Origin: Welwitschia mirabilis
Taxonomy: Eukaryota
Direction: 5' to 3'
NCBI GenBank assembly: GCA_051453625.1
Contig: JBOZIK010000001.1
Coordinates: forward strand, 8,585,711-8,649,625
DNA length: 63,915 nucleotides
The first letter of the stretch is position 1. Each line of letters opens with the position of its first letter. This document shows positions 1 to 63,915 of this stretch, in pieces. Under the pieces are notes generated by a model. The model saw nothing but the letters and a program-made list of their open reading frames with translations. It did no database searches and was not told where the DNA came from. The translations under genes and the position numbers were made by a program.

Positions 1-1120
1 TCTAGAAGGTTAACTATTACACTCTGCTATATGAATACAATGTGCTAATGCATGTCGCTTATCTGCTCCTCAGAGTACTAGACTTTCCTCTCAACTGCCT
101 AGATTCTCTACTATAATATTTGAATCCTTTAGTATAGCATCTGGATACCTTTGTTGATAAAATCTCAAATAGTCTTAGTGGTCTCTATTAGAAGGGCCTA
201 GATCTACTTTAAAGTAACTTCAATCGTAGATCTTTTTACTTAAGGTCTCTTTGCCTCTCCTAGTATATGTATGCTCATGTTCTAAAGATAGCAAACTGGA
301 GTCTGAACATGTGAAACGCGCTACTAACTCATGGAATCTAGTATTCCAAATCATAGAAATAATGCTAATAGAAGGTAAGATTACCCTAGATTCTATAACT
401 GTCATTCCTCAACCATCGACCTAAGTCTCCTCTATATGAATGTTGGTGAATCCATTTGCTCTTTTTGCTTAAAAGATACCAAAATCTATAAATTTGTAAT
501 CATCTTGTGGCTATCATGAAATGATGGGCCGATGTTATGGATTAACCCTCTATGTAATACTCTGTATGTGGAGATCAACTAAGTAATAAGAATGCCCCAC
601 TTGTCCAGTGTCAAATTTACTAGAATGTCTAGTTCTATATCATATGTGTGATACTCCTCTATAACTCCAGTAAAGTGAATATGTAAACTTCTAATACCAC
701 TGAGATCTGTAACTACGATAATGTGGTTTCGAAGTAAAGTTATCTCATGGTTCCATATAAAAGTTATAATCATGTCAACGAGGTGACCATGAGCATCTGG
801 ATGTTGCTTAATATGCATAGTGTCATAAAAATCCCTAGTCTGTAATACATAATAAGTCTTATGTGCATTAAAAATCCATCAGAGCTATAAGTGTAAGAGC
901 CTCTAATCAACTTAGGCTCTAGTCTACTAATAAAATCTCTAAAATAATGCTCAACATGGATAGTGGCTATCTGAATAGTAATTCATCATCTGTGTCGAGG
1001 TGGAGGTTGCAAAGGCTCTACACCCTTAACCTTTAATGGCACTAAAGTATTTACTTGCTACTCTACAACTTCAGCCTTAGCCTTAGTCTATCAAGCTCTA
1101 TGTGTATGAGTCCTAGTCAT
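1..1120 (-). pseudogene. Degenerate extra 3' ORF (env-like/additional ORF) of an Athila-type retrotransposon
   Basis: Manual translation from the ATG at 1120: MTRTHTHRA**TKAK...; after a frameshift near 850, YVLQTRDFYDTM...YRVLHRGLIHNIGPSFH...MDSPTFI...LP. This resembles the 'Y..LVREFY / HN.LP..H / LP' pattern of Athila accessory ORFs. It lies downstream of integrase on the same strand and includes track ORFs 579..818 and 220..405. Confidence 0.55.
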
Positions 1121-3350
1121 TCAAAAATATGCAAGAAAGTTATGTGAGATTAAATAGCTAAGTTAAGTATGTCATATGAATCTCAATAATGACCTACAAA
1201 ATCAATGAAAAAATTAAAAAAATGATGAAAATATATCTTGTTCCTCTAAAGGTGTTAATACATATCGTAATACTCAATCATAAGAAGAAAATTGTGAAAC
1301 CTATGAAAAAGGAATAGTTTTTTAAGTGGGCCTCACATAAGGTAAAAATTCAAAGTACTCAAATGAAAAATCTAATCTGATAGAATCATAGAATGTAAAA
1401 CTAATTAATTTACCCTAAAGGAATACTACATTTTAACTAATAGTTTGTGAGTAATCAAGTGTGAAAGANNNNNNNNNNNNNNNNNNNNNNNNNNNNNNNN
1501 NNNNNNNNNNNNNNNNNNNNNNNNNNNNNNNNNNNNNNNNNNNNNNNNNNNNNNNNNNNNNNNNNNNNAATAGCTAAGTTAAGTATGTCATATGAATCTC
1601 AATAATGACCTCCAAAATCATCTAAAAAATTAAAAAAATGATGAAAATATATCTTGTCCCTTTAAAGGTGTTAATACATATCGTAATACTCAATCATAAG
1701 AATAAAATTGTGAAACCTATGAAAAATGAATAGTTTTTTAAGTGGGCCTCACATAAGGTAAAAATTCAAAGTGCTCAAATCAAAAATCTAATCTAATAGA
1801 ATCGTAGAATGTAAAACTAATTAATTTACCCTAAAAGAACACTACATTTTGACCTATAGTTTGTGAGTAATAAAGTGTGAAAGATAAATACCTAAATTTT
1901 TCTTATAAAGTGCATAATTGATCACAAGTTTCAAAATACGTGGTGAAAATTTGTAAGTTCCAAATTAAAGAGAATGAGAAACTGATTAGTATATTGAAAC
2001 CTATGTGCTAAAAGTCTAAAAAATGGAAGAAAAAATTAAAAATAATAAGGGAGAGAAAAATAAATCTCATTTTTAAGAATTCAAAAAAATCTCATAAATC
2101 TAAAAGCGAATCTAATCGAGACAAAATCCAAAGTAATGGTAGGGGTTAGAGAGTTATTGTCTCTTAAAGGAATAGGCAAAAATAATAAGAAAGTAAAGAA
2201 AAATAAAGAATAAAAGGGTTTAGCCATGGTTTTATTGCACTATTATCTAGTTGCATCATCTGGATGACATCCCTAGGATGATCTTAGAAAAAATTAATCT
2301 GTCATCCACCTGTGTCATCTAGATGACTAGGTGAATGATGAAACTTTGAAAAATTTTACAAAATAACTATGTCAACCAAGAAAATTAGGCTTACATATGA
2401 TCATAAAGATATCAGAATTGATCATAAAGCTTATAAAAACAAAGAATGAGAAAAAAACGTGAAAAACAGGATGAAGAGAAAAACACAAAACAAAGGAAAA
2501 ATAGGGCTAAAGAAAACATACTAACTAGGCTAAAACCTAATAATGAAGACTAAATAAATATGTCCAAATTGAAAAAGAAAAAAGACAAAGTGTATAATTT
2601 CAAAAGGAATATCATAAAAACTATGAAATATAAAAGATTTTCTATTTAATTCTAATGTTAAAAAGAAATGATATGTCATGAATGAACAACAAGAAAACTA
2701 CTAAATGATAGGTTCCTACATGAAGATGAGAAAATGTAGAAAAAACTTTAAAATAACAAACTAAAAAAATAAAGTAAAGTAGAATGAAAATAAACTCAAG
2801 GAACATGAAGAAAATTTCCCATCTATCTTAAATTATAACCTATTAAACCCCATGAAAAACATCATAAATCCACTTGAGTAAAAATGCATAACAAAATGTA
2901 TAAACTCTATAACATTTCACTCAAAAAGGTAGTGATTATGATGATATCAAAAATTCAGGTGCTTAGAATAATGAATGGTAAGATTAAGAGCTACTCAAAA
3001 ATGAACTTACCTATTCACATCCCATAAACACACTCGAATCCTCAAAAGTAAAATGAGCATGTAGGAATACTAAAAGTCTAAAAAATAAGTAATACCTCTG
3101 ATGATACTAGAAATACCATTGATATCATTGATTTAAAGTTTATTATAACTTTTCTATGATGAGGGAAGTGCAACCACAGTCAGAGAAGTAAGAACCTATG
3201 AAGCATGATTAACTAAACCCTCAGTGAAACTCCCATAGCTACCAATACTACTAAAATATTCCTTTTAGAAATATTTATCTTGATGTTATAATATATTATG
3301 GTAATCATGTATTTTTATTTAAGCATAAGTACAATAGATTATGGTTATTA

Positions 3351-3382
<32 letters not shown>

Positions 3383-6300
3383 TTTTGGAATAATTCCTAT
3401 ATGATTACACACTCAAGAAGATGAAGGTGAACAAGTGAGATGAAAGATAGAAAAGAATACTCCTAAACAACCAAAGATCTTACATCTTTAGGCATCTTTC
3501 TTCAAAGTGAAATCCATAGATATGGAAATGTTTTAATATTGGGTGAATCCAATCTTATCACCATAAAATGTTTAAGTATAAATACTAGTCATGGAAACTT
3601 CATAAAGTAACACATAAGTCAAGTTTAAAAGATGATCAAGTGACATCATAACATCCACCAAAGGAATAAGCTAAGAAAAAATTTAGACAATGATATGGTC
3701 AAAGTCATCCTCATTGGAAGAAACCTCTAAAACAATTACTTCTATCAGGTTTGAGGTTGCATCAAAAGATTGTTCATATAGTTTCAACCTTTGTTCATTA
3801 AATTTCTAAATCTNNNNNNNNNNNNNNNNNNNNNNNNNNNNNNNNNNNNNNNNNNNNNNNNNNNNNNNNNNNNNNNNNNNNNNNNNNNNNNNNNNNNNNN
3901 NNNNNNNNNNNNNTGGGTGAATCCAGTCTTATCACCATAAAATGTTCAAGTATAAATACTAGTCATGGAAACTTCATAAAATGACACATAAGTCAAGTTT
4001 AAAAGATGATCAAGTGACATCATAACATACACCAAAGGAATAAGCTAAGAAAAAATTTAGACAATGATATGGTGAAAGTCATCCTCATTGAGAAAAACCT
4101 CTAAAACAATTACTTCTATCATGTTTGAGGTTACATCAAAAGATTGTTCATATAGTTTTAACCTTTGTTCATTAAATTTCTGAATCTCCTTAGTTTCTAA
4201 GTTAAAAATCTTAACAGAGCCATTAGAATGCACTCCTTATCTAAGATAAAGACCTAATAATTTATAGGTCAACTTATTATTTAAAATATGTACTCTATTA
4301 TTATGTAAAAGTACAAGTTAACCAGGTATAAACATTTTGTGAAGTAGCTTCTTATCATGTTTGAACTTAGCTTGAGATATATAGATTAATTGATAATGTA
4401 TAGAATGAGTACATTTTTTATTTAAGTGATCTAATTAGGCTAGTCTATGTTTAATAGTTTCATGAAGGTCTATAATATTAAGTTGATGAGAAGAACGATG
4501 AGAGTTATAACACACATTAACAGGTAAAACACANNNNNNNNNNNNNNNNNNNNNNNNNNNNNNNNNNNNNNNNNNNNNNNNNNNNNNNNNNNNNNNNNNN
4601 NNNNNNNNNNNNNNNNNNNNNNNNNNNNNNNNNNNNNNNNNNNNNNNNNNNNNNNNNNNNNNNNNNNNNNNNNNNNNNNNNNNNNNNNNNNNNNNNNNNN
4701 NNNNNNNNNNNNNNNNNNNNNNNNNNNNNNNNNNNNNNNNNNNNNNNNNNNNNNNNNNNNNNNNNNNNNNNNNNNNNNNNNNNNNNNNNNNNNNNNNNNN
4801 NNNNNNNNNNNNNNNNNNNNNNNNNNNNNNNNNNNNNNNNNNNNNNNNNNNNNNNNNNNNNNNNNNNNNNNNNNNNNNNNNNNNNNNNNNNNNNNNNNNN
4901 NNNNNNNNNNNNNNNNNNNNNNNNNNNNNNNNNNNNNNNNNNNNNNNNNNNNNNNNNNNNNNNNNNNNNNNNNNNNNNNNNNNNNNNNNNNNNNNNNNNN
5001 NNNNNNNNNNNNNNNNNNNNNNNNNNNNNNNNNNNNNNNNNNNNNNNNNNNNNNNNNNNNNNNNNNNNNNNNNNNNNNNNNNNNNNNNNNNNNNNNNNNN
5101 NNNNNNNNNNNNNNNNNNNNNNNNNNNNNNNNNNNNNNNNNNNNNNNNNNNNNNNNNNNNNNNNNNNNNNNNNNNNNNTCTTTCTATCATGTTTGAACTT
5201 AGCTTGGGCTTTGTAGATTAATTAATAATGTATAACACGAATACATTTTTATCAAGATGATCTCATTAGGATAATATATGTTTAATATTTTTATGAAGGT
5301 CTATAAGATTAAGTTGATGAAAAGCATGATAAGAATTATAACATACGTTAATAAGTAAAATACAAACTTTTTCATACACAAGTTCATAAGATGAAAAACC
5401 AAAAGAATTATGCTAGTTAGTATGATAAGCACAAGCTACTCTATGTTCTATTCCAATGGATTAAAGAAGTTCCCTTAAAAGTTGATTTATAAAATAAGTC
5501 CCTTCATCAATAATAATAATCCTAAGAAAAACCAAATCATTGAAAAATATGAGTTCCAAAAAAAGTACAAATAGTTTGGACATCATTTAAAGAAGTAGGA
5601 TAGCTTTGATTAATTTAGTAACATAATCTACAACCACTAAAATATAATTTTTATCATTAGAAGGTGGATGAATAGGGTTTATAAAATTAATAACCCTATA
5701 ATAAAGAGTTCACATTTAAGAATAAGTCTAAGGAGCATCTCCAAGGATCACACCTTCTAGCAAAATCAAAAGAATTTTAAAAAAGAGTAGGCTAATAAAA
5801 ACCAGAGTGAAGAATGTTCATAATTATTTTCTATTCACTGAAATAACCTTCAAAAACACCATCATGAAAAAGATGAAGGATATCAGATTTTTTCCCAATT
5901 AGGCATACATTTTCGCATAATTTAATTTTTACACTTATTATATAGATGTGGCTCTATCCATTCATAGTTACCTATTATATGGAGAAAGGATTTTCATTGA
6001 TTATACGCTCAATGTTGTACTATTTTCATGGTAACAAGATAATTAACAATATCAACATATCAAGAAGGAGGATAAGTATAAGATATAGTAAAAAGTTGTT
6101 CATCTGGAAAAGAATCATCAATAATAGAATCATCAAGAGGAGAAGAAAGATGATATAAGTGATCAGAAATACAATCATGCCTTTATGCTNNNNNNNNNNN
6201 NNNNNNNNNNNNNNNNNNNNNNNNNNNNNNNNNNNNNNNNNNNNNNNNNNNNNNNNNNNNNNNNNNNNNNNNNNNNNNNNNNNNNNNNNGAAGAAGGATA

Positions 6301-9300
6301 AGTATAAGATATAGTAAAAAGTTGTTCATCTAGAAAAGAATCATCAATAACAGAATCATCAAGAGGAGAAGAAAGATGATATAAGTGATCAGAAATACAA
6401 TTATGCCTTTATGCTTTATCAATTATGGTCAAATTAAATTCTTACATAAGGAGGATCCATCTAATCAATCTAGAACTTGAATATTTCTTAGTCATAAGGT
6501 ATCGAATTGTAGCATGGTTGGTATAAATGTCTGTATAAAAGCTTAAAAGCATATCAAGGCAAAAGATAATTGCTAATATTTTCTTCTCTGAAAAATATCC
6601 CACCCACAGCAAAATTACTCACATCACACATTAATTTAAAAATTTTTGTCCAATTGGGTCATATTATAATAGAGGCATAAGAAAGTTTACATTTAAGTTT
6701 ATTAAAAGCAAGTTAACAAGATTCATTCCATTTAAATTTATCTTATTTTTCTAGTAACAAGTAAAGGGGCTTACAAATTTTTACATAATTCTAAATAAAC
6801 CTATAATAAAAACCACAATGTCTAAAAAAAGATTGAACTTGTTTTACATTGGTTAGAGGAGTTAGGTTTTGAATGATACCAACTTTGTTAGGGTTCATCC
6901 TAATCCTATTTTTCAAAATACGATAACTTAAAAGAATTTCACTCTCAACTAAAAATAAATGTTTTTTTCAACTCAATTATAGGCCCCTAGAAATTCATTT
7001 ATTAAGGACTTTCTCTAATCGTTTTAAGATTTATTCAAATTTTTAGCATAAATAGAGAAGTCATCCATAAAAATTTCTATCGAATCCTATAGCATATCAG
7101 AAAAAATTTCCATCATAACACATTAGAAAGTACCAATAGCATTGTAAAGTCTAAAAGGCATGCATCTAAAAGTAAAAATATCAAAAGGTAAAGTGAAAGT
7201 AGTTTTGGCTTGATTCTCACTATCAATACAAACCTGATTATAACAACTATATTTATGAATAAAACAAGAAAAAGAATGTACTTATATTCTATCAAGTATC
7301 TAATAAATAAAAAACAAAGGACAATGATCTTTTTTAATTACTTACTTTAATTTTCTGAAATTAATGCACATCCTTCATTTTTCATCTTTCTTAGGCACTA
7401 CCATTAACGGGCTAATCCACTCACTATTAGCTATGGCATAAATGATTCTAGCATCTATTAACTTAATGATCTCGTCTTTAACAACTTGCTTAAGGGCTAG
7501 ATTAAATCTATGTTTGGGTTACCTAATAGGTTTTGTATTATCCTCAAGGTAGATTTTATGTTAAATAATTAAGGTAGGAATGGCTATTAAGTATTTATGG
7601 AACTAAACAAACACAGTTAACTTTGATTACAAAAGTGAGATTAAGCTTAATTCTTATTGAGGGAAAATATTTTCATTGATTATTAAAGGTTTATTCTGAT
7701 CATTACATAAAAAAATGTATTTTAATCCACTAGGTAAAATTTCAAATTTAAATTTAAATTTAAATATTTATTTTCCATTAAATTTTTAGGAAAATTCACT
7801 ATCATCTCAGGCTATCATCCGGGAATTAGTAGTGGATGATCATTCTTAAAATGAGAAATCTTAGTTTTTCTTAGATCTTGAAGTTTTACACAGTTGACAG
7901 ACTCAGTCTTTCTACGCTCTAAATAAAAAATAATTAATTTCTAAATGGTCAAAATGAAGTTGATCTTCATCAAAATCTTTCAAGTTGTCCACTTCAATAT
8001 GATCATAAAATAAATTTGGCTCATAAAGCATTAACCATATTTCTTCAAGTGGACAATGTTATAAAAATAAATTCGATTTCATCTCTTCTTCCACACCCAA
8101 GTCATCACCTAAATCTTTTTTAGTAGCATTAAAAACTCTTATTGAAAACTTCTTATTCCCTAAATAACACTCCATCATTCCCATTCTAGTATCTATAATA
8201 TAATGTTCTATTGCACAAAATGATCTTTCTAGAAGTAATGGATAATCATCATTATGTTTAACTTCTATCACAACCACATTAATAAAATGCTTATTTAATT
8301 TAAATCATTAAATTATTAATCATGTCTAAAGTTTTCTTAACAAATGTATCTGCTAATTCTAAGAAAATCATTATAGGCTCTATTTTACTCTCTAATCAAA
8401 GTTTTTGATAAATATGTAAAGACATAATGTTGACACTAGGTCCTATATCAATCAAGGCTTTCTTTATTTTTCTATTTCCTTCCAAATTAATACTAATAGT
8501 TGTTGTCCCTAGATCTTTACACTTTGGACATTTCTATAAAACTAAGTTGTTAATGAATTATGTTAGGAAGACTTTACTAGAAATAGTTTGTTTCTATTTC
8601 CTCATAATCAGATCTTTTCACAACTTAGAATATTTCGGATTTTCTTGCAGAATTTTGAAGATGTTCATTAAAGGTAGGATTTGTATTCAATCTATAAGTC
8701 AAGGAGTAGTAAGTTATTACCTTTTTCATGAGAAGAATTTTTATTTTTATTGCTTAAAGGACAATAGAAAGAATGATTTTTTAAAATTTATGTATCCTCT
8801 TCTTCATCATTTTTATCACTTTAAGATGTTAAAGCCTTATGGATAGGATGTGTTATCTCATTTTCACTTTTTGTCACAACCTTACAATCTTTCTTAACTT
8901 CATTTGAGTTTGGTAGAGGTTGTGTGGTAAGTGACCCTTGTGGTCTTTGATTAGCAAGCATAGTTTGTAGTAAAATAATAACAAGATNNNNNNNNNNNNN
9001 NNNNNNNNNNNNNNNNNNNNNNNNNNNNNNNNNNNNNNNNNNNNNNNNNNNNNNNNNNNNNNNNNNNNNNNNNNNNNNNNNNNNNNNNNNNNNNNNNNNN
9101 NNNNNNNNNNNNNNNNNNNNNNNNNNNNNNNNNNNNNNNNNNNNNNNNNNNNNNNNNNNNNNNNNNNNNNNNNNNNNNNNNNNNNNNNNNNNNNNNNNNN
9201 NNNNNNNNNNNNNNNNNNNNNNNNNNNNNNNNNNNNNNNNNNNNNNNNNNNNNNNNNNNNNNNNNNNNNNNNNNNNNNNNNNNNNNNNNNNNNNNNNNNN

Positions 9301-9679
9301 NNNNNNNNNNNNNNNNNNNNNNNNNNNNNNNNNNNNNNNNNNNNNNNNNNNNNNNNATCATAAGTTAGACTACAATTACACTCTTTTATATTGCCACCTT
9401 TACATTTAAAATCATCTGAGTATATTTCTCTAAAGTTAAAGTGAAATCCTTAATAACATTAGTTAGTTATTTTTCAATTTTTACTTTTTTGCTTTCTTGC
9501 TTAACCTCATTAAGATCTTTAATGATTTGACCTACTCTTTGATTTTCTCTAGGTAAGGTTTAAGCCAAGTTTAACTCACTTCTACTAATTCTTCCAACAC
9601 TTTCCAACATTTTCTAAGATAAGGTTTTTCAAATTTCCTCACAAAAAAAATCAACAAGTTTCTTAATTTGATTGTTGAG
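1121..9679 (-). mobile_element. Degenerate Ty3/gypsy Athila-like retrotransposon A (partial gag, PR, RT, RH, INT, long 3' non-coding region)
   Basis: Minus-strand motifs: protease ALIDIGPSVNIM (~8420-8460) and VVIEVKHNDDYPLLLERSF (8059..8277); RT DARIIYAIANSEWISPLMVVPK (~7390-7455), MPFRLYNAIGTF*CVMM (~7110-7160) and FMDD (7060-7071); RNase H FKLMCDVSNFAVGG (~6600-6640); integrase HIFQ*FGFLRIIIIDEG (~5500-5550); GPY/F-like NKLTYKLLGLY..VHSNG (~4220-4280). The order PR-RT-RH-INT is gypsy. Many stops and frameshifts. Confidence 0.93.
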
Positions 9680-9779
9680 NNNNNNNNNNNNNNNNNNNNN
9701 NNNNNNNNNNNNNNNNNNNNNNNNNNNNNNNNNNNNNNNNNNNNNNNNNNNNNNNNNNNNNNNNNNNNNNNNNNNNNNN

Positions 9780-12774
9780 AAAATCTTTTAAGTTGTTTAC
9801 TTCAAGTTCATCATGAAATAAAGTTGGCTCATGAAGCATTGACCATTTTTCTTCAATTAGATAATGTTATAGAAATAAACTTGGTCTAATTTTTTTCCAC
9901 AATTAAATCATCACTTAAATATTTTTATCTATTTAAACACTCTTAGTGTAAACTTCTTATTTCCTAAATAACACTTTATCATTCCTATTCTAACATCTAT
10001 AATACAATGGGCGATTGCACAAAAATCTCTTCCTAGAAGTAATGGATAATCAGCATTATGTTTAACTTTTATTACAACCACATCAATAGGATAGAATACT
10101 TCTTCAATTTAAATCACTAAATCCTTAATCATGTCTAAAGGTTTCCTAACTAATGTATTCACTAATTTTAAGACAATCCTTATAAGATTTATTCTACTTT
10201 TCAATCCAAGTTGTTGACAAATATATAAAGGAATAATTTTGACACTTACTTCTATACCAGTCAAGAATTTTTTATGTATTTGTTTTCTCCCAAAGTGATA
10301 TTAACAGTTGTTGCCCCCAAATCCTTAAAATTTGAACATTTCTATAAGACTAAGTTATTAATGAATTGGCCTAGGAAGACTTTACTAAGGATAGTTCATT
10401 TTTATTCCTCCTAATCAGATCTTTCCACAACTTAGAATATTTAGGATTTTCTTGTAAAAGTATTTAAAATGGTAAACTTATCCTCAAATTTTTTATTAAG
10501 GCTTTGAAATGTTTATTAAATGTTGGATTAGTATTCAATCTATTAAGCCAAGGGGTAGTAAGTTTCTTACTTTTTTCATGAGAAGAATTTTTCTTTTCTT
10601 TTCTTTATTTTTTAACCTAAAGGAGAAGGAAAAGAATGATTTTCTAAATTTCTACATCCTCTTCTTCCTCATCATTTATATCACTCTAAGATGTTAAAGC
10701 CTCATGGGTAGGAGGTGTTGTCTTATTTCTACTTTTTGTCATAATGTTATAATCTTTCTTAACTTAATTTGGGTTTGGTAGAGGTTATATGGCAAGTGAC
10801 CCTTGTGGTATTTGATTAGCAAGGAAAGTTTGCTGTAAAATATTCATAAGATTTTAAATGTTGGAATTTGTTATTTCTTGGGTTTTCTCAATTTATCAAT
10901 GGAATTTCTAAGTAGATCACCTTGGTTTTGTGATTTGGACAAGCTTACTTAATCCTTAAAGTTATTTGGTTGGATCTAAAATCTTTTTCTAAATGATTGA
11001 AAACAAGAATAATTTGTTTGAAAATTTTTAAAATTTAGTTGTCCATTAATCTTAGATTGAAAAGTATTTTGATTTTTTATTTAACTTTTATTTTGGTTTT
11101 GCTTAAAGTTTAAAGACTTTTAATTAAAATCACACATTTCTTCATAATTTTTTTTCTTTATGGTGATAATAAAGGATAATATTTCATTATATGATAGTTA
11201 TCTTTGCATAAATCCCCAGTTGGAGTTATAACCATACTCTTTTATATTGCCACCTTTGCATCTAAGATCATCTTAGTGTATTTCTCTAAAGTTAAGGTAA
11301 AATCCTTAATGAGATTAGTTGGTTCTTTTTAAATCTTTATTTTTTCCTTCTCTTACTTAACCTCGTTAAGATCTTTAATGATTTGATCTACTATTTAATT
11401 TTTTCTAAGTAAGAGTTTGGGATAAGTTTGACTCACTTCCACTAACTCTTTTAACATCTCTAAGCATTTTCTAATGTAAGGTTCATCACAAATTCATACA
11501 CAAAAAAAGTCAATAAGTCACTTAGTTTAATCCTTGAGTCCACTATAAAAGTAGTCTATTAATTCTTCTTGAGAAAAAGCATCTACAGAATTTGAATATA
11601 AAGCAAAAAATAGTATCTTATAGATAGAGGCATAATCTTCATTAGGCTATTATTGGAAGTTGATTAGTTTTTCTTTATTTTTTTTAATAGTTGTTTTACT
11701 CGTGAATCTCTTAATAAAAGCTTTTTGAACTTGACTCCATGATTTTAAAATCTTATGGGAAATCATTCTTAAATTAAGTTTAGCTTTACCTTTTAAAGTG
11801 ATGGGAAAAATGACCATATAAGTTCTACAACTTATTCTTTTCTTACTATTTTCAAAAGTAAATACTAACTATTCAATATTAATAATGTGTTTTAAATGAT
11901 CTTTACCATGTTGACCACTAAAAATGGGTAAGCATTTAAATTCCTAAGTTTGACATCATCACCAAGAGGTAAATCAAATGTGGTTTGGATTTTACATTTT
12001 TTATCAATTATAAGCTCTTTAAGGGTGATATTAGCATTAGGATTTATGGGTGTAGTTATAGGGACTTCAATAATAAGGGGCAGATTAGGTGAATCGACTT
12101 GCTTTTGCTTTTGTAATGAACTAGACATATTTGAAAAATGATTTTCTCCTAAACTATTATTGAAATAATCTTTGGAAAAATTTTCTTTCATAAAATCATA
12201 TTCTAAAGTAATAATGAAGAAATTTTTAAAATTTTTGAAACTTGTGTACCTTTGGTATGCATACCTAAGTTAAATTCAAAGTCAATCAAATCTTATCAGA
12301 TGTTTTCCTCTATGAATAGCCATTCTCTTTGATATTTTTCTTTTTTACTAGATTTTACAATGTTTTAGCATTCTCAATTTTTAATGTTTAGTGTGCGTTA
12401 TCCCTATGGTCATCCAAACGATTATCTAGATGATAGAAACAAAAAAAATGAAAAATGTAGAAAATAGAAGCATAAAATTACAACTACAGAAAGCTCTGAA
12501 AATAGATTACCATCCTTCTAAGTCATTTAGATGATAGAGGAAATGATAGAAAAACCCTAAATTTTAGTTGTCTTTGCTGCACATCATCTAAATGATGGAG
12601 CAGATGATAAAGCATTTATTTCATAATGCAAAAAAAGACATGACAGAAAGAAAAACCTATGCTACTATAATTAAAAATATAGCGCTGCTATAGGTAAATA
12701 TCCAAAATGAAAACCAAACACCTACCTAAACAATAATGATCCTAAAAAAGAAACCTTCCTTAACAAAAATACTA
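9780..12774 (-). mobile_element. Degenerate Athila-like gag-protease segment B with 5' leader and PBS
   Basis: Gag motif MVIFPITLKGKAKLNLRMISHKILKSWSQVQKAFIKRF (~11700-11817) matches Retrotrans_gag (LFPFSLxGKAKxWL..SW..L..AFLxRF). The protease region 9960-10270 is homologous to 8150-8460. 9780-10850 parallels 7970-8990 and 11220-11540 parallels 9360-9680, with many substitutions. Confidence 0.88.
12757..12774 (-). other. Degenerate tRNA-Asp primer-binding site
   Basis: tccttaacaaaaatacta versus the reverse-complement Athila PBS tccccggcaacggcgcca; lies between the gag leader and the LTR-like sequence. Confidence 0.65.
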
Positions 12775-12779
12775 AGATG

Positions 12780-13442
12780 TTACTGTGTATATTTGTGTAA
12801 ATGTTATGTTCCTAAGAAGATCCTATCATTCACAAATAAATATAGATTTTACATAATACAATATACTAATATAGATGAGAGTGGACCTGAATGTTGTGAT
12901 TTGTTTAAGGATTAGGCTAAAAAGAATAGAATTGATTTCAAAAAGAAACACTTATATATTTTAGCCGTAGAAATAGAATGCAAAGTAGAAACTAACAATG
13001 AAAATACACTTATGCAAAGTTAATCTAGGAAAGAAAAATAACAATGCACCTAAACTAATAATGCTTAACCTTGACAAAGATTACCCTCATAACCTATGTC
13101 ACTTAAGAAGTTATCACAGAATCAAAAGTAACATAAACTATGAGGGATAAGTAATACAATACGCATAGAAAAATATAAAAGAGTTCTTTAATTAGTTTTG
13201 AACCAAATCCATGTTATAAAGCATCTGCACCTTAATGAAGAAAGCACAACACAACACCAAGGAAGACATCTCTCTGTAACTAAAATGGATGGATCTCTGG
13301 TCCTTTGATCTCCTGTTACAAGAATTTCTAGTACAAGAAAAGACAAGTAGGAGTTAAGGGCAGAATTGATACTTATTAATAAATAGACTTACAAACAAAC
13401 AAACATGATAAATAGGCATGGGCATAATCCTAAAATTATGCA
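12780..13442 (-). repeat. Athila-like 5' LTR (partial, ends at gap)
   Basis: Immediately follows the PBS. Homologous to 14055-14635, 15700-16330 and 56400-57030 (shared blocks such as 'agaattgattt' and 'ggatgaatctct/ggatggatctct'). Confidence 0.7.
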
Positions 13443-14029
13443 NNNNNNNNNNNNNNNNNNNNNNNNNNNNNNNNNNNNNNNNNNNNNNNNNNNNNNNNNN
13501 NNNNNNNNNNNNNNNNNNNNNNNNNNNNNNNNNNNNNNNNNNTAAATTCAAAGTCAATCAAATCTTATCAGATATTTTCCTCTATGAATAGCCATTCTCT
13601 TTGATATTTTTCTTTTTTACTAGATTTTACAATGTTTTAGCATGCTCAATTTTTAATGTTTAGTGTGCATTATCCCTATGATCATCCAAACAATTATTTG
13701 GATGATAGAAACACAAAAAATGAAAAATGTAGAAAATAGAAGCATAAAATAACAACTACAGAAAGCTCAAAAAATAGACTACCATCCTTCTAAGTCATTT
13801 AGATGATAGAGGGAATGATAGAAAAACCCTAAATTTTTAGTCGTCTTTGCTGCACATCATCTGAATGATGGAGCAGATGATAAAGCATTTATTTCATAAT
13901 GCAAAAAAAGACATTACAGAAAGAAAAATCTATGCTACTATAATTAAAAATACAGTGCTACTATAGGTAAATATCCAAAATGAAAACCAAACACCTACCT
14001 GAAAAATAATGATCCTAAAAAAGAAACTT

Positions 14030-14047
14030 TCCTTAACAACAATACTA
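14030..14047 (-). other. Degenerate tRNA-Asp primer-binding site (second copy)
   Basis: tccttaacaacaatacta differs from tccccggcaacggcgcca at 9 positions, all C>T or G>A. Confidence 0.7.
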
Positions 14048-14052
14048 AGATG

Positions 14053-15118
14053 TTACTGTGTATATTTGTGTAAATGTTATGTTTCTAAGAAGATCCTATG
14101 ATTCACAAATAAATATAGATTTTACATAATACAATATACTAATATAACTAGGAGTGGATCTGAATCTTATATTTCGTCAAAGGCATAGGCTAGAATAAAT
14201 AGAATTGATTTCAAAAGAAATACTTATGTATTCTTAGTAACAAAAATAGAATGCAAAGTAGAAAATTATAATGCAAACACACTTATGCAAAGTTAATTTA
14301 GGAAAGAAAAAAGAATAATGCATCTTAACTAAGAATGCTCAATATTGACAAAGATTGCCTTCATAATCTATATTACTTAAGAAACTATCATCAAATCAAA
14401 AGCAACATAAACTATAAGGGATAAGTACATACTAAGCATAGAAAAATAGAAAAGAGTTCTTGAATTAATATAGAACCAACATCTATGTTACAAAGCAGTT
14501 ACACCTCACTGGAGGAAGCATAGCCTAACACCAACAAAGACATCTCTCTGAAACTACAATGGATGGATCTCTAGCCCTTTGATCTCTTGTCATTATAATT
14601 TATAGTGCCAGTGAAGACATGTAGAAGTCAAGGGTNNNNNNNNNNNNNNNNNNNNNNNNNNNNNNNNNNNNNNNNNNNNNNNNNNNNNNNNNNNNNNNNN
14701 NNNNNNNNNNNNNNNNNNNNNNNNNNNNNNNNNNNNNNNNNNNNNNNNNNNNNNNNNNNNNNNNNNNNNNNNNNNNNNNNNNNNNNNNNNNNNNNNNNNN
14801 NNNNNNNNNNNNNNNNNNNNNNNNNNNNNNNNNNNNNNNNNNNNNNNNNNNNNNNNNNNNNNNNNNNNNNNNNNNNNNNNNNNNNNNNNNNNNNNNNNNN
14901 NNNNNNNNNNNNNNNNNNNNNNNNNNNNNNNATAAGAAGTTTACTTCAAAATGAGAAATTTGTAAATTAATTTAAATGCTGAAAAATATCATGAAGATTA
15001 CATGTTTTTGTACTTTCATATCAGCTTTTTATTATCATAGAAATCTAGCATAAACCTATCTAATATCCTACAAAACTACTTAAAATAACCTATTAAATAC
15101 ATGTAAGTTGGTAGTGCA
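14053..15118 (-). repeat. Athila-like LTR copy (interrupted by gap)
   Basis: Follows the second PBS. The left part is homologous to 12780-13350; the right part (...ctacttaaaataacctattaaatacatgtaagttggtagtgca) matches 16580-16766 and the end of 56332-57568. Confidence 0.6.
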
Positions 15119-15699
15119 ATAATGATGTTAGCATCTACGAAGTCTAAATTAATAATATGGTGTCCTATACATTTTTAGACCAAATGATGTTAATATTGTA
15201 ACATCCTATATAATTTTAAGACTGATGAGGTCAGCCTACATTAGTAATGTAATATTCTATATGGTTTCAAGATAGATGACATCAACATGATATCAGTAAT
15301 GTAGCATCCAGTAATATGATTGATGATATCAGCATCTAAAAGTCTACATTAATAGGCTGGTGTTCTATACATTTTTAGGCCTAATGATGTTAGCCTATAT
15401 TAGTAGTGTAATGCCCTATATAGTTTTAAGACTAATGATNNNNNNNNNNNNNNNNNNNNNNNNNNNNNNNNNNNNNNNNNNNNNNNNNNNNNNNNNNNNN
15501 NNNNNNNNNNNNNNNNNNNNNNNNNNNNNNNNNNNNNNNCCAAGCAACAGATCAAATATGGATTATTTTAAAATAAGAAGAGATCTAAAAAAATAAAGGA
15601 GATATAATCCTATGTATGTAATGGATATGGACATGTTACAAAAAAATGTCCAAATAACAGAAGAGATTAGAGGAATGTTACAGTTCATATTTTTGAAAA

Positions 15700-16766
15700 T
15701 GATTACATTTAAAAAGGTCCTATCATTTACAACTAAAATAGATATCTTGCACAATACAACACACTAATATAGATGGGAGTTAACTCAAATGTTGTAATTC
15801 ATTAAAGGCCTAGGCTAGAAGAAAGAGAATTAATTTTAATAATAAATACTCATGTATTCTAGCAATAGAAATAAATTGCAATGTAGAAAAGTACAATGCA
15901 GTACACTTATGCAAAGTTAATCTAGGAAAGAAAAATAGTAATGCACATAAACTAATAATGCTCCACCCTGATAAATGTTACCCTCATAACCTAGATCACT
16001 TAAGAAATTATTACTAAATTAGAAGCAACATAAAATATGAGAAATAAGTAATAACAACTATAGAAAATGAAAAAGAGTTCTTTGTATTAATCAGATCACA
16101 TCCATGTTATAAAGAAACCATACCTCAATGGATGAAGCACAGCCCAATACCAAGGAAGATGTCTTCCTAAGACTCCCAAGGATGAATCTCTGACCCTTTT
16201 ATCACCTATCATGAGAACTTCTAGTATAAGTAATAAGAAGATGAAGTCAAGGGTAGAATCAATACTTTTTGATAATAAACACATAAACATCAAAATAGAT
16301 AAATAGGAGCAGGCATAACTCTAATGGCTACATAAGAGACATATAGACAAATGGAAAAAGTTATGTGAATGTTTAGTAGAGTATTATAATATATGTTGTC
16401 TTATTGGTAATCTAGATAATATAGGGAATGATATCACCTTATAAGAAATTTGTATCATCTTGATCATAGTCAGCATCCTCATTGGATTTAGTCTTATATT
16501 ATTTGTATAGTTATCTAGATGATGAGGTGAATGATAGGATTTTACAAGTATTTATCTAATGCATTAGCCTCAATGTTTGTAGGAAGTTTTCTTTAAAATA
16601 GGAAGTATTGTAAAATACTATAAATGCTTTAAAATATCAAGAAGATTGCATGTTTTTGTATTGTTAATCTTAGCTCTTTATTATCATAGAAATCTAGCAT
16701 AAACCTGTCTAATATCCTATAAAACTACTCAAAATAACCTATTAAAAACATGTAATTGGTAGTGCA
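15700..16766 (-). repeat. Athila-like LTR copy
   Basis: Homologous to 12800-13440 in its left part and to the LTR end at 57430-57568 in its right part (tactcaaaataa...); ends in ...gtgca. Confidence 0.6.
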
Positions 16767-16769
16767 ATA

Positions 16770-17470
16770 ATGATGCTAGCATCTACAAAGTATAAATTAA
16801 TAATATGGTGTCCTATACATTTTTAGACCAAATGATGTTAATATTGTAGCATCCTATACAATTTTAAGACTGATGAGGTCAGCCTACATTAGTAATGTAA
16901 TATCCTATATGGTTTCAAGATAGATGACATCAACATGATATTAGTAATGTAGCATCCAGTAATTTGATTGATGATGTCAGCATCTAAAAGCCTACATTAA
17001 TAGGCTGGTGTTCTATACATTTTTAGGCCTAATGATGTTAGCCTATATTAGTAGTGTGATACCCTATATAGTTTTAAGACTAATGATGTTCGCCTCCATC
17101 AATAGTATGACTCCCTTCACAGTTTTAAGATAGATGATGTTAGCATGATATCTATAACTTCATTTCCTATAATAATTTGGTTAAGGATGTTAGCATTCAG
17201 GAAGCCTGCATTACTAGTGTGGTGCCTTATAAATTTCCAATGCTAGTGATATCAGCATGATATTAGTAGTATAATGCTATAAGGTAATTTGGTTGATGAT
17301 GTTAACATCTAAAAAGCCTATATCAACAATGTGGTATCCTATATAGTTCTATGATAGATGATGTCAACCTACATTAGTAGTGTGGCAACCTATATAATTA
17401 TAAGACTGATGATATCAACCTACATTAGTAGTATAATGTATTATATAGTTCCAACACTGATGATGTCAGC
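16770..17470. repeat. Degenerate ~51-bp tandem array (consensus approx. gatgatgtcagcctacattagtagtgtggcatcctatatagttttaagact)
   Basis: gatgat starts at 17357, 17408 and 17459 give a period of 51. About a dozen diverged units, some longer variants with a gcatctaaaagcc insert. A near-identical partial copy lies at 15120-15439. Confidence 0.85.
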
Positions 17471-18599
17471 CTGACAACTATCACATCAACTAATAACTTA
17501 CTATTACATTATTATTACATCACTATCACATCAACTGATTACATCATTACTACATCACTTTTACCTCATTAAGTATTTAGGATTCTTGGATTTTCTCCTA
17601 TAAATATGAGGGAATGACCCTTTTTTTTACTCATGTTTTCTTGATACTTTGACCCTTTGATCCAAAGTTTTTTTTATTTGCCTTTTTTCTTTTAATACTC
17701 TACTTTACATTATTAATAAAAGTCCTTTCATTTATTAGTGCCTTGATGTCTTCCTGAAAGCTTTTTTTTTGTTCTTTTATTTTACTCCTTCTTATCAAGT
17801 ATGCCTCAAAATGCTTATCCTAATATAACATGATTTAATTATGATCTTAGATTTGGTGATGAGAAGATCTATAATATATTAACTCAAGTGGAATTTGCTT
17901 AGGTAATAAACTCAAATATTTTTTTCCTCATTTTAATTTTTGTTCATCCAAAATATTTATGATTTTGAATTCCATTTATATCTCTTTTGATCTGCAAACT
18001 ATTCTTTTATGCATTCTCAATATGAACTTATCCATATTTTTTCTTATTCTATCCAAAGTACTTTTGATCTTTCTAGTGAAAGTTTTATNNNNNNNNNNNN
18101 NNNNNNNNNNNNNNNNNNNNNNNNNNNNNNNNNNNNNNNNNNNNNNNNNNNNNNNNNNNNNNNNNNNNNNNNNNNNNNNNNNNNNNNNTCCAAAATATTT
18201 ATGATTTTGAATTCCATTTATATCTCTTTTGATCCGCAAACTCATTCTTTTATGCATTCTCAATATGAACTTATCCATATTTTTTGTTATTCTATCCAAA
18301 GTACTTTTGATCTTTCTAGTGAAAGTTTTATTCCTAAAAGTTTTACTCTTTTTAAGCTAGATAGTTTAGATTTCTTTCAAATTACTTATTATAACTTTGT
18401 GAATGTAAAGGTTTATCATCATGGATATCATGGTGTTCCCATTTAATCTATTTTTTATTTCTTATTATGCTGCCTTTGGGTTATTAATTACTAAATGCTA
18501 GTTTCTTTATTTTCCTTCCTTACAACTCCTTGAGTATGTTATTTGTCTTCTATCCTTTGCATATGATAGAGGAGTTTCCTTTGATTAAAGTCAAAGTAT

Positions 18600-21500
18600 T
18601 TATACTAAAGTTATCTCTCAACTTTATGAAGCCAAGGAAAATTTTGATTTAGGTAGCCTAACTTATGAGGAAGTCCTACTTTATTTATATTTTGCTTTTT
18701 ATAAAAGAAATTCCTTTATGAATATCAAACAAATTGAGCTTTCTTATGGTGTAATAATGTGTCTTTCTTCTCTTCCTATCATTCATCCTGATGGAGATAT
18801 CCTAGCTTCTATTAAGAAGCGTAATCTAATTTATTACTTTATTAGTGGGATGTATTCCTCAAAGGTAAGGATTTGTTTTATTCTTTTACTTGGTATTTAA
18901 GATTATTTTTATTCTTTCATTGGTCTTGAATTTCTTCTTATAGATGGATATTCAAGAAGAGTTCTCCTCCAAAACTCCTTACTTATTGACTTAAAGAGGG
19001 ATAAGGCTTTTCATTTATAGCCTTCTATTACAAATGATGATGATGATAAAGAAGATTCTTATCCATCATGCTTCATTGTAACAATCAATGAGTCACTCCA
19101 TGTTTTTTTCCCCCATTTACTTATTCTATGTATTGGACTTATCTTATTTTTTGATTCTTATTCCTTGTTTTATTTATGGAAGAATCACCCAAAATGTCCT
19201 TCCCTAAATCCTACCCAAAAAAAAGGAAAATTAAATGTGGATGAATATAGAAGTATTCATTTAAAGCCAAAGTAAGTTATTTTCTTAGCTTACCTTCATT
19301 ACCTAGTTTAGAAATCCAAAACTCTTTCTGAATTTAAAGAGGATGATCCTAATGGATTAATTAATTTTGATATTTTATTGTATGTAATGGATTTCTTGGC
19401 TACTCCTTTAGCTACCCCAAAAATGTTTACTATTCCTATAATATTTCATCTTTCCACCTAGTTTGCAACTCCACATCCACCTATTTCTACTTAAACTGGC
19501 CTATGGATTTCTTCTTTTAAGATGGATAAGACTTTACTAGCCTTACTTTCTAACTTGATTTTAAAAGATCTATGCTTAATTGCTCATATTAAAAAGGTAA
19601 AGAGATTACAGGATTTAATAGTTTGATAAGCAACTTAGAGGTATCACTGAGAGGATGCCTTTCATTTCAAAAATTGAATGGGTGATAATGTTGAAGAATA
19701 TTTTTAAGCGATTCATATATGAAATTTTACTCAGTGTCATCCTATGGATCTTTCATAGAATCTTATTCATTAATACTTTAAGCTAATCATTAATGAACTT
19801 GGGGTATCATGTTATATGGTTCATTTCAAGATGTACCAATTGGAGAATGTAAAATTCCAAAATCATTTGTTGGTGGTAGAGTTTATTTACTATTATCTTT
19901 CATTTTTTTTTAGATTAAAAAATCTTTTTTACATTTTGTTATCTCTTTCTTTAGGCTAAAATCAATGGTTTAATAAGGGAAAATTAAACATTAAAAATCA
20001 GGTAGTAATGGATGGAAATCTCTATGGTGACTCTTTTTTAGAAGAATCTTTGAATTACCCATTTGAAATGAGTATTTAGTCATTCCCTAGAAAGGATTAT
20101 GGTAGCCAAGGAGGATCTTTTTCACTTTTTACCATATATGTAGAGTGTCAAAGGAGCATTTAGAGGCTTCTATTCACTACATTATTACTTTATTGAATCA
20201 TTATTATAATAAGTCCATAATAATGAATTACCTTATTCTAGAGAACACTAAGAAAGAGATCCTTCCAAATCCTCTTAATACTTCACTATGTGGTAGTAAT
20301 CACATATCAGTCCTAGTCATGATGCTTTTGACCAAGAATGATGTATGATTAATGGCATTGATTTATCTTCTTATGGACCCGCTATTCTAGAAATTATTCC
20401 TAATATTTTACTTTTTCACATCTCTTAGCATTATGTTGTAATAGACTAACTTTATGTAGTAATATAGAATACTATTGAAAAATTTGTGTGTTTATGGATC
20501 ATTCGACTCTAATACCAATTGTAACATTCCCATTAACTTTTTATCAAATTAGATAAAAAGGTTTTAATGGTAACATGGGAATGTAATTTAGGAATAAGAA
20601 AGCTTAAGAATAATGATAACTCTATTTAAAGTGATGTAAACATAATAGATGCAAAAAGAACATTTTAACTTAAATTTATTGAATATGGTTGAAAATGGAT
20701 CTTGAGGCTTTATCAATGCCAAATGTAATTTCTTGGTATGGTGGCCCAACCACATTATATTGCCTTTAAGATCTAATCTATGGAACCAACAGAGGTCTAG
20801 CCTGCTTGTCAAGGGCTCAATATGTACTTGTGCAAATCCCATGCATGTCTTTTTCTTTCTTAAGCATTCCCTTTAATAAAAATAAAACTTTACATCCTTT
20901 TATAGTAGCTTTATATAAGGGTNNNNNNNNNNNNNNNNNNNNNNNNNNNNNNNNNNNNNNNNNNNNNNNNNNNNNNNNNNNNNNNNNNNNNNNNNNNNNN
21001 NNNNNNNNNNNNNNNNNNNNNNNNNNNNNNNNNNNNNNNNNNNNNNNNNNNNNNNNNNNNNNNNNNNNNNNNNNNNNNNNNNNNNNNNNNNNNNNNNNNN
21101 NNNNNNNNNNNNNNNNNNNNNNNNNNNNNNNNNNNNNNNNNNNNNNNNNNNNNNNNNNNNNNNNNNNNNNNNNNNNNNNNNNNNNNNNNNNNNNNNNNNN
21201 NNNNNNNNNNNNNNNNNNNNNNNNNNNNNNNNNNNNNNNNNNNNNNNNNNNNNNNNNNNNNNNNNNNNNNNNNNNNNNNNNNNNNNNNNNNNNNNNNNNN
21301 NNNNNNNNNNNNNNNNNNNNNNNNNNNNNNNNNNNNNNNNNNNNNNNNNNNNNNNNNNNNNNNNNNNNNNNNNNNNNNNNNNNNNNNNNNNNNNNNNNNN
21401 NNNNNNNNNNNNNNNNNNNNNNNNNNNNNNNNNNNNNNNNNNNNNNNNNNNNNNNNNNNNNNNNNNNNNNNNNNNNNNNNNNNNNNNNNNNNNNNNNNNN

Positions 21501-22450
21501 NNNNNNNNNNNNNNNNNNNNNNNNNNNNNNNNNNNNNNNNNNNNNNNNNNNNNNNNNNNNNNNNNNNNNNNNNNNNNNNNNNNNNNNNNNNNNNNNNNNN
21601 NNNNNNNNNNNNNNNNNNNNNNNNNNNNNNNNNNNNNNNNNNNNNNNNNNNNNNNNNNNNNNNNNNNNNNNNNNNNNNNNNNNNNNNNNNNNNNNNNNNN
21701 NNNNNNNNNNNNNNNNNNNNNNNNNNNNNNNNNNNNNNNNNNNNNNNNNNNNNNNNNNNNNNNNNNNNNNNNNNNNNNNNNNNNNNNNNNNNNNNNNNNN
21801 NNNNNNNNNNNNNNNNNNNNNNNNNNNNNNNNNNNNNNNNNNNNNNNNNNNNNNNNNNNNNNNNNNNNNNNNNNNNNNNGCAAACTATACACTCTTGCTA
21901 ATGTAATGGTTTAAACTTGGAACCTTGTATTCAAGATGTTGAAGATTTGACCATTATGAAAATTGATTTTAAACAATGATCTCAATACTTTATCTAACTC
22001 AAAATTTAATAATATAGGTGGGGTTGGTTCTTTTTAGATTCTATAGGATTGTAGGTTGAAGTGAACATATTAGTTATGAATTTAGTAATTATCTTATGAT
22101 CACTTTACTATTAATAGGCTTTAAAATTTACTAACATTTCATTTAAAATAGGAAGTATTCCCTATTGATTATGTAATAATATAAAGAAAAAGAATTTTAT
22201 CTTTTGTAGTGATTTTAAACAATGGAATAATGATGTTGTTCTTAATTCTACCTAGACTTGCATTTATATGTAATTAATAATTTAAAAAGTTGATCAAGTT
22301 CCCATCCAATGTATGGATTTCTTGATTTAATTCTTTAAAAGTTAAAGCATATTATCTTTTAGTTAAAGATATTTATACTTATTTATCTAGAAATATTGAT
22401 TGGACTGGGTTTTGGTAAAGTGGACTAAGACGAAGTTGCTAATTAGCAAA
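18600..22450 (+). mobile_element. Possible highly decayed LINE relic
   Basis: Weak motifs only: LSSLPII...SSKVRICF (ORF1-like, 18718..18900), possible CxxC remnant ~19070, DHS ~20500, GGVG..DSIG (RNase H-like) ~22015-22050. Large internal gap. Confidence 0.25.
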
Positions 22451-24249
22451 AAATATTCAAGACAATCTCAAAAGCTTCCAATTACCAAAGATTAAGATTT
22501 TATTATGATTACTTTCTCACTGAGGTTGGACCTCTTAGTAAATCACTATAACACATTTACAATGAAAAGATCAAATGTCTATGATGTAAAAATATTGAGT
22601 CTTTTCAACATTTTTTGTATAAACATGTTTTGATTAAAAACTTAACTACATTATTTTTAATGTAACTTTAGATGCCTTAGATTAATTTTTCAAGTGGTCT
22701 ATAGTAGGATTACAAGTAATGAAATAGAAAAAATATCAGATTTGCTTTGTACATTTAATCTTTATATGAGATTTGAAAGATCAGATGCTTCAAGATATTC
22801 TAATAATTTAATGCAAAAGTACATTTAGAATATATATATCTTAAATAGCTATTTACAACTTAACTTTATTTAATGNNNNNNNNNNNNNNNNNNNNNNNNN
22901 NNNNNNNNNNNNNNNNNNNNNNNNNNNNNNNNNNNNNNNNNNNNNNNNNNNNNNNNNNNNNNNNNNNNNNNNNNNAATTTAATGCAAAAATACATTTAGA
23001 ATATATATATCTTAAATAACTATTTACAACTTAACTTTATTTAATGACTTAGAATTAGAGGATCATTATTTGAATTATTTGATATCTACTTGAATGGGAA
23101 TTGAAACTCACATTTGATTACTTTTGTTCTATATTACTTTATCCTTTGTTTTATATAATTATAGCTAACTAGTATTTTTGAATCTTACTTCTCTTTCTTA
23201 TGTTTATTTTATGCAAATGAACCATGTTGCTGAGGTATTATCCTTAAATATTTTTTCTTACCTCTCTCTGTACCCTTTTTATATAGGTCTCTATTACTTT
23301 ATTAAGGTATCTATTCCCCTTTTCCAAAGAAATGAACTATGATGAAAAGAAAGTAACTCAATTTAGGTTCTAAAAACTAATTTTTCTTAAAACATTTTGT
23401 ACTTAATTTATAATTTATAATTAAAAAATTAAATTATTTTATCATCACTTTTCAAGCTAAGATTAAACATTATTATTAATGTTGGAAAGAGATAGAATGT
23501 ACATATAAAAGTAAAAGTCTTGTTTTCCTTAAGACAATAATTGTCTTAAACCTTCAAAGAATATCCATATTCTTTTCAAGACTCCTTTGTTTAAAAGTTA
23601 CTTATTTGATTTTGTCATTAATGTCATTTTATTTTAAATATTATCTATTTAACCTTTGTATTCTTTAGGTATCATTTCAAGTATGGAACATGTTGGTTCT
23701 ATTAGAACATGGTGTAGAGGTATCCACGCTTAAGAAATAAATGTGAAGCTTGGTTAATCCAATAATTAATAAACTGAAATAACACAAAGTTTTCATTCAT
23801 CACAAATTAAGTACATGAATAGTTATTCATTAACATAACAACTAATCAAAAAAATATAACTATTAAATTAATTTATAAATAATTGGTATTAGTAAAAAAA
23901 GTTCTACTAATTTATCTTTTAGTGCTTCATCCTCTCTAATTAGGCATTATTAACCAAAAACAAATGTAGGATCTTTAGGAAAGAATAGAAAATCAAGTAA
24001 GTATTATGGATCTCTTCTAATGATTTTTTGTGCAAAGATATAATTGAAAATGAACTATGAGATAAGATTATCTTACTATGATTAGATAAGATTAAAAAAA
24101 TGAAACTAATATTAAACATGAAAAGAAATCATCTCTTCACATTATAGTAGAAATACTTGGTTAAAGCTCAACAGATTATAATAACTCCTATGATATGGAA
24201 ATTTTAGCACACGTTGCCATAGAAAATAAATTTTTGTCTTCAAAAAATG

Positions 24250-24790
24250 CATAATTCGATTTTTCAAAAAGAGGTTTTAAGCGTAACAGTTGAAACATAC
24301 TCTTTACTAGAAAGTTTTCTTTATGATAAATGTGGCAAAGACTTAAATCTAGCTTTTCTATGTTTAAGATTCCCATACAATGAAGAAACACAGTGTAAGA
24401 TTAATTCCTTATAATTGATTAACTCTTATTTCTATCTCCCACAGCTAACTTTTTAAATTTTCTAAAGAAACATTATAAATAGACTCTTATTGGTTGAGCA
24501 ATAGATATAACTTTCTAGTCCTTAGCCTCGAATATTTACTAATAAGATGATGAACCATTGGTTCAAAGTAGGAAGAAATGATGTCATTATGAAATATATC
24601 CCTTCCATTTTCATAATCAAATGATCCAATGTATTCAAAACCTCAATAATAGATTTGTAAGTGAAAAATAAGGGCTCCACTATTTTTTCAGTTCAAATAG
24701 TAAATTGTAAAGAGGCAAGTTCCATACTTTAGATGCACATATCAATTTGGGTTAAACTAAAGTTGGAAAAATACCATTTTAGTTTCTTAT
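24250..24790 (-). mobile_element. Possible decayed RNase H-like (RVT_3-type) domain of a retroelement
   Basis: SLCHIYHKEN (ORF 24188..24391) resembles SHIYREGN; KKLAVGD upstream resembles the xEGDS motif. Weak. Confidence 0.25.
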
Positions 24791-25901
24791 TGCATTAGAT
24801 AAGAACTTTAAAAAGAGGAGTGGTTTGAAGATTAGCAAAGTGGGATGTCATTCCTAATTCTTTAATAGATGAAGAACTCTCTAGGAAGTGTGTACTAAAG
24901 ATGAGAATAATTGGATGAGTAAGGAATGTATTTTTTATATAGTATTATTTTATTTTATTTACTTTTATTCTCTAATAAGTATTTAGTTATTAAGATTTTA
25001 TGTTATAATACATGTCAAGATAATAAGTTAACAAATCAAAATAAGATAACATCTATTAAGGTAAGTAGCACACTTGATAATAATATTAGATTTAGTAGAT
25101 TTCAGGTATGAATTTACTCTTCTTTAATGAGTTGTGTATCAATCGAAGAATCCTAAACTGATTAAGTACTTAATTTCAAGCTCATAATTTAGTACTTGTT
25201 GTAAGGAGCCACTAGCTAAGATTTCAGGACTAAGTGATTTAGTAAATTATTGATTTTTTGCAAAATTTATTTTACTAATTAATTTTATGATTCTGATTCA
25301 CAACTTTGAATTAGAATTTTAATTGCTACAACTATATTCCTAAAATTAAATATATTAAAAATAACCATATTCATAAATAATTAAACTTAAGTTGATTAAT
25401 TTACCAAAATAGGACTAGATCCCTAAACCAAAACATAAATCAACTTAATAACATTTAGTTAAAGCCCTTTGAATATTTGAGAAAGATCCATTTTTTATAA
25501 TCCAAGATTAAAAACTTTACTACCAAATTAGATTTAACAAATTAAATAATTTATAGCCTTGAAGTTAAGATATAGATTAAAATTTAGTTTAATATGATTA
25601 ATTAGTGATCAGGTATTCAAAGTTTATTTTGAGAAGGTGAGGTTAATCTTTTAAAGACCTCTTCGACTTTCTTCTTTAACTTTACTTTACATATCTTAAT
25701 TCTCATTATTTTTAGTAAATATTCATATAATGCCTTGGGAATTTGAAGATAGTTTTTAAGAATCGTAGGCCCCCTTTGAATCTCCAATGCTAACTCAACG
25801 TGTAAACTTAAAGATCCTCTTCGAGAATCTTAAGATTCCTAAAGGCCATCTTGAAGATCCCGGATGTTGTGTTAGCTTGATAACTTAACTACCACCACTC
25901 T

Positions 25902-26330
25902 CACTATTAGAAATTCAACTTATTAGAAAATTTGCAAAATGCCTTATAAGGCCTTGAAAATTGCCTTAAATGCTTTGTAGGACTTTTAGAAAATTTTTTA
26001 AAAAAAATCCTCTACAGCTTTACTATAATTACTCAAAAAATTTTACATCATTTTTAAAAGTACCCTAAAAATCCAAAAAAAAATTTCTTTAAAATCTCTC
26101 TATTAGGGAATTTAGAAACACACCCTAGAGGTTCCTTTAGTGTAGTTCTAAGAAATACCCTAAAAGGGTCTTTTTAGAATGCTTCTGAAGAATGCCCTAA
26201 AAGGTTATTGTTAGGGCACTTCTAGAAAATGCCCTAAAAGATTCTTTTGAGGGTGCTTTTAAAAATGCCATAAAAATGTCATAATGCTAGGCTTTTAGGG
26301 AGTTTATTAAAAAAATATCGTAAAAAGTCT
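25902..26330. mobile_element. CACTA terminus with subterminal repeat array
   Basis: Begins cactattagaaatt and is followed by repeated aatgccctaaaag/aatgcctta motifs in both orientations. atgccttataaggccttgaaaattgccttaaatg resembles the reverse complement of the 49522 CACTA end (atgccttgcaatgcctttaaaaattccttaaaag). Confidence 0.65.
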
Positions 26331-27299
26331 AATGTTAGCTTAAAAAAACATAGACTCCCTTAACTACTTATTTAGAAATTAATTTGCATGAATGACAATG
26401 TAATTTTTAATTGAGCCCCTAATTCAGGTTTTTGAATTTTAGTTTATAGGCGTATAATCGAATAGAAATCTATAAGCATAAAAACAAAGGGTATAGGTGA
26501 TCCATATGAGGAAGCAAAAAATACATCAAACAATCCTCTTTAGAAAAGTATCGAACTCATAAAGATATTATATTATATGCTTAGTGTAATGGAATGGTAT
26601 CACGTTGCCCAAAATGAGCTACTATAAAGAATAAATAGAATAGAGGTAATAAAACAAAAGTAAGAAAAAGAGTGATGTTAAAAGAAAACGTACTTAGTGA
26701 TGGCTTATATGTGACTTCTTCCATTGTATGCAAGAAACCAATTAGCTCATCCCATAGGGGATGCTTTACAAGTGTAACCAAGGTTCGACGGTCTGAGCCT
26801 GAAATGAGACGGAGTAATCATTTTATTCTTAGAATCTATTATCTTTTCTAACCTTATTTTGAAATTGACCATTGCATTAAGTGGGTATTGTACCATTGGT
26901 TATAATACTCCTTTTTTATAATAGTTTGTAGTTCTCTTTTGATGTAAGAATAGTCTCCTTACTAATCAGCCTTTTCACCCCATATTTCACATATGATTTT
27001 CTTGTCATTCCATGCCTATTCATGCATGTAATATAAGAGTTTCTTAATTTTATTCTCAACGTGGACTTCAAAAAGAAGGAAAAATTAAAAAAAGGACTTT
27101 TCAGTTCAAATTTATCTTACATGAAACATTTACTTTATGGATATTTGTTATTTCAATCTTTATCTCATGCTACCCGTTATATGGAAGCTCTATAGCATTG
27201 GCCTCTATTTGGTTATTAGGATTAGAAAACTTTAGTAGATAAATACTATAAATCAACATATGAGATTTAGAAACTAAAGCTAGAGGATCTATTATATAA

Positions 27300-28066
27300 G
27301 CAAAAGGTCAAGAACTAAAGTTTTTTATTTAAAGAATAACCTTGTAGCTTACATTTGTCCTAATCAATAAACAATATCAAATGGATCACAAGGATTTGAC
27401 AACTATTCCATATTGCATTAATACCTTAGCTATTATAAAAATGTAGGAGGAAGCTTCTAAACATGGTTTATGGAAAAGAAGGGATAACATCAATCTAGTG
27501 AAAACTATCATTAAGTATGAGTGCTACTCTAGCAAAGAATCTATACTAGTCAACTAATACCATTGGTGGTTCAGTTGGAGATAAGGCTATTGTGATGAAA
27601 GGAATAATAAAAAGAAATATCCAATATGTTAGCATTGTAAGAATTCTAAACATGGTAATTAAAACCAAGAAATTATTAAATACTAAACACCACATAAAAG
27701 GGATGTTTTGTAGATTAAAAATACATGTAAGGTAAGATCTTTTATTTCTTTAGGGTTTTCTCTAAGTCTTATTAAAGAGCCACCCTAATTTCTCAATTTG
27801 TCAGATCATTTTTCTTTATAAGTAAAGGACTCTTGTAAGCAAAAAAAGGATAGTAGTAGCATTTTATAGAGTTTCTATTACCTTTTACTAGTTGTCATAT
27901 TTGTTTATCTAAATATAAGAGTGCTTTACCATTCTTTTGTGGACTAGAAAAAGGTCAAACCACATTAAAACCATTGTGTGCTCTATTCTCTTACATGTTT
28001 TAGTTTCTTTTCATTTTTTATTTTTCTTGTTTCATCTACTAAAATATTCGGCCATAGTTTGTAACA
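27300..28066 (+). mobile_element. Probable copia-type relic: gag zinc-knuckle remnant plus ~360-bp LTR (27704-28066)
   Basis: KKKYPIC*HCKNSKHG (~27610-27657) is a CxxCxxxxH knuckle. Purine run aaaaggga is followed by tgtt...aaca termini with an internal tataagtaa TATA-like motif. Confidence 0.4.
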
Positions 28067-28519
28067 TGTTAAAGAATAATAAAGATCATACTTAGTGGAA
28101 TCTTTTGGTTTTATTCTAGTTTTAATATCTAAAAGTAAGAAGATGAGGGAAACAAAGCAGCGAAGCTAGGGTTTGGATTTCAAGGTGCACAATGGTAATA
28201 GAGGGGCAGTTTCACCTCTAACGCATCTTCCATACACTAAAGTATTGCCTCTATCGTGGCTTCTCCACATAAATGCTTTATTGAAGGCTTTATAGAGGTA
28301 GTTTTTAGTTTATAAGTTTTTTGCCCTTGGTGTAGTCTCTTAAATGCACTTTTGGGACTAAAACTTAGCTCTATAATGGTAGATAAATTATTAGGTACCA
28401 AATATTATGAAATTTGGTAGGGAAAAGAAAACCTCAAAGTTTTCCTAACTTATATTTTGATTTCAAGCGTAAAGGATATATCATCCATGCAAAGATTCTT
28501 ATTAACTAATTTAAGCATC

Positions 28520-29620
28520 TTGAAGCTTATTTTAGAAATATCCTTATTGGCAAATTCTCATCCTTAAAAGGGCCCCAGTCATTAAAAAAATGTGTCTATG
28601 ATGTAATCAGAAGTTTTCTATATGTTTCAAGGAAAACCCTCTTAGAAATGGATGATCACATTTCATTTTTTATTCTAAAGAATAAATGAATAAGATTTTA
28701 GTAGAAGGACCCTATTTTTTTGGCCATAGAGGTTTAGCCCTAACCAAATGATTCCTTTTTATTCTTGATAAACCCACCATTTTTGAAAATATCCCAGTCT
28801 AGATTCACATCTCAAACCCTCACCTAGAAATATGGCATCCAGATTTTTTCAAGCAACTTGATGATATGTTGAAAGAGTTTGTTAAACTTAATAGAAATGT
28901 AGATTTAATGGCAAAAATAACAAGGACTAAATTATGTATTTACATAAAACTGAGTAGCTTCAAAGTAAAAAACCTAATCCTGGAAACTATGTTGTGAGAG
29001 GGTAGGGGTTGGTTTTTAATCTAAAAATCAAAAATATTTCATTACAATGTTTAATGTGTGATGAAAATGGACACACAATGGAGAAATGAAAGAATAATAA
29101 GAAAGTAAAACAAAAATAACTGATAAGAAGTCAAGAAAAAAGATCACAAAAAGAAACTAGCTTCAGTTCCAAATAATCATCCAATCACTTAAGAAAATAA
29201 ATATGATAATCTATCAAAGGAAGAACTAGAATATATGTAGGAAAATGAAACTAAAAAAGAACAGGAAACAAATAAGCGAAAAAATTAGACAACAGAGCAC
29301 ATATAATGCACTAGTTCACTCTTCTGAATTACAATAGCTACCAGGAATGGAAATGAGATAGAAGCAAAGAGATAAGGGTAACAGTGTGGAGGAGCACATT
29401 TCAAAATGTCAATAGCTAACAAAGATTAAAAAATTAGATAAAAGGATAGAAAAATTTAAATGAGTACAAAAAAACATAAAATTAAAAAGGAGATGAAGGA
29501 GGACATCTACAATGATAAGCAATCACAACTCTCCTTTAAATGAATTTCCTGGAATTCTAGAGGCCATGGAATTAGCTAGAAAATTTTCCATCTTTAAATT
29601 CTTCTAAATATTATTTTATT
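28520..29620 (+). mobile_element. Degenerate L1-like LINE: ORF1 (DUF4283 + zinc knuckle) and start of the ORF2 endonuclease
   Basis: NKILVEGPYFFGHRGLALTK*...NIPV*IHISNPHLEIWHPDFFKQL...ITRTKLCIYIKL (28690-28950) matches the GPW..F..L.L..W / PVWV.LP.LPLE.W / ARVCVE.DL pattern. CLMCDENGHTMEK* (29048-29089) is a CX2CX4HX4C remnant. ISWNSRGHG at ~29544-29570 matches the endonuclease N-terminal WNxRG. Confidence 0.85.
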
Positions 29621-30912
29621 ATAAACCCATTGGAGTATGCTAGTTTAGGGTCTATTTCTAATTGGAATTGGGAATGAGAGCTGACTAAATTAGATGATGA
29701 TGTTTGGAACTTTGATTATTAGTGTGATGTCTATCATGCTCGAAAACATAGTTTTTGAGCTATGTTGTTCTTCCTTTTGTCTTATGTTATAATATAATAT
29801 TCCTTTACCATTTCTCAAAAAAGTAAGAAGATGATACTAAATCAAAGTCACTTAAATAATTCTTTTTAAAGAATGAATTAAGAAAGATTAGCATTTTTTT
29901 TAATTTAGATTCTTTCATTCTTTTAAGTGTGATTACGAATTTTTTATTTTATCCATATAAGCCTTAAGGACATGGCATTAACTTTTCAAAATAATAAGTT
30001 CCCAAGCAAAGTATGAATTATGAAAGATTAGTTCTACTTTTAACACTGTATAGTGACATAACATCCTGATTATAAGTTCTAAGAAATTATGTTAGTGAAT
30101 GATAATAATCTAATAATAGGCCTCTATTATTATATGAAATAATAGATTAAAAAATTTTGGAGAATATATTTTAAGGCCTTTAATTCTTGAAATTCTACCA
30201 AAATCTATTCACAAGATGAATTTGTGTTCATTGTAGTACAAGAAAACTAAAATAAAACTAGGCAAGTACCTAGTGTCATTATTTGATAGGGGTAATTCAA
30301 GAAATAGATGCAACATAGACACTTGTAACTTGCATTAAAATGAAATAATGAAGTAAGAGAACAAATTACCTTCCACTTTAATAATTTCTTATAATTTTTT
30401 AAAATAATTATAAGATTGCTAATTCATTTAAGGCTTGGATCATGATGACATAATTTCATTCATTACATGAGTATTGATGAATTACTTAGCACCTCTAATC
30501 CTTAATAGTCCTTCATAAGCATGAAATGTATAAACTACTATACACAAGATTCATCAAATGATAGAAACTACAAATCTTAGAAGTAACCTCAAGAAACTCA
30601 CTTAGCAAAAAAGAAATTAATAATGTACTTTAACTTAAAAATTAAAATCATAATGTTAATTACACTAAAAACAAAAATTAAATAACTATCATTCATGAAA
30701 AGTTAGAAACTACATTACATCAAAGAATAAAAGTACATCAAGTGCAAATCCCTCAAATCTAGACTTAAAACTAGCTCATTCCTAGAGAGGGGAGTTTGAA
30801 ATGCCATATCAACTTGATGCTCTAAGAGTTCTACTTATTTGTTACCTACCAAAGCTATTTACAAATGAAGGCATAAGGCTTGTTTATAGGAAAGTATGGA
30901 AGTCTTTAGCCA

Positions 30913-31155
30913 GTCTTTTAAGGCATTTATTTTGATAAATGCCTTAAATATAGAGCTTTTTAACACATTTATTTTACTAATTGGCTTAAAAAAACAATAA
31001 AAATACTTTTAAGGCATTTTTTTTAAAACAAACATCTTAAAAGCCTTTTTGAAATTGTTTTTAAGGCATTTATAAAAATCATTCCTTAAAGAAAGCTAAT
31101 GAAAATATTTTTAAGGCATTTTTCAAACAAATGAATTAAAACCCTTTTTGAAATT
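30913..31155 (+). mobile_element. CACTA subterminal repeat array (left-end type; terminal CACTA not visible)
   Basis: ttttaaggcatttattttgataaatgccttaaatatagagctttttaa matches 43310-43357 in direct orientation, including the non-palindromic aaatatagagctttttaa and ctaatgaaaat blocks. Confidence 0.75.
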
Positions 31156-31924
31156 TTTTTATCCTTCTATTAACTTTCAACTGAAAATATGCATATAAGA
31201 AAGAGTGACATAAGCTGACTATCATGCTTCTTAAATATGTGTCATACTTTTCAAAGTAGGTGTAGTTATATGTATCACTACAATCCAAGCGAAGGTTCTT
31301 ACTCATGATCAATTTATAAAATATGCTAGGTACTTTTGATGCTTCTCTTTAAGAGTTCCTCCACTTAAAAATTCATAAAAAACAATAACTCATACTTGAT
31401 GTTATTATAAACAAAAGTAGATATTATCATGAAATTTCACTAATATTTTAACCATTTTCTTTTAAAACTTATAACCCTTAGTCATACAAAAAAATAAATA
31501 ACTTTCTAACTAATGGCAGGATCTATTTTGATTATAGATTGAAGAATAAAAGAAACAAATGTCATTCAAGATAAATAAAGTTTAACTTCATGATTCATAG
31601 CAAAACAAGGCTTAGAAGTGATTTCACAATGTTGCATTGCAAGTATATTTAATGATCTATTATGTTTTTATGTTTTCATGTGCCATTAGAAAAAGGTTTT
31701 TCATTTGTTTTCTTATGTATTAAATAAGTTATAGATACTAAAAGACTTATGACATAAAAAAAGCATTAGGATGAAAAGACTATAATTTAGATTAATGGTA
31801 TGAAAATATTGTAGACATTATTGAAGGAATCCAAAGTACATAAAGAATGCATTATATTATTTGAAATGAAAACTTCAAAAGACCCAAACCAATTTCATTG
31901 TGCATTTTCAAAAATAGTTCTAGA

Positions 31925-32225
31925 ATGAATTTCTTCTAAATAATTCCATCACACGTTTCTTTTAAAAACGTAGTATGCAGGCATGTCTCTTTCAAGTACA
32001 TAATGTGCAGATGCATTTCTTCCAAAAATATTTTACGCAAGTATGTTTCTCTAGAAAAACAATTTCATCAAGCATTTCTTCCAAAAACATAGTGCGTGGG
32101 CTACTTCTTTGCATTGAGATCAAGCATTTCTTCTAAAACACAATGCACGATCTACTTCTCTGCTTCAAGAATCGACTAAGATCTATTACTTTTGTGCATT
32201 GAGAAGCAAGTATTTCTTCTAAAAT
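31925..32225. repeat. Degenerate ~30-bp tandem repeats (core catttcttccaaaaaca)
   Basis: Recurrent atttcttc(c/t)aaaa cores at irregular ~25-50 bp spacing. Confidence 0.55.
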
Positions 32226-35200
32226 TGTACTATATCTTATTTTATTCCACTTCTTAATTAAAGTTCAATAGCATAAAATTTAATCTTTTAGGTAGAAAAC
32301 AGATAGAACACATTTTAAAGCATTTTTACTATGCTTTGGGGATCTTTCCTATTTAACATAAAGAGAAATTACTCTAAATCTAGAGACTATGAGTTTTCTA
32401 AAGCATCTTTTCTCATCCACCAAAATCTAAAATCTTATCTCCTTTTAGATTTTAAAAGTCACAGCTAATACAAAAAGGAATAGAGACTAAATCTAGAATG
32501 GAATAAAACATGAAAGAAGATTCCAAAGAGGTCTTGGTTAGGAGATTCATACATATTTTGATGCTAGGTATGAGGGAAGTATTTATATTATTTACAATAT
32601 TCTAATTTGATATGTGAAGATTAAGATACTAAAATTGTAGAAGAAAAAATCTATATTTACTGTGTCTTATAACTTGATAGAAATACATAGTAATTTGCTG
32701 AGATAGTAATAGAGATGTTAGAAGTAGCCAGATTGATGACAACACTACAAGAGCTTGGGTATCAAGGAATTTAAGAGAAGAAATTTTTCTCTAGCTTTGA
32801 TTGTAATAGACATCTCTTTGTCTTTAGTGCATTAATAGCAAAACAAAATTAAGTTTTCTTCTTTTCATGTTGTAGATTTGATGCCTTAAATTAAGGTATT
32901 TTTATGGCCCTATGCTTGGGGTTTGAATAATTTGTATATTAAAACTTAATAGATGTTATACACATGTAGAGCCACTGAAATTTATTGTGAAACATTGTTA
33001 TCTAATCTAATAAAGTGGGTGAAGATGATTAAAAGTTCATAGTAACATAATCACTCCCAGAATCCTAGAGGAACTAGTATTGCATGGACATCATAAGAGC
33101 TTTCAACTAATTCCAGATGGAACTAAGGATTTGCACTCTCTATCATGCATTTGGAGCTTCCCTCTTTCTTCCAAGTCAATTGTTCTACTTTGTTCGGTTG
33201 TGTTTTCCATTAAGTACTCTTATCTATGAAGTGCATTCCCTATTCTCTTTTAATCCCCTATTTTGTATCCTCCTTCCTTTATGGTTGAGGATTTTCTCTC
33301 CTTCCTTCCTATACTTAATGTGATGTTGAATCAGCATGCACTTTAGTATTAAGAGTAACAGCTTTTGACATTTATAGTAGTGAGGAAAATGATAAGCATA
33401 GCGGTGTTGTAGCTGAGAGATCTACATCTTCTTAAAATAAAATGCTAGCTTGAGAGGATAAGATAAGATGTTATGCTAGCCTTCTTTCACACTGTTATTC
33501 CTACTCTTCCTGCTTTTGCTTTATTATCTATATGTTTTATATTATTTATATTTTTCATCATTTCTAGATAAAGTAAGATTTGTATGTTTGAAAAAATAGC
33601 TTAATTTAATTTTTGTAAGCATAGGACTTCTCTAAGGTTTGTGTTTCTTAGGTTGATTGAGATTTTAAATTACACTATTAACACGAAACTACCTATGTGA
33701 TTTTTAGCTTCTCTCATTAGTATTTATTGGTATCTTCCAATGTATTTGCTTATACAAGGCTATACATAATCATATTACCATCATTTATCAAACTGATTTC
33801 TTATCAAGTGTAATTACTTTAATTGCTCTATGTTAGTAAATTCTGTCATCTAACATTTATTACGAAGGAAGCTTTTTAAAATTTATAATCCTTAGGACAT
33901 GTAGTATTCTATTGTCTTTATTTATTAATAATCTTATAACATCATGAGCTGCAGGTACTATTATTAAATGCACACTGTACAAAAAAATTTTCTGGTTTGT
34001 TCTTTGGAAAACCCTTGACTAAATCTAATGATGATTTTGTCAATCTCATAAAGTAGTAGTTTTGAAAAGATAGTAAGATTTTAATTGTCTGTCAGAAAGG
34101 TCTGATATTAGTTTAGAGGTTTTTAGTTTAACATTTCATCTTCATTGTCTAAATTTATTATACTAATTTATTTGGATTACTTACACATTCTCGTAAGAAT
34201 ATTTGTCATTTAGAATGCATGAAACATCTCCATGCTTTCAAGTCTAGTGTGGTAGCTAGGAAACTAAAAGCAACTGGGTACTAAATTTTATCTTATATTA
34301 CTTTAGGTATTTAATTGGTAGAACTAGGTATAAGAGTGTTGATTCTTAATGTAAATATCCATGTAAACTGATTAATATAAAAATTAAAATTTATTATTGA
34401 GTGACAAGGCTTTCTTACAAGTCTTACTACACTACACTACATTCTAAATCATATAGGGACTAAAAAAAAAGGAACATTGGAGTTCCAAGATGCTAGAAAA
34501 TTAGGTCCGGTCATAACTGGAAAATCAGGTCTAGTCATAATTTAGGGGAAAATATCCATTGTATTGGGCATAATTCTTATAAGTAAGAGCATTTGTCTAT
34601 AGATTTCTTAATACTAGTAATTATTTTAATCCATTATGAATTGAAGGATGCATGCTAAGTATGTAGGTGTATTATTATAGACTATTGTTCTATTAGGTTC
34701 CCTTAAAGATTTACATCATTTTCATGTTCTATTTAATTTATAACATTTATAGGTACCCACTTTCCAGAAACATAGCCTTGAGATACAATGTAAAATTCAT
34801 AATAGGAATAATACAGTGGCTTCATGATATAGAAGAATGTAATGTAGATGGTATAATTATTAGCTAGGAATAGTAAATAATGAAAGATGTCATGGTCTAG
34901 GATTTCAAGTATTAACACAGTGGTTCACTTTCTGCTCTTGACTAACTGCACTCTTTAAGACCTTGCATTTGGCAGTTCAAAGGAATCTAATATATCATGT
35001 GCTTACAAATAATTGATTCACTCACCAGCACTATCAGTTCCACTGTCATCTTTCAAATATTTTCAACCTTATGCAAAAGGTTACATGTACATGTATTAAT
35101 TCACTTTTACTGATAGCACAAGTTACATTATCCATAAACATGTATGTGCTTAGTTAATAACATTTGAACACCATCTCAGTACACATGATTATGTATGTCC

Positions 35201-38200
35201 TAGTTACACTAATCCACATCCATGAATAAAGAGTGATAACAATTATTTATGAAAATACAAAGGGTTTTGCTACATCACTAAAACCCATTATCATATGTTG
35301 CAAGGGTATTTTAATCATGTGAAGGATGTTATGGTTCAACTTGATCACCTATTCATTAATTAAAATTTTCAAATAAATGTTTATTTCTTGATGTAATTCT
35401 TAACATTGCTACATATCCGTCACCAACTGAAAAGACATATTAGGATTCAGCAAGAGTGGGGCTAAGTAGATTTAGACTAGTTCATTGAGGAAAGGAAATG
35501 GAAGTTGGGTCTAGACAAGTTGCATTTTAGGTGAACCTAACTATAGAGAGTAGCATTATTGAAGCTTAGACTAGGTATGATAATATCTAATGACATCTAA
35601 TCATTTGAATTAATGAATTAATAGATTAAGCTCCATCAAGTGTAAATAAACTTAGAAGCACTTGCATCTGATGTTTTATAAGATTTATAAGTTCTGTGTG
35701 CTTATAATAATATATACATGTGCTTATAATAACATCAAGTGCTTTTAATATCAGCTTCTGCTTATAAGACTAGTAAGCCTTTTTCAGTAAGAAAAAATTA
35801 GGTCCAAAAATTTTACTCTTTGCATATCTTACCTTGAAATATTTTAAAGATAAGATCTTAACCTAAGAGAATCTTAAAGGCCTTTATTTTCCTTCTTGTT
35901 TTTACTTATGGAATGATAATTTTAAATTCATAGATCTAGATGGTATGTAGTATGAGTTTACCTTTTTTAACATAGTGTGGATTAATTCTAGACATTTATT
36001 AATCGTCTTTAGTATTATATTCTTAAGATGATACTAAGTGGATAATTATGAAAAGCTTGAAAGAACAAAATCAGTAATTCCCTTAGACTAATTAAGGAAA
36101 AAATTATCCACCAAAATAAACATTATGTATGATATACATAGCGAAATAAATGTATAACCATCCTAACAAATTCTTGACACCAGTTGTTGCATATCTAATT
36201 AATCCTTTACTAATGACTTATTGATCTCAAAATCTAGTCTTAAAAGTCATCTCAGATTATTTGACTTGGTTGGTATGGATTCAACATTCCAAATGCACAT
36301 CTAATGGAGTGTTTTCTTACTTTGAGATTTCTTAAATTTACCTATGTGAGAGATCTTTGCCTACTGATATGCTACTTTTTTAATGACATTAATTCAGTAA
36401 TTTTAAAAAATACTCAAAAGAGGGACTTCAAAGAAAATTAATATTTTGTAGTATAAAGCAATTAATTTTGAAGCTAATTATAGTTGTTGATTTAGAGTTG
36501 TAATCATAACGAGACTAATTATCAATAGGAACCAATGAAGTAAAAGGTTTTAAGAGAAATAATTTGAATTAATTGTCTACAATTAAGTCTCATATACTAA
36601 GATTTATCTAATGACTAATAATATCCATTATTAGACCTATAATTACAAATATCATGTGGTTGATTTGAGATCTTATCCAAGGCTTCAGAAAGAAAGATTA
36701 AGATAACTCGCTAGGGTTGTTTGTATGTCTTATTTTAAACTTGATATGAAATATAGAAAACCATATTGAAGTGCTTATTCATTGAGTTTTTTTTTTCCTA
36801 TTGGATCGTTTGAAAAGAAATGATGGTGTTGTCAAAATAAGGACTACAGGTATGTGGGTAATAGGAAATTATACTTTTGCAACTAAAAGGAATAGACAAA
36901 TGGATTCTTTTGATGAACCTATGCCCCATTAACAGAAAACAAAAGGAAAGCTTTATTGGATTGAGGTAAGAATTGTAAATAATCCTCTTATTTTTGAATA
37001 GAAAAAGAAAATTGGTGAAGAAAGAAGAAAAAGACAAGGCAATAATGATGAGGCAGAGAGAAAGGCAAGGTCTAAGCTAGAGGCAAATTAATTACTATTG
37101 AAGATATTAAAGGTAAGGAAGTTTTATTTCTTTTTTAAAGTGTCCTTTTTTTTTCCTATTAGGTTGATGCAAGAGCTATCTGAAGCTTCACAATTGCATC
37201 AAAATTCTTTCCAATTCATTGTACACATAAGGCATAGTAAAGTTTACTTGAGGCTTGATAACAAATACATGCTTTAATGCATGAAAGTAGAATGAACCTT
37301 CCCTTCATAACACATAGCATAAGAAGGTCATTCCATCTATTGTATATACTAGAGGAGAGGATAATTTGATATTAAAATCATATGGAGCATACAATATAAT
37401 CATGAAAGAGGCTTAATTTGTCATGCTTGCATTTCACACTTAGAAAATAGTTTTAATTGCTGGAAAACTGACTGATGTTGAATATATGATGGCTTGAAGA
37501 TTTACATGAATAATATGGATTCTAATAATTCATGGTATGAAGGGAATATCATGGACATTCAAGCTATTTTTTTTAATCTAGATTATCTCTTAAATACATG
37601 CATTACAACATTTCTGAGAAAGGAAGGTACTTATGAAGATACAAAAGGTTACATGCAAAAAATGATCCTTGTTGTATCTAAAGTAAAAAATTCTAGAAAA
37701 TATTAGAAAACTTGAAATGGACATGATTGTTGTCTTTTTAGTAAATTTTCAAAATAGAGGAAATTAAAGGAGAAGGCAGTGGGCCAAAACAAGGGAACTG
37801 TCTAGAAGAAGGTAGGGGATAAGAAAGATACAAAAACAAAGTCAATGCTTTCAATAACTATTGCAAAGATTCTTGCAGAATACTTTTTGAAATTCAAGCA
37901 TGATAATTTCTAGTGGAACAATCTTGATTTCAAGAATCTCTTATAGTATCATAGCCATCTACATAGTTTAATGTTTGTAAAAAATAATGACATTGTTGGA
38001 TGCTCTCAAGAAATTAGTTATCATTATTTTTTATGTATCATAATCAAGTTATTCTTTTAACATTAACTCCTAGTCTAGAGTGGAGGAAATTACTTTCCAT
38101 TAAACAAACTAAGCTAGATTTACACACATGGGATAAAGCTTTATTATATGATTAACGTAAAACATTATCACAAGATATCAAGTCTTCCTTTTGTAAAATT

Positions 38201-40718
38201 TATTAAAGAAGCATTAAAGGTATCGGTGTTAATAGATGCAAATAAGCCATTTGAATGCATATGAAGGTATAAACCTATATTTCATGAGTGTTTAGTGGGA
38301 AGAACAAATAGGAAAAATGAAAACCGAGGCATTTGAAACAAACACAGAGCTCTCGTATGCATGAACTGGGAGCTGGAAATAAGCATCCTCCATTTCTTGT
38401 AAATCAATCTTGCATTAAAAAGGTTGTAAAATACACCCTAGTAAGACACAAGAATTTCAAGTGTTTCTCTTAAACATGTCTATATGTTGAGGCTATGAGT
38501 TATTTCCCATGGCTTAGATAAAGGAAATAAAATTTGACACATTTCCCATACCTTGATAATGTTCATATATTTCATAAAAAATAAAATATAAAATAAAGAG
38601 TGCATTACTAATATTAAACACAAATAAAAAAGGTCATAACTATAGCTATTCCCTTTGAGAAGAGCTACAATTAGTGCTATAGCTTTTCTACTATAGAGAT
38701 GTCTCAAATTTTTTAGCTTAATCATGTATGTGACTAGATCATGATGAGAATCATTAAAACATTAAAAAAATCATGAGAATATGCATAAGAATGCAATGGT
38801 CCTGTGGATTAAAACTACACATTAATAGGATGTTAATAGAGATACAATTTCTAATGAAAAGATGCATTGGATTCATAAAAGTGTAAAATAATTAATAAGA
38901 ATTAATTATCAAGGTNNNNNNNNNNNNNNNNNNNNNNNNNNNNNNNNNNNNNNNNNNNNNNNNNNNNNNNNNNNNNNNNNNNNNNNNNNNNNNNNNNNNN
39001 NNNNNNNNNNNNNNNAATGAAAAGATGCATTGGATTCATAAAAGTGTAAAATAATTAATAATAATTAATTATCAAGGTTTTAGAATGCTGAATATCATAT
39101 AGTAACACTCCACATTTTTTAAAAATCATGAGATACATTTTGAATTGAGAAGACATTCAAGTAATTTTTGAAAGTTATTTTTCAATGAAAAAGGCTAAAA
39201 GGTGGGATCATTAACATTCAAGTTGAGAATAATTAGGTATACTTAACTCTCATGATGGTAAAAATAGTAGATAATACTCTCTTATAGCATTTTTATTACT
39301 AACTAATTTCATAAGTCACTTTTATAAAATGACTTACCTCTAAGAAAAGCTTGTACTTAGCAGTGATTAATTTCTTTTTCATGCCTTCTCTTCCTTTTTT
39401 GTCCTAGGCTACAAAAAATATCCATTTCAAGAAAATATAAAGAAAGAAGTAAGAATACTATGAGGAATGAGAAAAAATAAAAAAAAAATGAAATCCAAAG
39501 TAGGAAACATGAAAAGAAAGAAAAATATTTACTATTTAGAATATAGTCATGAAGGAGAGTTTTTTATAGTGATTAGCACTAAGTAGCTAAAGATGCAAAT
39601 GGAAAGTATTTAGAAGGACATTTCAATTATCTATCTATTAAAGGAAATCAATTTGTCTTTATAAATATGAAAACTAGAAAACGATGTCTCTTTTCCCTAA
39701 ATGTCCTAATATACAATTTAAAAAAAAAAAATTCAAACTCTATGAGAATTGCAAAAATTTTAATGGATGACTTTTGTAATTTGACAAAATATCAAATGAA
39801 AATTTTGGATTCTAAACAATGTCAAATAATACTATCCAAATTGTAGATCCTTAAAGGATTGCTAGAGACTCTTGAGTAAAAGATAGTATCTCTTTATCCA
39901 CAAAAATTACAAAGAAGAATCTTAATTTAGAATTCTAATTTCCTTTTCATTTGAATGTAAATCCACCATTTCTTGACAATGATCTTACTAGAATTGCATT
40001 AAATATGTTTTTAAATTTTACATCAACTATTACAGAAGAAACATTTCCATTTATAAGTGAGTAACTATCATTCTTAAAGTTAATCAATGTTTCAGTAGCT
40101 AACATATGACATTTGTAGTTTTACTATAATATACAAGGGAATTTAAATTTTCAAAGTAGTTTCAGAGTACTTTAATGATAATGAAATAAGGCATTCTATA
40201 GGGCGCTTATTGGTATTTTATAAGATGCTGAACAACATTTTACTAGATAATGTGTCTCAATGATGTGGCTTTAAACATAATCAATTTTTGTGATTTTAGG
40301 TATGCTTCGCATAATCAAGGGACATTATAGTTACTCTGGCCCAAATCACAAGAGCATTTTACCTCCACAACCTCATGCAATATTTTCAGTTCTATGTTGT
40401 TAAGCTTCTTAGAAATAGAGACTGTTAACTGCATCTTTAAGACAAGCAGTTATGATTTGATAATAGCTAAGAAGGATACCAAAATATTTCTTTCAATCTA
40501 ATATAATGGACATAATTAAATGTTAAAAAAATACCAAACCTTGGTAGCTTTGTACTTTCTATTAGCAACTTTGTTTGTAATGCCTAGACCAAGAAAACTT
40601 TTAATGCTACAATAATTTTTGATGTACTAATGGAAAGTCTTTTTTTTGCCTCTATAAGTTGTTCATTGAGGTTTTTTTTTTTTTGACCTATGTGATTTTC
40701 TATATTTTTTATTAGTTT

Positions 40719-41225
40719 CAAGATACAATTTGGAATGCTAGCAAGTTTTTTAACTCAAACAATGTTAACTCTTTTTCTAATTTATCATAAAACACCTAGA
40801 TGAAACTTCTAATGTGTTTTGTTAATGGAATATCTATGTTTAATTAGTGTTAGTGAAGTAGAAGCTCTCTATGAGCTTTTTAAGAAGACTATTAGTGTTT
40901 TAGTATATGATAGCCTTATCAGTAAGGTAAAGCATTTATTTCACCATGGATAAATGAAGAAGAATCATATCAAAGTTATGTATTGTTAAGCTTTATATTA
41001 TGATGTAGAAGTATTATTATTATACTAATGGATATAAATTTTATGACTTACAATTAGTTTATGATAATTGGAATATTTCTTAACTGATGCTAATAGCCAT
41101 CTTAATGTTTATTTTTATAAAATGCCATTTTCCTTATATTTTATTTGATAATATCCTTTTTTGTAGGAGAAGTTTCAACTAGCACTATTTAGAACTAATA
41201 GGAAGGAAGTCTTTTTGCATATAGG
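40719..41225 (+). pseudogene. CBL: Calcineurin B-like (CBL) calcium sensor gene fragment with introns
   Basis: Exon 40844-40926 (83 nt) reads (F)[27 protein letters not shown]|gt versus CBL [28 protein letters not shown]; its acceptor has decayed to aa. Exon 41167-41225 (ag...gt, 59 nt, 1-nt deletion) reads EKFQLALFRTNRKE(S)LFAYR versus [20 protein letters not shown]. Possible preceding exon end QDTIF at 40719-40731 (cf. RDTVF). Confidence 0.92.
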
Positions 41226-44200
41226 GTATGACTATTTTTAGCTTTCGAAGTCTAAAGATATGAGGACATATGTACATTTTTACTTGATAAAATTTATGAA
41301 AGCCCTTTAGACATTTTATAAATTAATGGTTGTTCACTCTTGATACTATGCTAATTTTTTAATCCATAGAAAATCACTGATTTAACATTTATTTTCTATA
41401 CAAAACATAAGATCATATCTTTATCAAATTATACTTCTTGTCAAAAATTAGTGTGATGGATTTGCCAGCTTCTCTGGGAAGATGGAAATGTGTAATCCAA
41501 TAATCAGGATCCTTGGCCAAATCCTAAATGCAATGTTGTTAAGGATTTCTATCATAATCATAAATTGATTAATGGTGAATCTAGATTTTGTTTTATGTGA
41601 GTCATTTTTCCTTGTAATGAACTTAGTTTTTTTTTAATTAGATGTTATCCTTTTGTAAGCACAATTTACNNNNNNNNNNNNNNNNNNNNNNNNNNNNNNN
41701 NNNNNNNNNNNNNNNNNNNNNNNNNNNNNNNNNNNNNNNNNNNNNNNNNNNNNNNNNNNNNNNNNNNNNNNNNNNNNNNNNNNNNNNNNNNNNNNNNNNN
41801 NNNNNNNNNNNNNNNNNNNNNNNNNNNNNNNNNNNNNNNNNNNNNNNNNNNNNNNNNNNNNNNNNNNNNNNNNNNNNNNNNNNNNNNNNNNNNNNNNNNN
41901 NNNNNNNNNNNNNNNNNNNNNNNNNNNNNNNNNNNNNNNNNNNNNNNNNNNNNNNNNNNNNNNNNNNNNNNNNNNNNNNNNNNNNNNNNNNNNNNNNNNN
42001 NNNNNNNNNNNNNNNNNNNNNNNNNNNNNNNNNNNNNNNNNNNNNNNNNNNNNNNNNNNNNNNNNNNNNNNNNNNNNNNNNNNNNNNNNNNNNNNNNNNN
42101 NNNNNNNNNNNNNNNNNNNNNNNNNNNNNNNNNNNNNNNNNNNNNNNNNNNNNNNNNNNNNNNNNNNNNNNNNNNNNNNNNNNNNNNNNNNNNNNNNNNN
42201 NNNNNNNNNNNNNNNNNNNNNNNNNNNNNNNNNNNNNNNNNNNNNNNNNNNNNNNNNNNNNNNNNNNNNNNNNNNNNNNNNNNNNNNNNNNNNNNNNNNN
42301 NNNNNNNNNNNNNNNNNNNNNNNNNNNNNNNNNNNNNNNNNNNNNNNNNNNNNNNNNNNNNNNNNNNNNNNNNNNNNNNNNNNNNNNNNNNNNNNNNNNN
42401 NNNNNNNNNNNNNNNNNNNNNNNNNNNNNNNNNNNNNNNNNNNNNNNNNNNNNNNNNNNNNNNNNNNNNNNNNNNNNNNNNNNNNNNNNNNNNNNNNNNN
42501 NNNNNNNNNNNNNNNNNNNNNNNNNNNNNNNNNNNNNNNNNNNNNNNNNNNNNNNNNNNNNNNNNNNNNNNNNNNNNNNNNNNNNNNNNNNNNNNNNNNN
42601 NNNNNNNNNNNNGCATGTCTTTTTATTAGATCAAACTCCCTCTTCTATTAGTAATACCTTCTTTTGTTCCTGGGTAAAAAATTTAACTTGGACCTTTTAT
42701 GCTTCTTATACTAGCTCTCAACTCCTATAAAGTCTCATAGTCCCAACAATAGAATCATCTAGCTTCTTTCATGTCTTTATTAAATGTAATATAAGTTACC
42801 TTGCCTTTTCTTTAGTTGGCTTTATGAAGATAGGGTTCCTCATTCATTCCAACTCTAGGTGTAGTATTTCTTTTGTAATATTGGGTGGCTAAACAATGTT
42901 AATCAATATGGACACTATATATCCCCTAAAACCTCTTCACACTGTGTCTAGGTGAAATCATGAAAGGTTCATGATGAGAGGCTAGTACATTCTTATCTAG
43001 GCTAAAGATATAATTTCCATCATAAATATACTAGATATAGGTTTAGACTCCTTTTTCATGAAGCCGTGATATTTCTTTATTCTAAATCTTAGAAGAAGTA
43101 TACTTTGATAGCTTGTAACTCATAATGAAATGAGTAAAGATGCTATCTACTGAGCTGATATGGACTATTCTATTTCTACCCTAAGAATTCTTGCATCTTC
43201 AGCCTTCACTCATATTATGTATTTCCTTTTAAAGCCCAAAGCTTTAGTGCTTCATAGTAGGGTAGGACATAGCTTTCTTTCTTGTAGTTTCACATCTAGA
43301 AATATAAGATTTTAAGGCATTTATCAAAATAAACACCTTAAATATAGAGCTTTTTAAGGTGTTTATGTTAATAAATGCTTAAATGAATCTAATGAAAATT
43401 TTTTAAGGCATTTGTTTAATGAAATTCCTTAAAAGCATTTTCAAAGTTCCTTTTAAGGCATTTATTTAAATAAACATCTTAAAGTTTTAATTTGAATAAT
43501 ATATATTTTTTAAAAACCTAAAATTATATATAAAAAAGGGTTTTTAATGCATTTTGATAAACACCTTAAAAGATAGCATAAAAAAATAACATAAATTTCA
43601 TCTTCGCACTTCTGCCCTAACACCCGTCTTTCACTTTATGCATTGCCAAAAAAAAAAAAAATTTGTTCATTGTCCTACTACCCATATTTTACAAAGTTTC
43701 TACATTTGGTTTCTTACATCAAGACTGAGCCCTCTGAGCACTTGCAATAACAAAATGGCCACTGCTGCATTTTAGGAGACCCCTTGATGTGTTTAATAGA
43801 CAGTTGTTCATTTAACAACTCTCCTCAGTCACAAGAGAAATAGACTTTGGTTTAATAATCATTCATATCTATGCATGCATTGGTTGAAGAAGGCTTAAGA
43901 GTTGCAGAGGATACAGAATGGATAGTAGATCCACATTAGAAACACAAAAACTTCAAGAATAGAAAGTGCATAGTGATCATATAAGAAAGAAGGTGCGATG
44001 AGTGATATCGCTAGGATTGTCAATGGGAGAACTTGTAATTACATAGCAATTCATATAAGTTATGCAATCTACATGTGTTAATTCATTATCATACTAAATT
44101 TCATGGAAATGGTGTAGAAACATAGGCTTAGAAAGGCTAAGCTATGAGATTATCTTATTTATTTCCTTGTCAACCATGAGCTAAGCGTTATGAGATCTAA

Positions 44201-44248
44201 TCATCCCCGTGATATTTTAATGGATCATTCTTTGAGGGCTTTCACATC

Positions 44249-44464
44249 ACCCCTATCATTCTTGTTCATGGCATTTTTGGATTCAGAAAAGGGGTATATC
44301 TAGCTGAAACCCCCTTGTTTTATCTCCATTGAATCAAAAATAATAACTAAAAATTTTGTTAAACTGTAAAATCTTAGAGGAATATCGTATTTTATAGGAG
44401 TAGAGTTGAAGGATGATCACATCTTTGTGCCTGATTTGGGATCTCCCTTTAGAATCCATTATGA
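44249..44464 (+). pseudogene. Two-exon fragment of a plant lipase-like alpha/beta hydrolase (resembles Arabidopsis At1g10740-type proteins)
   Basis: TPIILVHGIFGFRKG|gt, a 76-nt intron (44294-44369, acceptor decayed to aa), then NLRGISYFIGVELKDDHIFVPDLGSPFRIHY, versus the recalled PPIVLVHGIFGFGKG|RLGGLSYFAGAEKKDERVLVPDLGSLTSIYDR. Confidence 0.85.
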
Positions 44465-44732
44465 ATTATTTACTAAATAAGAACTATTTCTGGTTATTTC
44501 TTGATCTTTAGACCTATTTATTTGATAATTTTAAGAGAATGTCAATATTGTGTAGTATTTATTTTAACCTTTTTAAATTTAATTTTACGAGTCTTTTAAT
44601 TACCTACCCAATTTTTTTTAATTTCTTTTATTTGAGTTACCTAATTTTTGAGTATTTAATCTATGTCTTTGTGACTTTGACATTTATACTATGTGATTTT
44701 TAAACAAATAAACAAATACATAGGAAAGAAAT

Positions 44733-46845
44733 ATGAGGAGAACATACTCTCTTGAGGTAGATAAATGCTCTAGCATAGAATTGCTTGACAGCTTAGGAGT
44801 TGTCAAGTCAGAAGAATCCAATGAATGCAGCTATGATGAACTACTTGAGGATGCACTATATAATGTTCTTGACAGGGAATACGTTGAAGGAATTCTAGAT
44901 AAAGAATTTATAAAAGAAACAACCCTTGTAAAGGTTCACAAAAAGCCAAAATCAATTACATTATATGGGTTCAAGAAACTAGGAGTGATGGTAACCAAAG
45001 AATACCCTAATTATGACTTAATGATTAATCTATAGTTCGAAATTAGATTTGATTTTACTCTTAAGCTATAAGCATTATCTTCATTTTATTTACATTAACA
45101 TAAGATGTAGCTTGAGGAGACTCTCTAAGAAAGCTACCTATCTTATTTGCGAGTGTGATGTATATGAAATCTCCCACTAGAAGAATTGTTTATATTCTAA
45201 TTATAGGAATGTAGGGAAAAAAGTATTGAAGCTACCAAGGTTAGTGATTGTTCTTGCAAATTTTGGTTCTAAATTAAGCTTATGGATGAAGTGTCTTCCT
45301 AAAGGATTGGTGGTTGTGCCTCATCAATCCTTTGAATTCAAATGAAAAGATTACTATCCCATGGTTTTTAAGTTTTCTTCATTTCTAAATGACTCTTACA
45401 AGATCAGTACAATAGATAGTCTAGTATTGTAAAGCATTGAATTTGAAGGTTTTTTAATAGGTCATTATAGTATTATGATTTTACTTGTTATGTTAGCTTG
45501 TTAATTATCTTTTCATACCATATTTCCTTCTCAAACATGTGTTTAGTGTGTCATTTATGATATTACACTATTGTGAAACACCCACTTCTTGTCCCTTCCT
45601 TTCTTTGACCAAAATGTTTTTAGGGTTAAATACATGTTTATCAAACCTGTATTCTTTATAAGTTGAGCTGCTTACCCTTTCTTTTGATAATTAAATTCTA
45701 TTCTTTGTTAGTTTTCCTTGTATATTCTTCTAATAGTGAAATTCACTCTCATTCTTTATCTATGCTTTTCACATAGATGTGTATTGGATTTAATAAAGCT
45801 CAATGGGTAAGTTACAGAATATTAATCTAATCTTAAGTCATTTCCTTTTGTAATCCCCAAATATACTGAAATTCAATACATTAATATATTCTTGTTTGTT
45901 TAGGCACCTTCAATAATACTTTCATATGGATTCTACTAATTACATGATGTCTATTTGCAACACTAAAGTACTAAGGAAATTATCCTCACCTAGAAAAAAT
46001 GGCAATGTGTTTTACATGTCACTTGATGATTAGCTCATGATAAAAACAATGCACAAGGTTGAAGTGAAAGTAGGTCCTTAATAAAGACTTGGATCCCTTT
46101 GATACTAAAACTTAACCAATGGATAGTCAATAATAAGGATAATTATTTGCAGTATTTTGGTTCTTATCAGTACTTAAATTACATTTTATGACAAATTTGT
46201 AAATGTGGAGTAACTTTTGAGATTTTTGTAGGTTTTCCTTTATAATACTACCAAATTATTTTGGGCATGTAAGAACCTATCAAAAAAACCCAATTACAAG
46301 GTTCTATGGTTTTCATGCTGTTAAACATGTAAGAGGTCAAAAGGTAAAAAAATAATTTCTAAAACTCTAAAATTATGATCATAGATCTTCTTAATAAGCA
46401 TATTGTATTTAACTATTTGTATTATTTATTTAGCCAAGTTCTTCATGTTCTAAAATAGGTCTAAATCTTATTGAGATCTATTAAATTGAAGAGTCCACCA
46501 CTAATTTGGTACTAAAAATCAAGAGGTTAGGTTTATGATTATGCACAATATGTTCTATTCAGATATGNNNNNNNNNNNNNNNNNNNNNNNNNNNNNNNNN
46601 NNNNNNNNNNNNNNNNNNNNNNNNNNNNNNNNNNNNNNNNNNNNNNNNNNNNNNNNNNNNNNNNNNNTATTGAGATCTATTAAATTGAAGAGTTCACCAC
46701 TAATTTGGTACTAAAAATCAATAGGTTAGGTTTATGATTATGCACAATATGTTCTATTCAGATATGTGCATCTAACTTGAAAGGGTTATCACAAGGTCGA
46801 ACAGCTAATAAGGGTGAAATTTAAGAAACTACTACACTAAAGGAA
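44733..46845 (+). pseudogene. PIP5K: Phosphatidylinositol-4-phosphate 5-kinase fragment (PIP5K7/8/9-like), five exons with introns, truncated at both ends
   Basis: ~44733-45046 RRTYSLEV...VLDREYVEGIL...TKEYPNYDLMINL*FEIR (donor decayed to at); 45207-45371 NVGK...ANFGSKLSLWM...PHQSFEFK*KDYYPMVF; 45904-46069 HLQ*YFHMDSTNYMMSICNTKVLRKLSSPRKNGNVFYMSLDD*LMIKTMHKVEVK; 46232-46343 ILPNYFGHVRTYQKNPITRFYGFHAVKHVRGQK (frameshifted); 46725-~46845 VRFMIMHNMFYSD...NLKGLSQGRTANKGEI*ETTTLK. These match plant PIP5K motifs (YDLMLNLQLGIR, FKWKDYCPMVFR, LRELSSPGKSGS, MIKT, DLKGSS). Confidence 0.96.
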
Positions 46846-49800
46846 AACAGTAATCTTCTAGGCAAGATCAATCTAGATGGGGTGATGAATGAAATAAAAG
46901 CAAAAGAAATAGAACACATTGAGGGGTTTTAAGTTTTAGTACCATTCTATATCTAATCATATATTTAGATGAAATATTTCTACTTAGACATTCACATTTA
47001 ATTCTCTTATATTACCTTCCTTTTTTAAATGGAAATAGACCTCAAGCAATTTTATTAGATATTTCAAATATAGTTAGAAGGAATTCTTTTAAGAAAACTA
47101 GCTCATCCATAAAATGAATGTCTGCTTGATTAAATAAGAGAATTGTAGATGCTTAACTATCTTTCAAGATAGATGTTGGGCTAGTATTGTGAGTAGTAGA
47201 AACATGCCTTCTGACTATGTAGAGATGATTAATAGAACTAGTATTTATATAGAAGAATCTACTTCATTTAACACATGGAGTATACCTTGTACCTCAAGAA
47301 TTGCTTAAAAAGACTAGATCCTGAAGCCTGATAATTTCAAGAATAAGCTTACCTAAGAAATGGATTATTTTCAAAGAGATTTAGCATCTCCATCTATGAA
47401 TTCAATGGGTATCATCTAAAGTTAGAATTTTTTAGATTAAAAAAATAATAACCATGAGTAAATCTCTACCTCATGAGTATGGGAAAAAGGAGGCATATAA
47501 AAAGCTGTTAGCATTTATTATGAAAATATTAATCAATTATTTAGAAAAGCTTCTTAACATTGAAGATGTTGCAGTGTCTAATATTTAAAAAATATTAAAT
47601 ATCATATATTACCAAATTAATTATAACATTGCACTGTCATATGCTAATAACCTCTTCTTTATGCCTGTAATTAGCAAAATCTTTCAGGGTTTTAATATAT
47701 TACTGTGTAATTAGTAGAATATTATTATATTATAAAAAGCCTTTTTTATTTTTTATTTTTTCTAGTGAAATTATTACAAAGAAAAAATAGAAGATGCAAG
47801 ACCATCACAACAAGTAAAACACAGACTTAAAAATAACTTTTTTCTAATAAAAAACATGCCAAATATCTCCATGATCATGCCAAATACATCTTACTTAAAA
47901 AAAAAGTTTATTAAAAGGATACTCTTTCATCACAATATAAATGAGGTAAAAAGTTGTACTATAATTATTAATATACAAACATGAATTAGTTTTATTAAAT
48001 TTATACTTTTTCTAAAGAAGACATATTTTAGGTAGGGAGAAATCCATTGCTATAGAGCTCAAATGAATTTCAATAATCCATATTTACTTTCAATGTTTTC
48101 TTGTAGCCTTTGATCAAGACATTATGCAAAGTGGAATTTACACAACTAAAGCTTTCTACATTGCTTAAAACAATGATAAAAGTATTGCTTAAAATAATGT
48201 AATAAGCTCATCATCATAGATCTTACTCTTTCCATTTGTAAAATATCTTCTGCAATATGTTTCAAAAGACCATCATGAGAAGGTATCTTTAAACCCATCC
48301 TAGACATCTATATGATAGAAATGTTTCACATACAATTAACTAATAAGTCACACTTAGACTAATAAGATAAAATTTTTACACATCCTCTGTAACACACCAT
48401 TTCTACCAAAGTGTGTAAGAAAATTTTGAAGTTGCACATATTAAAAATACAAACTGGTCAAACATAGAAGAAGCTAAGGAAATAAGTATGTATATCATAC
48501 ATTCTTGTTTATGCATTAATTTTATTTTTTTTCCCTAAAGGNNNNNNNNNNNNNNNNNNNNNNNNNNNNNNNNNNNNNNNNNNNNNNNNNNNNNNNNNNN
48601 NNNNNNNNNNNNNNNNNNNNNNNNNNNNNNNNNNNNNNNNNNNNNNNNNNNNNNNNNNNNNNNNNNNNNNNNNNNNNNNNNNNNNNNNNNNNNNNNNNNN
48701 NNNNNNNNNNNNNNNNNNNNNNNNNNNNNNNNNNNNNNNNNNNNNNNNNNNNNNNNNNNNNNNNNNNNNNNNNNNNNNNNNNNNNNNNNNNNNNNNNNNN
48801 NNNNNNNNNNNNNNNNNNNNNNNNNNNNNNNNNNNNNNNNNNNNNNNNNNNNNNNNNNNNNNNNNNNNNNNNNNNNNNNNNNNNNNNNNNNNNNNNNNNN
48901 NNNNNNNNNNNNNNNNNNNNNNNNNNNNNNNNNNNNNNNNNNNNNNNNNNNNNNNNNNNNNNNNNNNNNNNNNNNNNNNNNNNNNNNNNNNNNNNNNNNN
49001 NNNNNNNNNNNNNNNNNNNNNNNNNNNNNNNNNNNNNNNNNNNNNNNNNNNNNNNNNNNNNNNNNNNNNNNNNNNNNNNNNNNNNNNNNNNNNNNNNNNN
49101 NNNNNNNNNNNNNNNNNNNNNNNNNNNNNNNNNNNNNNNNNNCATTCTTGTTTATGCATTAATTTTATTTTTTTCCCTAAAGGGCTTTTTCCTCAAAAGG
49201 GATTTTGAGGCATTTTAAACATGAATGCCTCAAAAGGGCTTTTGAGGCATTTTATTAGATAAGCATCTCAAAAGATGTTTTAAGGAGTTTTATCAAATAA
49301 GCACATAAAATAATTTTTAAGGCGTTGATTGGAAAAGCACCTTAAAAAGATTTTAAAGATATTTTTATTAAAATTCCTTAAAAATACCTTAAAAGACTAG
49401 GCTTTTAAGGCAAGGCTTTTTAAGAAGTTTTGTGAAGAAATGCCTTAAAAACTTTTAAGGAATTTTTAAAGGCATTGCAAGGCATATTAAAAATTCCTTA
49501 AAAGCCTATATTTCTTGTAGTGGTTATAATTTGTTTGGTGTAGCTCAAGGTAGATCCTTCGTCTTCTTATATTAGGTGAAAGCTTTATCATGTAATGTTA
49601 AGTAAGATGGTTAAGATTCCTCATCTTGTAGTATTAGGTAAAGTGTTCATCCTATAATATTAGGTGGAGGTTGTCATGATGAGTTCAACATGTATCCTTT
49701 AGAGATAGATTCCTCTACCAACTAGTGCTATCATCACATATCTCTAATGCCACCTCCACATGAAATTACCACATGTCTTCCAATGCAACTATCACATATC

Positions 49801-50200
49801 TTCTAGTGCCACTACTACATGCCATCATTCAGCTTTAGTTTATTTCACATTCTTTAAATTACTACTAAATTCCTGAAATTATCATGAAAAAATGCATAAT
49901 ATTAAGTATGGCATAGAAAATAGCTGAAAACATATTTTTATGATTAAACCAATTAATTTAATATCTTTACTATGATAAATTAATCAAATATAATTGGTCT
50001 AAATGTTAATTTTTACATGATGACACAGCTTCTAATTTTACTTATGCTAGACTCTTAGCAAAAACTTGATAAAGAAATGATTAACATGGATAACTTATTT
50101 AAGAAAAAATAATAAAGTATGAAAAATGATAGTCTTTTAAAAATTTTAACTAATTATTAAAAATAAGCATCAAAATCAAAAAAATTCTGTGAAAAATGGA

Positions 50201-53200
50201 TGTCATACCCCCTAATCAAAAACTAAACTTTATCCTCAAAGTTTAAAAGATGAAAAAAACTTAATATAACTTTTAAGAATATATTATCTTATTTTTAAAA
50301 TGAATTCTCCATGAAGAGTTATTTTATTGGAAAAGAAAAGTAGGAAAAGTTATGTAACTAAGCTATAAAGAAAAGAAAGAAAAAGGAAAATGATAAAGGA
50401 TGCATGAAGTAAAAGGAAATTATATGAGAAATTGCTAAATAATGAGGTTTCATACATAATTATTATAGATGAAAGCAATATAAAGAAATAAAGGATGAAA
50501 AGTTAAGAGGAAGAATAATACAAATGAAGAAAAAGATGAAAATTAAGATGATAAAGAAAGTGTTAAAATGAAATAGAAAATGGATGAAAACAAAGTCATA
50601 GTCTATTTCTATGAATGATAATAGCTTGTTAATGACCTAAGATAATTCTAAATTAGAATAAATTTTATATAAAGAAGCATGAGATGAACAAAGGGAAATG
50701 TATGGCAGTGCTAGTGGGTATTAGCAGTGGCACTGGTTTTCTATGATAAATGATCATGAGTTTGGAATGGTGAACCAATGATGATAAAATCATTATATAA
50801 GTGAAATGGATGAATGATAAAATGATAGAAAGGCTCAAAATGAATAAAAATTTAGTAAAATTAAAGCCCTTTTATCCTGATAATATTTTAGACTTACTTA
50901 GTCCTAGTGTGACTTATAAAAGGAAAGATTTTATTATAACAAATATAAATGTACCTTTAGGTATGATCTCTTATAAAGATAAAAGGGTAATGCATGCAGT
51001 GTGAAAGGGTGAAATGAATTAAAATAAAAATGCCACTAATTATTCTACCATGCATGTTATGAATAAATAAGACTATAAAACTAAAGTAATGGCTAGAAAA
51101 AGTTTATCTACTTATGGATTTAAGTTAAGATATGGCAAAACATTGATAAAGTAAATTCATGCTAGTTGAGAGCAGTAAAGGATTTTAAGTACCAAATGTT
51201 AAAACAAATAATACATAATAAGTTTCTAATCCCATCTTAATTTCTTTCCAATTTTTACCCTTCTACAATCATAAGTGGTATCTTTTAAGCCTTTGACCAT
51301 AATAAGCATTTATTTTTATGACACCTTATTCTAATAGAGTTGAACATGTTACGCATGATGAAGTTAGTGTTGTACTACTAGTAAGCATTGATAGCTATGA
51401 TGTAGTTCAACATACTACAAATGAATCATTAGAGCTATATTAATAGCGAGGATCCATAATCATGATGTTATTAAATAAACCCAATAAAACTAATCAAAAA
51501 TAAAATTTTACTTTTTGGAGAAGAAATGTTATTTTTCTTTTGATTCTACTCTGATATTCATTTTTTTAATGTATATAGGAGGGGTAATTAGCTTATTAGC
51601 CTACTTAAGAAATATCTTATCCCCATAAATGCATTTGAAAAAGACACATCATGAAAGTATAAAGATCATCTTTTCTTTCCTTAATTTCAAATTATAGACA
51701 TCAAATGAATGTAAGCCTTACCAAAAGAACTTAAAGATAAAGATGAATTATTCTTGAAAATAAAGGATTCATCCAATTTTAGATCACCTAATGAATGAAA
51801 AAGATATTTTATTCTTATTTATTTAAAAATGCCACTACCTAAGATTAGTAAGTCTCATAAACTCATAATATCATGGTGATCTATAAGCCTTATAAAATAT
51901 TGCAATGCTGGAAGAGGTTTTTAATAAATTTTAAGGCACTGATGACTTATTTTATATTAAGGGTGGTATTTAAAGTTTTCTAAACAAAAATGCTTAAGGT
52001 AATAATTATATAGGTGGTAATGCTTCAATGGTTTTAGGTAAGAGAGACCATTAAGAAAAAGTTTTTAGAATGTTTTTAAGTTTTTTCAATGTAAATCTAA
52101 TCTAAACAGAAAATATAATCTAAAAGAAAAATATAATCTAGAATTATGCAATGAAGATAAAAATTTCAAGCAAAATAATTTTCTAATATGAGGCATGTAT
52201 GAAGGTTCAAGATAATAATGAACACAAAATGTGGATGATGCATTGATGTTATGCAAAGCATTTTGAACTGGAAGAGAATTCATGTAGATTATTATGCTTG
52301 AGCCCATAAAATTAGGAGGAACATCAACACAAGTAGTAAAAATTATGTTTTTAAAATAAAAAATAGTATGTTCTTTAGCTTATTTATGCTTCTTTAACAG
52401 GTCATGTAAGATATCATTTTTTAGATGAAGATAAAATTGAGTTAAAGACCATTAGAGAAGGTAAATGTTCATTAAGAAAATTATCAAAATATGATTCCAT
52501 AAAGAAGTTTTATCTTCTTCATTGCAGTTTGGATTTTTCTTAGTAGATAAAGATGAAAATGAAATGGTTAGATTAGCAGGTTTTTTAGGAAAACACTCTT
52601 CATAGGATTGATCACGTATGGGATCTTTGGTAATGTTCTGTTCATCATAAGATGGATCATGTATGGGCTCTTTGAATATGGTTGTAATTTGAAGAAGAAT
52701 TTTCTTCAATGTTGTTCTTTTCATTAATGTCACTTATTTATTCATTCTTTGTTGTATAACTCACTAAGATATAGCCTTTCTTAAATGGTTTATCATCTTT
52801 TAATGATTGATCATACTTTTATATGTTTATTTCTCTTATAAAGTATAGCCTTTATGTAATTAGTCATTTACTCTCTAGTGTGTTTTTAAACTCAAGGTCC
52901 TTATGGGTTTCCTCATTTATTTCTTCCTCATTTCTAAATAATATGGCTTGCATATCATCAATTTTGCTATCATCAATCCTTTTAAGGTTTTCAATATTTT
53001 TAGGATTAGGTTCATGAAATGTAGAAAGGCTTTCCTCTTGTTGTTAATCAAGTTCGAGTTGATTGTCATCTTTATTATAGTTTAAGAAGTAAAGAATTTA
53101 TTGGAGAATTTGATCATGAGTTTAGGTAGTTTGTTCAAGATTTCTTAAGAAGGATGAATATCTCTTAAGGAGTTGTTCATGATTATAAATAATTTGTGTT

Positions 53201-56200
53201 TGGATTTTTAAGAAATTTTTTAATGATTCATCTAACTAAGTACATGAAGAAGGTTGGTCAACTTTGGGAGGTAAATAATAAGAATGAGATGATGATGGAG
53301 ATTAATGAGGTGATAAGGGATCAAGATTATGAAGAACGGTGGTGGTATGAAATCAATTTTTTTTTGTTTGAAATAAGTATTTTGAAACTAAAAATTGAAA
53401 AGAGGCTGATTTATATGTAGATTGGGTTCTAAGCTTTAAAGATAATCTCTAAAGATTTTCAGAGTATTGGAAGGATCTGAAGGTTTTAAATGGTATGGAT
53501 TATTGTAATCACATTAAAGGTGGTCATCTAAATTTTCCATGGGTTGAATGTAATCTCCTATAGTTTGCTTAAGTTAGACATGATTAGCAAAATTACAANN
53601 NNNNNNNNNNNNNNNNNNNNNNNNNNNNNNNNNNNNNNNNNNNNNNNNNNNNNNNNNNNNNNNNNNNNNNNNNNNNNNNNNNNNNNNNNNNNNNNNNNCA
53701 TTAGTTTCTTCATCAATCTTAAAATATATAGTTTGGGTATTATTAATTTTACTAGCATTAATCCTTTTAGGGTTTTAAAGACTCTTACATTTATGAAATG
53801 TAAAAAGGTCGTCATATTCTTATTGGTTTGGCTTAGGTTAGTTGTTAGATTAACTAGGGTTTAAAGAAGAGAAAATTTATTATAGCATTTAAGTATGGAT
53901 TTGGTTAGTTTATTCAAGATTACTTAAAGAGAAGGAATGTTTCTTAAGAAGTTATTTCTAATCATATATAATTTGGTTTTGAATTTCTATTACTTTTCTT
54001 AATGATTCCTCCAACAAAGTACATGAAGAAGGTTGTTGTTGCTTAGATGAGTAAGGATTAAATGGTGATTAATATTGATAATGTTATAAAGAATAAGGTT
54101 TATGATGAATGGTGAAAAGCATATCAAATTCTTTTTGTTCAAAATAAGGGTTCTCAAACTCAATCTTACAAAGAGTTTGATATATATGCAGATGGGGTTC
54201 TAGGTTTTAAAATATTCTCCAAAGCTTTACCTAGTTTCGTAGTGTATTTGCATTAAAGTTAATACCTTAAAGTTTTCTTAGGTTAAATGTAATATTCTAT
54301 AGATTTTTTAGGTTGAATGTAATGTTATAATCTGCAAACATGTAGAAATCATGTCAGATCATCTTCTCTGTTATCTCTGTATAATGTATAGATGTTTTAG
54401 GTGATGTGCTTGTAGTGACAATGTCACACACACTGAAGTAGGTGAGCTATAAGGATTTGCATAGTTTCCATATATAGATTTCAAATCATGTTCCCAATTC
54501 ATGTCTATTTTTTCAAATCAATTTATAAAATTTACTATAGTATTACATTTTCATAATTTTTTAGGTTTCAAAAGGGGCCTGATATTGGACAGAATTCAAA
54601 ATATCCAAGATAAAACTAAAGAAAATTTTAGAGTTCTAAGCAAAAATACTAGTAGCATTAATTAGGTCTACTATAAATGTTATTCTTTAGAAGAAAAATT
54701 ACTCAAAAAAAGGATGAAGTTAAGTTTGGAGATATGTAAAATATTTCATGTTGTGGGGTATACAAAATGGATAACAAAAAATAAAATGATAGGTAAATGA
54801 GCTAAATTAACAAGTATGGGATTTATAATTTGAATAGAAAAATTAAAATGCAATAAAAATAGAAACTAATTATAGAAATTTAAGTCTTTTTTAAGTTTTA
54901 TATTTTCATTTTTTAATTCTCTTTTAAGGCATAACTTGTAAAAAAATCATTAGACTTACAATACAAAATATCTGATATGAAAATAATTTCTACAGTAAAT
55001 GGAAAAACTAAATAAAAATCTAAACTAAACCAATTTAGATATTATCAAAAATGAACTAGTGTCCATCACTAAAAAGACAATAAACTTAAATAAACACTTA
55101 AAAGAAAAAGAAAAGGATCAATTTAGGTATTATTAGAAAGGAACTAGTAGAAAACCCTAAAAGAAATGAAAATGAAAAAAAAAAAAAATTACAAGTAAAA
55201 CAATTTTTATATCTGCGGAAGTGACCAATACTAATCGTTATAAGTGCTAAAAAAGACCTAAAAATCTAAAATAAAACTTTTCAAGGAAGAAAAATCATGT
55301 AGCTTCTATTAAGCTATTATGCCATTATCCTTGTCAATAGTGTCAAAATATGTTTGCAAATGAACTTTGTTCTTAAACTTTGGAAGATGGAAAAATTTAA
55401 TACAACTTTTAACAACTTGTTATCACACTTTTAGAATGCATTCTTCTTGAAGAGTCATTTTATTAGAAAAAATGAGCATGCAAAATAATGCAACTACACT
55501 ATAAAGCAAAGGGAGAAAAAGTAAAATGCTAAAAGATACAAGAAGTAGAAAGGAATTCTATGCACAATTGCTAAGTAATAAGGTTCCACACATGATTACT
55601 ATATATGGAAGTAGGATAAAGAAATAAAGGATGAAAAGTTAAGAGGTAGAAATGAAGAAAAAAGTAAAAATAAAGATGTTAAAGTAAGTCTTAAAATAAT
55701 ATTATAAAATTAATAAAAACTAAGTTACAGTCTCTTTCTATGAATGATAATGACCTACCAATGATCTAAGATGATTATTAAGCATAATAAGAGGTTATGT
55801 AAAGAATCATAAGATGAACAAAGAGAAATAAATAATATGCCAGTGAGTATTAGCAATCACACTGGTTTTTTGTAATAGATGCTTATAAGTTTAGAATGAC
55901 AAATCAGTGGTAACGCAGTGGTTACAAAAGCACAAATAGTGAAGTGATGAATTCATAGAAAGGATAAAGATGAATAAAAATTTAGTAAAATTGAGTCCTT
56001 TGGGTTTTATTGATATTTTAAACTGACTCATTCCTATTGTGGCTCATGGAAGGAAAGATTTTATCACAAAAAATACGAATGTACCTTTAGGCATGCTTTC
56101 TCATAAAGATGGAAGGGTAAATGCATGTAGTGTAGAATGGTGAAATGAATGGAAATAAAAATACAACTAATTATTCTATCATGCATAATATGAATAAATG

Positions 56201-56330
56201 AGACTAAAAAACTAAAGGAATGTACTTGAAAATGTTTATTTAATTATGAATCTAATTTAAAATAAGGTAATGCATTAATAAAGCAAATACATGCTACTCA
56301 AGAGTTGTGAAATATCATAAGTACAATGTT
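50201..56330 (-). mobile_element. Probable non-autonomous LTR retroelement (LARD-like) with ~1-kb diverged LTRs and a tRNA-Asp PBS
   Basis: Direct repeats ~50201-51205 and ~55351-56330 align throughout with many substitutions, and both start tg. A decayed PBS (55328-55345) abuts the right LTR. No PR/RT/INT motifs recognised in the ~4-kb interior. Confidence 0.65.
55328..55345 (-). other. Degenerate tRNA-Asp primer-binding site
   Basis: tccttgtcaatagtgtca versus tccccggcaacggcgcca: six C>T/G>A transitions and one transversion; adjacent to the LTR start. Confidence 0.7.
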
Positions 56331-56331
56331 G

Positions 56332-57568
56332 TGATGTGAATTTATTCAATCTTTACATCCTTAGGTGAAACTTATAAATCATAATACTTACAGAAAACAC
56401 ACACTTGTATAGATAGGAGCTAATTTGGATGTCGTAATTTGTTGAAGGAACTAGGTTAGAGGTTAGAGAATTGATTTTATAAAGTATTTTAATATTTTCT
56501 CTTCGAGTAAATGAAATTAACAATAATGTAAATGCAATGCAAGATGAATAATGGTAAAATGCAATGGATGAAATGCAACTATGATGAGTTCTATTTGGAT
56601 TTTAATCCTCCTATCACAAGAATTAGTTCTTCTAACTCAGATTAATTAGGAAGAGTTTATCACTTATTCCTAACTAATATAAGCTCTAAGATATGCCAAA
56701 TAGAATGCAAATATGAAATGAAACAAAGAAAATGCAATGTAAGATCTAAACTAACAAAGTCAACCTTAACAAAGGTTGTTCTTATGATATAAATAAACTA
56801 TGGAGTTGTCACTAAACCATAATAAACTTAAACCATAAGGGACATTTACATAATAGTAGTGAAAAGAGTTTTTGAATTAATTATCACTTTAATATCCACT
56901 TACAACAAAGTAGAAGCACCTCAATGGAGGATACTCAATCCAAAACCAAGATAATCTTCACTCTATAGCTAATGGATGAATCTCTTCTCCTTTAATCTTC
57001 CATCACAATAATATTTAGTACAAAAGATGGAAATGAAAGTGAAGGAAAGGGAGGGTATATATAGTTTTACATTAAAGTTTTAAAAGAAAAACCCTAGAAG
57101 TTAGAGAAGAAACCCTAGAAATCCATAGGGTTTGAATGACTCCATTATGAAGATAGTTCTTTCTATCCATACAAAAATATGTGTCATCCTCAGTATCATG
57201 GGGATGAAAATGGAGACAATACTTGTAATCAAAAGGTATACCATTATCTTCACGCCTCATAATCAACTCCGTAGATTCAATTCATGTCAGTAGTACTATC
57301 ATCCTACCTATCGTGGAGATGATTGAGGAGATGATAAACCTCTCTATCTTCTAGCTGAAAGAGAAATCCATCTTCTACATGGTTAATTTTTCCTTCAAGA
57401 CATGAAGTATCAAAATAAGACTGAGATCCCTCCAAATATGCTAAAAATTCCATGTTTCAGTGAAGATTTTATTAATTCTCCATTATCATTAGAATTGAAT
57501 CCAAACTTGTATAAATGTTCTACAAAAGTACTCAAAATAAACCATCAAATTCCTATAAATTAGCATCA
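56332..57568 (-). repeat. Athila-like LTR, probably the 3' LTR of element D
   Basis: tgatg...catca terminal inverted motif; homologous to the LTR copies at 12780-16766; located 3' of the minus-strand pol region. Confidence 0.65.
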
Positions 57569-60500
57569 TAACATAGCCTTCTAATTATCCTTATTAGTTC
57601 CTAACAAAGTAAGAAATGAACTATATTATGAGTCAAGTTAACTAAGATAACCATCAACTAGAAAAATGTAATTTTGAGTTTAATTTTACCATGTAGAATA
57701 GACATTAGAGCCAATTAACTGACACAATACTGACAAATTCATAAGCCCCTTACTTAAGCATATTACAATAGAACAAATGAATGTCATACAAATACAAAAA
57801 AAATCATAAAATGTAATAATGATAGTTCAAAAAATGATAATGTATATGCATAATTCAAGATAGTGATATTAAAAATAATATGTAAAATTAAGTAATGATA
57901 AATCAAAGATGATGCATACAAGTTCATTAATGTATTCTACAAGGGGTGAAGTACAAACAATAATCATAACATTCTTTTCCCTTATTCAAGATGTTTTAGA
58001 TGTTCTAAAACCTAGCTATAGGAAAGCTCTATGAGTGTGCTACTATTCTCTTGATAGATAAAGTCCATGAAATTTTATTCAAGTAATATAAAATCATATC
58101 CAAATAACTCATCATAAATATGTCTCATGAAATCTCAAAAATGATNNNNNNNNNNNNNNNNNNNNNNNNNNNNNNNNNNNNNNNNNNNNNNNNNNNNNNN
58201 NNNNNNNNNNNNNNNNNNNNNNNNNNNNNNNNNNNNNNNNNNNNNATAAAATCATACCCAAATAACTCATCATAAATATGTCTCATGAAATCTCAAAAAT
58301 GATCCTTTTAAATTTAAAATTTTTGCTAAATATCTTAGAAGAAGCTCAAAAAGATGTCTTGCTCCCTTCACAGGTAAAGTAAGATGTCCTAGATTGCACT
58401 AAAGTGAAAAGGATGATTGTCATCTTGTCTCTTATAGGAATGAAAGATGTGGGACAACACTAATTAAATGAGATGTTAGAAAAGATATCAAAAATCATAA
58501 AAATTCTAAAAGTAGTCAAGCATTATAAAAGTAGTAGAAAATTAGGAAGAAGGTAAAAAGTAAAGAAGTATCCTAAAAACCATGATCATGGTAAAAGAAG
58601 ACTGATGGGAACAGGGTGTAAAAGAGNNNNNNNNNNNNNNNNNNNNNNNNNNNNNNNNNNNNNNNNNNNNNNNNNNNNNNNNNNNNNNNNNNNNNNNNNN
58701 NNNNNNNNNNNNNNNNNNNNNNNNNNNNNNNNNNNNNNNNNNNNNNNNNNNNNNNNNNNNNNNNNNNNNNNNNNNNNNNNNNNNNNNNNNNNNNNNNNNN
58801 NNNNNNNNNNNNNNNNNNNNNNNNNNNNNNNNNNNNNNNNNNNNNNNNNNNNNNNNNNNNNNNNNNNNNNNNNNNNNNNNNNNNNNNNNNNNNNNNNNNN
58901 NNNNNNNNNNNNNNNNNNNNNNNNNNNNNNNNNNNNNNNNNNNNNNNNNNNNNNNNNNNNNNNNNNNNNNNNNNNNNNNNNNNNNNNNNNNNNNNNNNNN
59001 NNNNNNNNNNNNNNNNNNNNNNNNNNNNNNNNNNNNNNNNNNNNNNNNNNNNNNNNNNNNNNNNNNNNNNNNNNNNNNNNNNNNNNNNNNNNNNNNNNNN
59101 NNNNNNNNNNNNNNNNNNNNNNNNNNNNNNNNNNNNNNNNNNNNNNNNNNNNNNNNNNNNNNNNNNNNNNNNNNNNNNNNNNNNNNNNNNNNNNNNNNNN
59201 NNNNNNNNNNNNNNNNNNNNNNNNNNNNNNNNNNNNNNNNNNNNNNNNNNNNNNNNNNNNNNNNNNNNNNNNNNNNNNNNNNNNNNNNNNNNNNNNNNNN
59301 NNNNNNNNNNNNNNNNNNNNNNNNNNNNNNNNNNNNNNNNNNNNNNNNNNNNNNNNNNNNNNNNNNNNNNNNNNNNNNNNNNNNNNNNNNNNNNNNNNNN
59401 NNNNNNNNNNNNNNNNNNNNNNNNNNNNNNNNNNNNNNNNNNNNNNNNNNNNNNNNNNNNNNNNNNNNNNNNNNNNNNNNNNNNNNNNNNNNNNNNNNNN
59501 NNNNNNNNNNNNNNNNNNNNNNTGGCAAATAATAAATGATGAGATCAAAGGCTATTTAAACATGAACCCACTAGCTCATACATCAAGACAATATCAGAGT
59601 ATAAAAAATTAGAATGATCATGTTAAAGTACTATATGCAAAATAAGTCTAGAAAATAAACAATACCTCTAATGATACCAGGGACATCACGGATCCCATAG
59701 TTTCTAAATAAAAATTATTTAATCATAATAAGGGAATGCAACCACTATCAAATGAGTAAGAACCTATACAACATCGCCAACTGACCCCCCAGTGGAGTTC
59801 CCATAGCTACCATATTGCACTGCCAAAGGCCTCTCTTAAGAAAATTTACCCTGGTGCACTTACAATAAGACATCATGATGACTATGGTTTTGGCTCAGAT
59901 ACAAAATATTATGATCATTATTTATCTTTTTTTTAAGTGATTCCACATGACCAAGTACTTGTAAAGATAAAAGTGAAGTAATGGGCTGATAAATAAGTAA
60001 GAGCATGTAAAGACAACTAGATACTCACACCAAGTACTTGTAAGGATAAAAGTGAAGTAATGGAATCATAAATAAGTAAGAGCATGTAAAGACAACTAGA
60101 TACTCACACCATCAAAAGAGAACGAAAGAGCCAAGGCATCTTCTTTCTAAATAAATTCATAGATATACGAATGTCTTAAAATTGGGTGAATCCAATTTTA
60201 TCATTTTAAAATTCTTAAGTAAAAGATTACTAATCATAATAACTTTATAAAGTAATACATAAGTGAAGTTAAAGATGTTCAAGTGATAGCATGATGTCTA
60301 CCTAAGGAATTAGTTAAGAAGAAATTTAGACAATGATAGGAGAAAGGTCCTTCTCATTGAGAGGGGCTTTCAAAAGATAATTGTTTTTATCATATTCAAG
60401 GTTTCATCAGCAGATGACTCATAAATTTTTAAACTTTGTCCACTAAATTTTTTAATTTCCCTAGTGTTTGGATTGAAAATTTCAATTAAGCCATTAGAAT

Positions 60501-63500
60501 GAACTTTTTTCTATAAGATTAGAATCTAACCATTTAGAGGTTAACTTATTTATAAAAGGTGTACTTAGATATTATATAAAAGGATAAGTTTACTATGTTT
60601 AAATTGCTTATGAATAATCTTTTTATCATGTTTGAACTTGGCTTAGGCTTTATGAATGAGTTGACAATGTATAGCACTAATATAATTTTCATCTAAATGT
60701 TCAAGTTAGACTAAGAAAGTCTTAAGATTTTCATTCAAGTTTATAATGTTAAATTGATAGGTGAATCGATAGGAGTTATAACAAACATTAACTGGCAAGA
60801 TACAAACCTTCTTATATACAAGTTTATATAGTGAAAACCCTAGATAGTTTCACCAAATTATATGGTAAGCCTAAATAATATCATTAAGTTTAGGAAACCA
60901 AGTTTTCTTATTAATATAGACTAATTTTTGGAACATATTTTTAATTTCTTTATTCACAATTTTGGCATGGTCATTAGTTTGTAAATGATAAGCACATGTA
61001 ATTCTATATTCAATTCCAATGGATAAAATACGTTTTTAAAAAATTTTATTAATAAAATGGGTTATTTTATCACTAATGATGGTTTTAAAAAAACCAAAGC
61101 GTTGAAAGATATGAGTTTGGACAAAAATTGTAAACAATTTTGGCATCATTTCTAGTAGTAGAAATAGCTTCGACTCATTTGGTAACATAATCAACAGAAA
61201 TTAGGATGTACCTTTTATCATGAGAAGGTGGTTTAATAGGACCTATAAAGTCAATCCCTAAATAATAAAAAGGTTCACATTTAAGCATAGGTTTAAGAGG
61301 CATATCTTGAAAATGAGTTAGGCTACCATGAAATCAACAAGTATTTCACCTTCTAGTAAAGTCAAAATAGTCTTTAAAAAGGGTAGGTCAATAAAAACTA
61401 GAATGAAGAATTTTCATTATAGTAATTTAGCCACTAAAGTCTTTTCTACATACCTATCCATGGTAAGTATTAAATATTTCTAAGCTTTTCCATTTAAGCA
61501 CACATTTATGCATGATTTAATATTTGCGTCTTTTATTAAAATGGGGTTCATTTCATTCATAGTCACTGATCCTATGAAGAAAATATTTTCATTAGTTATG
61601 ATTCCAATGCTAATACTTTTTTTTTATGGTAATAAGGTAGTTCGCAATATCAACATACTAGTGAGTAGAATGAGTGGAAGAGATGGCATCAAATTATGCA
61701 ATAGCAAATAGTTATTCATCTAGGAAGGAGTCATTTATGAAAAGTTTATCATGAGAACAAGAAATTCGAGATAAATGATCTGCAATGCTATTATTTTTTT
61801 CAACCTTATTAATGATGGTAAGATTAAATTATTACATGAGAAGGATTCACCTAATAAGTTTGACACTAGAATATTTCTTAATTATAAAATAGCATATGGT
61901 TACATGATCTGTGTAAACATTAATATGGAAGTTAAGAACATAGTGTCTAAGATGATGAAGACAAACGATGATGGCAAGCATTTCCATTTTAGTAGTAGTT
62001 TATTTGGATTGGGCTTTAGACAAATTTTTACTATGATAGGATATGTATTTAAAATCATTTTCATAATTTTGACCAAGAACCCCACCCACAGTAATGTTTC
62101 TTACATCACACATGAGTTTAAAATCTTTAGTTCAATTAGAATCCATGATAATAGGTTTAGAAGAAATGTTTTCCTTAAGTGTATCAAATACAAGTTAACA
62201 TGAATCATGCTAATCAAATTTTTAGCATCTTTTTTGAGTAATAAGGAAAGGAATTTATAGACCTTGGCATAATCATAAATAAAACAATGATAGAAACTAT
62301 CATAACCAAGGAATGATCTAACTTGTTTGATATTGATTGGAGGAATAAGATTTTTAATGATACCAACTTTTATGGAGTTCATCCTAATCCCTTTCTTAGA
62401 AATATGGTGATCTAAAACAATTCCATTATTAACAAGGAGAAAACACTTTTCCCATCTCAAATGTAGATAACTTTATATACATTGATCCAATACTTTCTCT
62501 AATCTCTCTATGATTTATTCCAAAGTTTCATAAAAGATGGAAAAACTATTTATAAATATTTTAATAGAATCCTCTATTATGTTAGAAAAGATCCCTATCA
62601 TTACTTGTTAAAAAGTCCTAGGGGCATTGCAAAGTTTAAAAGACATTCATCTAAAGGAAAATGTTCCAAAGGATGAGGTAAAAGTTATTTTTTCTTGATC
62701 TTCACTTGCTATGCAAACCTTATTATGATCATTATACCCATCAAGAAAATAATAGTAGGCATGACCTTGGATTTTATTAAGCACTTAATCAAGAAAGGAT
62801 AAAGGACAATCATCCTTTTAGTGACATAATTAAGTTTTCTAAAATTAATGCACATTCTCTATTTCCCACCCTTTTTTGAAACTACTATCAAAGGGCTAAT
62901 CCACTCACTATTAGATATAGCATAGATGATCTCAAAATTCATAATTTTATAAATTTCATCTTTAAATACATACTTGAGGAGTAGGTTGAGCCTTATTTGG
63001 GGTTATCTAATAGGTTTAGCATTATCTTTAAGGTCAATTTTGTGTTGGACTATGGAAAGAGGAATGAAAACTAAGTCTTTATGGATCCAAGAAAAAGCAT
63101 CTTCTTTAGATGTCATAAGGAAGATCAATTTGGATTATTTTTAAAGAGTAAGAAGATAACTTATTATGAAAGGTTTCTTCATATGTTTAAATAGAAAAAT
63201 ATATTTTAGACATTTGGACAACTCCTTCAGTTATAAGTTAGAATTTTCACTTGTTGTCTTATCTGTTGTGGGGATAATAGACATTAGATGATACTCTTCA
63301 AAAAATATTTCTATTAAATAAACATGTTAGCTTTTTCTTAGTTGAAATATTCCTCATTCTCATACTTAAGATAGTGTATTTTAGTCAGGTCATCATATAA
63401 AATTAGTTCATATAGCATTATTAATCTCTCCTCAATTAGGTGATGTTGTAAAAATAAGGTTGGTTTAAGTTCTTCTTATAAGTTAAACTTATCTCCTATT

Positions 63501-63915
63501 TCATTTTTAATTACATCAAAAAATCAAATGATAAACTTCTTATTTCCTATATGACATTCCATTATTCTATTCGTGCATCAATGATATAGTAGACAAATTC
63601 ACAAAATGCTGTTCCTAAGAATAGTGGATAATATTCATCATGTTCTATCTCAATGATGACTACATTAATGGGGTAAAAATATTCCTCTATTTGGATGACT
63701 AGGTCCTTTATAATTCCTAAGGTTTTCTTTATTGAGGTATCAACCAATTTCAAGATGACTCATGTAGGTTCTATTCTATTTTCCAACCTAAATCTTTTAC
63801 ATATGTGAAGCGGTATAATGTTTACACTAGCTTCTATATCAATTAAAGCTTTTTGAATTCTTTTGTTTCCTTCTAAGGTGACATTCATGTCTCTGAATTT
63901 AAAACACTTTTTCAT
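57569..63915 (-). mobile_element. Degenerate Athila-like retrotransposon D (PR-RT-RH-INT and 3' non-coding region; continues beyond the window)
   Basis: Protease ALIDIEASVNIIP (~63812-63850) and ORF 63562..63753; RT IIYAISNSEWISP, YYFLDGY, EDQEKITFTSSFGTFSFR*MSFKLCNAPRTF and RWEKCFLLVNNGIVLDHHISKKGI...VRSFLG (62101..62460); RNase H FKLMCDVRNITVGG (~62080-62122); integrase MPLKPMLKCEPFYYLGIDFIGPIKPPSHDKRYILISVDYVTK*VEA and HIFQRFGFFKTIISD; NKLTSKWL. The 3' region 59640-60550 is homologous to 3070-4280. Confidence 0.95.
59950..60111. repeat. 79-bp tandem duplication (two near-identical copies)
   Basis: accaagtacttgtaa.gataaaagtgaagtaatgg...gatactcac starts at 59950 and 60029, with no gap between the copies. 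Confidence 0.9.

What the first reader, a model, noticed from the sequence alone, without database searches (positions are those of the whole stretch)
43291..49522. Pack-CACTA element carrying intron-containing fragments of two unrelated host genes (lipase + PIP5K)
Seen in sequence: CACTA-type TIRs (22/27 match) and palindromic subterminal arrays enclose no recognisable transposase but do enclose a 2-exon lipase-like fragment and a 5-exon PIP5K fragment, both on the + strand with introns retained. Established knowledge: CACTA elements have CACTA termini, subterminal repeats and 3-bp TSDs, and Pack-type DNA transposons capture genomic, intron-bearing fragments. Inference: this is an old, now pseudogenised gene-shuffling element that took DNA from at least two loci.
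Basis: partly seen in the sequence, partly recalled or inferred. Interest (0 to 1): 0.72.

Follow-up and report, generated by a model that had tools for sequence, protein, structure and literature searches.

The report
Decayed CACTA transposon carrying PIP5K fragment
This is an old, broken, non-autonomous CACTA-type DNA transposon in a repeat-rich plant region that holds an intron-containing piece of a lipid-kinase (PIP5K) gene, which is a known kind of gene-capturing element and so fairly ordinary.

Summary
The structure is largely real. The right end (49508-49522, minus strand) is an exact En/Spm-type terminus, CACTACAAGAAATAT. It pairs with a degenerate left end (CACATCTAGAAATAT) in a 32-nt, 81% inverted repeat. 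Both ends are followed by mirror-image arrays of a TTTTAAGGCATTT motif spaced about 50 bp apart.

The PIP5K fragment is confirmed. Five collinear + strand pseudo-exons match residues ~314-622 of an 833-aa MORN+PIPK protein. GT-AG intron borders are kept, and stops and frameshifts are present. No other PIP5K exon lies in the 64-kb window.

None of 87 internal ORFs hits a transposase family.

Not confirmed:
- The lipase fragment rests on one 14-aa motif.
- The 3-bp target-site duplication reads TTT versus GTT.
- That the unit ever moved as one piece.
- Donor genes and other family members.

Both internal N gaps are flanked by duplicated sequence, so the first (100 N) is probably an overlap, while the second keeps a 601-N size estimate and may be real.

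Verdict: most likely a decayed Pack-CACTA-type element, a new member of a known kind and of low interest.

The parts
43291..43322 (+). Left (5') terminal inverted repeat, degenerate: it begins CACATCTAGAAATAT instead of CACTACAAGAAATAT.
   Evidence: pair I7 (32 nt, 81% complementary to 49491-49522); (3 mismatches to the right-end 15-mer).
43310..43571 (.). Left subterminal array: palindromic 33-nt units built on TTTTAAGGCATTT...CCTTAAA, about 50 bp apart.
   Evidence: D1 copies at 43310, 43352, 43401, 43451; inverted pairs I5, I6, I8, I19, I21; alignment.
44249..44290 (+). Candidate lipase-like piece 1: a 14-aa motif like the first strand and oxyanion-hole HG loop of family-I lipases. Weakly supported.
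   Evidence: 11/14 identical to a metagenomic ORF (L002:65-943) that hits Abhydrolase_1/PGAP1 and PDB lactonizing lipases. This ORF was found with the motif itself, so the match is circular. No Pfam, PDB or Atlas hit for the ORF.
44370..44480 (+). Candidate lipase-like piece 2 (36-aa ORF). Unsupported by any tool.
   Evidence: 128 of 1000 shuffles reach its score against the expected part of the L002 lipase ORF.
44724..45050 (+). PIP5K pseudo-exon 1: linker region plus the start of the kinase core. One in-frame stop.
   Evidence: P0136 residues 314-423, E 0.001; P0138 residues 355-379, P0117 residues 165-186.
45229..45371 (+). PIP5K pseudo-exon 2. One in-frame stop. GT donor at 45372.
   Evidence: E 0.002; P0138, E 3.6e-5; splice context; the frame carries over into exon 3.
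45904..46069 (+). PIP5K pseudo-exon 3. Two in-frame stops. AG acceptor at 45902-45903 and GTAGGT donor at 46070.
   Evidence: 344 proteins at E<=1e-3, best 2.8e-11; PF01504, E 3.9e-8, 33.3 bits against a cutoff of 27; E 4.4e-14. In the exon ORFs of other plants the homology stops at the same point.
46232..46343 (+). PIP5K pseudo-exon 4. One frameshift near its start. AG acceptor and GT donor kept.
   Evidence: PF01504, E 1.4e-5; P0109, E 5e-5.
46725..46930 (+). PIP5K pseudo-exon 5, with a frameshift near 46772 and at least one stop. Its first 42 nt also occur at 46526-46567, before the gap.
   Evidence: P0117 residues 354-375 at 46707-46772 and at 46508-46564; residues 380-405 at 46774-46845; P0136 residues 591-622.
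46568..46667 (.). 100-N gap flanked by a 99-nt duplicate (46469-46567 = 46668-46766, 98%). Probably overlapping contig ends rather than missing sequence.
   Evidence: D3.
46931..48541 (.). Interior of unknown origin. No protein-family hit on either strand.
   Evidence: no family at E<=1e-3 for the ORFs here.
48542..49142 (.). 601-N gap flanked by a 42-nt duplicate (48500-48541 = 49143-49183, 97.6% with one indel). It is either a false gap or about 0.6 kb missing; too small for a CACTA transposase.
   Evidence: D9.
49191..49505 (.). Right subterminal array with the same motif family, mirror image of the left array.
   Evidence: D1, D2, I1-I4, I15, I22; 73% over 94 nt to the left array, inverted.
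49491..49522 (-). Right (3') terminal inverted repeat. On the minus strand it ends in the exact CACTACAAGAAATAT.
   Evidence: I7; 0 mismatches. It equals the first 12 of the 13 bases of the maize En1 TIR listed in Table 2 of PMC3193017.
43278..43289 (-). Extra TIR-like 12-mer AACTACAAGAAA, one base outside the left end and in the same orientation as the right terminus. Unexplained; possibly the stump of a neighbouring tandem copy.
   Evidence: only 2 sites in the window match with up to 1 mismatch, this one and the right terminus; no subterminal array upstream of it (41 of 300 shuffles reach the score).
30916..31148 (+). Solo subterminal array of the same family, of the 5' type. It has no TIR and no matching right end in the window.
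   Evidence: 77.1% over 166 nt to 43310-43471; similarity ends just upstream of the first motif.

Best explanation
The segment is a decayed, non-autonomous DNA transposon of the CACTA (En/Spm) superfamily, about 5.4-6.2 kb long. Its cargo includes a piece of genomic DNA copied from a PIP5K gene: five exons and four introns, covering the middle third of the protein. It may also carry a short piece from a lipase-like gene.

Inferred mechanism, from what is established for En/Spm and for Arabidopsis Pack-CACTA: a transposase supplied in trans by an autonomous CACTA element recognised the CACTA termini and the repeated subterminal motif and moved the unit by cut and paste. The host DNA was most likely acquired when two nearby insertions of the family lost complementary ends and the outer termini were then used together (Catoni model), or by repair-associated copying.

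Since then the copy has been silenced and has decayed. The left terminus is mutated, the exons carry stops and frameshifts, and base composition has reached that of the surrounding repeat-rich DNA. The element is therefore immobile and non-coding today.
For: Shown by tools:
- An exact En/Spm-type terminus sits at the outer edge of the right array and is the only exact copy in the window. It matches the TIRs cited in passages of PMC3193017 Table 2, PMC7210773 and PMC6379663 (CACTACAA).
- The termini form a 32-nt, 81% inverted pair.
- Mirror-image arrays of one motif with the same spacing lie at both ends, and a third related array at 30.9 kb shows this is a repeat family.
- PIP5K homology is significant: one search gives 344 proteins at E<=1e-3, best 2.8e-11; one search gives PF01504 above its cutoff.
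- The PIP5K pieces are collinear, all on the + strand, limited to residues ~314-622 of 833, with GT-AG kept at all four introns.
- No PIP5K match at E below 0.7 lies outside 44730-46890 in the window.
- 0 of 87 internal ORFs hits a transposase family.
- Outside the element, 2 of 80 ORFs give Pfam hits at E<=1e-3, and both are retrotransposon gag/RNase H remnants.
- GC is 0.28 and CpG observed/expected is 0.12, the same inside and outside the element.

Inferred: trans-mobilisation, the way the cargo was captured, and movement as a unit.
Against: - The left terminus reads CACAT, not CACTA, with three transversions in the first 7 bases.
- Inverted pairs of this length and identity are common in this AT-rich stretch: 85 pairs in 7.1 kb. 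The TIR alone would not be convincing.
- The flanking triplets differ (TTT versus GTT).
- A second canonical-looking terminus abuts the left end. A solo 5'-type array lies 12 kb upstream. Partial ends of different insertions are therefore present in this neighbourhood.
- No second copy with the same cargo, no empty site and no donor gene could be examined.
- The right terminus sits on a different contig from the cargo, joined only through a 601-N gap with a 42-nt overlap.
- The lipase cargo is unconfirmed.
Confidence: 0.65

Rival explanations
1. The two termini come from two separate insertions or partial copies of the same CACTA family that landed a few kb apart. The DNA between them, including the PIP5K pseudogene piece, was already there and has never moved as a unit. 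At most this would be a precursor of a Pack-CACTA, not a transposed one.
For: - A solo 5'-type array without a partner lies at 30916-31148.
- An extra canonical 12-mer terminus abuts the left end.
- The TSD is imperfect (sequence read).
- Passages of PMC6379663 report closely spaced tandem insertions and terminal deletion remnants as common for Pack-CACTA.
Against: - The two ends are in the correct inverted orientation with matching motif spacing.
- The PIP5K piece is truncated at both sides well inside the termini, and the missing exons are not found in 43 kb upstream or 14 kb downstream.
- At about 19% arm divergence an old 3-bp TSD would often have lost a base, so 2 of 3 is uninformative.
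Confidence: 0.2
2. A CACTA element is present, but the gene fragment or fragments reached its interior by another route: a nested insertion of a different gene-carrying element (for example a Helitron or a Pack-MULE), or a segmental duplication or filler-DNA repair event.
For: - About 1.4 kb on the left and about 1.6-2.3 kb on the right of the gene pieces are of unknown origin.
- A weak 31-nt, 74% inverted pair (44085-44115 / 48394-48424) brackets the gene pieces (I12).
Against: - That inverted pair is no better than many chance pairs in this AT-rich DNA (85 pairs).
- No hallmark of another element family was recognised, although no specific search for Helitron termini was made.
- Gene capture by CACTA elements is documented (passages of PMC6379663 and PMC8903248).
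Confidence: 0.1
3. This is not a transposon at all: chance inverted similarity in AT-rich, low-complexity DNA next to an ordinary processed or duplicated pseudogene.
For: - Many inverted pairs are present in this stretch.
- Sites with 3 mismatches to the TIR are only about twice the chance expectation (13 against 6.08; 2 of 100 shuffles reach 13).
Against: - An exact 15-mer with the canonical CACTA terminus lies at the edge of an array.
- Three related arrays share an ordered motif spacing.
- Introns are retained, so the pseudogene is not a processed one.
Confidence: 0.03

Closest known systems
Arabidopsis Pack-CACTA1/Pack-CACTA2 (Catoni et al., Nucleic Acids Res 2019, PMC6379663; passages read)
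   Same: - It is a non-autonomous element whose TIR begins CACTACAA.
- The terminal regions are conserved while the interior differs.
- The cargo is genomic, exon-plus-intron host DNA, with no transposase.
- Tandem neighbours and short terminal remnants occur nearby; here these are the abutting 12-mer and the solo array.
   Different: - Here the left TIR is degenerate and the TSD is not intact.
- The element is heavily decayed and mobility is not shown.
- Family size and donor genes are unknown.
- The subterminal motif (TTTTAAGGCATTT) is specific to this family as far as I could see. The only sequence I searched the papers for was the 12-base TIR.
Maize En/Spm (En1) and its defective dSpm/I derivatives
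   Same: - The right terminus equals 12 of the 13 bases of the En1 TIR CACTACAAGAAAA (Table 2 of PMC3193017).
- Arrays of a short motif in both orientations lie next to the TIRs. From recalled knowledge, this is the arrangement bound by TnpA in En/Spm.
   Different: - No TnpA/TnpD-like coding sequence is present.
- The subterminal motif sequence differs from the En/Spm motif as I recall it.
- Typical dSpm elements are internal deletion derivatives rather than carriers of foreign gene fragments.
Pack-TYPE elements as defined by packFinder (Gisby and Catoni, PLoS Genet 2022, PMC8903248; passages read)
   Same: - TIR-bounded.
- There is a hit to a coding gene and none to a transposase.
- The interior is less repeated than the ends.
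   Different: - packFinder also requires an intact TSD and clustering with at least one similar element.
- Here the TSD is 2 of 3, and clustering could be tested only inside the window, where one partial relative was found.
Gene-fragment-carrying CACTA elements of soybean and morning glory (named only as cited in the introduction of PMC6379663; details recalled)
   Same: They are CACTA-type termini enclosing several unrelated host gene fragments.
   Different: Those elements were found as active insertions causing visible mutations. This one is an old, inert copy, and only one of its cargo fragments is confirmed.

Membership tests
CACTA (En/Spm) superfamily | Termini beginning CACTA(C/G): right end | tested here: met
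   49508-49522 on the minus strand reads CACTACAAGAAATAT, the only exact copy in the window. It matches the published TIRs.
CACTA (En/Spm) superfamily | Termini beginning CACTA(C/G): left end | tested here: not met
   43291-43305 reads CACATCTAGAAATAT, with 3 mismatches, all in the first 7 bases. This is compatible with decay but is not a CACTA terminus as it stands.
CACTA (En/Spm) superfamily | The two ends form a terminal inverted repeat | tested here: met
   32 nt at 81% (I7). The mirror symmetry extends over about 250 bp through the motif arrays.
CACTA (En/Spm) superfamily | Subterminal arrays of a short motif in direct and inverted orientation | tested here: met
   (D1: 7 copies; D2, D4, D8; many inverted pairs within and between the ends).
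CACTA (En/Spm) superfamily | 3-bp target-site duplication | tested here: inconclusive
   TTT versus GTT, 2 of 3. GTT is present on both sides if one extra T at 43290 is allowed. About a 1-in-5 chance of 2 of 3 or better in this composition (my estimate).
CACTA (En/Spm) superfamily | Transposase genes (needed only for an autonomous member) | tested here: not met
   0 of 87 internal ORFs of 28 aa or more hit a transposase family, so a non-autonomous member at most. The 601-N gap is too short to hide one.
Pack-TYPE / Pack-CACTA | Interior matches a host coding gene and no transposase | tested here: met
   PIP5K. Transposase.
Pack-TYPE / Pack-CACTA | Captured DNA is genomic (introns retained) | tested here: met
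   Four spacers of 162-532 bp (less any false gap) with GT-AG borders. The reading frame carries across the exon 2/3 and 4/5 junctions. The exon 3 end coincides with where the homology stops in the exon ORFs of other plants.
Pack-TYPE / Pack-CACTA | Belongs to a cluster of elements with similar termini | tested here: inconclusive
   One partial relative in the window (30916-31148, 77%). A genome-wide test was impossible.
Pack-TYPE / Pack-CACTA | Intact parent gene elsewhere; fragments from more than one locus | not testable with these tools
   No genome is held. The second cargo (lipase) is unconfirmed.
Pack-TYPE / Pack-CACTA | Moved as a unit (empty site, or copies with the same cargo) | not testable with these tools
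No copy of the cargo lies elsewhere in the window.
PIP5K (Pfam PF01504), functional gene | Complete open kinase domain | tested here: not met
   Only residues ~314-622 of 833 are represented. There are in-frame stops in exons 1, 2, 3 (two) and 5, and frameshifts in exons 4 and 5. It is a pseudogene fragment.
Alpha/beta-hydrolase lipase | Recognisable hydrolase fold segments beyond the first strand (nucleophile elbow and so on) | tested here: not met
   Only a 14-aa N-terminal motif matches. No Pfam, PDB or Atlas hit. The second piece is not significant.

The most novel reading that the evidence does not exclude
The locus may preserve an intermediate stage of the capture process proposed for Pack-CACTA. 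Three things lie within 19 kb: a stump of a tandem neighbour's terminus one base from the left end (43278-43289), a solo 5' remnant 12 kb upstream, and a composite element with host DNA between family ends. That would be natural, non-Arabidopsis evidence for capture by close tandem insertion followed by complementary terminal deletions.
Probability: 0.1. Interest if true: 0.4.

Novelty: new member of a known kind. Interest (0 to 1): 0.2.

Why it matters
Pack-type DNA transposons shuffle exon-bearing pieces of host genes, and CACTA-based ones are less well catalogued than Pack-MULEs. A curated example with defined termini gives a seed for annotating this family in the source genome: the 15-base TIR plus the TTTTAAGGCATTT motif at about 50-bp spacing. 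It also flags a PIP5K-like pseudo-exon series that gene predictors could mistake for a gene. This copy is inert and decayed, so its biological effect today is probably nil. The assembly note is practically useful for anyone using this scaffold: the first internal gap probably, and the second possibly, is an overlap of contig ends rather than missing sequence.

Tried and rejected
- **Whole genome.** The search for other copies returned 'no genome held'.
- **Read laying.** Laying three DNA runs and one RNA run over 42613-51000 was meant to close the gaps and to look for empty sites and transcripts. Nothing can be said about presence/absence polymorphism or expression.
- **Run search.** 13 of 24 listed rows hold part of the stretch, from 4 studies and two organism labels (best shares 0.78 and 0.54). 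No RNA holder is listed. None of these runs was laid, so this is not used as evidence.
- **Word-indexed protein searches.** The 103-aa ORF, PIP5K exon 4 and the lipase piece all found nothing.
- **PDB searches.** PIP5K exon 4 gave only chance hits. The two lipase pieces gave none, or chance only.
- **ESM Atlas.** No usable hit for either lipase piece.
- **Metagenome pattern scan with the lipase piece.** 428 stretches matched a pattern and 2 passed.
  - One (L001) matches only the part of the query beyond the presumed splice donor and is treated as chance.
  - The other (L002) is a bacterial lipase. It shows where the motif sits in the fold, but it was found circularly.
- **Lipase piece 2 against that lipase.** Not significant. 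In one search, 232 of 1000 shuffles reach the score against the whole ORF and 128 of 1000 against the expected part.
- **Paralogous uninterrupted target site.** A search inside the window found none.
- **Left flank as another copy's 3' subterminal array.** Not supported: 41 of 300 shuffles reach the score.
- **Earlier findings of this scan.** Looked up by place, sequence and words; nothing was found.
- **Tandem-repeat scan of the flanks.** Nothing informative.
- **Rejected: a native PIP5K gene broken in place.** No further PIP5K exon lies in the window, and the only other Pfam hits in it (2 of 80 ORFs) are retrotransposon remnants.
- **Rejected: a processed pseudogene.** Introns are retained.

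Full report
**Setting**

- The window is AT-rich eukaryotic, plant-like DNA, with GC 0.28 and CpG observed/expected 0.14.
- It contains 19 runs of N.
- Outside the finding, 2 of 80 ORFs of 58 aa or more give Pfam hits at E<=1e-3. They are an RNase H-like domain of a reverse transcriptase (6445-6618, minus strand) and a retrotransposon gag (11653-11868, minus strand).
- No intact gene was recognised. No whole genome is held for the window.

**Termini**

- The repeat finder extends this to 32 nt at 81% (pair I7). On its own that is weak, because 85 inverted pairs were found in the 7.1 kb examined.
- What makes the pair convincing is its position and content.
  - The right end is an exact CACTACAAGAAATAT and the only exact copy in the window. 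One search found 13 sites with up to 3 mismatches against 6.08 expected, only one of them exact.
  - Its first 12 bases equal those of the maize En1 TIR, as listed with other CACTA TIRs in Table 2 of PMC3193017 (passage). They include the CACTACAA core used for Arabidopsis CACTA and Pack-CACTA (passages of PMC6379663 and PMC8903248).
- The left end reads CACATCTAGAAATAT, so it is degenerate at 3 of its first 7 bases.

**Subterminal arrays**

- Seven copies of a 33-nt palindromic unit built on TTTTAAGGCATTT...CCTTAAA lie at 43310-43483 (4 copies) and 49240-49449 (3 copies). Many further partial copies and inverted pairs occur within and between the ends.
- I aligned the left end, the reverse complement of the right end and a third array. 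The TTTTAAGG motif recurs at the same ~50-bp spacing in all three.
- The third array, at 30916-31148, is 77.1% identical to the left array over 166 nt. It has no TIR and no partner in the window. It shows that this is a repeat family and that partial ends occur alone.

**Cargo: PIP5K is confirmed**

- Pseudo-exon 3, read through its stop with X, finds 344 proteins at E<=1e-3 among 1.84 billion representatives. The best has E 2.8e-11 at 59% identity.
- The same exon passes the Pfam PIP5K gathering score: 33.3 bits against a cutoff of 27, E 3.9e-8.
- One full-length hit, P0136 (833 aa), has MORN repeats plus a PIP5K domain. tblastn of it against the window gives five collinear + strand matches for residues 314-622:

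| Window coordinates | E-value |
|---|---|
| 44730-45050 | 0.001 |
| 45238-45372 | 0.002 |
| 45896-46072 | 4.4e-14 |
| 46245-46337 | 0.022 |
| 46774-46890 | 0.022 |

- P0117, P0138, P0148 and P0109 confirm these matches and add the piece at 46508-46564, which is duplicated at 46707-46772.
- The only other matches in the window have E above 0.7 and are scattered on both strands.
- Splice contexts are kept: exon 2 ends before GT at 45372; exon 3 runs from an AG acceptor to a GTAGGT donor (45904-46069); exon 4 likewise (46232-46343); exon 5 starts after an AG.
- The reading frame carries across the 2/3 and 4/5 junctions.
- The exon 3 end coincides with the point where the homology stops in the exon ORFs of other plants.
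- The fragment has in-frame stops in exons 1, 2, 3 (two) and 5, and frameshifts in exons 4 and 5.
- It is therefore a truncated genomic copy with introns, long dead.

**Cargo: the lipase is not confirmed**

- A pattern scan of metagenome contigs matched 428 stretches, of which 2 passed.
  - One, L002, is an ORF in which 11 of 14 residues equal 44249-44290 (E 0.017 for the window).
  - That ORF is an alpha/beta hydrolase related to solved lactonizing lipases (best E 1.8e-16). In it the motif is the first strand and HG loop of the fold.
  - Because the ORF was found with the motif, this shows only what the motif resembles.
- The second piece does not align to the following residues of that lipase: 128 of 1000 shuffles do as well.

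**No transposase**

- 0 of 87 internal ORFs of 28 aa or more hit a transposase family.
- Besides PIP5K there are only four hits, at E 0.008-0.05, all below their cutoffs and unrelated to transposases.
- Given the decay this is moderate evidence. However, the known interior (5531 bases) plus a 601-N gap leaves little room for CACTA transposase genes alongside the cargo.

**Boundaries and TSD**

- The flanking triplets are TTT and GTT (2 of 3), and the 5-bp flanks match 2 of 5.
- At about 19% divergence between the arms, an old TSD would often have lost a base, so this neither supports nor refutes a single insertion.
- An unexpected detail is AACTACAAGAAA at 43278-43289 on the minus strand, one base outside the left end.
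  - It and the right terminus are the only two sites in the window within one mismatch of the 12-mer (0.60 expected per window).
  - Its position at the boundary is unlikely to be chance.
  - The DNA upstream of it has no subterminal array.
  - It could be the stump of a tandem neighbour. Passages of PMC6379663 describe direct tandem insertions and short terminal remnants left by aberrant excision. I could not test this.

**Assembly**

- Both N runs inside the element are flanked by duplicated sequence: 99 nt at 98%, and 42 nt at 97.6% with one indel.
- PIP5K exon 5 is split by the first gap and partly duplicated across it, so that gap is almost certainly an overlap of contig ends.
- If both gaps are overlaps, the element is about 5390 bp.
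- The right terminus is linked to the cargo only through the second gap.

**Interpretation**

- The best reading (0.65) is a decayed non-autonomous CACTA element of the Pack-CACTA kind carrying a PIP5K fragment.
- Shown: family-type termini and arrays, the nature of the cargo, the absence of a transposase, and the decay.
- Inferred: trans-mobilisation, the capture route, and that the unit moved as one.
- The main rival (0.2) is that two nearby insertions or remnants bracket resident DNA. Under the Catoni model that would be a precursor rather than a transposed element.
- Delivery of the cargo by another nested element (0.1) and pure chance (0.03) are less likely.
- The kind is already described in Arabidopsis, maize and rice. 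Soybean, morning glory and wheat are named only in the cited introductory passage. This is therefore a new member of a known kind, and of low interest.

Noticed in passing
window 43278-43289 (minus strand): A second near-canonical CACTA terminus (AACTACAAGAAA) lies one base outside the left end, in the same orientation as the right terminus. It and the right terminus are the only two sites within one mismatch in the whole window. No subterminal array lies upstream of it.
   Followed up: partly
window 30916-31148: A solo subterminal array of the same family (77% to the left end) with no TIR and no partner end. It is possibly a terminal remnant of another copy and consistent with local transposition.
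   Followed up: partly
window 46469-46766 and 48500-49183: Both scaffold gaps inside the element are flanked by duplicated sequence (99 nt at 98%; 42 nt at 97.6%), so contig ends overlap and the gaps are probably artefacts. The other 17 N runs in the window were not checked for the same pattern.
   Followed up: partly
window 50226-51200 and 55363-56330: A direct repeat of about 975 bp at 77% identity, 5.1 kb apart, just downstream of the element. It is possibly the LTR pair of an old retrotransposon. GC skew is strongly positive across 50-56 kb.
   Followed up: no
whole window: There is extreme CpG depletion (observed/expected 0.12-0.14, GpC about 1.0) and GC of 0.28 throughout, inside and outside the element. 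This is the signature of long-term cytosine methylation and deamination in repeat-rich DNA.
   Followed up: partly
window 6445-6618 (-), 11653-11868 (-), 62104-62472 (-): Decayed LTR-retrotransposon coding remnants are present: RT RNase H-like (E 9.4e-6) and gag (E 1.4e-4). A 123-aa ORF looks by eye like a reverse-transcriptase/RNase H connection, but it gave no Pfam hit at E<=1e-3.
   Followed up: no
protein P0016: One database hit to PIP5K exon 3 is itself an odd 152-aa chimera-like ORF with substitutions similar to those in this pseudo-exon. It may be another decayed PIP5K fragment in some other plant assembly.
   Followed up: no
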